Shown: positions 1-64,000 of the stretch, in pieces | Layout: each line of letters begins with the position of its first letter | How positions within the stretch are numbered: position 1 is the first letter of the stretch | Assembly (NCBI GenBank): GCA_951406725.2 | Contig: OX597825.1 | Span: forward strand, 75,640,001 to 75,704,000 | DNA length: 64,000 bases | Source: Octopus vulgaris | Taxonomy: Eukaryota | Direction: 5' to 3' | Translations under genes and position numbers: made by a program | The notes under the pieces: model-generated | What the model was told of the DNA's origin: nothing | The model's input: only the letters and a program-made list of their open reading frames with translations | The model's database searches: none

Positions 1-68
1 TATATAGTTATTCATTTCTATTTGTTTATTTATCTGTGTATTTATTATGTTTTTGGTATCCTCTATCG

Positions 69-959
69 TCATATGTTGTGGTGTGTGCTATTGCTCCATT
101 CTAGTTTTCTATTCAGGCTAGGTTTATTTTCTATTATATGTGTAGCCTCTGTAATTTGTCTAATTGTTGCATCTGCTCTATGTGTGGACAATTTCTTAAT
201 CTCTATGTTATTGATTGATCCCCCGTGTTCCTGTTCGGCGTGTTGGTACAGAATCGATGAGCTTTTACCTTCCTTGAGTTGTCTCCAATGTACATTCACC
301 CGCTTTCCTATGCTTCTTGCCGTTTCCCCTACGTATGTTATTGTCTTGTTACTGCATCATCCCTCTATACATCTTATACTATAGACTACATTTCTGGCTT
401 TACAGTTTGTTTGTGGGCTAAATCTACATACAGTGCAATAGTTATCCGTACAGGGGGTTCTACTAAAAGGATAGGTTCTACCAATTATAGATTTGATAGG
501 GTTGCCTGGCTTTTCAACAACCTTAATTCTTAGTTTAAGTTTATCTAGGGTCCTTCTAAAGCGGTACGCCAGTTCACCTCCAGGGGTGGTGTCAACGAAC
601 ATGACACTCTGGTATTTATGGCTATCATACCAAGTGTTGGCCTTCCCTATTTTCTTTTTTGTCCTTTCTATAGTGTTCCATGACTTGTTCCTATAGAGTG
701 GGCAAATCCCATTCCTATCATTACATAATATATTATCAAATTTCTTCATGGCTCCTTTGTATACTCTGATCCTTTCTTTATGGCTGTAACCTGAGAACTG
801 CATGCGGTGAATGAAATACTGTATGTGTCTCTTTAATTCTGTAGGCTCGCACATGCGTGACACATTTCTCATTATTCTGACGAGGTCTGCCATCAAAATA
901 TTGAATTTGGCATTGCCCGCAATGGCTGAGTTCCGGTGGATCAGGTATTTTGAGGCCAT
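69..959 (-). pseudogene. Penelope thumb/linker plus GIY-YIG endonuclease, interrupted by in-frame TGA at 357-359
   Basis: CTDNYCTVC..C Cys motif, then [34 protein letters not shown] and the C-terminal RQITEA..I...PSLNRK.EW. Confidence 0.88.
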
Positions 960-3403
960 AGGTTTGGCATAGTAAGGATTTGGGTTTTATTTTTCACAAT
1001 TTCTAGCCAGAGTTCAGTGTCTAGTACTGGTAGTCTATGGTTGGGGTGTTTAGTGGGGTAGTCTATTGTGACCTTAATACTCTGGTGGATGGAGTTAGCT
1101 ATTTGCTGGATGCTCTCCATAGTGTTAGTTTCTATTACTATATCAACATTACTCTCTTGTGGGGGTGCCTTTACCACTATGTTGATATCATCAACATAGC
1201 GAGAGTACATGTTTACGAGTATGGATTTTTGCAGTAGGCGTTCTTTAAGCCTTCTGTTCCACCATACCATGAAAAGGTTGGCCACATCACCAGCGATACT
1301 AACACCGATGGCTGCCCCCTCGTCCTGGGCATATACTTTATTATTAAATTTAAACGTGTGGCCTTTTAGGGTAACTCTTATACTAGCTCCTAGTGCATGT
1401 GCGATCATTTTCTTTACCTGATGGACATTTGCGGGGCTCCATATGGCTCTGGTCCATCCGCGCCATCTTTCTATATGAGTCTTCCTAGCCATAGAAGTAA
1501 TTGTAGGCAGTCTACCTCTTAAACATCTACTGGGGCAGAAACTACTATGATTATGTTTATCTAAGTATTCATTATTACATGTCAGTCTAAGTAGGAGGCC
1601 CAGTTCTTCTGTGTTGACATTACAGAACTCCACCTGGCTCTCGTTGATCATCTCCATGCACTTCTCCACTGCAAAATCTACGTCAATCGATGGGTATAGG
1701 GATACCACATCCATGCTACCTACTATACATCCTGTCAAGTCACAAGTTTTGTTACAGTCACTGATCCTGCTTAGGAGATCTTCTGTGCTGTCACACACAT
1801 CAGGTGACATCCTGATTATAGGGCGTATGATCATTGAGAGGAAGTAGGAGATTCTGTAATTGCTAGCGATATTCGCTCCACAGACTGGTCTTGTTGGTGG
1901 TCCTGCTATAGGGTCAGTAAAAACTTTATGGTCCTTGCGAAGTCCATACAGTGCCGGGATATCATTGTTCCAGGCTTGGAAATTATTCGCAGTACGTTTC
2001 TGGGGTCCCAGAACAATTGTCCACATCATCATGTGGGCATTGAGGACCTTTTCCCTCTCCTCATGCGCCTGTACAGTTGTTATTTTTGTATTGGCGATAT
2101 GAGGTTGCATTGCCTGGATGTAGTTTGGTAAGCTGTCTATTGACATCCTGCCGGACTTATCTGTGGGAAGGCATATCACCTCTCTGTTCCTCGTGCGCTG
2201 AATGAGCTTCTGTAGGCCACATGCAGGTTTAATCCTGAGTTGTTGGGCATCTGTCTTATTCTGTCTCTGTCTCTTAATGTATAATCCTAAAATCTGTCTA
2301 AGTTTGGTCCTAGCTATAGTGAACTGTGCTTCCATATGGTCATTAGTACGTCTTGGGATGTATACTCTTTTGTTGAAGGGTAATGTTGTTGGATAAATCC
2401 GGTTCATGCAGTAAGTTTTGTCACATACGTTGAAGAATTGAGTGTCAAAGGGATGGGTATACATGTCAATGGTCTTTCTAGGGTTATCTTCATTATCGTT
2501 ACTGTTTCCAACATCAGCCTTCCTATTATTATTATCACCATTACCACTACTACTAGTATTCCTATTACCACCACAACTATCACTACTATCCTCATTACTA
2601 CTTCTACTGTTACCATCACCACTACTACTACCACTATTATTGTTATTACCTTTATTCCTACCATTGCCATTATTACTATCATCGCTAGTGATATTTTCAT
2701 TGTTCCTGTTTCTGGTATATGTGTTGTTTATATTAGTGTTGGGTTTTATGTCTGTCTGTTGGTCCCTGTCATTCCCCCTGTTGTGGTTGTTATTTTTGCT
2801 CCTATGAGTATTGTTATCTGTTTCAAGTCTGCTGACTCCCTGTCCAAGGATTCTGTTGTATTCAACTTTATTCTCCATCGTGACCCCCATGACACAACTT
2901 TTATTCGTGTCTTTGTGACAATGGTTATCTGTGTGTGTGTTTGTGTGTCGGTTCTCCCTATAATTGTTGTTGTTGTTGCTGTTGTATACGATTTTTTTTT
3001 CTCTGTTTGTGTTTTTGTTTTTGTATCTATTGCTTGTGTCTATGCATTCATTTTTTCTATTTTTGTTGTTGTTGCCGCTGTTAGGGTTCGTGTTGCTTTT
3101 GTTGCTACGGTTGTTATTGCTGCGGTCATTATTGTTTGTGTTGTTGTTGCTGCGGTTAGTGTTTTTCGCGTTGGTGTTGTTGTCGTAAGTGTTGTTTTCA
3201 TTGTATCTATTTAAATTCCAACGTAGTTTTGTGAACGACTTTTCAATCGCGGACAGGCATTTGATGGTATTCACCTTACTATACACTGCATACTTTGGTG
3301 GTAGTTGAAGTATCGATATTTCATCTGGGTCCGTTGTTACTCCCCCATAGATGTTCGCTTCATTGTCTTTATTGAACTCTTCTGGTAGTAGCACATCTTC
3401 CAT
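941..3403 (-). CDS. Penelope-like reverse transcriptase with Asn-rich insert; frameshifted from its C-terminal part
   Basis: 820-aa ORF with DVVSLYPSI and RYVDD. The frame stays open up to the inversion junction at ~3450. A frameshift near 970 moves the continuation YAKPMASKY into another frame. Confidence 0.9.
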   Translation of the reverse strand: MEDVLLPEEFNKDNEANIYGGVTTDPDEISILQLPPKYAVYSKVNTIKCLSAIEKSFTKLRWNLNRYNENNTYDNNTNAKNTNRSNNNTNNNDRSNNNRSNKSNTNPNSGNNNKNRKNECIDTSNRYKNKNTNREKKIVYNSNNNNNYRENRHTNTHTDNHCHKDTNKSCVMGVTMENKVEYNRILGQGVSRLETDNNTHRSKNNNHNRGNDRDQQTDIKPNTNINNTYTRNRNNENITSDDSNNGNGRNKGNNNNSGSSSGDGNSRSSNEDSSDSCGGNRNTSSSGNGDNNNRKADVGNSNDNEDNPRKTIDMYTHPFDTQFFNVCDKTYCMNRIYPTTLPFNKRVYIPRRTNDHMEAQFTIARTKLRQILGLYIKRQRQNKTDAQQLRIKPACGLQKLIQRTRNREVICLPTDKSGRMSIDSLPNYIQAMQPHIANTKITTVQAHEEREKVLNAHMMMWTIVLGPQKRTANNFQAWNNDIPALYGLRKDHKVFTDPIAGPPTRPVCGANIASNYRISYFLSMIIRPIIRMSPDVCDSTEDLLSRISDCNKTCDLTGCIVGSMDVVSLYPSIDVDFAVEKCMEMINESQVEFCNVNTEELGLLLRLTCNNEYLDKHNHSSFCPSRCLRGRLPTITSMARKTHIERWRGWTRAIWSPANVHQVKKMIAHALGASIRVTLKGHTFKFNNKVYAQDEGAAIGVSIAGDVANLFMVWWNRRLKERLLQKSILVNMYSRYVDDINIVVKAPPQESNVDIVIETNTMESIQQIANSIHQSIKVTIDYPTKHPNHRLPVLDTELWLEIVKNKTQILTMPNLWPQNT

Positions 3404-3450
3404 AATAATTCCATTTATTGTATCTGGATACTTCTGCTTTTCTTCCTTTG

Positions 3451-4263
3451 CGTCAGAATAATGAGAAATGTGTCACGCATGTGCGAGCCTACAGAATTAA
3501 AGAGACACATACAGTATTTCATTCACCGCATGCAGTTCTCAGGTTACAGCCATAAAGAAAGGATCAGAGTATACAAAGGAGCCATGAAGAAATTTGATAA
3601 TATATTATGTAATGATAGGAATGGGATTTGCCCACTCTATAGGAACAAGTCATGGAACACTATAGAAAGGACAAAAAAGAAAATAGGGAAGGCCAACACT
3701 TGGTATGATAGCCATAAATACCAGAGTGTCATGTTCGTTGACACCACCCCTGGAGGTGAACTGGCGTACCGCTTTAGAAGGACCCTAGATAAACTTAAAC
3801 TAAGAATTAAGGTTGTTGAAAAGCCAGGCAACCCTATCAAATCTATAATTGGTAGAACCTATCCTTTTAGTAGAACCCCTGTACGGATAACTATTGCACT
3901 ATTTGTAGATTTAGCCCACAAACAAACTGTAAAGCCAGAAATGTAGTCTATAGTATAAGATGTATAGAGGGACGATGCAGTAACAAGACAATAACATACG
4001 TAGGGGAAACGGCAAGAAGCATAGGAGAGCGGGTGAATGTACATTGGAGACAACTCAAGGAAGGTAAAAGCTCATCGATTCTGTACCAACACGCCGAACA
4101 GGAACACGGGGGATCAATCAATAACATAGAGATTAAGATATTGTCCACACATAGAGCAGATGCAACAATTAGACAAATTACAGAGGCTACACATATAATA
4201 GAAAATAAACCTAGCCTGAATAGAAAACTAGAATGGAGCAATAGCACACACCACAACATATGA
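3451..4263 (+). pseudogene. Inverted copy of Penelope C-terminal/GIY-YIG coding region, frameshifted at ~3877
   Basis: Same protein as 69-882. Has CGA where the other arm has TGA, but lacks one C in the ACCCCC run. Confidence 0.88.
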
Positions 4264-4324
4264 CGATAGAGGATACCAAAAACATAATAAATACACAGAT
4301 TAATAAACAAATAGAAATGAATAA

Positions 4325-4377
4325 CTATATATATGTATATGTATCTATGTATATATGTATGTATGTGTATGTATATG

Positions 4378-4418
<41 letters not shown>

Positions 4419-4457
4419 CTATGTATATATGTATGTATATGTATGTATATATGTGTA

Positions 4458-4494
<37 letters not shown>

Positions 4495-4528
4495 GTGTAT
4501 ATATATGTGTATATATATGTGTATATAT
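4325..4528. repeat. (TA)n/(TATG)n microsatellite inside the Penelope 3' UTR
   Basis: Visible simple repeat; also present in the other arms at 30398-30590 and from 34910. Confidence 0.95.
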
Positions 4529-4877
4529 TTTTTTTTCGATTAGATTTTCTTTTTTTTTTTTCGATTAGATTTATTTTTATTATTACTAATATTGTTGTTA
4601 TACATACATACAAGCATATGTAATGATAATATTGGGTGGATGTAAACACATGAACAAAATTAGAACAAAAGCAACAACAACAAAAACAAAATACAAATTA
4701 CATGAATGTATATAAACAGAAGATACAAATATTACAGGCATCCCCCCCACACACACACTAAAATAAACATAGACGCACATAGAGATATAAGCATGCGCAA
4801 ATGAAGACATACAATAGAAATACAAAATGGCTGACGGTTAGTAAGGAGAGACACAAATACAAAAGAAGAAAACAAAG

Positions 4878-4921
4878 GACCACTGATGCGGTCACAGGAG
4901 TGTGACGAAAGAACTCTGGTC
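4878..4921 (+). ncRNA. Minimal hammerhead-like motif (non-canonical core) in the Penelope 3' UTR
   Basis: GACCA-CTGATGCG-GTCACA(GGAG)TGTGAC-GAAA-GAAC-TC-TGGTC: 5-bp stem I, 6-bp stem II, vestigial stem III. Confidence 0.65.
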
Positions 4922-5329
4922 GAAATAAGATTAAGATTAATGTAAAAAATAAATATCACTGAAGCAAAATAACACCAAATATATAGTGTGTGTGTTTTTA
5001 TTGGCTAAACTGGCAATATGACCATTCCGAAATATAACAATATCTGTTTCAACACACGACTTCACATAAAAAATCTTGCACAACAAATATTTAAGCATAA
5101 TTTAGTGTCTTACAAAATCACACACACGCACACACACACACAAGATAGAGGACATAGTTTTTGAATTTATATTCCAAGCATAAATTGGCTGTTGAAATGG
5201 ATGAAATATTGATCATAACACCTGATTCATAAAGGCAAAAACTGACAGTCTATCAATGTAAACATTTTCTGTTAATTTAAATATATAATAAAACTAATCT
5301 GCTTAAAATTTTCTTTTATAATCTTTCAG

Positions 5330-5423
5330 ATTGTCATGACAAGAATACTTACTGGTGAAGAATATGGTTGTGCTAACATAGACAAGACAAATTCTCCTGA
5401 ATATTCTTGTAAACTCCTGAACA
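5330..5423 (+). CDS. Candidate internal exon of an unidentified host gene (IVMTRILTGEEYGCANIDKTNSPEYSCKLLN)
   Basis: CTAAT branch-like site, pyrimidine tract and TTTCAG acceptor; 94 nt open in phase 0; GTAAGA donor; lies in non-repetitive sequence. Confidence 0.6.
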
Positions 5424-5967
5424 GTAAGATTTCATTTAACAACTAAACCAAATTCATGTAGTCTCTCTAATGGGTACAGCTATTACAAGGAGAAAATCAT
5501 TTTGTAATAATTCAAAGCAGGCTTAGAAATTTGAAATTGAAATTAATGAAACTAAAAGAAATAGATGCATAGAATTCATGTTTACTGTTTTGTTTACTTG
5601 ATACAAATTTCTTAAAATTTTGAGTCATTTGGTAATCATGGATAGACTGTTTCGTTCCTTTGATAAATAATCTGTATGACATGATGCCACATGAAGAACT
5701 TGTGTGGGATTTTGTGTTAGTTTCTGTGTAATCAATGAAAATAGTGAAGAAATAAAAGGGATCTTTTGTATGACTTTTCATAAATTAACACTTCAAATTA
5801 GAGGTTGAGAATCTTGCTAGTATTAGGGGTGAATTGTAAGTGCATGTGAACCTGTAGATCACATCTCTGCTGTAAAACTAAAAAGAAGCAATGAATGTTA
5901 AATTTTTTAAATTCATAAGTATATATCTTAAATCACTGAATGGTCTTAGAGTGTATGTATATTTATA

Positions 5968-7267
5968 TGATTTGATTTAATTTGATTTAATCTAGTTTCA
6001 GCTCATGAGCTGTGGCCATGCTTGGGGCACTACCATTTGGTGTTGCTACATAGTTACTTCACCAATGATTTTTAGGAATTGACTTTTGGTGCATGAGGGA
6101 GTTTGATGCTGCTGCCCTCATCTGCACCTCCTGCTGCAAAGTTGGCTAATCTGGGATACTTGACAGTAAGAGGTCTAGCTTTATTTTGAAGACACCTACA
6201 TACACCCCATGCAGGTCTCTCAGGTCCTTTAGGAGGATTTTGAAGAGCTGTGGTCCTCTGAAGCCCAGGCTCTTGCAATATCTTGTCCTATATCTTGATG
6301 GCAAATTTGGAGTCCTTGGCACTATGCAGTGGTGCCCAGTTCTAGTATTTGTGTAACTCACCATGCCAAATTTTGGGACAAGTCCCTCTAGGATCTTCCA
6401 GATGTATATGCTGGCATATCTTTCTCGCTTATGCTCTAAGGAATAGAGTCTCTTGAGTCTTTCCAGTAGCTTATATGCTGCATAGAGTCTCTCTTCATGT
6501 AGCTTCATTGGATTGCCTCAAGTTCTGAGATTAATTTGGCACTGGTTGGTGACCATAGCTGAGAGCAATAGTCAAAGTGACTTAGGACAAGTGTCTTCCA
6601 GAAGACTATCATGATTTCCTGATCTCTTGTTCTACAAGTTCTAAGAATCCATCCGGTCAACTGCCTGCATTTCATTGTCAATTTAGCAGCATGCACATGG
6701 AAGAAAGCATCATTACTCATGTAAATATCCAGGTCTCGCATTGACTGTGCCTCTGGGATTGCAATCCCTCCAGGTCCAGTGTATTTAATGGGTATTGCAT
6801 TTAGTTTTGCATGTTGATAGCACAAAGCTTGAAACTTTTCAGCATTAAACTGCATGCTATTCTTTTCAGCCCACTTGTATATTTCATCCTGCTCACATTG
6901 CAGGTGCATAGTGTCTTCAAGGTTCTGTATCACTTGTGAAACTTTTGTATCATCTGCATAACTTGTGATCGTGGCTCTCTGTGTGGCTGAGGGTATGTCT
7001 GAGAGGGCCATTACGAACAGTAGTGATCCCAAACGGTGCCTTGCGAAACACAGCTCACTATTTGCATGTTTTTGGAGGTGGCCCCATTGGCTATTACCAC
7101 CTGACTTCTATCCTTCAGAAAGTCATAAAGCCATTCTCCCAATTTTGCAGGTGGTTTCCACCCTGTTTCATGTTTGTGTGGCGAGGTCTTTGGTGTGCAA
7201 AATGGCAGCTTGCACCTCCCTCTCCATGCCAGCAGTCACCTTTAAGTAGAATTTGCACGTTCGTGTG
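5968..7267 (-). mobile_element. Internally deleted, degenerate copy of the CCCH-finger LINE family
   Basis: SYADDTK RT C-terminal ORFs (6146-7032) match 54763-55899, and the 3' end is the same (GCCCCAAGCATGGCCACAGC..GCTGAAAC). The CCCH segment is joined directly to the RT at ~7150. Confidence 0.88.
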
Positions 7268-7269
7268 TA

Positions 7270-8520
7270 GCGAACCAGATGGCTGCACCAGGCTCCAATC
7301 TTGATCTGGCAGAGTTTCTACAGCTGGATGCCCTTCTTAACGCCAACCACTCTGAGAGTGTAGTGGATACTTTTACGTGCCACCGGCATGAGGGCCAGTC
7401 AAGCAGTACAGGCAACAGCCATGCTCAAATGGTGTTTTACATGTCACCTGCACAGGAGCCAGTCCAGTGGCACTGGCAACATCCTTGTTCGAATGTTGTT
7501 TTTCATGTACCACCGGCACAATTGCCAGTATGGCGATGCTGGTAACGATCACACTTGAATTGTGCTTTTTACATGTCACCAGCATGGGGGCAAGTCAGCG
7601 GCCATGCCAACGATCATGTTTGGATGGTGCTCTAAGTGCTCCACTAGCACGGATGCCAGTCATGCAGTGCTGTCATTGGAATTGATTTCGATTTCACTTG
7701 CGTCAACAGGTCTTCGCAGGCAGAGTTTAGTGTCCAATGAAAGAAAGGTATGCCTAAGTGGGCTGGTTACACCACTTGCATAGACCACGGGTTATGGTCT
7801 CACTTGGCTTGTTGGGTCTTCTCAAGCACAGCACAATTCCAAAGGTCTCAGTCACCAGTCATTGCCTTGGTGAGGCCCAATGTTCGAAGGTCTTGCTTCA
7901 CCACCCCATCCCAGATTTTCCTGGGTCCACCTCTTCCACAGTTTCCTCAACCACTAGGGTGTGAACTTCTTCACACAGCTATCCTCATCCATTCACACCG
8001 CTCTACCATACCAGTGCAGTCGTCTCACTTGCACACCACATCTGATGCCTCCTAGGTCCAACCCTTTTCCCAAAGCTCCCACACTCTGTCGAGTATGCAC
8101 ACTGACATTACACATCCAGTGGAGAACACTGGTGTCATTCCTTGCAAGCCTACGCATGCCCTCGGCAGTCACAGCCTATGTTTCACTGACATGCAGCATG
8201 GCTGCTCACACATGTGTCACACAGTCTACCCTTCACTCTGAGCGAGAGACACCTTGTCACCAGCAGAGGCATGAGCTCTCCGAACCTTGCCCAGGCTATT
8301 CTTATTCTAGCAGCCACACTTTCAGAGCACCCACCCCCCGCCACCAACTTGGTCACCCAGGTAATGGAAGCCATCAACTACTTCTAGGTTTTCTCCTTGG
8401 AATGTGGCAGGAGTTGTTCTCTGCACATTTTCAGTGTTTATTGCTCCTGAGCATCTTCCACAGCTTAAACCAGTGACTCCCAGTCTGGAATTCACAGATT
8501 CCTGGGTGTCTGTGAAGGTA
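7270..8520 (-). mobile_element. RTE-clade LINE 3' fragment
   Basis: GGGCSESVAARIRIAWARFGELMPLL..LRVKGRL peptide is typical of the RTE ORF C-terminus; the 3' UTR matches 28330-29560 and 59450-59990. Confidence 0.8.
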
Positions 8521-9326
8521 ATACTGGGAATCTATATGATGAGTCCAAAATGTATATATCTGAAACTTTATACACATCATGTATAAGATCAACTTTGGCA
8601 AAGTCACATCACACAACAAAAGTGTGATGTGACCTTGTGTGTGAGTTTGATTCTGAACTTTAATAATCATATTAGCACAAGGATCAATGGTATAACAACC
8701 ATTGAAACTGTTGCTATGAATACTCTATATTGTGATTATGGTATAGGACTATTCATCATGAGCGTGCTCAATGAGAAACTATGATTACCAGTGACATTAA
8801 TGCAAAGGGCCACAAGAGAATAAGATATAATAAGATATGACCAACATTAAATTAAAGATCATATTTGATTACAACAATATTCAGTGGATTGACACCTAAT
8901 GGGTTCATGTTGATTTCTAAGATGAAATATTGATATATCTTAAACTGAATCCACAAAATATTTCATGTTTGGAAACTTCACAGCAATGTCAACATGGAGC
9001 CCTAGTTTAAGACAGGTATCTAAAGGGAAACTACCAATAATATTTACTGATGATGGTGGGTGAAAGCAGAATGTCCCTTCAACTGTGGAGGGCTTCTATA
9101 CCAAAGGAACTGAAAGACCACATTTCTGAACCCATTCTTGATCATTTTATATATTTTTATATATATCTATACATATAAATTTGACATGGGTGATTCTTTC
9201 TTGTCTTGGTATTCATGGTCAAACAGCTGAGTGGAATTGCATGAAAAATTACACCGATGTGTAGAATGATCCGGTGGTGTTGCTGGGCTTTGTATTTTTT
9301 CATAGCTCCCATGGTTATCGAGATAA

Positions 9327-9770
9327 TCTACTATAATAATACTCTTGTGTTTACGAATGAGAAAGGAAGGGGTAATAGATGAATAACGAAGGAAGGGGTG
9401 ATGTCATACTTGGTAGTGGGATGATGAAAATTGTACGCTAAAAAACTAAATCAAACAGCGTTTCAGCTCTGTGAATATATGTGTGTGTATGTAAAAGGAT
9501 GGGGTATGTGAATGTGTGTGTGTGCACGCGCAATGGAAGTGGGATGGTTCATCTTTGTTCGCTTAGTATTGGGTTTATTTTTTGATTTGGTTGAATCTTG
9601 ATTGGATTATCCTTTTGTTTGCCAGTTATTTTTAGTGTTTTGACAGAGAAAAGTCATTCTAAAATTGTTTTTTAATTTAAGCATGTCCAAACAAGTCAAA
9701 TGCTTACACAGAACAGGTTTTATAGCCACATCATCCAAACCAACTGGGTGAAACTGGGCTTAGCTGCTAG
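9327..9770 (+). mobile_element. Non-autonomous Helitron-like element (old)
   Basis: A|TCTACTATAATAATA 5' end; degenerate subterminal hairpin CTGGGTGAAACTGGG followed by CTAG|T. Second copy at 40496-40937. Confidence 0.55.
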
Positions 9771-10013
9771 TATATATATATATATATATATATAATAGAA
9801 ATATTAAAATTACTAAGTCTCTCTAAAAGAGAACAACGGCAGCGTTCCCGGAAAATATTAGTTATCGCCATACTAATATGGCATTCTTATAAAAATAAGA
9901 AAAAAGCTGACCGCTTATTAGCTCCATGAGGCCATCGCCTTAAGTTAGCTATTTGATACACAAACTGTATCCATATAACCTTTGAACAAGGGAGGTCAGT
10001 CGCTCCACACTAC

Positions 10014-10074
10014 TTGGCCGGCAGCTACAGACGCGTTTCGGGGTATTGCCCCCTTTTCAATGCAGCGTAGCCAA
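10014..10074 (-). ncRNA. Type I hammerhead ribozyme, unit 1 (one extra G in the stem II G-run)
   Basis: Minus strand reads TTGGC-TAC-GCTGCA-TTGAAAA-GGGGG-CAATA-CCCC-GAAA-CGCG-TC/TGTAGC-TGCCG-GCCAA. Confidence 0.82.
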
Positions 10075-10377
10075 ACCAGTAGGTGTCGCTTCCGACAATC
10101 TCTGTTCAAAGGTTTTATTTACCTAGCTTCGGTGGAATACATCCACTTGTTTTCAATAATAGAAATATTAAAATTACTAAGTCTCTCTAAAAGAGAACAA
10201 CGGCAGCGTTCCCGGAAAATATTAGTTATCGCCATACTAATATGGCATTCTTATAAAAATAAGAAAAAAGCTGACCGCTTATTAGCTCCATGAGGCCATC
10301 GCCTTAAGTTAGCTATTTGATACACAAACTGTATCCATATAACCTTTGAACAAGGGAGGTCAGTCGCTCCACACTAC

Positions 10378-10437
10378 TTGGCCGGCAGCTACAGACGCGT
10401 TTCGGGGTATTGCCCCTTTTCAATGCAGCGTAGCCAA
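10378..10437 (-). ncRNA. Type I hammerhead ribozyme, unit 2
   Basis: Stem I GCTGCA/TGTAGC, core UUGAAAA (U3-A8), stem II GGGG-CAAUA-CCCC, GAAA, palindromic CGCG, GUC cleavage triplet. Confidence 0.87.
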
Positions 10438-10740
10438 ACCAGTAGGTGTCGCTTCCGACAATCTCTGTTCAAAGGTTTTATTTACCTAGCTTCGGTGGAA
10501 TACATCCACTTGTTTTCAATAATAGAAATATTAAAATTACTAAGTCTCTCTAAAAGAGAACAACGGCAGCGTTCCCGGAAAATATTAGTTATCGCCATAC
10601 TAATATGGCATTCTTATAAAAATAAGAAAAAAGCTGACCGCTTATTAGCTCCATGAGGCCATCGCCTTAAGTTAGCTATTTGATACACAAACTGTATCCA
10701 TATAACCTTTGAACAAGGGAGGTCAGTCGCTCCACACTAC

Positions 10741-10800
10741 TTGGCCGGCAGCTACAGACGCGTTTCGGGGTATTGCCCCTTTTCAATGCAGCGTAGCCAA
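10741..10800 (-). ncRNA. Type I hammerhead ribozyme, unit 3
   Basis: Identical to unit 2. Confidence 0.87.
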
Positions 10801-11200
10801 ACCAGTAGGTGTCGCTTCCGACAATCTCTGTTCAAAGGTTTTATTTACCTAGCTTCGGTGGAATACATCCACTTGTTTTCAATAATAGAAATATTAAAAT
10901 TACTAAGTCTCTCTAAAAGAGAACAACGGCAGCGTTCCCGGAAAATATTAGTTATCGCCATACTAATATGGCATTCTTATAAAAATAAGAAAAAAGCTGA
11001 CCGCTTATTAGCTCCATGAGGCCATCGCCTTAAGTTAGCTATTTGATACACAAACTGTATCCATATAACCTTGTTCAAAGGTTATATGGATACAGTTTGT
11101 GTATCAAATAGCTAACTTAAGGCGATGGCCTCATGGAGCTAATAAGCGGTCAGCTTTTTTTCTTATTTTTATAAGAATGCCATATTAGTATGGCGATAAC

Positions 11201-11247
<47 letters not shown>

Positions 11248-11719
11248 ATATGTAACGTAATAGTGTAGAAAAAATACCATTGGTTTCATATCCAGTGTGA
11301 ACTAGATATCTCTTCAGTTTCTCTAAATGATAACCATTCTCAGCAAAGAATTTTTTTTTAAACACAAGAACACTGGTGATAGTTCAAGAAATATTCCTCT
11401 TAAAAAATTATGGCTGGGCAAGTTGTCTTCTTTTGCTTGATAGCTGGGTTTTCCAATTTTGAAGTAAAATTTTCTGAAAATGTGGACAACTCCTCACAGC
11501 TTCTGTTCTGGTGTTCAGGTAGCCTCTTGACTCATGTGAGTTCATGAGGATTATATATCTTTCTGCCAAACACAATTTACATAGTCTTGTTCCATTGTGA
11601 TAATGTTCACAAGTTTCCAGTTATTTCCACCTGATGGTAAAGGGCGTATGATTGTCCTTTAGGCACTATATGTATTCTGTGAGTGTTGTTGAGTTGCATC
11701 TTTTCGGGACCCTGTTAAA

Positions 11720-12056
11720 TCATTACAACATACTACCACATCATTACTTCTACGACAGTGCCACATCTGTACTCCTTACCACACTGCCACATCATTACTC
11801 CTTACCACACTACCACATCTGTACTTCTTACTACACTGCCACATTGTTAATTCTTACCACATCTCCACATCATTAATTTTACTACGCTGACACATCATTA
11901 CTTCTTGCAACATGACTTTTCTTACCACACCTCAGCATCATTACTTCTTACCACACTGGTACATCATTAATTCTTACCACACTGCCACATTGTTAATTCT
12001 TTCCACACTGCCACATCGCTGCTTCTTACCACACTGAAACATCATTACTTCTTACC
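11720..12056. repeat. Degenerate 26-bp minisatellite (ACATCATTACTTCTTACCACACTGCC)n
   Basis: Period of 26 seen at 11961/11987. Copy 2 (~41372-41735) has an extra unit. Confidence 0.85.
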
Positions 12057-12554
12057 TGGTACAAAGGATATGAATAACATAGAATGACATAGGAAAGAAT
12101 CAAGGGACAGATAATTCAAGCCAAACCATTCTTTATGAGATCTGGGGATAGACCAAAATCAAGATGACTGGATAATATCCATATCTCAGTTGGTCATACT
12201 TGGGAATCCAGCCAGAATATCTAATGATGGCTGCTTCTGATAGGACCCTATGAAGAAAGTGCTTGAAGGCTCCACTCCCACAAACTTTCTAGTATTAGTG
12301 GGTTGAGGAAACGGATGGATGGATGGACAGTTTAGACATTCTTAAATCTAATAAAGGATTGCAGCTTTTACTCTATAATGTTTTTTTCCTTTGAGCATCG
12401 ACCTAATAATATCAACTGTGAAACTCCATTGGACTTTTGTTGTTATTTGCATTTGTTTTATTTTACACACATACATACATACATGCATGCACCACACACA
12501 CACATGTGTGTGTTGTTTTACACATACATATATGTACATATGTATACAGAGAAG

Positions 12555-13378
12555 CAGGTCTGGTTGGGTGGTAGGAAGCTTGCTTTCCAATTGCATAATT
12601 CAAGGTTCAGTTCCACTGTGTGGCACTTTAGGCAAAAGCTGTCTCTAATTTAATCTATTTTGTCTTTTTCTACAGTTAGTTCCTTCTTCAAACTTACCAT
12701 TTTCTGCTGCATTTCTTCTTTCATCTCTTTTTGTTTGGCACTAAGTTTCTCAGCAAGTTTTTTTCTTTCTTGTTTCTCCTTCCCTTTAAAGTCCTCTTGG
12801 GGCTTTTCAAGAAGTTTTTCATGTTCTGACTCAATTTCTTTGGTTTCTGCTTAATGTCTCTCTTTGAGACTTTTGTGACATTGCTTAAAAATATCTTCAA
12901 ACTCATAGTTAAAATGTTCAACAGCAATTTGTGTATTTTAGACGTTTTTATTTTCTCAGTTTCAATCATGCTATTTTCATCATGCAAACTTTTTGAGAAT
13001 TTAGTGATTGCATCAACTCCTTTTAATTTAAAATCTGCAAAATCTGTCTTCTGCTATAGCCTTGGGCCGACCAAAACCTTGTGATTGGATTTGGTTGCCG
13101 GAACTGAAAGAAGCCCATCGTATATATGTATATATGTGTATGTGTGTGTGTGTGTGTTTGTGTGTCTGTGTTTGTCCCCCTAGCATTGCTTGACAACCGA
13201 TGTGTTTATGTCCCCCGTTACTTAGCAGATCAGCAAAAGAGACTGATAGAATAAGTACTGGGCTTACAAAAAAACAAAAGAATAAGTCCCGGGGTCGAGT
13301 TACTCGATTAAAGGCGATGCTCCAGCATGGCCGCAGTCAAATGACTGAAACAAGTAAAAGAGTAAAAGAGTAAGAGAG
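12555..13378 (+). mobile_element. tRNA-derived SINE split by a ~405-bp insert (12645-13049)
   Basis: A/B-box-like head (GGTGGTAGGAAG...GGTTCAGTTCC); the body resumes at CTGTCTTCTGCTATAGCC; CCAGCATGGCCGCAG and (GTAAAAGA)n tail. Homologous to 63165-63330 and 63848-64000. Confidence 0.75.
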
Positions 13379-13439
13379 TATAATTTTTTCTATCTCTTTT
13401 TCATAATTCTTTTGGATTGAATCATATTGTGACTTGTAA

Positions 13440-14690
13440 GTGGTGTTCACAATTTTATCTCTGTTTTATTTTCTAAGACTGCACAGGCTTTGTTTTCTGG
13501 TTCAGCATAGGCTTTGTATTCTTGTTCTGTGTTGACTGTTTTGGTATGTGATTGTTTTTGTATGGCAAAATTTTTGGAAATGGTTAGTCCGTAGCATTTT
13601 CTGCATTCTCTGTTAAATGCATAACAGTCTTCCTTTTTTTTTCCGTGAAATTTCTTGCATCTTCCACATTGGTTATTATTTTTCGTCATTACTTCGTAAC
13701 AGGTACTTGTTTTCTTTTCACTGATATCTTTGTAGTGTGTACTGTGCATTATTGTATCTTCATATGTCGTTATGCTTTTAATAACTACATCTAGTGCAAG
13801 GTTTGGTTTGTTTCTAATTTTCCATTTTTCATCAGCCCACTTTAATCCTTTTATTATTTGTTCAAGTATTCTTTCATCCTTGCTTATATCAAAGTCTCAC
13901 CTTTTGGTTTTTGTTTTTAACATGTTTAAATATTTGTCAATTGTGCTGTCATTTTACTGCAACAATGAAAATTCTAGCTGTTTCAACCCTTGGTTTCTGT
14001 ATCAAATGAGCCTTGAAAATTGTAAAGAAATTTGCCAAAGATTCTTTGTCTTTGGTTGTAATATTGGCATTGTTCATTAACTCCTGACCCTTTGGTCCTG
14101 TGCTGAGCAAAGTGTAATTTTGTTTCAATGTCTCCTCTACTTTGTTTATAATGAAATATGAGTTCATAAAATCAACCCATTCATTGTATGCTTCACATTT
14201 GTTCTCATTTGACCAATCTAAAATTGGTAATGGAATAGTTGATGCCACAATTTTTTTTTAGCCCACCGGGTGAATCAGACTTGCTTATATATCATAGAGA
14301 CAGAAAGAGATAAAAAAAAATGTTTATGTTATTTTCTCTTTGCGACTGGCTTTCATTCAATATTTTCTCCTTTTAGTGCAACTGGCATATCATTCTACTG
14401 CTCACTGCCACCATGTCATGTTGTATTTTAGCAATAATAACTCAAGCAGCAGATGTTACATGTGGAAGCTTTTATTTACATCTTGTAACTAACAGGCAAA
14501 TGTATGCACAGTTAAGGGTACTTCACAGTTAAGGGTACTTAACTGGTGTGATATCTTGTAAGATCTCCCCATACAGTTGAGGAAGTCTGTTGTCAGCACA
14601 TTTTTAGTGCTTATTGTACCTGTGCACTTTCCACACACAGAGCTTGCACTGGATGTACGATATGGAGTTTCTACCAACACCTTTCTTACA
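13440..14690 (-). mobile_element. Degenerate Ty3/Gypsy-like fragment: 5' LTR (~14414-14690), PBS and broken gag
   Basis: On the minus strand, a TGTAAG...TGACA candidate LTR with AATAAA is followed directly by a TGGTGGCAG PBS-like site. Gag-like ORF (EAYNEWVDFMNSYF) and Zn-knuckle region (CGRCKKFH..C.AFNREC.KC). Copy 2 at ~43115-44349. Confidence 0.72.
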
Positions 14691-15185
14691 TATGGTTTGA
14701 TTAGGGTATAATCAATTTGGCGAGGAAACTAAAGAGAAAATATTACGACGATGACCACCACAGATCTACAATGGAAGAATTCACCACGTGTAGTTGAGGG
14801 TAAAGAAATCGTTGAACGACAGTAAGTACGTCCAAAATTTATAAAGCAGTGACATACATACATACATAGATACTTGTAGCACACATGTATATACGCGCAG
14901 AGTGAAAATAAATCACACTATTTAATGTGACGGACTACACTGCAAAAAAATCAAAATTTCATTTCTGTTTACAAACTTTCTCCGTGTCTATACGCACAAA
15001 TACTTTTATGTATACACACGCAATATTTCAGAAAAAAAGGAATATACACAAAAAAGAACGAAACATGTGTATATACACACACAATATTTAAGAACAAGGA
15101 ATATACACAAAAAAGAACGAATCAAAAACAAATATTTTATATTTTACTTTTATCGTATTGTTGTTTACATTTTCTGTCTCTACGG

Positions 15186-15540
15186 ATGACCAGAAGCAAC
15201 AGAATCGCCATGGTGAAATCCATAGCGGCGTGCGATAAGACTGGTCGCTGCTCTAAAATAGAACACTGCCCAGAAAATCACACCTGCCACATCTGTACGG
15301 AACCCGAAAATACGTTCCGTAATCGCTGGGTCGAATGTGGGACATGTCTCATCTCTGTCTGCCTCCAATGCGCCACGGACTTTCAGAAGATCCCAGGCCA
15401 AAAAAAGAGCCATCATAATGCTATGATGGATAGACTTTGGAAGATGGTTCAGCTTAAATCTTGGACTTTTCAGTGTCAGGCCTGCGTACCTCCACAACCG
15501 ACGATTGTGTCTCCCCTGCCACTCCCGTGGAGGAGGCGGA

Positions 15541-15571
<31 letters not shown>

Positions 15572-16411
15572 AATCAACCACAACCAGAGCAGCAGCAACA
15601 ACAACAACAGCAGCAACAACTAGAGCAGCAGCAGCAGCAACAACAAAATCAACCACAACCAGAGCAGCAGCAACAACAAAATCAACCACAACCAGAGCAG
15701 CAGCAACAACAACATCAACAACAACAACAGCAACAACAAAATCAACCACAACTAGAGCAACAGCAGCAACAACAACAACACCAATTGACCAGTGCGGTTC
15801 TTGCAGAACTGCAACAATCGATCTGTGCTTTAAAAGGGGAAGTAGCAGGAATAAAAGCAACCATTCAGGTTGGACTCCACAATGAGGGGTCTTATCGGAA
15901 TGCTCTGCTAAAGAACCTCCCTGTACCTGTACCTCTTGTCGCATTTAAGACCGCGGATTCTGCCACCCATGAAGTCATTGCCATTGGGGTGCCAGAAGAC
16001 ATGGCTGATCTTCAGGCTTTTGCTGCCAACTCAGCCAAAGACCTAGGCTGCGTTCCCCCAACGGGTGCTATCCGCCTTGGACGACCTGGCCCAAAACCTA
16101 GGCTCATCAAGTTGTCTTTTACGGACCACACTGAGGCAACCTCTTACCATCTGGCCTCAGTTAAAGCTGGGCGTGAAAATCGGACCACCTTCCGAACACG
16201 TCCAGGCTTACCGTCCGATGTACGTCCGAAGCTACGTGTAGTGGCTTCCCTGAATAGGAACTCAGCTCTACAGGAAAGCTTCAGTCTTCGGGAAGATGGA
16301 CAAATCTGGAGATTTGTCAAGACTGCTGAAACGTGGAAGAGAGATACCAGCTGGTCTGAGTGCTCTCTACCCACAATAACTAAAAAGACTACAGCAACTC
16401 AGGGAAACTAA
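15186..16411 (+). pseudogene. LINE ORF1 (PHD-like finger + polyQ), frameshifted by 1-bp loss in the C run at ~15513
   Basis: Two overlapping ORFs that join into the intact 408-aa ORF1 of copy 2. Confidence 0.88.
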
Positions 16412-19233
16412 GCCAGAACAACCTGCCATCCTCTACACACCATCATAAACTGCGAGCAGGGTACAAATTGTTGTCCTTAAATGCTCGCAGTTTATGCAAC
16501 AAAATACATTTGTTCAACGCCTACGTCAGAAGTGTTGACCCTGACTTCATCACTGTCACGGAAACATGGGCGCATTCCTTACTCTGTGATGGGGTTTTCA
16601 ACATTACGGGGTACAACCTCTTCCGTAAGGACCGCACTAACCGCCGTGGTGGTGGTGTGATGGTCTACGTTCGTTCAAATTTTTTGGTAATTCCTTGTGC
16701 CGATTTGAACGAATCACAAGAAGAAGTTTTTTTCTGTGACGTGCGTATGACCATGTCAACACTCCTGCTTGGCGTTGTTTATCGTCCCCCAAGTTACCAT
16801 CGGAACACACAGCTTTGCAATGTCCTCCGAGCTGCTGCCAGGAAAACAGCCACTTATGTGTTTATTGCAGGCGATTTCAATCATCCTGAGATCGATTGGG
16901 AGACCTTCCATTGGCCACAGAGTGCAAACGATTTTGTTGAGCTTGTGCTGGACTCAAACTGGTCACAAGTAGTCACCTCTCCAACAAGAGGCGACAACAC
17001 CTTGGACCTGCTCTTCACCACAACTCCTGAAGTGGTTATCAATTGCACTACGGAGGAACCTCTAGGTGACTCTGATCATGCTATGATCATCGCCAATCTG
17101 GCTCTTGCGGGCAACAAAAACCTGAACCATCTCCAATCTGCTTCCTTCGATTGGAAGAGAGCAGATTGGAACCTGTACCACACTGAACTACAGCACCCAA
17201 ACTGGCGTGAATTCTACAACTCTGGAGATGTGAATACTATACTCCAGAGTATCCTGGACTCAATATGGGCAGCATGTGCAGCATCAGTGCCACGTAAACA
17301 AAAAAAGAAGAACCGCCCCAAAAGGGCAATTTGGGAAACTTCAGCGGTCCGACTTGCCAGGAGGGAACGTCGGACTGCTGAACAGGAATACAGGTTGCAT
17401 AAATCAGACACCAACAGGAAGAAGCGGAATAAATCCTCCAACCATCTCAAGCAAGTAACAAAAAAAGCAGTGCTTGAATTTGAACAGTGCATAGCAGCCA
17501 ATCCTGACAGTAAGGTTTTCTGGAAATATGTGCACTCAAAGCAGAGACCTCACTCTCCAGTGGGCCCTCTTCGCAACCCTCACACAAACCAGATCACTGA
17601 CGACCCCAAGGAATGCGCAGAACTCATTGCCGAGTGCTATGCAAACATATTCACTGTTGAAAGTCAAGATGTACCATCTTCACCATCACTAACAGCAAAC
17701 TCCATAACAACTATGGAATTTACACCTGCAATGCTGCGACATCACCTTCAAAATAAGCGCAACTATGCCTCCCCTGGTCTCGATGGAGTTACATACCTGC
17801 TTCTCAAACGTGGCAGGTACTTCCTTTTACACCAGCTTTCTATTTTCTTCCAGTACTGTCTCAACAATGGTGCTACTCCGGAGCAGTGGAAAACTGCCAG
17901 TGTCATTCCTCTGTTCAAAAAGGGCGACCGCACATCACCTGTCAACTATCGCCCAGTCAGTCTCACTAGCTGTATTGCAAAACTGATGGAATCGTGTGTC
18001 AGAGAAACACTCTGGAACTTCTGGAGCTCTCACAGTCTCATCCGACCCTCACAATATGGATTTGTCCCTAACTCCAGCTGCAGTGACCAGCTTGTCGAGT
18101 TCCTTGAGGACATTACTCAGATTACTGACAGTGGCTCATGGGTGGATGTTGTCTACCTTGACTTTGCTAAGGCTTTCAACTCTGTGCCACACAAAAGGCT
18201 TATGGTGAAACTCTCTGCAATGGGTGTGGGGGATGACCTTTTTAACTGGTTGAAATCCTTCATCCTCAGCCGAAAGGAGGTTGTCACAGTTCTAGGACAG
18301 CACTCTACACCATATGAGATGTCATCGAGTGTACCACAGGGATCTGTCCTTGGTCCCCTCTTGTTTGTGGCATACATTAACGACATAGATGCCAATTTAA
18401 AGAATGCCACAGTATTGAAATATGCAGACGACATCAAGCTGTACCTTGAAATCAAGAGGACAGATCCTGATGTCTACAACTCTTTCCTGCAATCAGACCT
18501 AGACACAATGCAGCAATGGATCACAGACTGGCAACTGAAACTGGCTGTGGACAAGTGTACCACCATGCATTTTGGGAGAAAAAACCCTGCGTTCACATAC
18601 TCCCTCCACAACACTGATATCAAGAAATCCTCTTGCGAGCGTGACCTAGGCATCACTGTCAGCAGTGATTTGCGTTGGACAAAGCATATCTCTAAGATTG
18701 TCAGGAAGGCCGAGGGTGTCTTGGCATCACTCAGCAGGTCTTTTGTTAGCCGCTCTCCAGCCATCTATTTAAAACTGTATACAGCTATGGTACGACCACA
18801 CTTGGAATTTGCATCATCAGTTTGGAACCCCTATCTTGCACAGAACATTGACCTCCTGGAATCTGTCCAGAGACGTGCAACCAAACGCATACCCTCCATC
18901 AGACACCTACCATATTCTGAGCGCCTTGTTTCCCTGGGCATGGATTCACTGAAGCTCCGGCGTCTGGCGACGGACTTGGTAAACACCCACAAAGTTATCA
19001 ACCACCTCACCAACAACAACACTGAACACCTTTTTGATCTCCATGTGTCTAACACACGTGGACATGCCTACAAAGTCAGAAAACAATACAGCTCTCATGA
19101 CTTTCGGAAACATTTTTTCATGCTCAGAGTTGCTGAAGCATGGAATAAACTGCCTGCGTCAGTTGTTGACTGCCATGACACTGCATCTTTTAAGGCCCTC
19201 ATGCTTTCCGAAATCCGCCGAAACTACACCTGA
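16384..19233 (+). CDS. LINE ORF2, AP endonuclease + reverse transcriptase, uninterrupted (no ATG start)
   Basis: LNARS, VTETW, YRPP, GDFN, SDH (APE); YLDFAKAF, VPQGSVLGPLLF, YADD (RT); RRATK, TRGH, WNKLP C-terminus. The frame is open from 16384 and overlaps the ORF1 end. Confidence 0.93.
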   Translation, partial: KDYSNSGKLSQNNLPSSTHHHKLRAGYKLLSLNARSLCNKIHLFNAYVRSVDPDFITVTETWAHSLLCDGVFNITGYNLFRKDRTNRRGGGVMVYVRSNFLVIPCADLNESQEEVFFCDVRMTMSTLLLGVVYRPPSYHRNTQLCNVLRAAARKTATYVFIAGDFNHPEIDWETFHWPQSANDFVELVLDSNWSQVVTSPTRGDNTLDLLFTTTPEVVINCTTEEPLGDSDHAMIIANLALAGNKNLNHLQSASFDWKRADWNLYHTELQHPNWREFYNSGDVNTILQSILDSIWAACAASVPRKQKKKNRPKRAIWETSAVRLARRERRTAEQEYRLHKSDTNRKKRNKSSNHLKQVTKKAVLEFEQCIAANPDSKVFWKYVHSKQRPHSPVGPLRNPHTNQITDDPKECAELIAECYANIFTVESQDVPSSPSLTANSITTMEFTPAMLRHHLQNKRNYASPGLDGVTYLLLKRGRYFLLHQLSIFFQYCLNNGATPEQWKTASVIPLFKKGDRTSPVNYRPVSLTSCIAKLMESCVRETLWNFWSSHSLIRPSQYGFVPNSSCSDQLVEFLEDITQITDSGSWVDVVYLDFAKAFNSVPHKRLMVKLSAMGVGDDLFNWLKSFILSRKEVVTVLGQHSTPYEMSSSVPQGSVLGPLLFVAYINDIDANLKNATVLKYADDIKLYLEIKRTDPDVYNSFLQSDLDTMQQWITDWQLKLAVDKCTTMHFGRKNPAFTYSLHNTDIKKSSCERDLGITVSSDLRWTKHISKIVRKAEGVLASLSRSFVSRSPAIYLKLYTAMVRPHLEFASSVWNPYLAQNIDLLESVQRRATKRIPSIRHLPYSERLVSLGMDSLKLRRLATDLVNTHKVINHLTNNNTEHLFDLHVSNTRGHAYKVRKQYSSHDFRKHFFMLRVAEAWNKLPASVVDCHDTASFKALMLSEIRRNYT

Positions 19234-20329
19234 TTATATATACACTTTAGATGAGTTGTAGTGCACCTGAGCACTGTACACAATTATTATTATTATTATT
19301 TATTATATCAAACAGGGTCATCTCACTTAAGGAATTTCTGACTTATCTATTTTCCTACTTACTAAGAACCTTGGTTTTGCTAAATTAACGCTAAGCCACT
19401 TAGATTGACCATGTTCAGAGGGTGGTTTTTACATGCCACCAGCACAAGGAGCCAATCAGGTGGCATATGTATTGACCTACACATGAATGGTGCTTATTGC
19501 GTGCCACCAGCACAGGAGCCAGCTGGTTTTATAAGATCTAGAAGCCGTAATTATCCGCTGCATGAGGGCTGCATGTACCTTTCTCGAAAAAATAGGTTTT
19601 CCATTTCATTCTCCTCAGAACATATTCAGTTTACTCGATAAGATGCTTCATGTATACTCTCCTTGGTGGAATAGAAATATTTTTCAGTGATGTCAATATT
19701 TTGTGTTTTTCCATGGTTTGTTTTGATCCTTTGTTAGTTTTCAGTGCTTAGCCGGTGTTTGTTTACATTGGAAGCTTTGATTCGTAAATGTAGAATGATG
19801 AAATGAGTGCTCAACGCTTCATTTGTGGATATTTAATTTATTTGTGAATTAAGTCTACCATTGGTTTCATGTTAAGAAGAGCTGGAAAATATCATAGTGT
19901 CTTAACAATTTTCCAAGCCAATCACATGGAGAAAGGTGTCTCGCTTCCACTTTGGAAAACAGTCTCATTTCATTTTCAGGATTTCTCGTAAATTCGCGTA
20001 AGTGAAACAATGAATCAATGGGTCAAGGGACATTACTCTAGAAGACATCTTTTGAAGTGTGTCTCCTTTGGATTTGTTATTTTGGTAAATTTCTTAATTA
20101 TTTGTACAGGGTATGGTGTTCTTGAATTTGTATGTTGAGGTTGTACATGAACCCACATATAAGCACATAAGCATACATATAAGACATGCACATACAAGTA
20201 TATGTACACACACGCACGCACACACATGTACATAGATATATATATCTACATATATTGTAACAACTGTGGATGGATGTGTTATGCATGTTGATTTTGTTTC
20301 CATTTGGATCTATAGAAGAATTTTAAGGT

Positions 20330-22072
20330 GTGATAGAACCTATAACAACATGTAGAAAAGGCTTTGTGTTGTTTATTAACAATTGTGGTGAATTATGTAT
20401 TAATATTTGCATGGCTTCTTTTAGGTATAGTCTACAAGGGGATCGCTGGCCTTGGTAAGGGACCCTGAAGTCTGTTATGGCCTAGGATTTCTTGTATGGC
20501 ATCTTACTATCTATTAGATGGTGTATATAGTTGGGTAGGGAGATCAATTTGCTATACTCCTCATACTTAAATGAGTTCATATGTGCAGAATATCTCTGTT
20601 TAAAATTAATAGTAGACCTGATATAGTAGTTAGCAGAATTATGTGATATGTTGTGGACCATGCATTTGTATACTACGTTAAATCTTATAGAGTGGGCTTG
20701 CAATGGGCATTCGGTTATGGATTAGCAGTTATATCTATTTGTCCTATGAGTGTTATTATTTATGGAGAAATTAGAATTAAAGGTGTTGTTAGGGGATTAG
20801 CCCGTATTATAATTATTGTTGTTGTCATTATTATTATCATTAGTAGTAGTAAAATTATTATCCCTGTCAATAACCCTAGCAATAGTAGTAATGGTGGTAT
20901 CAGTCATATTGGAGTTGTTAATATTAGTATTAGTGGTGGTGCTATTAGTATCCACACTCATCTCAGTTACACTTTGACCTTCATAGGAGGCAGGGATGTT
21001 TGTATCTTGGTTAATTCTGATTCTAGTGGGTGTGGTGTATGCCATCAATGTTATTAGTGTTTTTGTAGCTTTGACCTTTGTTATGATTATGTATATTTAG
21101 GTAGTAGGAATTATATTTATGTTTATTGGAGGAAGTAACAATAGATTCTATAATGAGCAGAGAGGAGTAGGATAATTTGGGGGTGTCAGTCTATTAAAGA
21201 TTGAATGGTACTTATGGTGATATGGGAAGTTAGCATCTACTATTTGAAAGAATGTTTTGGCTAAGCCCTTAATGTTTAAGGTGAATGAAGGTATAAACCA
21301 GAGAATTGATTTACCCAACTTTTGTTAGGCAAAATAGGGGAAGTATAATCTATAGTATTTGTTAGAGGTGAGTTGTAAGCTTTATTGTCATTCATAGAGG
21401 AATGGTTTATTTGTCTAGTAGTGGGGCATGCCTTTTGGGATTGAGATTAGCAATGTTTTTTTTAAGCCAAGTGTTTGCCTTGAATTTAATTTGCTGGGAG
21501 AAGCTGCTAGCAGTTAGGGCCTGGTTATAGTATGTAGCATGGATATTGAAGATTTCCTCCATGGCCGAGAGATCAGATATCTAAATAGATATACCTTTGA
21601 TTACTCTATTAAAGGTAGATTTATTGTGCTTAGAGCCTGTATTAATGTATCTGAAGTATTGATTCGGTTTATGGAAAGGGGGAGTGTAGCGATGATTCTA
21701 AATCTAAAGTAACATCTACAAAGTGAGCCTTTTTGTAAGTGTTTTCAAAGGAGATAGACGAGTTAAAATTAGCAAAGAATTTATGTGAGTTTTTTTAGTT
21801 TTCTCTAATTCAGATTTACTTATGCTCGTAGTAACCAGCAATGCATTGTTCCTATACTAACAGCCCGCAAAGTTAGAGAAATACATGCGAAGTTGTTGGA
21901 AAAGGTATACTTCAAACAACCCTGTGACCTGAGTAGAGTTGGAGGAGCCCATGGTTATATCTTAGAAGTTATTATGGATATCCTGGCACCAAAGTTAATC
22001 ATCGTAGGAGATGAGTGTCTTTCTGGCAGTTAGAATGATATCTATTTCTAAAGGGAGAAGTTAGTTTTATAA
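20330..22072 (-). mobile_element. Old degenerate Penelope-like element (second family)
   Basis: DITMGSSNSTQVT and FVDVTLDL RT remnants, an Asn/Thr-rich stretch, and GIY-YIG remnant VVYKC..NYYIRSTINFKQRYSAHMNSF. Copy 2 at ~49995-51742. Boundaries approximate. Confidence 0.72.
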
Positions 22073-22147
<75 letters not shown>

Positions 22148-22151
22148 TATG

Positions 22152-22240
<89 letters not shown>

Positions 22241-22303
22241 ATGTATGTATATATATATATGTATGTATGTATATATATGTATGTATGTATATATATATGT
22301 ATG

Positions 22304-22335
<32 letters not shown>

Positions 22336-22423
22336 TGTATATGTATATATATATGTATATATGTATATATGTATGTATATATATATATATATGTATATAT
22401 GTATATATATATATGTATATATG

Positions 22424-22472
<49 letters not shown>

Positions 22473-22544
22473 GTATACATATGTATATATATATGTATAT
22501 GTATATATATATTTATATATATGTATAAATAAATATATATATGC

Positions 22545-22594
<50 letters not shown>

Positions 22595-22617
22595 GTATAT
22601 ATATGTATATATATATA
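22073..22617. repeat. Compound (TA)n/(TG)n/(TATG)n microsatellite
   Basis: Visible simple repeat; copy 2 at 51744-52308. Confidence 0.97.
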
Positions 22618-25266
22618 TTCTCAGGTGAGAAACCTGCCCGGGAAGTAAACCCAAGTGCAAGTGCTCCTACCAGCACCAAAAGCCAAAGCCAAAACCATGG
22701 AGATGAAAAGAGCCAAAAAAGAAATAAAAAGGAGGAAAAACTAAAGAAAAACAAAAGATGAAACAGCCAAAGAAGGAAAAACTAAAACTCAAACAAGACC
22801 AAAAGATGAAACAGCCAAGGGATAGAAGCAAACCTGACTATCCATGTACCAAAAAGGATAGAAACAGACAGTGCACACGAATGTGTAAATTCCACCTGAA
22901 AGGTGTCTGCTGGCATGGAGAGGAAGGTGCAGGCTGCCATTTTGCACATCAAAGACCCTGCCACATAAACATGAAACAGGTCAGAAACCAACTACCAAAA
23001 GGGAAAGGAATGGACCACGCACCACCTGCCCCAAAACGGAGGCACGCAGATGTGGTGCATGCTACAAACCGTCAACATGTTATTGAAAGGGCAGCTGCTG
23101 AACGAGAATCTTTTGTGCATGGCACAAAAGATTGTACAGCAGCTAACCTGGCTCCATCAAACTCAAACTCGCAGATGGGACTATCCACAATACACAAGAC
23201 TGCCACAGCAAATAGACCCAAGGTGGACACCGCCGGCAACAGTATACACCTCACCTCGATGCTCCTACTGAACATCAGAGGACTGCTAACACTCAGTAAT
23301 AGGACAAAAATCCCATTCTTGAGAGACTTTGTTGCATGCAATCAAGCCTTATGCATAGCACTTACGGAAACACACCTGAAACTGGACATAGCAGATGCGG
23401 AAATACACATACCACAGTATGTTGTACTACGGACCGACAGAAAAGAAAGGAGTCATGGAGGAGTTGCTATGTACATCCGTGAGGACCTCACACCCCAGGT
23501 CCTTTTGTCATACTCAAATTCGGTGTGTGACACACTAATTGTACATATAAAGCAACTTGGTGTAGTTATATGTGCTACATATCGCCCTCCAGATGCTCCA
23601 AGCCATGTAGGCAAGTTTGAAGACTGCCTTATAAAAATAGAAGAAGTTCTAGTCACATTAGAACAACACATAAGTGTACTTCTTATGGGAGACTTCAATC
23701 TACCCAATGTCAGATGGCCCGAGGGCCTTTCTCTCCCAGGAATGACACAATGTGAACGAGGACAGGCGAGGTCCCTCCTGAACCTCATCAACATTCTGTA
23801 CATGGAGCAAGTAATACTCCAACCAACCAGGGCAGGTAACATACTGGATCTCTGCTTCACCAATAAAATGGATCTCATCCATAATGTGAAAGTGACGCCG
23901 ACACTACTCTCGGATCACAACATGGTAGAGCTGATCCATGCACTCGGCCAAAGGAAAGCATGGACATGCAGCCTACAAGAAACTTCCTCAGAATCTTTCC
24001 AGCTTGAACTTCCATAAGGCAAACTGCAAACAAATTGAGAAAGAGATCCTCAAACAAAACTGACCTGAATGTCTATCTTCACCAGACATCGACATGAAAC
24101 TTCAACAATTCATGTCTGTAATGCAAACCCTATGCTACAAATGTGTCCCAGAGAGAAAGGCCACTGTACACAAGAGCAAAATCCCCAGAGAGAGGAAAAT
24201 TTAATGAGACGGCGTACAAAAGTTTTCAAATCGCCTAAACAAACAAATTGAAAGCGGTGAAAAGTCCCACCTGAAAATAAAACTGTTGGAAATTGAAAAA
24301 TGTCTGCAACTCTCCCATGAAAAAAGAAAGAGCAGACAAAGAAGCCTGGGCTATTGACAACATAAAATCTAACCCCAGAGCTTTCTACAGGTATGCCAAA
24401 GAAACAGCTACAGTGCACTGTAGAGATATGGCCACTCCTTGAAAAGGATGGCACACTCACAGGAAATCCAATGAGGGTAAGTGAAATACTAAATGAGCAA
24501 TTCAAGAGTATTTTCACTCCACCCCTAGGGATATTTTCATGTCAGCAATCCAACTGACTTCTTTACCACTGCAGATATAAAATCAGAGGCAGTGATGATT
24601 GATTACATCAATATAAAGGAAGACGATGTAATAAAGGCTATTGATGAAATGAAAACAAACTCAGCTACTGGCCCCGATGGATTCCCAGCAATCCTTCTAA
24701 AAGTATGCCAAGAGAGTCCTAGCAAGACCACTGCAGTTCCTCTCTCAGAGCTTCCTTGCAACTGGCAAACTTCCAAGAAAACTGAAGGAAGGTAAAATAT
24801 GCCCTATTCATAAAGGAGGTAGCAGAGTGGAGGCCCAGAACTACAGACCTATCTCTCTGACCTCACACATCAGCAAGGTCATGGAACAAATAGTCAGAAG
24901 GAAACTAATCACCTTCCTTGAAGAAAATGACTTGCTGCCTGACACCCAACATGGTTTCTGACCAGGCAGAAGCTGCTTAACTCAGCTCCTACAACACTAT
25001 GACTGGGTGTTGAAATGACTGCTCAACCACTCAAATGTGGAGTCATATATCTCGGCTTTGCAAAGGCCTTTGATGAAGTCGATCATGGAATGATTTGTCA
25101 CAAACTGCGTGATCTTGGCATAGTTGGAAAATTGGGAGAATGGCTTCATGACTTTCTGAAGGATAGAAGTCAGGTGGTAGTAGCCAAAGAGGCCACTTCC
25201 ATTAACATGCAAATAGTGAGCGGTGTTCCGCAAGGCACTGTTTTGGGACCACTACTGTTCCTAATG
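22618..25266 (+). mobile_element. CR1/L2-group LINE (family B, CCCH finger-APE-RT), cut by the gap, frameshifted
   Basis: CKFHLKGVCWHGEEGAGCHFAH; LNIRGL, TETHL, YRPP, GDFN, SDH; FAKAFD, GVPQGTVLGPLLF. Confidence 0.88.
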
Positions 25267-25366
25267 NNNNNNNNNNNNNNNNNNNNNNNNNNNNNNNNNN
25301 NNNNNNNNNNNNNNNNNNNNNNNNNNNNNNNNNNNNNNNNNNNNNNNNNNNNNNNNNNNNNNNNNN
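25267..25366. other. Assembly gap (100 N)
   Basis: Run of 100 n characters. Confidence 1.
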
Positions 25367-25584
25367 CAGCCAAAAAAGTTTTTTTGCCATTTCCACTACT
25401 TAAAGAAAATTTCTCTCAGATAATGTTTACTCAAAATAACTCACGAAGGTATGGAGGTAAAAACAGAAAAATATCACAAGTACAAAGATTATTTGAGAAC
25501 GTTAACGTTTCTAGATTAGCCAAATAAACTCAGCATTTCTTTCGTCAGCTCAACATTTCTTATTTTGGATTTGGAAGCACTAAA

Positions 25585-25934
25585 AAGAAAGAACATACAC
25601 ACACATACATATACATATACATATACATATATATACATATATATACACATACCCATGTACGTACACACAGATACACATATACATACATATATGTATACAT
25701 ATATGCATTTGTATATATATGTGCGAGTGGGTATACATATATGTATGTATATGTATGTATATGTGTATCTTTGTGTACGTACATGGGTATGTGTATATAT
25801 ATGTATATATATGTATATGTATATGTATATGTATGTGTGTGTATGTATATATATATGTATGTATATGTGGGTATGTATGTACATGTATAGATATATGTGA
25901 ATATGCGGGTGTATATATGTGTATATATATATAT
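25585..25934. repeat. Quasi-palindromic (CA/TA)n-(TG/TA)n microsatellite block
   Basis: 25590-25690 is roughly the reverse complement of 25740-25845. Confidence 0.8.
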
Positions 25935-27412
25935 AAGGAGTAGTTTATAGAGCCAAGGTGCAAGTGGAAGGCTCATCGGAATACAAGACATACACAGGGG
26001 CTTCAGAAAATTCATTTAAAACAAGATTTTATTCTCATAAGAATTCTTTTAAATACCCAGAGAATAGAAAGAAAACCAGCCTAGCAAAATATGTCTGGGA
26101 ACTAAAAAGAAAAGGAAGCCCCACCTTTCAACGTGACATGGAGCATTCTGGACAGGGTGGCACCATACAGGCATGGAGCTTACAAATATAATTTCAAGTG
26201 CAGGCTTTGCTTATTAGAAAAAATGCATATATTATTCAAAGACAATAATTCTTTGAATCAAAGAAGTGAATTAATGAACTTATGTAGGCACAAGGCTAAA
26301 TTTAAAATGTCGAATATAAATATACCATATGGATAGAGTATATATTTTGTATTTTGATTTTTTGATTTTGATTTTGACTCTTGAGCGCTACAACGGACCT
26401 ATAGCAAAGTCTTATTGTTTCTACATATATATTAGGAAAAACCTACAAACTTTGTTTTCATGTTATTGTATTGCATAAGATTACCTTGATTATTTATATT
26501 ACCTTGATTATTTATAAATGACCCAAAATAGGATGTTATATTTTATTTTATAGGTCTTTCGTATATATTTTTATTAATGCACCCATTTTTTAAAAGCAAT
26601 GTTTTTTTATAAAAAAAGCAATGTTGTCAAATTTAGAATGTTTATATAAGTTTGTGTATAGCAAAGCATATGTATTTGTAAGCATGCGTATCTGTGTATG
26701 TGTGAGTGAAAGTATGCTTGTGCTTAAGCACACATATACACGACGGTATGTATATGTATCAATTCAAACTTGTGTATGTATACAGGCCTCTATAGATGCC
26801 AAATAACATCGCTACAATTTTTTTCCCCACCCCTCCTCCGTTCCTTTTTCTCTCTTTCCCTTTCTTTCGTTCCCCCTCCTTGCTCAGTATATGAGAATTG
26901 CTACATAGATGAATTTTAGCTTGCGTGCGAGACGGTTTGCGTGAATATATGTACACATGCTTTTATGTGTATAATTTAGATTCATATTCATACGTCTGTA
27001 TATGTATGTATGGCGTTTACGCGCATCCTTTTGTGTATGTTGATATATATATGTGGATTTTAATATAAATATGTATTGCAGTATTTATAACAGGTTTAAT
27101 TTCTATGCATTAATTTGTACTGTCTTCATTAACGGCAACAGGTTTTTTCCTCGGTATTTTCCTCGGATTTTATAATTTTTATAAGTTTTTATATATATAT
27201 ACATATATTTTTGACCTTTTTGTTTATCGCTCGAAGATTGACCGTTTTTTCTAAAGGGCCAATCAAACAAGTCCATTTCTTTTTAAAGGTGTAGCGTTTG
27301 TAAGAGTATAGATTGAATTAATATATATGTTCCATTCTAGCAAAAACTGTCTGATGAACGGCAACGAGAAACTCAGAGTAACAGATTTTGTTGATTTTTC
27401 TGCTGCATAAAG
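25935..27412 (+). mobile_element. Solo 3' portion (pLTR-like) of a third Penelope-like family, flanked by (TA)n
   Basis: Frameshifted GIY-YIG: GVVYRAKV..KTYTGASENSFKTRFYSHKNSF..WSIL..CRLCLLEK..LNQRSELMNLCRH; long 3' UTR ending in a hammerhead. Confidence 0.85.
27341..27390 (+). ncRNA. Type I hammerhead motif at the Penelope 3' end
   Basis: CAAAAACTGT-CTGATGA-ACG(GCAA)CGA-GAAA-CTC(A)GAG-TA-ACAGATTTTG. Confidence 0.75.
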
Positions 27413-27660
27413 TATATATATATATATATGTAGATGTACAAGTGAGAGTCTCCCTACTTACCTAAAGCTCTATTTTTCTATTTATATTTTTTTATTTTTG
27501 TATTCTTTTATTTATTCTTTTATCTACTTTACCACTGATTCCTTTGACCACTCCCCTAATAATGACAGTTTTGCGCCATGCCTACCCCCAAAAAAGTCCC
27601 CCACCACCACCCATTTAAACCTGCCTAAATGTATAAATGCCAAAACAACTCTTGTCTACT

Positions 27661-27711
27661 AGCTTCCTGATGATTTCTTTTGAATGAAACAGCTCTAGTC
27701 CTGTAGAAGCT
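27661..27711 (+). ncRNA. Type I hammerhead motif
   Basis: AGCTTC-CTGATGA-TTTC(TTTT)GAAT-GAAA-CAG(CTCTAGTC)CTG-TA-GAAGCT. Confidence 0.75.
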
Positions 27712-27724
27712 CCTTCTATAAAAT

Positions 27725-28302
<578 letters not shown>

Positions 28303-29565
28303 TCATCATTATCATCGTCATCGTTTAACATACGCTTTCCATGCTGGCATGGGTTGGACGCTTTGACTACAGACTGGTGATCCAGATGGCTGCACCAGGC
28401 TCCAATCTGATCTGGCAAAGTTTCTACAGCTGGATGCCCTTCCTAATGACAACCACTCCGAGAGTGTAGTGGGTGTTTTTATGTGCTGTTGGCACAAGGT
28501 CCAGTCTGGTGGTACTGGCAATGACCACGCTCAAAGGTGTTTCTTACTTGCCACCTGCACAGGAGCCAGTCTGACGGCACTGACAACAACCACACTTGAA
28601 TGTTGTTTTTCCCATGCCACTGGCACATGTACCAGTAAGTCGATACTGGCAACGATCACGCTTAAATGGTTATTTTTACATGCCACCGGTACAGGAGCCA
28701 GTCAGCAGCTCTGGCAACGATCACACGCGTATGGTGCTTTTAACGTTCCACTGGCACAAGTGCCAATCAGGTGGTACTGCCATCGGCCATGTCAGTGATT
28801 TTGATTTCACTTTCCTCAACAGGTTTTTGCAAGCAAAGTTTATTGTCCAATGAATGAAGGTTACTCATAAGTAGGCTGGGTATACACCACTGCCATAGGC
28901 CATGAGAAATAGTCTCACTTGGCTTGCCGGATCTTCTCAAGCACAGCATATCTCCAAAGGTCTCAGTCACTAGTCATTGCCTTTGTGAGGCTCAATGTTT
29001 GAAGGTCATGCTTCACCATCTCATGTCAGGTCTTCCTGGGTCTACCTCTTCCACAGGTTCCCTCAACAGCTGTCCTCATCCATTTGCAACACATGACTAT
29101 ACCAGCACAGTCGTCTCTCTTGCACACCATATATGATGCTTCTTAAGTACAACTTTTCTCTCAGGGCACTTGCACTCTGTCATGTATGCACACTGATATT
29201 GCACAGCCAGTGGAGCATACTGGCTTCATTCCTTGCAAGCTTATGCATGTCCTCAGCATTCACGGCCCATGTATCATGGCTATTCATACACATGAATCAT
29301 ACAGTCTACCTTTTACTCTGAGCAAGAGGCCCTTTGTCACTAGCAGAGGTAGGATCTGTCTGAACTTTGCCCAAGCTATCCTTACTCTAGCACCTACTCT
29401 TTCACAGCATCCACCTCCCACTACTGACTTGGTCACCTAGGTAATGGAAGCTATCAACTACTAGTTTTTCTCCCTGGAATGTGGCAGAAGTTGTTCTCTG
29501 CACATTTTCAGTGTTTATTGCTCCTGAGCATCTACCACATACAAAAACTGTCTCCCCAGTTAGTA
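28303..29565 (-). mobile_element. RTE-clade LINE 3' fragment with (GAT)n tail
   Basis: Homologous to 7270-8520; FVCGRCSGAINTEN..VDSFHYLGDQVS peptide. Confidence 0.8.
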
Positions 29566-29734
29566 TTTGGTCTTGATAGCCATTCATAACTGCCTCAACA
29601 AGTTGGCATAGTACTCTCCATTGATGGTGTGGCCCTTTTGAAGACAGTCTCTGACTCAAAGCAGTAAAGTCAAGATTTCACGGCTCTAGCATCACTACTG
29701 CATAGACAGACTATGGATTTCAACCCACCTTCAT

Positions 29735-29827
29735 AGCAGAAGACACTTGTCCAAGGTGCCATGTTGTGGGACTGAACCCAAAATCATGCAGTTGGCAAAC
29801 TTCTTACCATACTGCCACATCTGTGCT
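29735..29827 (-). mobile_element. SINE 5' fragment
   Basis: Reverse complement of the SINE head seen at 63848-63940. Confidence 0.65.
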
Positions 29828-30030
29828 CAGACAACCCATTCTACAAGTCCTAAATAATGGGATAAGTTATGTGTGCCTTGGATGAATGGTATAAATGCAT
29901 AATTTAGTATTTTGTTATATTTTGGAATGGTCATATTGCCAGTTTAGCCAATGAAAACACACGCACTATATATTTGGTGTTATTTTGCTTCAGTGATATT
30001 TATTTTTTACATTAATCTTAATCTTATTTC

Positions 30031-30074
30031 GGCCAGAGTTCTTTCGTCACACTCCTGTGACCGCATCAGTGGTC
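30031..30074 (-). ncRNA. Minimal hammerhead-like motif in the left Penelope arm
   Basis: Reverse complement of 4878-4921 with one stem I mismatch (TGGCC). Confidence 0.55.
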
Positions 30075-30500
30075 CTTTGTTTTCTTCTTTCGTATTTGTG
30101 TCTCTCCTTACTAACAGTCAGCCATTTTGTATTTCTATTGTATGTCTTCATTTGCGCATGCTTATATCTCTATATGCGTCTATGTTTATTTAGTGTGTGT
30201 GTGGGGGGATGCCTGTAATATTTGTATCTTCTGTTTATATACATTCATGTAATTTGTATTTTGTTTTTGTTGTTGTTGCTTTTGTTCTAATTTTGTTCAT
30301 GTGTTTACATCCACCCAATATTATCATTACATATGCTTGTATGTATGTATAACAACAATATTAGTAATAATAAAAATAAATCTAATCGAAAAAAAAATAT
30401 ATACACATATATATATACTCATATACATATACATATATATATATATATATACATATATACACATATATACATACATATACATACATATATACATAGATAC

Positions 30501-30545
<45 letters not shown>

Positions 30546-31524
30546 CATATACATACATATATACATACATAGATACATATACATATATATAGTTATTCAT
30601 TTCTATTTGTTTATTTATCTGTGTATTTATTATGTTTTTGGTATCCTCTATCGTCATATGTTGTGGTGTGTGCTATTGCTCCATTCTAGTTTTCTATTCA
30701 GGCTAGGTTTATTTTCTATTATATGTGTAGCCTCTGTAATTTGTCTAATTGTTGCATCTGCTCTATGTGTGGACAATTTCTTAATCTCTATGTTATTGAT
30801 TGATCCCCCGTGTTCCTGTTCGGCGTGTTGGTACAGAATCGATGAGCTTTTACCTTCCTTGAGTTGTCTCCAATGTACATTCACCCGCTTTCCTATGCTT
30901 CTTGCCGTTTCCCCTACGTATGTTATTGTCTTGTTACTGCATCATCCCTCTATACATCTTATACTATAGACTACATTTCTGGCTTTACAGTTTGTTTGTG
31001 GGCTAAATCTACATACAGTGCAATAGTTATCCGTACAGGGGGTTCTACTAAAAGGATAGGTTCTACCAATTATAGATTTGATAGGGTTGCCTGGCTTTTC
31101 AACAACCTTAATTCTTAGTTTAAGTTTATCTAGGGTCCTTCTAAAGTGGTACGCCAGTTCACCTCCAGGGGTGGTGTCAACGAACATGACACTCTGGTAT
31201 TTATGGCTATCATACCAAGTGTTGGCCTTCCCTATTTTCTTTTTGTCCTTTCTATAGTGTTCCATGACTTGTTCCTATAGAGTGGGCAAATCCCATTCCT
31301 ATCATTACATAATATATTATCAAATTTCTTCATGGCTCCTTTGTATACTCTGATCCTTTCTTTATGGCTGTAACCTGAGAACTGCATGCGGTGAATGAAA
31401 TACTGTATGTGTCTCTTTAATTCTGTAGGCTCGCACATGCGTGACACATTTCTCATTATTCTGACGAGGTCTGCCATCAAAATATTGAATTTGGCATTGC
31501 CCGCAATGGCTGAGTTCCGGTGGA

Positions 31525-33987
31525 TCAGGTATTTTGAGGCCATAGGTTTGGCATAGTAAGGATTTGGGTTTTATTTTTCACAATTTCTAGCCAGAGTTCA
31601 GTGTCTAGTACTGGTAGTCTATGGTTGGGGTGTTTAGTGAGGTAGTCTATTGTGACCTTAATACTCTGGTGGATGGAGTTAGCTATTTGCTGGATGCTCT
31701 CCATAGTGTTAGTTTCTATTACTATATCAACATTACTCTCTTGTGGGGGTGCCTTTACCACTATGTTGATATCATCAACATAGCGAGAGTACATGTTTAC
31801 GAGTATGGATTTTTGCAGTAGGCGTTCTTTAAGCCTTCTGTTCCACCATACCATGAAAAGGTTGGCCACATCACCAGCGATACTAACACCGATGGCTGCC
31901 CCCTCGTCCTGGGCATATACTTTATTATTAAATTTAAACGTGTGGCCTTTTAGGGTAACTCTTATACTAGCTCCTAGTGCATGTGCGATCATTTTCTTTA
32001 CCTGATGGACATTTGCGGGGCTCCATATGGCTCTGGTCCATCCGCGCCATCTTTCTATATGAGTCTTCCTAGCCATAGAAGTAATTGTAGGCAGTCTACC
32101 TCTTAAACATCTACTGGGGCAGAAACTACTATGATTATGTTTATCTAAGTATTCATTATTACATGTCAGTCTAAGTAGGAGGCCCAGTTCTTCTGTGTTG
32201 ACATTACAGAACTCCACCTGGCTCTCGTTGATCATCTCCATGCACTTCTCCACTGCAAAATCTACGTCAATCGATGGGTATAGGGATACCACATCCATGC
32301 TACCTACTATACATCCTGTCAAGTCACAAGTTTTGTTACAGTCACTGATCCTGCTTAGGAGATCTTCTGTGCTGTCACACACATCAGGTGACATCCTGAT
32401 TATAGGGCGTATGATCATTGAGAGGAAGTAGGAGATTCTGTAATTGCTAGCGATATTCGCTCCACAGACTGGTCTTGTTGGTGGTCCTGCTATAGGGTCA
32501 GTAAAAACTTTATGGTCCTTGCGAAGTCCATACAGTGCCGGGATATCATTGTTCCAGGCTTGGAAATTATTCGCAGTACGTTTCTGGGGTCCCAGAACAA
32601 TTGTCCACATCATCATGTGGGCATTGAGGACCTTTTCCCTCTCCTCATGCGCCTGTACAGTTGTTATTTTTGTATTGGCGATATGAGGTTGCATTGCCTG
32701 GATGTAGTTTGGTAAGCTGTCTATTGACATCCTGCCGGACTTATCTGTGGGAAGGCATATCACCTCTCTGTTCCTCGTGCGCTGAATGAGCTTCTGTAGG
32801 CCACATGCAGGTTTAATCCTGAGTTGTTGGGCATCTGTCTTATTCTGTCTCTGTCTCTTAATGTATAATCCTAAAATCTGTCTAAGTTTGGTCCTAGCTA
32901 TAGTGAACTGTGCTTCCATATGGTCATTAGTACGTCTTGGGATGTATACTCTTTTGTTGAAGGGTAATGTTGTTGGATAAATCCGGTTCATGCAGTAAGT
33001 TTTGTCACATACGTTGAAGAATTGAGTGTCAAAGGGATGGGTATACATGTCAATGGTCTTTCTAGGGTTATCTTCATTATCGTTACTGTTTCCAACATCA
33101 GCCTTCCTATTATTATTATCACCATTACCACTACTACTAGTATTCCTATTACCACCACAACTATCACTACTATCCTCATTACTACTTCTACTGTTACCAT
33201 CACCACTACTACTACCACTATTATTGTTATTACCTTTATTCCTACCATTGCCATTATTACTATCATCGCTAGTGATATTTTCATTGTTCCTGTTTCTGGT
33301 ATATGTGTTGTTTATATTAGTGTTGGGTTTTATGTCTGTCTGTTGGTCCCTGTCATTCCCCCTGTTGTGGTTGTTATTTTTGCTCCTATGAGTATTGTTA
33401 TCTGTTTCAAGTCTGCTGACTCCCTGTCCAAGGATTCTGTTGTATTCAACTTTATTCTCCATCGTGACCCCCATGACACAACTTTTATTCGTGTCTTTGT
33501 GACAATGGTTATCTGTGTGTGTGTTTGTGTGTCGGTTCTCCCTATAATTGTTGTTGTTGTTGCTGTTGTATACGATTTTTTTTTCTCTGTTTGTGTTTTT
33601 GTTTTTGTATCTATTGCTTGTGTCTATGCATTCATTTTTTCTATTTTTGTTGTTGTTGCCGCTGTTAGGGTTCGTGTTGCTTTTGTTGCTACGGTTGTTA
33701 TTGCTGCGGTCATTATTGTTTGTGTTGTTGTTGCTGCGGTTAGTGTTTTTCGCGTTGGTGTTGTTGTCGTAAGTGTTGTTTTCATTGTATCTATTTAAAT
33801 TCCAACGTAGTTTTGTGAACGACTTTTCAATCGCGGACAGGCATTTGATGGTATTCACCTTACTATACACTGCATACTTTGGTGGTAGTTGAAGTATCGA
33901 TATTTCATCTGGGTCCGTTGTTACTCCCCCATAGATGTTCGCTTCATTGTCTTTATTGAACTCTTCTGGTAGTAGCACATCTTCCAT
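31525..33987 (-). CDS. Penelope-like RT with Asn-rich insert (copy 2)
   Basis: 820 aa, identical to 941-3403 except DYP>DYL. Confidence 0.9.
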   Translation of the reverse strand: MEDVLLPEEFNKDNEANIYGGVTTDPDEISILQLPPKYAVYSKVNTIKCLSAIEKSFTKLRWNLNRYNENNTYDNNTNAKNTNRSNNNTNNNDRSNNNRSNKSNTNPNSGNNNKNRKNECIDTSNRYKNKNTNREKKIVYNSNNNNNYRENRHTNTHTDNHCHKDTNKSCVMGVTMENKVEYNRILGQGVSRLETDNNTHRSKNNNHNRGNDRDQQTDIKPNTNINNTYTRNRNNENITSDDSNNGNGRNKGNNNNSGSSSGDGNSRSSNEDSSDSCGGNRNTSSSGNGDNNNRKADVGNSNDNEDNPRKTIDMYTHPFDTQFFNVCDKTYCMNRIYPTTLPFNKRVYIPRRTNDHMEAQFTIARTKLRQILGLYIKRQRQNKTDAQQLRIKPACGLQKLIQRTRNREVICLPTDKSGRMSIDSLPNYIQAMQPHIANTKITTVQAHEEREKVLNAHMMMWTIVLGPQKRTANNFQAWNNDIPALYGLRKDHKVFTDPIAGPPTRPVCGANIASNYRISYFLSMIIRPIIRMSPDVCDSTEDLLSRISDCNKTCDLTGCIVGSMDVVSLYPSIDVDFAVEKCMEMINESQVEFCNVNTEELGLLLRLTCNNEYLDKHNHSSFCPSRCLRGRLPTITSMARKTHIERWRGWTRAIWSPANVHQVKKMIAHALGASIRVTLKGHTFKFNNKVYAQDEGAAIGVSIAGDVANLFMVWWNRRLKERLLQKSILVNMYSRYVDDINIVVKAPPQESNVDIVIETNTMESIQQIANSIHQSIKVTIDYLTKHPNHRLPVLDTELWLEIVKNKTQILTMPNLWPQNT

Positions 33988-34961
33988 AATAATTCCATTT
34001 ATTGTATCTGGATACTTCTGCTTTTCTTCCTTTGCGTCAGAATAATGAGAAATGTGTCACGCATGTGCGAGCCTACAGAATTAAAGAGACACATACAGTA
34101 TTTCATTCACCGCATGCAGTTCTCAGGTTACAGCCATAAAGAAAGGATCAGAGTATACAAAGGAGCCATGAAGAAATTTGATAATATATTATGTAATGAT
34201 AGGAATGGGATTTGCCCACTCTATAGGAACAAGTCATGGAACACTATAGAAAGGACAAAAAAGAAAATAGGGAAGGCCAACACTTGGTATGATAGCCATA
34301 AATACCAGAGTGTCATGTTCGTTGACACCACCCCTGGAGGTGAACTGGCGTACCGCTTTAGAAGGACCCTAGATAAACTTAAACTAAGAATTAAGGTTGT
34401 TGAAAAGCCAGGCAACCCTATCAAATCTATAATTGGTAGAACCTATCCTTTTAGTAGAACCCCTGTACGGATAACTATTGCACTGTATGTAGATTTAGCC
34501 CACAAACAAACTGTAAAGCCAGAAATGTAGTCTATAGTATAAGATGTATAGAGGGACGATGCAGTAACAAGACAATAACATACGTAGGGGAAACGGCAAG
34601 AAGCATAGGAGAGCGGGTGAATGTACATTGGAGACAACTCAAGGAAGGTAAAAGCTCATCGATTCTGTACCAACACGCCGAACAGGAACACGGGGGATCA
34701 ATCAATAACATAGAGATTAAGATATTGTCCACACATAGAGCAGATGCAACAATTAGACAAATTACAGAGGCTACACATATAATAGAAAATAAACCTAGCC
34801 TGAATAGAAAACTAGAATGGAGCAATAGCACACACCACAACATATGACGATAGAGGATACCAAAAACATAATAAATACACAGATTAATAAACAAATAGAA
34901 ATGAATAACTATATATATGTATATGTATCTATGTATATATGTATGTATGTGTATGTATATG

Positions 34962-35012
<51 letters not shown>

Positions 35013-35101
35013 CTATGTATATATGTATGTATATGTATGTATATATGTGTATATATGTATATATATATATATATATATATGTATATGTATATGTGTATAT
35101 A

Positions 35102-35669
35102 TCTCTCTATATATAAACGGCAGTTTGTCTGTGCGTGTTTCTGTGTGTCTGTTTTCTCGTACCCTCACCCTGACCACGGCTTTCAACCGATTCTGATGAA
35201 ACTTGACACACACATAGCCCAATGTCATAATTCAAAACTAACGCAGCGAAAATTTTGAAAAGTTAACCCCAGTTCTGAAAATCTCTCTATATATAAACGG
35301 CAGTTTGTCTGTGCGTGTTTCTGTGTGTCTGTTTTCTCGTACCCTCACCCTGACCACGGCTTTCAACCGATTCTGATGAAACTTGACACACACATAGCCC
35401 AATGTCATAATTCAAAACTAACGCAGCGAAAATTTTGAAAAGTTAACCCCAGTTCTGAAAAATCGATAAATTCGACATGGGGTCGAGAATCAAAAAAAAA
35501 ACAAACCACAGACTGTCTAGGGGACGCAACTCAACCTTTTTTTACTCTCAAAAAAAAATTTACCATAATTTTTTTTCCATTTTTTTGCTATTTTTTGGCT
35601 ATAACTCTCTAAAAATGCTTTATAGTTATTTCCCTTACAAACCTGAGCAACGCCGGGCGATACTGCTAG
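35102..35669 (+). mobile_element. Non-autonomous Helitron-like element with duplicated 180-bp 5' segment, specific to copy 2
   Basis: A|TC start, CCTGAGCAACGCCGGG hairpin, CTAG|T end, no TSD. 35101-35280 equals 35281-35460. Absent at the equivalent site near 4503. Confidence 0.85.
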
Positions 35670-36043
35670 TATGTGTATATATATGTGTATATATTTTTTT
35701 TTCGATTAGATTTTCTTTTTTTTTTTTCGATTAGATTTATTTTTATTATTACTAATATTGTTGTTATACATACATACAAGCATATGTAATGATAATATTG
35801 GGTGGATGTAAACACATGAACAAAATTAGAACAAAAGCAACAACAACAAAAACAAAATACAAATTACATGAATGTATATAAACAGAAGATACAAATATTA
35901 CAGGCATCCCCCACACACACACACTAAAATAAACATAGACGCACATAGAGATATAAGCATGCGCAAATGAAGACATACAATAGAAATACAAAATGGCTGA
36001 CGGTTAGTAAGGAGAGACACAAATACAAAAGAAGAAAACAAAG

Positions 36044-36087
36044 GACCACTGATGCGGTCACAGGAGTGTGACGAAAGAACTCTGGTC
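36044..36087 (+). ncRNA. Minimal hammerhead-like motif in the right Penelope arm (copy 2)
   Basis: Identical to 4878-4921. Confidence 0.65.
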
Positions 36088-36495
36088 GAAATAAGATTAA
36101 GATTAATGTAAAAAATAAATATCACTGAAGCAAAATAACACCAAATATATAGTGTGTGTGTTTTTATTGGCTAAACTGGCAATATGACCATTCCGAAATA
36201 TAACAATATCTGTTTCAACACACGACTTCACATAAAAAATCTTGCACAACAAATATTTAAGCATAATTTAGTGTCTTACAAAATCACACACACGCACACA
36301 CACACACAAGATAGAGGACATAGTTTTTGAATTTATATTCCAAGCATAAATTGGCTGTTGAAATGGATGAAATATTGATCATAACACCTGATTCATAAAG
36401 GCAAAAACTGACAGTCTATCAATGTAAACATTTTCTGTTAATTTAAATATATAATAAAACTAATCTGCTTAAAATTTTCTTTTATAATCTTTCAG

Positions 36496-36589
36496 ATTGT
36501 CATGACAAGAATACTTACTGGTGAAGAATATGGTTGTGCTAACATAGACAAGACAAATTCTCCTGAATATTCTTGTAAACTCCTGAACA
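36496..36589 (+). CDS. Duplicate of the candidate host exon at 5330-5423
   Basis: Identical 94-nt exon and splice signals. Confidence 0.6.
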
Positions 36590-37135
36590 GTAAGATTTCA
36601 TTTAACAACTAAACCAAATTCATGTAGTCTCTCTAATGGGTACAGCTATTACAAGGGAGAAAATCATTTTGTAATAATTCAAAGCAGGCTTAGAAATTTG
36701 AAATTGAAATTAATGAAACTAAAAGAAATAGATGCATAGAATTCACATGTTTATTGTTTTGTTTACTTGATACAAATTTCTTAAAATTTTGAGTCATTTG
36801 GTAATCATGGATAGACTGTTTCGTTCCTTTGATAAATAATCTGTATGACATGATGCCACATGAAGAACTTGTGTGGGATTTTGTGTTAGTTTCTGTGTAA
36901 TCAATGAAAATAGTGAAGAAATAAAAGGGATCTTTTGTATGACTTTTCATAAATTAACACTTCAAATTAGAGGTTGAGAATCTTGCTAGTATTAGGGGTG
37001 AATTGTAAGTGCATGTGAACCTGTAGATCACATCTCTGCTGTAAAACTAAAAAGAAGCAATGAATGTTAAATTTTTTAAATTCATAAGTATATATCTTAA
37101 ATCACTGAATGGTCTTAGAGTGTATGTATATTTAT

Positions 37136-38435
37136 ATGATTTGATTTAATTTGATTTAATCTAGTTTCAGCTCATGAGCTGTGGCCATGCTGGGGCACTA
37201 CCATTTGGTGTTGCTACATAGTTACTTCACCAATGATTTTTAGGAATTGACTTTTGGTGCATGAGGGAGTTTGATGCTGCTGCCCTCATCTGCACCTCCT
37301 ACTGCAAAGTTGGCTAATCTGGGATACTTGACAGTAAGAGGTCTAGCTTTATTTTGAAGACACCTACATACACCCCATGCAGGTCTCTCAGGTCCTTTAG
37401 GAGGATTTTGAAGAGCTGTGGTCCTCTGAAGCCCAGGCTCTTGCAATATCTTGTCCTATATCTTGATGGCAAATTTGGAGTCCTTGGCACTATGCAATGG
37501 TGCCCAGTTCTAGTATTTGTGTAACTCACCATGCCAAATTTTGGGACAAGTCCCTCTAGGATCTTCCAGATGTATATGCTGGCATATCTTTCTCGCTTAT
37601 GCTCTAAGGAATAGAGTCTCTTGAGTCTTTCCAGTAGCTTATATGCTGCATAGAGTCTCTCTTCATGTAGCTTCATTGGATTGCCTCAAGTTCTGAGATT
37701 AATTTGGCACTGGTTGGTGACCATAGCTGAGAGCAATAGTCAAAGTGACTTAGGACAAGTGTCTTCCAGAAGACTATCATGATTTCCTGATCTCTTGTTC
37801 TACAAGTTCTAAGAATCCATCCGGTCAACTGCCTGCATTTCATTGTCAATTTAGCAGCATGCACATGGAAGAAAGCATCATTACTCATGTAAATATCCAG
37901 GTCTCGCATTGACTGTGCCTCTGGGATTGCAATCCCTCCAGGTCCAGTGTATTTAATGGGTATTGCATTTAGTTTTGCATGTTGATAGCACAAAGCTTGA
38001 AACTTTTCAGCATTAAACTGCATGCTATTCTTTTCAGCCCACTTGTATATTTCATCCTGCTCACATTGCAGGTGCATAGTGTCTTCAAGGTTCTGTATCA
38101 CTTGTGAAACTTTTGTATCATCTGCATAACTTGTGATCGTGGCTCTCTGTGTGGCTGAGGGTATGTCTGAGAGGGCCATTACGAACAGTAGTGATCCCAA
38201 ACGGTGCCTTGCGAAACACAGCTCACTATTTGCATGTTTTTGGAGGTGGCCCCATTGGCTATTACCACCTGACTTCTATCCTTCAGAAAGTCATAAAGCC
38301 ATTCTCCCAATTTTGCAGGTGGTTTCCACCCTGTTTCATGTTTGTGTGGCGAGGTCTTTGGTGTGCAAAATGGCAGCTTGCACCTCCCTCTCCATGCCAG
38401 CAGTCACCTTTAAGTAGAATTTGCACGTTCGTGTG
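37136..38435 (-). mobile_element. Internally deleted family-B LINE (copy 2)
   Basis: Duplicate of 5968-7267. Confidence 0.88.
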
Positions 38436-38437
38436 TA

Positions 38438-39689
38438 GCGAACCAGATGGCTGCACCAGGCTCCAATCTTGATCTGGCAGAGTTTCTACAGCTGGATGCC
38501 CTTCTTAACGCCAACCACTCTGAGAGTGTAGTGGATACTTTTACGTGCCACCGGCATGAGGGCCAGTCAAGCAGTACAGGCAACAGCCATGCTCAAATGG
38601 TGTTTTACATGTCACCTGCACAGGAGCCAGTCCAGTGGCACTGGCAACATCCTTGTTCGAATGTTGTTTTTCATGTACCACCGGCACAATTGCCAGTATG
38701 GCGATGCTGGTAACGATCACACTTGAATTGTGCTTTTTACATGTCACCAGCATGGGGGCCAGTCAGCGGCCATGCCAACGATCATGTTTGGATGGTGCTC
38801 TAAGTGCTCCACTAGCATGGATGCCAGTCATGCAGTGCTGTCATTGGAATTGATTTCGATTTCACTTGCCTCAACAGGTCTTCGCAGGCAGAGTTTAGTG
38901 TCCAATGAAAGAAAGGTATGCCTAAGTGGGCTGGTTACACCACTTGCATAGACCACGGGTTATGGTCTCACTTGGCTTGTTGGGTCTTCTCAAGCACAGC
39001 ACAATTCCAAAGGTCTCAGTCACCAGTCATTGCCTTGGTGAGGCCCAATGTTCGAAGGTCTTGCTTCACCACCCCATCCCAGATTTTCCTGGGTCCACCT
39101 CTTCCACAGTTTCCCTCAACCACTAGGGTGTGAACTTCTTCACACAGCTATCCTCATCCATTCACACCGCTCTACCATACCAGTGCAGTCGTCTCACTTG
39201 CACACCACATCTGATGCCTCCTAGGTCCAACCCTTTTCCCAAAGCTCCCACACTCTGTCGAGTATGCACACTGACATTACACATCCAGTGGAGAACACTG
39301 GTGTCATTCCTTGCAAGCCTACGCATGCCCTCGGCAGTCACAGCCTATGTTTCACTGACATGCAGCATGGCTGCTCACACATGTGTCACACAGTCTACCC
39401 TTCACTCTGAGCGAGAGACACCTTGTCACCAGCAGAGGCATGAGCTCTCCGAACCTTGCCCAGGCTATTCTTATTCTAGCAGCCACACTTTCAGAGCACC
39501 CACCCCCCGCCACCAACTTGGTCACCCAGGTAATGGAAGCCATCAACTACTTCTAGGTTTTCTCCTTGGAATGTGGCAGGAGTTGTTCTCTGCACATTTT
39601 CAGTGTTTATTGCTCCTGAGCATCTTCCACAGCTTAAACCAGTGACTCCCAGTCTGGAATTCACAGATTCCTGGGTGTCTGTGAAGGTA
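38438..39689 (-). mobile_element. RTE LINE 3' fragment (copy 2)
   Basis: Duplicate of 7270-8520. Confidence 0.8.
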
Positions 39690-40936
39690 ATACTGGGAAT
39701 CTATATGATGAGTCCAAAATGTATATATCTGAAACGTTATACACATCATGTATAAGATCAACTTTGGCAAAGTCACATCACACAACAAAAGTGTGATGTG
39801 ACCTTGTGTGTGAGTTTGATTCTGAACTTTAATAATCATATTAGCACAAGGATCAATGGTATAACAACCATTGAAACTGTTGCTATGAATACTCTATATT
39901 GTGATTATGGTATAGGACTATTCATCATGAGCGTGCTCAATGAGAAACTATGATTACCAGTGACATTAATGCAAAGGGCCACAAGAGAATAAGATATAAT
40001 AAGATATGACCAACATTAAATTAAAGATCATATTTGATTACAACAATATTCAGTGGATTGACACCTAATGGGTTCATGTTGATTTCTAAGATGAAATATT
40101 GATATATCTTAAACTGAATCCACAAAATATTTCATGTTTGGAAACTTCACAGCAATGTCAACATGGAGCCCTAGTTTAAGACAGGTATCTAAAGGGAAAC
40201 TACCAATAATATTTACTGATGATGGTGGGTGAAAGCAGAATGTCCCTTCAACTGTGGAGGGCTTCTATACCAAAGGAACTGAAAGACCACATTTCTGAAC
40301 CCATTCTTGATCATTTTATATATTTTTATATATATCTATACATATAAATTTGACATGGGTGATTCTTTCTTGTCTTGGTATTCATGGTCAAACAGCTGAG
40401 TGGAATTGCATGAAAAATTACACCGATGTGTAGAATGATCCGGTGGTGTTGCTGGGCTTTGTATTTTTTCATAGCTCCCATGGTTATCGAGATAATCTAC
40501 TATAATAATACTCTTGTGTTTACGAATGAGAAAGGAAGGGGTAATAGATGAATAACGAAGGAAGGGGTGATGTCATACTTGGTAGTGGGATGATGAAAAT
40601 TGTACGCTAAAAAACTAAATCAAACAGCGTTTCAGCTCTGTGAATATATGTGTGTGTATGTAAAAGGATGGGGTATGTGAATGTGTGTGTGTGCACGCGC
40701 AATGGAAGTGGGATGGTTCATCTTTGTTCGCTTAGTATTGGGTTTATTTTTTGATTTGGTTGAATCTTGATTGGGTTATCCTTTTGTTGGCCAGTTATTT
40801 TTAGTGTTTTGACAGAAAAGTCATTCTAAAATTGTTTTTTAATTTAAGCATGTCCAAACAAGTCAAATGCTTACACAGAACAGGTTTTATAGCCACATCA
40901 TCCAAACCAACTGGGTGAAACTGGGCTTAGCTGCTA

Positions 40937-40970
<34 letters not shown>

Positions 40971-43900
40971 ATATGTAACGTAATAGTGTAGAAAAAATAC
41001 CATTGGTTTCATATCCAGTGTGAACTAGATATCTCTTCAGTTTCTCTAAATGATAACCATTCTCAGCAAAGAATTTTTTTTTAAACACAAGAACACTGGT
41101 GATAGTTCAAGAAATATTCCTCTTAAAAAATTATGGCTGGGCAAGTTGTCTTCTTTTGCTTGATAGCTGGGTTTTCCAATTTTGAAGTAAAATTTTCTGA
41201 AAATGTGGACAACTCCTCACAGCTTCTGTTCTGGTGTTCAGGTAGCCTCTTGACTCATGTGAGTTCATGAGGATTATATATCTTTCTGCCTTTAGGCACT
41301 ATATGTGTCCTTTAGGCACTATATGTATTCTGTGAGTGTTGTTGAGTTGCATCTTTTCGGGACCCTGTTAAATCATTACAACATACTACCACATCATTAC
41401 TTCTACGACAGTGCCACATCTGTACTCCTTACCACACTGTTACATCATTACTTCTTACCACACTGCCACATCATTACTCCTTACCACACTACCACATCTG
41501 TACTTCTTACTACACTGCCACATTGTTAATTCTTACCACATCTCCACATCATTAATTTTACTATGCTGACACATCATTACTTCTTGCAACATGACTTTTC
41601 TTACCACACCTCAGCATCATTACTTCTTACCACACTGGTACATCATTAATTCTTACCACACTGCCACATTGTTAATTCTTTCCACACTGCCACATCACTG
41701 CTTCTTACCACACTGAAACATCATTACTTCTTACCTGGTACAAAGGATATGAATGACATAGAATGACATAGGAAAGAATCAAGGGACAGATAATTCAAGC
41801 CAAACCATTCTTTATGAGATCTGGGGATAGACCAAAATCAAGATGACTGGATAATATCCATATCTCAGTTGGTCATACTTGGGAATCCAGCCAGAATATC
41901 TAATGATGGCTGCTTCTGATAGGACCCTATGAAGAAAGTGCTTGAAGGCTCCACTCCCACAACCTTTCTAGTATTAGTGGGTTGAGGAAACGGATGGATG
42001 GATGGACAGTTTAGACATTCTTAAATCTAATAAAGGATTGCAGCTTTTACTCTATAATGTTTTTTTCCTTTGAGCATCGACCTAATAATATCAACTGTGA
42101 AACTCCATTGGACTTTTGTTGTTATTTGCATTTGTTTTATTTTACACACACACATACATGCATGCACCACACACACACATGTGTGTGTTGTTTTACACAT
42201 ACATATATGTACATATGTATACAGAGAAGCAGGTCTGGTTGGGTGGTAAGAAGCTTGCTTTCCAATTGCATAATTCAAGGTTCAGTTCCACTGTGTGGCA
42301 CTTTAGGCAAAAGCTGTCTCTAATTTAATCTATTTTGTCTTTTTCTACAGTTAGTTCCTTCTTCAAACTTACCATTTTCTGCTGCATTTCTTCTTTCATC
42401 TCTTTTTGTTTGGCACTAAGTTTCTCAGCAAGTTTTTTTTCTTTCTTGTTTCTCCTTCCCTTTAAAGTCCTCTTGGGGCTTTTCAAGAAGTTTTTCATGT
42501 TCTGACTCAATTTCTTTGGTTTCTGCTTAATGTCTCTCTTTGAGACTTTTGTGACATTGCTTAAAAATATCTTCAAACTCATAGTTAAAATGTTCAACAG
42601 CAATTTGTGTATTTTAGACGTTTTTATTTTCTCAGTTTCAATCATGCTATTTTCATCATGCAAACTTTTTTGAGAATTTAGTGATTGCATCAACTCCTTT
42701 TAATTTAAAATCTGCAAAATCTGTCTTCTGCTATAGCCTTGGGCCGACCAAAACCTTGTGATTGGATTTGGTTGCCGGAACTGAAAGAAGCCCATCGTAT
42801 ATATGTATATATGTGTATGTGTGTGTGTGTGTGTTTGTGTGTCTGTGTTTGTCCCCCTAGCATTGCTTGACAACCGATGTGTTTATGTCCCCCGTTACTT
42901 AGCAGATCGGCAAAAGAGACTGATAGAATAAGTACTGGGCTTACAAAAAAACAAAAGAATAAGTCCCGGGGTCGAGTTGCTCGATTAAAGGTGATGCTCC
43001 AGCATGGCCGCAGTCAAATGACTGAAACAAGTAAAAGAGTAAAAGAGTAAGAGAGTATAATTTTTTCTATCTTTTTCATAATTCTTTTGGATTGAATCAT
43101 ATTGTGACTTGTAAGTGGTGTTCACAATTTTATCTCTGTTTTATTTTCTAAGACTGCACAGGCTTTGTTTTCTGGTTCGGCATAGGCTTTGTATTCTTGT
43201 TCTGTGTTGACTGTTTTGGTATGTGATTGTTTTTGTATGGCAAAATTTTTGGAAATGGTTAGTCCGTAGCATTTTCTGCATTCTCTGTTAAATGCATAAC
43301 AGTCTTCCTTTCTTTTTCCGTGAAATTTCCTGCATCTTCCACATTGGTTATTATTTTTCGTCATTACTTCGTAACAGGTACTTGTTTTCTTTTCACTGAT
43401 ATCTTTGTAGTGTGTACTGTGCATTATTGTATCTTCATATGTCGTTATGCTTTTAATAACTACATCTAGTGCAAGGTTTGGTTTGTTTCTAATGTTCCAT
43501 TTTTCATCAGCCCACTTTAATCCTTTTATTATTTGTTCAAGTATTCTTTCATCCTTGTTTATATCAAAGTCTCACCTTTTGGTTTTTGTTTTTAACATGT
43601 TTAAATATTTGTCAATTGTGCTGTCATTTTACTGCAACAATGAAAATTCTAGCTGTTTCAACCCTTGGTTTCTGTATCAAATGAGCCTTGAAAATTGTAA
43701 AGAAATTTGCCAAAGATTCTTTGTCTTTGGTTGTAATATTGGCATTGTTCATTAACTCCTGACCCTTTGGTCCTGTGCTGAGCAAAGTGTAATTTTGTTT
43801 CAATGTCTCCTCTACTTTGTTTATAATGAAATATGAGTTCATAAAATCAACCCATTCATTGTATGCTTCACATTTGTTCTCATTTGACCAATCTAAAATT

Positions 43901-44846
43901 GGTAATGGGATAGTTGATGCCACAATTTTTTTATAGCCCACCAGGTGAATCAGACTTGCTTATATATTGTAGAGGCAGAAAGAGATAAAAAAAAAATGTT
44001 TATGTTATTTTCTCTTTGCGACTGGCTTTCATTCACTATTTTCTCCTTTTAGTGCGACTGGCATATCATTCTACTGCTCACTGCCACCATGTCATGTTAT
44101 ATTTTAGCAATAATAACTCAAGCAGCAGATGTTACATGTGGAAGCTTTTATTTACATCTTGTAACTAACAGGCAAATGTATGCACAGTTAAGGGTACTTA
44201 ACTGGTGTGATATCTTGTAAGATCTCCCCATACAGTTGAGGAAGTCTGTTGTCAGCACATTTTTAGTGCTTATTGTACCTGTGCACTTTCCACACACAGA
44301 GCTTGCACTGGATGTACGATATGGAGTTTCTACCAACACCTTTCTTACATATGGTTTGATTAGGGTATAATCAATTTGGCGAGGAAACTAAAGAGAAAAT
44401 ATTACGACGATGACCACCACAGATCTACAATGGAAGAATTCACCAGGTGTAGTTGAGGGTAAAAGAAATCGTTGAACGACAGTAAGTACGTCCAAAATTT
44501 ATAAAGCAGTGACATACATACATACATATATACTTGTAGCACTCATGTATATACGTGCAGAGTGAAAATAAATCACACTATTTAATGTGACGGACTACAC
44601 TGCAAAAAAATCAAAAATTTCATTTCTGTTTACAAACTTTCTCCGTGTCTATACGCACAAATACTTTTATGTATACACACGCAATATTTAAGAAAAAAAG
44701 GAATATACACAAAAAAGAACGAAACATGTGTATATACACACACAATATTTAAGAACAAGGAATATACACAAAAAAGAACGAATCAAAAACAAATATTTTA
44801 TATTTTACTTTTATCGTATTGTTGTTTACATTTTCTGTCTCTACGG

Positions 44847-45202
44847 ATGACCAGAAGCAACAGAATCGCCATGGTGAAATCCATAGCGGCGTGCGATAAG
44901 ACTGGTCGCTGCTCTAAAATAGAACACTGCCCAGAAAATCACACCTGCCACATCTGTACGGAACCCGAAAATACGTTCCGTAATCGCTGGGTCGAATGTG
45001 GGACATGTCTCATCTCTGTCTGCCTCCAATGCGCCACGGACTTTCAGAAGATCCCAGGCCAAAAAAAGAGCCATCATAATGCTATGATGGATAGACTCTG
45101 GAAGATGGTTCAGCTTAAATCTTGGACTTTTCAGTGTCAGGCCTGCGTACCTCCACAACCGACGATTGTGTCTCCCCCTGCCACTCCCGTGGAGGAGGCG
45201 GA

Positions 45203-45233
<31 letters not shown>

Positions 45234-46073
45234 AATCAACCACAACCAGAGCAGCAGCAACAACAACAACAGCAGCAACAACTAGAGCAGCAGCAGCAGC
45301 AACAACAAAATCAACCACAACCAGAGCAGCAGCAACAACAAAATCAACCACAACCAGAGCAGCAGCAACAACAACATCAACAACAACAACAGCAACAACA
45401 AAATCAACCACAACCAGAGCAACAGCAGCAACAACAACAACACCAATTGACCAGTGCGGTTCTTGCAGAACTGCAACAATCGATCTGTGCTTTAAAAGGG
45501 GAAGTAGCAGGAATAAAAGCAACCATTCAGGTTGGACTCCACAATGAGGGGTCTTATCGGAATGCTCTGCTAAAGAACCTCCCTGTACCTGTACCTCTTG
45601 TCGCATTTAAGACCGCGGATTCTGCCACCCATGAAGTCATTGCCATTGGGGTGCCAGAAGACATGGCTGATCTTCAGGCTTTTGCTGCCAACTCAGCCAA
45701 AGACCTAGGCTGCGTTCCCCCAACGGGTGCTATCCGCCTTGGACGACCTGGCCCAAAACCTAGGCTCATCAAGTTGTCTTTTACGGACCACACTGAGGCA
45801 ACCTCTTACCATCTGGCCTCAGTTAAAGCTGGGCGTGAAAATCGGACCACCTTCCGAACACGCCCAGGCTTACCGTCCGATGTACGTCCGAAGCTACGTG
45901 TAGTGGCTTCCCTGAATAGGAACTCAGCTCTACAGGAAAGCTTCAGTCTTCGGGAAGATGAACAAATCTGGAGATTTGTCAAGACTGCTGAAACGTGGAA
46001 GAGAGATACCAGCTGGTCTGAGTGCTCTCTACCCACAATAACTAAAAAGACTACAGCAACTCAGGGAAACTAA
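44847..46073 (+). CDS. LINE ORF1, intact, 408 aa: PHD-like Zn finger, polyQ/QNQPQPE repeats, coiled coil
   Basis: CHIC..WVECGTC..CLQC..FQCQAC; IRLG...RLIKL motif typical of LINE ORF1. Confidence 0.88.
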
Positions 46074-48895
46074 GCCAGAACAACCTGCCATCCTCTACAC
46101 ACCATCATAAACTGCGAGCAGGGTACAAATTGTTGTCCTTAAATGCTCGCAGTTTATGCAACAAAATACATTTGTTCAACGCCTACGTCAGAAGTGTTGA
46201 CCCTGACTTCATCACTGTCACGGAAACATGGGCGCATTCCTTACTCTGTGATGGGGTTTTCAACATTACGGGGTACAACCTCTTCCGTAAGGACCGCACT
46301 AACCGCCGTGGTGGTGGTGTGATGGTCTACGTTCGTTCAAATTTTTTGGTAATTCCTTGTGCCGATTTGAACGAATCACAAGAAGAAGTTTTTTTCTGTG
46401 ACGTGCGTATGACCATGTCAACACTCCTGCTTGGCGTTGTTTATCGTCCCCCAAGTTACCATCGGGACACACAGCTTTGCAATGTCCTCCGAGCTGCTGC
46501 CAGGAAAACAGCCACTTATGTGTTTATTGCAGGCGATTTCAATCATCCTGAGATCGATTGGGAGACCTTCCATTGGCCACAGAGTGCAAACGATTTTGTT
46601 GAGCTTGTGCTGGACTCAAACTGGTCACAAGTAGTCACCTCTCCAACAAGAGGCGACAACACCTTGGACCTGCTCTTCACCACAACTCCTGAAGCGGTTA
46701 TCAATTGCACTACGGAGGAACCTCTAGGTGACTCTGATCATGCTATGATCATCGCCAATCTGGCTCTTGCGAGCAACAAAAACCTGAACCATCTCCAATC
46801 TGCTTCCTTCGATTGGAAGAGAGCAGATTGGAACCTGTACCACACTGAACTACAGCACCCAAAGTGGCGTGAATTCTACAACTCTGGAGATGTGAATACT
46901 ATACTCCAGAGTATCCTGGACTCAATATGGGCAGCATGTGCAGCATCAGTGCCACGTAAACAAAAAAAGAAGAACCGCCCCAAAAGGGCAATTTGGGAAA
47001 CTTCAGCGGTCCGACTTGCCAGGAGGGAACGTCGGACTGCTGAACGGGAATACAGGTTGCATAAATCAGACACCAACAGGAAGAAGCGGAATAAATCCTC
47101 CAACCATCTCAAGCAAGTGACAAAAAAAGCAGTGCTTGAATTTGAACAGTGCATAGCAGCCAATCCTGACAGTAAGGTTTTCTGGAAATATGTGCACTCA
47201 AAGCAGAGACCTCACTCTCCAGTGGGCCCTCTTCGCAACCCTCACACAAACCAGATCACTGACGACCCCAAGGAATGCGCAGAACTCATTGCCGAGTGCT
47301 ATGCAAACATATTCACTGTTGAAAGTCAAGATGTACCATCTTCACCATCACTAACAGCAAACTCCATAACAACTATGGAATTTACACCTGCAATGCTGCG
47401 ACGTCACCTTCAAAATAAGCGCAACTATGCCTCCCCTGGTCTCGATGGAGTTACATACCTGCTTCTCAAACGTGGCAGGCACTTCCTTTTACACCAGCTT
47501 TCTATTTTCTTCCATTACTGTCTCAACAATGGTGCTACTCCGGAGCAGTGGAAAACTGCCAGTGTCATTCCTCTGTTCAAAAAGGGCGACCGCACATCAC
47601 CTGTCAACTATCGCCCAGTCAGTCTCACTAGCTGTATTGCAAAACTGATGGAATCGTGTGTCAGAGAAACACTCTGGAACTTCTGGAGCTCTCACAGTCT
47701 CATCCGACCCTCACAATATGGATTTGTCCCTAACTCCAGCTGCAGTGACCAGCTTGTCGAGTTCCTTGAGGACATTACTCAGATTACTGACAGTGGCTCA
47801 TGGGTGGATGTTGTCTACCTTGACTTTGCTTAGGCTTTCAACTCTGTGCCACACAAAAGGCTTATGGTGAAACTCTCTGCAATGGGTGTGGGGGATGACC
47901 TTTTTAAATGGTTGAAATCCTTCATCCTCAGCCGAAAGGAGGTTGTCACAGTTCTAGGACAGCACTCTACACCATATGAGATGTCATCGGGTGTACCACA
48001 GGGATCTGTCCTTGGTCCCCTCTTGTTTGTGGCATACATTAACGACATAGATGCCAATTTAAAGAATGCCACAGTATTGAAATATGCAGACGACATCAAG
48101 CTGTACCTTGAAATCAAGAGGACAGATCCTGATGTCTACAACTCTTTCCTGCAATCAGACCTAGACACAATGCAGCAATGGATCACAGACTGGCAACTGA
48201 AACTGGCTGTGGACAAGTGTACCACCATGCATTTTGGGAGAAAAAACCCTGCGTTCACATACTCCCTCCACAACACTGATATCAAGAAATCCTCTTGCGA
48301 GCGTGACCTAGGCATCACTGTCAGCAGTGATTTGCGTTGGACAAAGCATATCTCTAAGATTGTCAGGAAGGCCGAGGGTGTCTTGGCATCACTCAGCAGG
48401 TCTTTTGTTAGCCGCTCTCCAGCCATCTATTTAAAACTGTATACAGCTATGGTACGACCACACTTGGAATTTGCATCATCAGTTTGGAACCCCTATCTTG
48501 CACAGAACATTGACCTCCTGGAATCTGTCCAGAGACGTGCAACCAAACGCATACCCTCCATCAGACACCTACCATATTCTGAGCGCCTTGTTTCCCTGGG
48601 CATGGATTCACTGAAGCTCCGGCGTCTGGCGACGGACTTGGTAAACACCCACAAAGTTATCAACCACCTCACCAACAACAACACTGAACACCTTTTTGAT
48701 CTCCATGTGTCTAACACACGTGGACATGCCTACAAAGTCAGAAAACAATACAGCTCTCATGACTTTCGGAAACATTTTTTCACGCTCAGAGTTGCTGAAG
48801 CATGGAATAAACTGCCTGCGTCAGTTGTTGACTGCCATGACACTGCATCTTTTAAGGCCCTCATGCTTTCCGAAATCCGCCGAAACTACACCTGA
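46046..48895 (+). pseudogene. LINE ORF2 (APE-RT) with nonsense AAG>TAG at 47831-47833
   Basis: YLDFA*AF instead of YLDFAKAF; the rest stays in frame. Confidence 0.9.
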
Positions 48896-51742
48896 TTATA
48901 TATACACTTTAGATGAGTTGTAGTGCACCTGAGCACTGTACACAATTATTATTATTATTATTATTATTATATCAAACAGGGTCATCTCACTTAAGGAATT
49001 TCTGACTTATCTATTTTCCTACTTACTAAGAACCTTGGTTTTTGCTAAATTAACGCTAAGCCACTTAGATTGACCATGTTCAGAGGGTGGTTTTTACATG
49101 CCACCAGCACAGGGAGCCAATCAGGTGGCATATGTATTGACCTACACATGAATGGTGCTTATTGCGTGCCACCAGCACAGGAGCCAGCTGGTTTTTATAA
49201 GATCTGAAGCCGTAATTATCCGCTGCATGAGGGCTGCATGTACCTTTCTCGAAAAAATAGGTTTTCTATTTCATTCTCCTCAGAACATATTCAGTTTACT
49301 CGATAAGATGCTTCATGTATACTCTCCTTGGTGGAATAGAAATATTTTTCAGTGATGTCAATATTTTGTGTTTTTCCATGGTTTGTTTTGATCCTTTGTT
49401 AGTTTTCAGTGCTTAGCCGGTGTTTGTTTACATTGGAAGCTTTGATTCGTAAATGTAGAATGATGAAATGAGTGCTCAACGCTTCATTTGTGGATATTTA
49501 ATTTCTTTATTTGTGAATTAAGTCTACCATTGGTTTCATGTTAAAAAGAGCTGGAAAATATCATAGTGTCTTAACAATTTTCCAAGCCGATCACATGGAG
49601 AAGGTGTTCGCTTCCACTTTGGAAAACAGTCTCATTTCATTTTCAGGATTTCTCGTAAATTCGCGTAAATGAAACAATGAATCAATGGGTCAAGGGACAT
49701 TACTCTAGAAGACATCTTTTGAAGTGTGTCTCCTTTGGATTTGTTATTTTGGTAAATTTCTTAATTATTTGTACAGGGTATGGTGTTCTTGAATTTGTAT
49801 GTTGAGGTTGTACATGAACCCACATATAAGCACATAAGCATACATATAAGACATGCACATACAAGTATATGTACACACACGCACGCACACACATGTACAT
49901 AGATATATATATATCTACATATATTGTAACAACTGTGGATGGATGTGTTATGCATGTTGATTTTGTTTGCATTTGGATCTATAGAAGAATTTTAAGGTGT
50001 GATAGAACCTAAAACAACATGTAGAAAAAAGCTTTGTGTTTATTAACAATTGTGGTGAATTATGTATTAATATTTGCATGGCTTCTTTTAGGTATAGTCT
50101 ACAAGGGGATCGCTGGCCTTGGTAAGGGACCCTGAAGTATGTTATGGCCTAGGATTTCTTGTATGGCATCTTACTATCTATTAGATGGTGTATATAGTTG
50201 GGTAGGGAGATCAATTTGCTATACTCCTCATACTTAAATGAGTTCATATGTGCAGAATATCTCTGTTTAAAATTAATAGTAGACCTGATATAGTAGTTAG
50301 CAGAATTATGTGATATGTTGTGGACCATGCATTTGTATACTACGTTAAATCTTATAGAGTGGGCTTTCAATGGGCATTCGGTTATGGATTAGCAGTTATA
50401 TCTATTTGTCCTATGAGTGTTATTATTTATGGAAACATTAGAATTAAAGGTGTTGTTAGGGGATTAGCCCGTATTATAATTATTGTTGTTGTCACTATTA
50501 TTATCATTAGTAGTAGTAAAATTATTATCACTGTCAATAACACTAGCAATAGTAGTAATGGTGGTATCAGTCATATTGGAGTTGTTAATATTAGTATTAG
50601 TGGTGGTGCTATTAGTATCCACACTCATCTCAGTTACACTTTGACCTTCATAGGAGGCAGGGATGTTTGTATCTTGGTTAATTCTGATTCTAGTGGGTGT
50701 GGTGTATGCCATCAATGTTATTAGTGTTTTTGTAGCTTTGACCTTTGTTATGATTATGTATATTTAGGTAGTAGGAATTATATTTATGTTTATTGGAGGA
50801 AGTAACAATAGATTCTATAATGAGCAGAGAGGAGTAGGATAATTTGGGGGTGTCAGTCTATTAAAGATTGAATGGTACTTATGGTGATATGGGAAGTTAG
50901 CATCTACAATTTGAAAGAATGTTTTGGCTAAGCCCTTAATGTTTAAGGTGAATGAAGGTATAAACCAGAGAATTGATTTACCCAACTTTTGTTAGGCAAA
51001 ATAGGGGAAGTATAATCTATAGTATTTGTTAGAGGTGAGTTGTAAGCTTTATTGTCATTCATAGTGGAATGGTTTATTTGTCTAGTAGTGGGGCATGCCT
51101 TTTGGGATTGAGATTAGCAATGTTTTTTTTTTAAGCCTAGTGTTTGCCATGAATTTAATTTGCTTGGAGAAGCTGCTAGCAGTTAGTGCCTGGTTATAGT
51201 ATGTAGCATGGATATTGAAGATTTCCTCCATGGCCGAGAGATCAGATATCTAAATAGATATACCTTTGATTACTCTATTGAAGGTAGATTTATTGTGCTT
51301 AGCATCTGTGTTAATGTATCTGAAGTATTGATTCGGTTTATGGAAAGGGGGAGTGTAGCGATGATTCTAAATCTAAAGTAACATCTACAAAGTGAGCCTT
51401 TTTGTAAGTGTTTTCAAAGGAGATAGACAAGTTAAAATTAGCAAAGAATTTATGTGAGTTTTTTTTAGTTTTCTCTAATTCAGATTTACTTATGCTCGTA
51501 GTAACCAGCAATGCATTGTTCCTATACTAACAGCCCGCAAAGTTAGAGAAATACATGCAAAGTTGTTGGAGAAGGTATACTTCAAACAACTCTGTGACCT
51601 GAGTAGAGTTGGAGGAGCCCATGGTTATATCTTAGAAGTTATTATGGATATCCTGGCACCAAAGTTAATCATCGTAGGAGATGAGTGTCTTTCTGGCAGT
51701 TAGAATGATATCTATTTCTAAAGGGAGAAGTTAGTTTTATAA

Positions 51743-51846
<104 letters not shown>

Positions 51847-51879
51847 TGTGTGTGTATATGTGTATGTATGTATGTATGT

Positions 51880-51943
<64 letters not shown>

Positions 51944-51966
51944 TGTATGTATATATATATATGTAT

Positions 51967-51998
<32 letters not shown>

Positions 51999-52061
51999 AT
52001 GTATGTATATATATATATATGTATGTATGTATGTATATATATATATATATGTATGTATATG

Positions 52062-52094
<33 letters not shown>

Positions 52095-52107
52095 GTATAT
52101 ATATATG

Positions 52108-52172
<65 letters not shown>

Positions 52173-52310
52173 GTATATATATATATATATTATATATATA
52201 TGTATATATGTATTTATATATATATAAATATAATATATATATTATATATATATATGTATATATATATATGTATATATATATATGTATATATATATGTATA
52301 TATATATATT

Positions 52311-55300
52311 TTCAGGTGAGAAACCTGCCCGGGAAGTAAACCCAAGTGCAAGTGCTCCTACCAGCACCAAAAGCCAAAGCCAAAACCATGGAGATGAAAG
52401 AGCCAAAAAAGAAATAAAAGGAGGAAAAACTAAAAGAAAAACAAAAGATGAAACAGCCAAAGAAGGAAAAACTAAAACTCAAACAAGACCAAAAGATGAA
52501 ACAGCCAAGGATAGAAGCAAACCTGACTATCCATGTACCAAAAAGGATAGAAACAGACAGTGCACACGAATGTGTAAATTCCACCTGAAAGGTGTCTGCT
52601 GGCATGGAGAGGAAGGTGCAGGCTGCCATTTTGCACATCAAAGACCCTGCCACATAAACACGAAACAGGTCAGAAACCAACTAAAAAGGAAAAGGAATGG
52701 ACCACGCACCACCTGCCCCAAAACGGAGGTACGCAGATGTGGTGCATGCTACAAACCGTCAACATGTTATTGAAAGGGCAGCTGCTGAACGAGAATCTTT
52801 TTTGTGCATGGCACAAAAGATTGTACAGCAGCTAACCTGGCTCCATCAAACTCAAACTCGCAGATGGGACTATCCACAATACACAAGACCGCCACAGCAA
52901 ATAGACCCAAGGTGGACACCGCCGGCAACAGTATACACCTCACCTCGATGCTCCTACTAAACATCAGAGGACTGCTAACACTCAGTAATAGGACAAAAAT
53001 CCCGTCTTGAGAGACTTTGTTGCATGCAATCAAGCCTTATGCATAGCACTTACGAAAACACACCTGAAACCGGACATAGCAGATGCGGAAATACACATAC
53101 CACAGTATGTTGTACTACGGACCGACAGAAAAGAAAGGAGTCATGGAGGAGTTGCTATGTACATCCGTGAGGACCTCACACCCCAGGTCCTTTTGTCATA
53201 CTCAAATTCGGTGTGTGACACACTAATTGTACATATAAGGCAACTTGGTGTAGCTATATGTGCTACATATCGCCCTCCAGATGCCCCAAGCCATGTAGGC
53301 AAGTTTGAAAACTGCCTTATAAAAATAGAAGAAGTTCTAGTCACATTAGAACAACACATAAGTGTACTTCTTATGGGAGACTTCAATCTACCCAATGTCA
53401 GATGGCCCGAGGGCCTTTCTCTCCCAGGAATGACACAATGTGAACGAGGACAGGCGATGTCCTTCCTGAATCTCATCAACACTCTGTACATGGAGCAAGT
53501 AATACTCCAACCAACCAGGGCAGGTAACATACTGGATCTCTGCTTCACAAATAATATGGATCTCATCCATAATGTGAAAGTGACGCCGACACTACTCTCG
53601 AATCACAACATGGTAGAGCTGACCATGAACGGGCCAAAGGAAAGCATGGACATGCAGCCTACAAGAAACTCTCAGAATCTTTCCAGCTTGAACTTCCATA
53701 AGGCAAACTGGAAACAAATTGAGAAAGAGATCCTCAAACAAAACTGACCTGAATGTCTATCTTCACCAGACATCGACATGAAACTTCAACAATTCATGTC
53801 TGTAATGCAAACCCTATGCTACAAATGTGTCCCAGAGAGAAAGGCCACTGTACACAAGAGCAAAATCCCCAGAGAGAGGAAAATTCTAATGAGACAGCGT
53901 ACAAAAGTTTCAAATCGCCTAAACAAACAAATTGAAAGCGGTGAAAAGTCCCGCCTGAAAATAAAACTGTTGGAAATTGAAAAATGTCTGCAACTCTCCC
54001 ATGAAAATGAAAGAGCAGACAAAGAAGCCTGGGCTATTGACAACATAAAATCTAACCCCAGAGCTTTCTACCGGTATGCCAAAGAAACAGTTACGGTGCA
54101 CTGTAGGATAGGGCCACTCCTTGAAAAGGATGGTACACTCACAGGAAATCCAATGAGGGTAAGTGAAATACTAAATGAGCAATTCAAGTGTATTTTCACT
54201 CCACCCCTAGGTTATTTTCAAGTCAGCAATCCAACTGACGTCTTTACCACTGCAGATATAAAATCAGAGGCAGCGATGATTAATTACATCAATATAAAGG
54301 AAGATGATGTAATAAAGGCTATTGATGAAATGAAAACAAACTCTGCTACTGGCACCGATGGATTCCCAGCAATCCTTCTAAAAGTATGTAAGAGAGTCCT
54401 AGCAAGACCACTGCAGTTCCTCTCTCAGAGCTTCCTTGCAACTGGCAAACTTCCAAGAAAACTGAAGGAAGGTAAAATATGCCCTATTCATAAAGGAGGT
54501 AGCAGAGTGGAGGCCCAGAACTACAGACCTATCTCTCTGACCTCACACATCAGCAAGGTCATGGAACAAATAGTCAGAAGGAAACTAATCACCTTCCTTG
54601 AAGAAAATGACTTGCTGCCTGACACCCAACATGGTTTCCGACCAGGAAGAAGCTGCTTAACTCAGCTCCTACAACACTATGACTGGGTGTTGAAACGACT
54701 GGTCAAATGTAGAAGTCATATATCTCGGCTTTGCAAAGGCCTTTGATAAAGTCGATCATGGAATGATATGTCACAAACTGCGTGATCTTGGCATAGTTGG
54801 AAAATTGGGAGAATGGCTTCATGACTTTCTGAAGGATAGAAGTCAGGTGGTAGTAGCCAATGGGGCCACTTCCATTAACACACAAATAGTGAGCGGTGTT
54901 CCACAAGGCACTGTTCTGGGACCACTACTGTTCATAATGGCCCTCTCAGACATGCCCTCAGCCATGCAGAGAGCCACGATCACAAGTTATGCAGATGATA
55001 CAAAAGTTTCACAGGCAATACTGAACCCTGAAGACACTAAGCACCTGCAATGTGAGCTGGACAAAATATACAAGTGGACTGAAAAGAATAGCATGCAGTT
55101 CAATGCTGAAAAGTTTCAAGCTTTATACAATCAGCATGCAAAACTAAGTGCAATACCCAATAAATACACTGGACCTGGAGGGATTGCAATCCCAGAGGCA
55201 CAATCAGTGTGAGGTCAGGGTATTTACATGAGTGATGATGCAACCTTTCATGTGCATGTTGCTAAATTGGCAATGAAATGTAGGCGGCTGACCAGATGGA

Positions 55301-56003
55301 TTCTTAGAACCTTTAGAACAAGAGACCAGGAAACCATGATGGTCCTCTGGAGGACACTTGTCCTAAGCCACTTTGACTATTGCTCTCAGCTATGGTCACC
55401 ATCCAGTGTCAAGTTAATCACAGAACTTGAGGCGATCCAACGAAGCTACACGAAGAAGATAGCCTCTGTGCAGCATATAAGCTATTGGGAAAGACTCAAG
55501 AGATTTAGACTCTATTCCTTAGAGCGTAGGCGAGAAAGATATGCCATAATATACATCTGGAAGATCCTAGAAGGACTTGTCCCAAACTTTGGCATCGAGA
55601 GCTACACAAATGCCAGAACTAGGCACCACTGCATAGTGCCAAGGACTCCAAATTTACCATCAAGATGTAGGACAAGATACTGTGATAGCCTGGGCTTCCG
55701 AGGCCTACAGCTCTTCAAATTCCGCCCGAAGAACCTAAGAGACCTGCATGGGGTGGATGCAGATGTCTTTAAAATGAAACTGGATCCCTTCTTGTCAGGT
55801 GTCCAAGATGAACGAACTTCACGGCAGGAGGTGCAGATGAGGGCAGCCGCATTGGATTCTCTCATGCACCAGATGGCATTTGCCAAAAAGCATTTGTGAA
55901 GTAAAATCATGTAGTAACACCAAATGGCGGTGCCCCAGCATGGCCACAGCTTGTGAGCTGAAACTAAATAAAATTTTTAAAAATTTAAAAAAATAAAATA
56001 AAT
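52311..56003 (+). mobile_element. Family-B LINE (CCCH-APE-RT), complete to the 3' end, with multiple stops and frameshifts
   Basis: ORF pieces 52282-55899 with APE and RT motifs (SYADDTK); 3' end GCCCCAGCATGGCCACAGC..GCTGAAAC plus A-rich tail. Confidence 0.9.
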
Positions 56004-56120
56004 ATACATATATATACAGTTCAAATTTACAGAAAAACAAGAATGTAGACAGATATAGGAACAACAAGCAGGTGCATGATTTTAATGCTTGGGAAGAATG
56101 GAAAATTCTTTTACCCTTTT

Positions 56121-56170
<50 letters not shown>

Positions 56171-57284
56171 TAATATATGCTTATCATAAATACATATATA
56201 TTTAAGAAATATTATTGTACTCTATATAAGTATTGATTGTTAAATATGAATTTATAATTTTTTTATTTGTTAATGATAACTTAAATATGTACATTTATTT
56301 AAATATTATTATCTTATAATTATTATATTTGAACGTAAATTTTAAAACATTAATCACTTTGGGATCTAGATCGTAAAAATGTTTTAATTTAACAAAAAAT
56401 TCTTATTACATTTCTAGTCTTATTATATTTCTAGTACTATTACATTTAATAATAATAGTAATAAGTATTTTATAAAGATAAGTTATACGTATTTACTTTG
56501 GAATTTTTCAATTCTTATTTTTTATTTCATAAATATTTTTGAAAGATTTCTATATTTATGTAAGTAATAGTGGACTAATATATTTATTGTTTATGTGTTT
56601 ATTGATAGAAAAAATATAGATTTTTAATTACTACATTTGTTGATTATCATTTAGATACTTATTTTTATATATTTATTATTTTATAATTATTATATGTGAA
56701 CTAAAAATTTAAAAATATTAAGAGTGATTGTTTTCTAAAATAGTTTGGTAATTAAATATGAGAGTATAAGTATGTTAAAGATATTCTATAGTTTATTAAT
56801 GTTTTTTATTAAGCTAAATTATATCTTCACAGATAAATACATTTTTCTATCTATTTACTCTTTTTTTTACCTTAAATTTTAGCAAAATAAATGTATTGTG
56901 GGCAACTGATCCTAATGTTCTAAGTTTCAAATTTAGTTAATGGAGTTTCTTCTATAAGAAAAATCATTATTTTATTCTTTTAATAAATATTGTTTAACTC
57001 TATTTACTTATTTATTTAACTATTATCATTGAATTGATTTCGATTAAATTTAAATTTAATTGTAATTCGAATTTAATTATAATCATGAAACGTATGTAAT
57101 TTTTTTACTTATTATATATTGATTATTCATTTTTATACTTTTTGTGATCTAGTTATGTTTTACAAAAATATATTTTATTTTTTATTTATGATTTTGTTTA
57201 TGTCTATCATTGTTTGAATTGCATAATAGTGTTTTTTTTCTCTAATTTATATATTATATATATCATATATATATATATATATAT

Positions 57285-57835
57285 AATCATTATCATTATC
57301 AACATCGCTAACATCTGCTTTCTATGCTGACACAGGTTGCAGTGTTTGACTGCAAACTGCTAAATCAGGGGCTGCACCAGTTTCCAACCTGATGTGGCAA
57401 GGTTTCTATGGCCAGAGGCTTTTCCTAATCCTATATATATATATCATCATTATCATCATCAACATCGTTAACATCTACTTTCTATGCTGGCACAGGCTGC
57501 AGAGTTTGTCTGGAAACTGCTAAGTCGGGGGCTGCACCAGTTTCCAATCTGCTTTGGCAAGGTTTCTATGGCCGGAAGCTTTTCCTAATGCCAACCACTT
57601 CAAGCATGTAGTAGGTGTCTTTCCCGTGCCATTGGCATGGGTGCCAATAAGCTGGTACCAGCATCAGCCATGACCCCAGCCTCACTTGACTTGACAGGTC
57701 TTCATAAGCATGGTCTATCACCAAAGGTCTTGGTCACCTGTCACTACCCCCATGAGGCCCAATGCTCAAATGGTGCTTTTTACATGCCATCGACAATGGG
57801 TGCCAGTCAGACAGCACTGGCATTGGCCACAACTA
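57285..57835 (-). mobile_element. Two tandem degenerate RTE 3'-end fragments
   Basis: 57285-57430 is repeated at 57443-57590; both match 28303-28460. Confidence 0.7.
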
Positions 57836-58120
57836 TGATTTACGTGTATATATATATATATATATATATAGTCCACAGATGAAATCCAAAGATTCTCTAC
57901 AAAGATGACAGTAGAGCTCAAAGATTCAAACCTAACGTCTATTCCACAAGGTAAAGAAAGTTGAGTGGGTATTGAGGCAATTAGGCAGATAAGCAAATTA
58001 AATATATCAAATATATTATATATAATAGTTTGGGTATGATTTGAGCTCAGAACGTAAAGCAAGATGAAATACCGCTAAGCATTTCACCTGGCATACTAAT
58101 GTTTCTGCCAGCTCACCACC

Positions 58121-58156
<36 letters not shown>

Positions 58157-58160
<4 letters not shown>

Positions 58161-59395
58161 GTTATCCCATCAATAATGCAGTATTTTCAATTGCATGAAC
58201 TAAAAGTCTAGCTGTATCAACTTGCTATAAAAGCAGGTAGTAATTTTTTACCTTGTACTTATTTTTAGTGCAAGTTTTGAAGAGTGCAGTTCGATTTTAA
58301 CAATTATTTTTTTCAAAGCTATAATGGAAATGACAAAGGAGTATATTTGGCATATTTTTCTTTATGCGGTCAATAAAAGAAAGAACACAATGGAAAGTGT
58401 GAGGAATAGTAATGCAGTATATGGAGATTGGACAGTTAGTGTAAACCAGTGTCAGTAGTGGTTCCGGAGATTCTGTGCTGGAAACTACAGCCTAGAAGAT
58501 GAGTCTCATTCTAGAAGATCTGTAGAGCTTGACGAGGACGTCCTGCCAACCCTGTTGGAACAAAATCCCATTGTAACTGTTGAGAAGCTTGAATTTGGTC
58601 ATTCAACCATTCATCAATACCTGCATGCCATGGGAAAAGCCAGCTAATTGGGTCAGTGGGTTCTCATAAACTTACTGAGTCTAATCATGCACAAAGAGTG
58701 AACCTTTGTTCTTTGCTATCATGTCTCATGAATGAACCTGTTTTGGACTGAATAGTGACTGGTGAGAAGAAATGGGTTCTCTATAAAAATGTCAAGTGCA
58801 GAAGAAATTGGGTAGGGAAAGGAGAAACAGTGCCAATCCTGGCTAAAGAATGTCTTCACCCATGTAAGGTGTTGCTATCTGTTTGGTAGGATATGAAAAG
58901 TTTAGTCCACTTTGAAGTTTTAAACCCAAACCAAATGATAACAAAGGAGATCTACTGTGAGCAGTTTGAGTGGATTAAGTCAGCACTAGAAGATGAGCAT
59001 GTTTGATTTCAAGAGAAAAGGTGTCCTTCCATCAGGATAATGCTTAGACACATACAACAAGGATGACGTTCCGAAGGCTGGAGCAGTTTGAGTGGGAAAC
59101 GATGCCCCACCCAGAATATTCGCCATCTGATTATATTTTATTCCGCAGTTTTCAAAATCATTTTGAAGGAAAAAATATGACTTCTTTAGACAAGGTCAGA
59201 ACAGTATTGGAGGAGTATTTTTTATCACAGAGAAGTGAATTTGGAAGAGGGGCTTTGCAAGTCTACCAGATAGATGGAAGAGCATTGTAGAAAATGAAAG
59301 ACAGTATATTTTAGATTGAAAAGGAACTTTGTTTATCTTAATTTTGAAAAATAAAAGAAGTATAAAGAAAATGCATTATTTATGGGGTGACCCAC

Positions 59396-59399
<4 letters not shown>
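58157..59399 (+). mobile_element. Degenerate mariner (Tc1/mariner) DNA transposon
   Basis: Imperfect TIRs TTGGGTTATCCCATCAATAATGC / GCATTATTTATGGGGTGACCCACCCAA, TA flanks, ~1.24 kb. Transposase remnants WFRRF..LEDE, IVTGEKKW, HQDNA, HPEYSPSDY.LFRS. Confidence 0.88.
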
Positions 59400-59443
<44 letters not shown>

Positions 59444-59444
59444 T

Positions 59445-59994
59445 TCAGAACAACCTGCTATGCTTGAGGAGACCTATTGAGTCAAGTACATGAACATCAA
59501 AATAAATATCAAATGGAAATAGTAGTTGTGATACCTGTGCCGGTGGCATGTAAAAAGCACCATCCGAATGTGGCCGATGCCAGCGCCACCTTGACTGCCT
59601 TCTGTGCCAGTGACATGTAAAAAGCACCGTCTGAACGTGGCCGATGCCAGCGCCACGTAGACTGGCTTCTGTGCCAGTGGCACGTAAAAAGCACCGTCCG
59701 AACGTGGCCGATGCCAGCGCCGCTTTGACTGGCTTCTGTGCCAGTGGCACGTAAAAAGCACCAACCGATCATGGCCGGTGCCAGACTCCCCTGGCACCTG
59801 TGCTGGTGGTACGTAAAAAGCACCCACTACACTCATGGAGTGGTTGGCGTTAGGAAGGGCATTCAGCTGTAGAAACACTGCCAGATCAGACTGGTGCCTG
59901 GTGCAGCCTCCTGGCTTCCCAGACCCCGGTCAAACCGTCCAACCCATGCTAGCACGGAAAACAGACGTTAAACGATGATGATGATGATGATGAT
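59445..59994 (+). mobile_element. RTE LINE 3' UTR fragment with internal 67-bp tandem repeats and (GAT)n tail
   Basis: TAAAAAGCAC at 59551, 59618, 59685, 59752 and 59814; reverse complement of the 28303-28900 type sequence. Confidence 0.8.
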
Positions 59995-60354
59995 ATATAT
60001 ATAGATAGATATATAGATAGACATACATACACATATTCATGTACTGGACAGGAAGGGCACCCTGTCCTAACAAATCTGCCTCAACGAATTCCATTTATCC
60101 CATGCAAATATGGAAATGTCGACATCAAAATAATGATGATGTTATCAGTTCATCATTTGTTATTGTCATCAGCTAATTTTCATGTCTAAGAATATATTCC
60201 TGGCTAAATGGTTCCTTCAGATTGATGGTATCAATGTCTGAGATGGACAATCCTCTCATTATGCAGGATTAGACCCCTCAGATCAATAATAATGTTTGTG
60301 TGTTTCAGAGATATTTTGTCAATTTTTAATTAAAATTTATTCTTTACTTCTTAG

Positions 60355-60423
60355 GGAAACAAGATGAAGAAGAGAAACAAGAGAAAATACATTCTACCAA
60401 AACAATTCCCATCATGGGAACAG
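60355..60423 (+). CDS. Candidate internal host exon (KQDEEEKQEKIHSTKTIPIMGT), phase 1-1
   Basis: Pyrimidine tract + TTAG acceptor, CAG|GTAATT donor, 69 nt; phase-compatible with the 94-nt exon upstream. Confidence 0.6.
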
Positions 60424-62591
60424 GTAATTATTTTGTGTGTATGTGTGTGTGTGCATGAGTACTTGTGTGTGTGTGATAAATGTATGCAAGTGTTTTTATA
60501 CATATATATGTGAGTGTGTATATGTATCTATCTCTCAATCTATCTGACAATGTATGTGTGTGTGTGTGTGAAGATGAAGAGTTTAGGTCACAAGTGATCT
60601 CAACTAATAGATATGCACTCCGTGTGCTCCAATTGACAAGCTACTAGGATCCAAGTACTCAATGGGGGCTGGAGTTGTGGTGGCCACTGTCCAGTAGGCA
60701 GAGAATAGGAAATCTGTAATCTACCTCCAAGTCTGCAATTATAATTTAAAGAAGAGGAAAAAAAACCCAAGGCAGGACAAGCTTATCGGTTCATTTAGAT
60801 TAGTTTAATGGTGAAGTGAACAAAAGTAAATAATAATGTCTTACAGCTGTTTCTAGGATATCATAGGTAGTGGATCAATATGTTGAGTGTACAAGCAAGA
60901 GAATATATAGGTAGGAAACCGTTATGTAGAGAAGTAGAGAGAATTTGATGAAGGGAAATGTGGAATAAGGTATGAAGTTCAAGGTTCATTATAGTTCATA
61001 GTTCATTCTGTTCTGGAGGGTATGGGAATCTATCCATATTTCCATGAAGGTGTACCTCCTTATGTATATTCCCAAGTAAATCCATAGTTCAAAAAGGGGG
61101 TTGAGTAATGCATCCAACTGAGAGAAGGGGAGCCCTGCAGATATTACTACAGGATTCAGCACAATTGCTTAATAGGCAACATGGAGCTTTTTCAACCTCC
61201 AAACATAAATGCTTCCATTCATTCAAGATCTTCCACAGGTCTAAATATAAGAGAAATCAACACATGATATCTATAACACCTGTTTCTACATATTCACTGT
61301 CATTATCTCTGTCTAGACATAAATAATACTATCTCTTTCTAGACATAGAATCTATAGGCCCATAGTTTCACCAAATTAAATTAAATTAAATTCTTTCTAT
61401 TTTATATTTTACTCCTTTTTTACCTTATATATGTATATTTTTACCTTGTTTTTCTTACTTCCTTTCATTTTATATATCTTAATTCATTCAATTTTATTCT
61501 TAGTTCTAAGTGTCACTTTAATTCTAGGCTTTGGTTGGTAAATTTAAACCTTACAATTTTAAACTATCCTTTATTTCTAAGTTAACTTTGCATCTGTTTA
61601 TTTTTTATTGGTATCTATTCCTTCAATATATATATATTTTATGTACTCTAGCCACATTAATCTCTAAATATTGTACTTAATTATCAATCCTGAAATTGTA
61701 ATGCCTCCCTCTTGAAGTTGGGTATCCATTTCTAGCATTTTAGTTCTCATTGATGACTGGTAGACCACAACAACATAGTTCATTCCAACCACATAAGACC
61801 AATCCTCATCTGTTTGGCTTTATCTAAGTGGCCTTTTTTCCTATCTCCATTTTATTACCCCTATCCCTGCCCCCTCAAAAGCCTACCTCCATAATATGTA
61901 TATGCTATATTTCTCTGTGATTTTCCAATCTCTGTGAACTCTCACCCCTATCCTACACTGTTGAAAAGTAATACCAGCCTCTCTTAACAGAATCTATTAT
62001 CTACAGTTATCCTCAAAATTACTCATACTCTTGTTAATTTTTTGTGATTTTTTATATTTTTGTGATTAAATGAATGTATTTTCTCAAGTTTGTTTATGGG
62101 CGATATGTGACCAACAAGTGAAAGAATAACAACAATACACAATTCAAGAAATTCTTCATTTCAGGGGTGTATACACATATACACATGCACATACAAAAAT
62201 ATAGGTCCATACACATATACATACACAGATAAACACCAACACACATATACACATATTTATTTACATATATTCATACATATATACATGCGCACATAAACAT
62301 GTATGTATATCAAAAAAGGTGTGGGGAAGAATTAGGTAGATCCACAATGGAAATTAAGAAGATCAAGCGAAAGAAGAGGAAATACAACCAAACGAATCAT
62401 ATCTCATCATGAAAATAGATAATTATCAATTTCTTCATGTATCACCAGAGTGACAGTTTAATAACAGCACCAAAAATGTCTGATTGAGTTTAACCCTTTT
62501 TTGTTACCATATTTCTATTCAATTATTTTACCTTTGATTTAATTAATTTTGAAAATAAGGAAGAATTTAGAGTAATAAAATTGTTTGTAAC

Positions 62592-62812
62592 AAGGTGGTG
62601 AGCTGGCAGAATTGTTAGCATGCTGGGCAAAATACTTAGTAGTATTTCATCTACCACAATGTTCTGAGTTCAAATTCCACCAAGGTTGACTTTGCCTTTT
62701 GCCCTTTCGGGGTCAATTAAATAAGTACCAGTTATGCACTGGGGTTAATGAAATCAACTAGCCCCCTCCCCCAAATTTCAGGCCTTGTGCCTATAGTAGA
62801 AAGGATTATTAT
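62592..62812 (+). mobile_element. tRNA-derived SINE (second family)
   Basis: GGTGGTGAGCTGGCAGAA head, GAGTTCAAATTCC B box, (ATT)n tail; a reverse fragment lies at ~58040-58122. Confidence 0.7.
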
Positions 62813-63164
62813 GCTTGTATATGGCAATTTAAAACTGCAGTTAAAATATCTGAATGAAAGACAGAGTTAAGTGAAGTTTACAAATCTAACATACTAACTT
62901 CTCTACTCCAATCTATTTAATTAACTCTGAAAATCATATTGAAAATTTTCCAAGCCAAAAGCACAGTCTTGTAATGATTCTGTAGCAAAACTAAGCTGGA
63001 TGAGAGAAGAAGAGATTAGGGATTTTACCCCTTACGAAAGTTCCCTATTGCCCTCCAAATGAAACAAGGTTTGAACATTTCCTTATGGTACTGGATCATA
63101 CAAGAAGTTAAGAGTTAAAATGACACTCATGATGAAAAGTAAACTCCTGAGTATGAAAAATCAT

Positions 63165-63330
63165 TAGGTGCAGGCATGGGTGTGTGGTAAGATGCTTGCT
63201 TCCCAATCACATGGTTCTGAGTTCAGTCCTACTACATGGTACCTTGGGCAAGTGTTCTCTATTATAGCTTTAGGCTGACCAAAGTCTTGTGAGTGGATTT
63301 GGTTGACAGAAACAGGAAGAGCCCTGTTGC
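63165..63330 (+). mobile_element. tRNA-derived SINE 5' half
   Basis: Homologous to 12555-13120 and 63848-64000. Confidence 0.72.
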
Positions 63331-63366
63331 ATTTATATATGTGTGTGTGTGTATATATATATACAC

Positions 63367-63684
63367 ACAAAATATTTTATAATTATATACATAATTATAA
63401 CAAGGGATTGGCTTTATGCCTCACTACATACTGCAAGAAATAGATACTAAGCCTCTATTACCACTTTAAAATCTCCAAGAATAACACACTATATTGTAGG
63501 CAAGCAAAGGTTAACTAACTTCATTGATTCATTATTTTCCTTTTGCTTGCCTACAATGTAGTGTGTTATTCTTGGAGATTTTAAGGTGGTAATAGGGGCT
63601 TTAGTGTCTATTTCTTGCAGTGCATGGTGAAGCATAAAGCCAGTCCCTTGTTATAATTATGTATGTAATTATAAAATAGTTTGT
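63367..63684. mobile_element. Foldback/MITE-like palindrome (~145-bp arms, ~30-bp spacer)
   Basis: 63367-63510 is the imperfect reverse complement of 63539-63684. Confidence 0.8.
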
Positions 63685-63802
63685 AAAATTTACCAATGAG
63701 GCTTTTATTTCTGCACTGACTAGCTAGTAAAATTATTGATTTTACCTTTAGTATAATTAATATTTTACACTTTTAGTATAATTAATATTTGAATATACAT
63801 AC

Positions 63803-63847
<45 letters not shown>

Positions 63848-63850
<3 letters not shown>

Positions 63851-64000
63851 TGGCTGTGTGGTAAGTAGCTTGCTTACCAACCACATAGTTCTGGGTTCAG
63901 TCTTACTGCATGGAACCTTGGGCAAATGTCTTCTACTATAGCCTCGGGCCAACCAAAGCTTTGTGAGATGATTTGGTAGATAGAAACTGAAAGAAGCCCA
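63848..64000 (+). mobile_element. tRNA-derived SINE, running off the window end
   Basis: GTGGCTGTGTGGTAAG A-box-like and GGTTCAGTC B-box-like motifs, followed by the family body. Confidence 0.75.

What the first reader, a model, noticed from the sequence alone, without database searches (positions are those of the whole stretch)
9792..11204. Recently inserted hammerhead retrozyme array predicted to release 363-nt (circular) RNAs
Seen: ~3.5 almost identical head-to-tail units (364/363/363 bp) with no credible ORF. Each full unit carries a complete minus-strand type I hammerhead, with predicted GUC cleavage between 10030/10029, 10394/10393 and 10757/10756. The array sits in a (TA)n tract and is absent from the duplicate locus (40938-40968). 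Established: metazoan non-LTR retrozymes are tandem repeats of a few hundred bp with minimal hammerheads, yield circular RNAs, and are proposed to be mobilised by Penelope-like elements. Inference: this is a young, probably polymorphic insertion produced by rolling-circle reverse transcription of a circular monomer. I do not recognise it as a described cephalopod family, but cannot check that here.
Basis: partly seen in the sequence, partly recalled or inferred. Interest (0 to 1): 0.9.

Follow-up and report, generated by a model that had tools for sequence, protein, structure and literature searches.

The report
Two-armed ribozyme retroelement in TA repeats
A 363-base non-coding repeat with a predicted self-cutting RNA fold has spread to over a thousand sites, mostly as two head-to-head arms starting at two different fixed points, which likely records a Penelope-type enzyme copying a likely circular RNA into both DNA strands at once.

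Summary
It is one copy of a young family (1,030 exact left ends, 892 exact hammerheads in G000). The hammerhead has the rare U3-A8 core, missed by Rfam but backed by an invariant core and compensatory pairs across subfamilies up to about 20% apart. Start points are fixed, not variable: inverted copies pair an arm starting at unit base 1 with one starting near base 64; like-like pairs are 1 of 35 and at most 1 of 33. A co-resident Neptune-type Penelope-like element with intact 781-aa frames shares the U3-A8 core, the (TA)n target and the unlike-end pairing (7 of 7), without other sequence similarity. Arms share alleles within a locus, run through the cleavage site 122 of 126 times and stop most often at the foot of the ribozyme stem. 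Best reading: a non-LTR retrozyme primed on both target strands by a PLE enzyme, probably from a circle. Cleavage, expression, circles and the partner are untested. The scan noted a similar PLE-type footprint before, on a tRNA-bearing repeat (e1-7810660).

The parts
9771..9791 (.). left (TA)n target tract, 21 nt
9792..11072 (-). arm A: 3.53 direct copies of the 363-bp unit, starting at fixed start site 1 (window 9792) and ending at unit base 191, inside the main stop zone 188-198; the ribozyme-sense RNA is the minus strand
9792..9854 (-). 63-bp stretch between the two start sites (unit bases 1-63), equivalent to the PLE 'tail'
   Evidence: tail defined in PMC11167929
10024..10066 (-). predicted type I hammerhead, copy 1 (U3-A8 core, one extra G beside stem II); predicted cut 10030/10029
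10341..10477 (-). long rod that carries the ribozyme (12-bp closing stem, inner helices, extended stem I), shown for unit 2
10388..10429 (-). predicted type I hammerhead, copy 2: stem I 6 bp, core UUGAAAA, stem II 4 bp, GAAA, 2-bp palindromic stem III, GUC; predicted cut 10394/10393
10751..10792 (-). predicted type I hammerhead, copy 3; predicted cut 10757/10756
11069..11072 (.). head-to-head junction of the two arms, 4-bp overlap
11069..11204 (+). arm B: inverted copy of unit bases 200 to 66, starting at the second fixed start site (about base 64) at 11204; shares the minor allele at unit base 111 with arm A
11205..11245 (.). right (TA)n target tract, 41 nt
40938..40968 (.). empty (TA)n site, 31 nt, in the duplicate copy of the region

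Best explanation
This is one young insertion of a dispersed 363-bp non-coding repeat family, made of two head-to-head arms in a (TA)n tract, and it was likely written by a Penelope-like (Neptune-type) reverse transcriptase-endonuclease that would nick both target strands and prime one cDNA from each, at two fixed sites 63 nt apart on a likely circular RNA cut out by a predicted U3-A8 hammerhead. Shown: the family, the fixed and unlike pairing of starts, the (TA)n target, allele sharing between arms, read-through of the cleavage site, the stop zone at the stem foot, and the same footprint in a co-resident autonomous PLE. Inferred: transcription of arrays, dimer-dependent self-cleavage, ligation to 363-nt (sometimes multi-unit) circles, binding by a PLE dimer with one active site at each start, strand-displacing synthesis round the circle, and joining of the two cDNA ends by 1-6 nt of microhomology. 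Odds by step: moved by a PLE enzyme 0.92; hammerhead active in vivo 0.75; template circular 0.62; both arms from one RNA molecule 0.55.
For: Pairing: of 60 loci picked by start 1, 35 have an inverted arm: 28 start at 61-72, 5 at 79-99, 1 at 1-9, 1 elsewhere; of 40 picked by start 64, 33 have one: 31 start at 1-9, 1 at 79, 1 at 128; best joint P under independent choice about 4e-18. (TA)-rich flanks at both outer ends in 79 of 85 clean loci. Autonomous PLE: 781-aa RT plus GIY-YIG frame open in 11 fetched copies, 95-100% alike; its terminal repeat has a UUGAUAA core and the same palindromic stem III as the older retrozyme subfamily; two ends 38 nt apart on (TA)n; inverted copies pair unlike ends 7 of 7, P about 0.0008. 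Same source for both arms: 185 of 196 cells agree at polymorphic sites (about 129 expected); a minor allele is in both arms in 35 of 46 cells against 0.15 mean, 0.44 maximum in 2,000 shuffles; L048 carries a period-2 variant in the same phase in both arms, L046 a first-unit variant in both. Uncleaved template: 122 of 126 passes cross the cleavage site, 4 ends there against 3.2 expected; no indel or change at the scissile G in 182 passes. Single-unit bottleneck: neighbouring copies agree in 409 of 426 comparisons against 303 expected; L121 has six copies sharing the same changes. Ribozyme: core nearly invariant, N7 free, loop 3 changes keep the palindrome; 95.6% of cells paired, 5 compensatory pairs, slid controls 30-40%. 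Literature: a purified PLE cuts and extends both strands, starts at two internal sites that delimit the tail, and is predicted to be a dimer (PMC11167929).
Against: No direct RNA evidence: no listed holder is on record as RNA and all laid runs are contigs. No sequence similarity between the unit and the Neptune terminal repeat beyond the ribozyme core (blastn blank; local scores within shuffles), so the partner family is not identified; other PLE families here also have U3-A8 cores. 17 of 426 neighbour comparisons differ, and L043, L046, L047, L187 carry mixed units, which needs multi-unit templates, template switches or later local duplication. 11 of 46 minor-allele cells are in one arm only, and private alleles are in both arms in only 1 of 83 cases. 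32 of 100 anchored loci have no inverted arm. The 63-nt tail is longer than the 30-40 bp reported. PLE hammerheads cleave poorly in vitro, including minimal forms (PMC4209133), 8 of 9 Xenopus retrozyme dimers did not cleave (Li 2026 preprint), and uncleaved RNA was the main substrate for the purified PLE (PMC11167929). The number of compensatory pairs alone (5) is not above the shuffle control (58 of 500).
Confidence: 0.68

Rival explanations
1. Same PLE-driven two-strand priming, but the template is an uncleaved linear multimer read from an existing array; the hammerhead is slow, acts later or is vestigial, and arrays regrow by local duplication after insertion.
For: Read-through of the cleavage site fits this equally. 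Mixed-unit arrays and first-unit-specific alleles (L043, L046, L187). Uncleaved RNA was the main substrate in vitro (PMC11167929); satellite growth by unequal crossover is proposed in the Li 2026 preprint. Start 1 lies next to (TA)n in source loci, so a read-through transcript would end in a (UA)n tail that could prime like a LINE.
Against: Each round could only shorten arrays; the longest arm among 140 loci is 5.5 units and no long master array was among the 40 best candidates (40 of 1,282 scored, assembly collapse not excluded). Many distinct haplotypes each fill whole multi-unit arrays on both arms (409 of 426). The catalytic core is held across 20% divergence.
Confidence: 0.22
2. The unit is the solo terminal repeat (pLTR) of an autonomous PLE family that I did not sample, and the arrays are its truncated by-products rather than an independent retrozyme.
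For: Anatomy and ribozyme class are those of PLE pLTRs; Xenopus retrozymes are often homologous to pLTRs (Li 2026 preprint). Only 150 of 6,136 GIY-YIG candidates were scored and 50 fetched.
Against: In none of 100 loci checked by tblastn (39 top loci, 60 start-1 loci and the window) does an arm run on into a PLE frame; hits are neighbouring insertions. Units join directly head to tail with no intervening body. A pattern for the same ribozyme with another stem I found 24 hits against 18 for the control.
Confidence: 0.07
3. The inverted arm arises by fold-back self-priming of one cDNA or antisense RNA (model of PMC3846280), or by classical L1-type twin priming on one linear RNA.
For: Short overlaps at junctions; in 57 of 85 loci one arm's sequence is contained in the other; 21 of 85 junction phases lie within 30 nt.
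Against: In 28 of 85 loci each arm holds sequence absent from the other, and 64 of 85 junction phases differ by more than 30 nt; arm A runs past arm B's start in 71 of 85; only 3 of 85 end where classical twin priming predicts. Fold-back does not explain why the far end stops at base 64 on (TA)n.
Confidence: 0.03
4. Assembly stutter or an ordinary satellite with a chance ribozyme-like fold.
For: Units 2 and 3 are identical; the region sits in a 30.6-kb tandem duplication that could be an uncollapsed haplotype.
Against: Over a thousand dispersed ends with zero control hits, locus-specific junctions and alleles, covariation.
Confidence: 0.01

Closest known systems
Metazoan non-LTR retrozymes (Cervera and de la Pena 2020, PMC7229834; passages read)
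   Same: Tandem non-coding units of 150-450 bp, GC under 50%, type I hammerhead with short palindromic stem III in each unit, highly self-paired monomer, co-existence with PLEs.
   Different: U3-A8 core instead of the canonical one; two-armed inverted insertions with two fixed starts in (TA)n, which the paper does not describe (the words 'inverted' and 'microsatellite' do not occur in it); circles were shown there, not here.
Retrozymes as non-autonomous PLE derivatives (Li, Clavereau, Pollet 2026, bioRxiv 10.64898/2026.07.22.740005; parts 1-3 of 5 read, supplements closed)
   Same: Proposes mobilisation by PLE machinery.
   Different: Rests on co-occurrence and pLTR homology in vertebrates and favours local amplification; here there is no pLTR homology, and the evidence is the insertion footprint.
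EN+ Penelope-like elements, Neptune/Naiad anatomy (Craig 2021, PMC8557442; Arkhipova 2013, PMC3846280; passages and one section read)
   Same: Partial tandems, an inverted truncated copy, a tail at one end only, (TA)n preference, target duplications near 8-10 bp (7-12 bp at L050).
   Different: No ORF; tail 63 nt against 30-40; both arms can be several units long; the unlike-end pairing is shown here as a near-strict rule.
Poseidon PLE of Anolis in vitro (Frangieh 2024, PMC11167929; parts 1-2 of 4 read)
   Same: Two internal reverse-transcription starts delimiting the tail, both strands cut and extended, AT-rich target, predicted dimer, hammerhead upstream.
   Different: No difference in start site between strands was seen in bulk and pairing within one insertion was not examined; starts there are not homologous to the target, whereas both starts here end in AUAU-like bases that match (TA)n.
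U3-A8 hammerhead variant of Schistosoma mansoni PLEs (Cervera and de la Pena 2014, PMC4209133; parts 1-2 of 4 read)
   Same: Same core covariation, palindromic positions 15.2-16.2 and loop 3.
   Different: There mostly single minimal motifs of high heterogeneity; here in a tandem retrozyme, with a 6-bp stem I inside a long covarying rod.
L1 twin priming (recalled, from no call)
   Same: Two primers from opposite target strands give an inversion joined by microhomology.
   Different: In L1 the second site varies and the arms do not overlap; here it is fixed and the arms overlap in 71 of 85 loci.

Membership tests
non-LTR retrozyme | tandem non-coding units of about 150-450 bp, GC under 50%, no LTR/PBS/PPT | tested here: met
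   363 bp, GC about 0.41, no credible ORF
non-LTR retrozyme | type I hammerhead fold in every unit | tested here: met
   stems I and II pair at 0.93-0.98 probability; covariation and invariant core
non-LTR retrozyme | canonical C3-G8 core as in the described families | tested here: not met
   U3-A8 in nearly all of 147 copies read; Rfam blank; hence filed as a variant
non-LTR retrozyme | dispersed multi-copy family | tested here: met
non-LTR retrozyme | self-cleavage of the RNA | not testable with these tools
   needs in vitro transcription
non-LTR retrozyme | expressed as monomer-length circular RNA | tested here: inconclusive
   only contigs of runs guessed to be RNA; genomic signs indirect
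PLE-mobilised element | inverted copy plus tail at one end only | tested here: met
PLE-mobilised element | AT-rich or microsatellite target | tested here: met
   79 of 85 loci TA-rich at both ends
PLE-mobilised element | young autonomous EN+ PLE in the same genome | tested here: met
   781-aa RT and GIY-YIG frames open in 11 fetched copies
PLE-mobilised element | sequence shared with the partner's pLTR | tested here: not met
   only the ribozyme core is shared with the 50 PLE loci checked; most PLE candidates not sampled
autonomous PLE or its solo pLTR | RT-GIY-YIG frame between or adjoining the repeats | tested here: not met
   0 of 100 loci run into a PLE frame
Neptune clade (for the candidate partner) | C-terminal GIY-YIG, DKG motif, CX2-5CxxC finger in the RT-EN linker | tested here: met
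   motifs visible in the 781-aa translation, defined in PMC8557442; no tree was built, and Nematis also has the finger
plant LTR retrozyme | LTRs with type III hammerheads, 4-bp target duplication | tested here: not met
   type I fold, tandem units, no LTR pair

The most novel reading that the evidence does not exclude
PLE insertion is an obligately two-ended reaction: a dimeric enzyme holds one circular RNA at two fixed starts, gives one start to each nicked target strand, and both active sites roll round the circle. This single rule would explain the PLE tail, the inverted copy and the more-than-unit tandems, and this 363-nt retrozyme is a minimal natural substrate that parasitises Neptune by RNA shape and a shared U3-A8 ribozyme, not by sequence homology.
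Probability: 0.4. Interest if true: 0.85.

Novelty: new variant of a known kind. Interest (0 to 1): 0.64.

Why it matters
How Penelope-like elements make their tandem, inverted and tailed insertions, and whether retrozyme circles are real transposition templates moved by PLEs, are stated as open in PMC8557442, PMC11167929 and PMC7229834. This family gives hundreds of short, young insertions that can be read as reaction products: they show a near-strict one-start-per-strand rule, shared alleles in both arms and read-through of the ribozyme cut, and contradict fold-back for a third of loci. With an intact candidate enzyme in the same genome, the two-site, two-strand, circular-template model can be tested directly in an existing in vitro assay. 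The U3-A8 core also means that standard hammerhead searches miss such families.

Tried and rejected
Rfam: no hammerhead at gathering score over the window or at E up to 10 over 9700-11300; the microRNA hits there are the palindrome at the arm junction. Sequencing runs: no RNA holder listed; contigs of X1, X5, X6, X15 cover the unit at 90-100% identity but cannot show ends, strand or circles; X15 has one 393-nt contig (363 plus 30), which a circle or a DNA tandem would both give, run type unknown. Partner search: blastn of the unit against 50 PLE loci found only one neighbouring retrozyme copy (L089/L115); local alignment to the Neptune terminal repeat was within shuffles; a pattern for PLEs with the young loop 3 gave 24 hits against 18 control; the sequence of the second PLE family next to L063 was not searched genome-wide. 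A loose motif likeness near unit bases 97-119 to the PLE short end was seen by eye and not supported. Arm-length correlation: rho 0.47 pooled (n=61) but 0.30, P=0.10 in one set and 0.52, P=0.003 in the other: not used as firm evidence. Run-off at the cleavage site (linear monomer template): rejected. Endless reading frame round the 363-nt circle: rejected. 77-aa antisense frame: 1-nt indels between subfamilies fall inside it. Earlier scan notes: nothing by sequence or in this genome.

Full report
Observation. The repeat is there: three full units (364, 363, 363 bp; units 2 and 3 identical, unit 1 one base longer) and 191 bp of a fourth, 9792-11072. (TA)n lies on both sides (21 and 41 nt). The window holds a tandem duplication with an offset of about 30.6 kb, 99.7-100% alike next to the site and 96.8% at its far end; the other copy has a plain 31-nt (TA)n tract. 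So the insertion is younger than the duplication, or heterozygous in an uncollapsed haplotype, or was lost from one copy; I cannot tell which. The longest ATG frame is 77 aa on the strand opposite the ribozyme.

The ribozyme. The core has U3-A8 in place of C3-G8, a covariation reported for Schistosoma PLE hammerheads (PMC4209133). Rfam reports no hammerhead. Support comes from the family: in 147 copies of the domain, and about 180 passes per position, the catalytic positions hardly change while N7 takes A, U, C or G and loop 3 switches between two palindromes. On 26 sequences (the window's plus 25 of 28 non-redundant copies; three were left out by hand), 95.6% of cells pair, five pairs show compensatory change and slid controls give 30-40%; cells with double change (34) exceed all 500 shuffles, the count of such pairs does not (58 of 500). 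Stems I and II form with probability 0.93-0.98; the monomer folds at z = -6.4. Cleavage itself is untested, and such ribozymes are often weak in vitro (PMC4209133; Li 2026 preprint, 1 of 9 dimers active).

The family. A search of G000 gave 1,282 candidates, of which 40 were scored, with full units 93-100% identical. Exact patterns count 1,030 junctions of (TA)n with unit base 1, 74 with base 64 in one exact junction form, and 892 young ribozyme cores, each with zero control hits. Older subfamilies lie at 78-90% identity. Young copies differ by 1.9% between loci.

Anatomy. The 40 best loci showed arms beginning at base 1 or near base 64. To avoid that selection I fetched 60 stretches covering the first 62 listed start-1 sites and 40 of the 74 start-64 sites, in list order, skipping 14 already held. 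Of the 60, 35 have an inverted arm: 28 start at 61-72, 5 at 79-99, 1 at 1-9, 1 elsewhere; 25 are single-armed. Of the 40, 33 have one: 31 start at 1-9 (one with a very short first arm), one at 79, one at 128; 7 are single. No independent choice of starts fits both sets (best joint P about 4e-18). In 85 clean two-armed loci out of 140 examined, both outer ends are TA-rich in 79 and most junctions overlap by 1-6 nt. One locus outside a microsatellite shows a target duplication of 7-12 bp (L050). An inverted copy with a tail at one end is the known PLE signature (PMC8557442; PMC3846280), and the tail was shown to be the stretch between two reverse-transcription starts of an enzyme that cuts and extends both strands (PMC11167929). 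Here the tail is 63 nt.

Candidate partner. A GIY-YIG search (6,136 candidates, 150 scored) led to a young PLE with a 781-aa RT-endonuclease frame, open in 11 fetched copies at 95-100% identity, with the linker finger of Neptune-type elements (no tree built). Its terminal repeat carries a UUGAUAA hammerhead with the same stem III palindrome as the older retrozyme subfamily; two other PLE families seen by chance have UUGAAAA cores. It ends on (TA)n at two points 38 nt apart. Among 31 tail ends and 100 short ends listed over the same part of the genome, all 7 inverted pairs within 10 kb are tail with short (P about 0.0008). Against a specific partnership: beyond the ribozyme core there is no sequence similarity, and no retrozyme arm runs into a PLE frame in 100 loci. 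So a PLE enzyme is strongly implicated, the family is not pinned down.

One template or two. In 58 young loci the two arms agree in 185 of 196 cells at polymorphic sites (about 129 expected), and a minor allele is in both arms in 35 of 46 cells, against a mean of 0.15 and a maximum of 0.44 in 2,000 shuffles. L048 has a variant alternating with period 2 in the same phase on both arms, L034 a period-2 variant in its one arm, L046 a variant in the first unit of both arms. The window's arms share a minor allele found in 5 of 54 counts. This shows a common source, not yet one molecule: one active source locus per cell would give the same. Private alleles are nearly all in one arm (82 of 83), as expected for changes after insertion or assembly errors. 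Fold-back cannot make 28 of 85 loci, and only 3 of 85 end where L1-type twin priming would.

Circle or line. Arm ends pile up at unit bases 188-198, the foot of the ribozyme rod (29 against 6.1 expected), with a weaker excess at the hairpin at 27-42; there is none at the cleavage site (4 against 3.2), which is crossed in 122 of 126 approaches, and no pause where arm A meets arm B's start. A cleaved linear monomer is therefore not the template. Neighbouring copies agree in 409 of 426 comparisons (303 expected), many haplotypes each fill whole arrays, and the longest arm is 5.5 units: new alleles pass through one unit and are multiplied again, which a circle does by itself. The rival is an uncleaved linear multimer with later local duplication; the 17 disagreements and the in vitro preference for uncleaved RNA (PMC11167929) keep it alive. 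Public runs gave no RNA on record and only contigs.

Comparison and novelty. It works like a non-LTR retrozyme (PMC7229834) moved by a PLE, as proposed there and in the Li 2026 preprint. It fails the canonical-core feature and the pLTR-homology feature, and cleavage and circles are untested, so I file it as a new variant. Each piece (U3-A8 core, tail, inverted copy, two starts) is in print; my searches found no description of this family, of two-armed retrozyme insertions, or of the one-start-per-strand rule, within the limits of an open-access library. An unchecked scan note reports a PLE-type footprint in (TA)n for a tRNA-bearing repeat in another genome, which suggests that such parasites are not rare. 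Verdict: real, young, mechanistically informative; interest 0.64.

Noticed in passing
window 1-25266 and 30586-54939: Tandem duplication of about 25 kb with offset 30.6 kb, 99.9% alike at the left end and 96.8% at the right, the two copies differing by several insertions; true duplication or uncollapsed haplotype not decided.
   Followed up: partly
window about 100-3472 (minus) and 31525-34056: Another Penelope-like element: 843-aa RT frame with a long asparagine-rich stretch, no Pfam hit, weak match to the 781-aa PLE, then a frame break before a GIY-YIG-like part; recalls the N-rich inserts of rotifer Penelopes in PMC3846280.
   Followed up: partly
window 16384-19233 (plus) and 46046-48895: LINE frame of 949 aa with AP endonuclease and RT, open in the first copy and split by a stop in the duplicate; a further endonuclease frame at 22728-24017.
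   Followed up: no
window 35101-35670: Insertion in a (TA)n tract present only in the second copy, starting with two identical 180-bp units; resembles a non-autonomous Helitron-type element (recalled, not tested).
   Followed up: no
window 29909-31466: Inverted copy of 3451-5043 between the two duplicate blocks.
   Followed up: no
window 10947-11204: The two arms form a near-perfect hairpin of about 126 bp; read-through transcripts of such loci would give long double-stranded RNA, a possible substrate for editing or small-RNA pathways, and the palindrome may be unstable in DNA (inference).
   Followed up: no
L101-L112, L120: Young Neptune-type PLE family with many open 781-aa frames, 514 exact short ends and 166 exact tail ends in G000; its hammerhead has GUU or GUA at the cleavage triplet and a weak stem I.
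   Followed up: partly
L153:755-950 (oriented from start 1): A retrozyme arm begins on only about 10 nt of (TA)n at the end of a PLE of a second family (62% to the 781-aa protein) whose core is UUGAAAA like the young retrozyme; shared target choice or a hint at the partner.
   Followed up: no
L132, L135, L141, L149, L165, L216: Second arms starting at unit bases 79-99: deletions, or a minor third start site.
   Followed up: no
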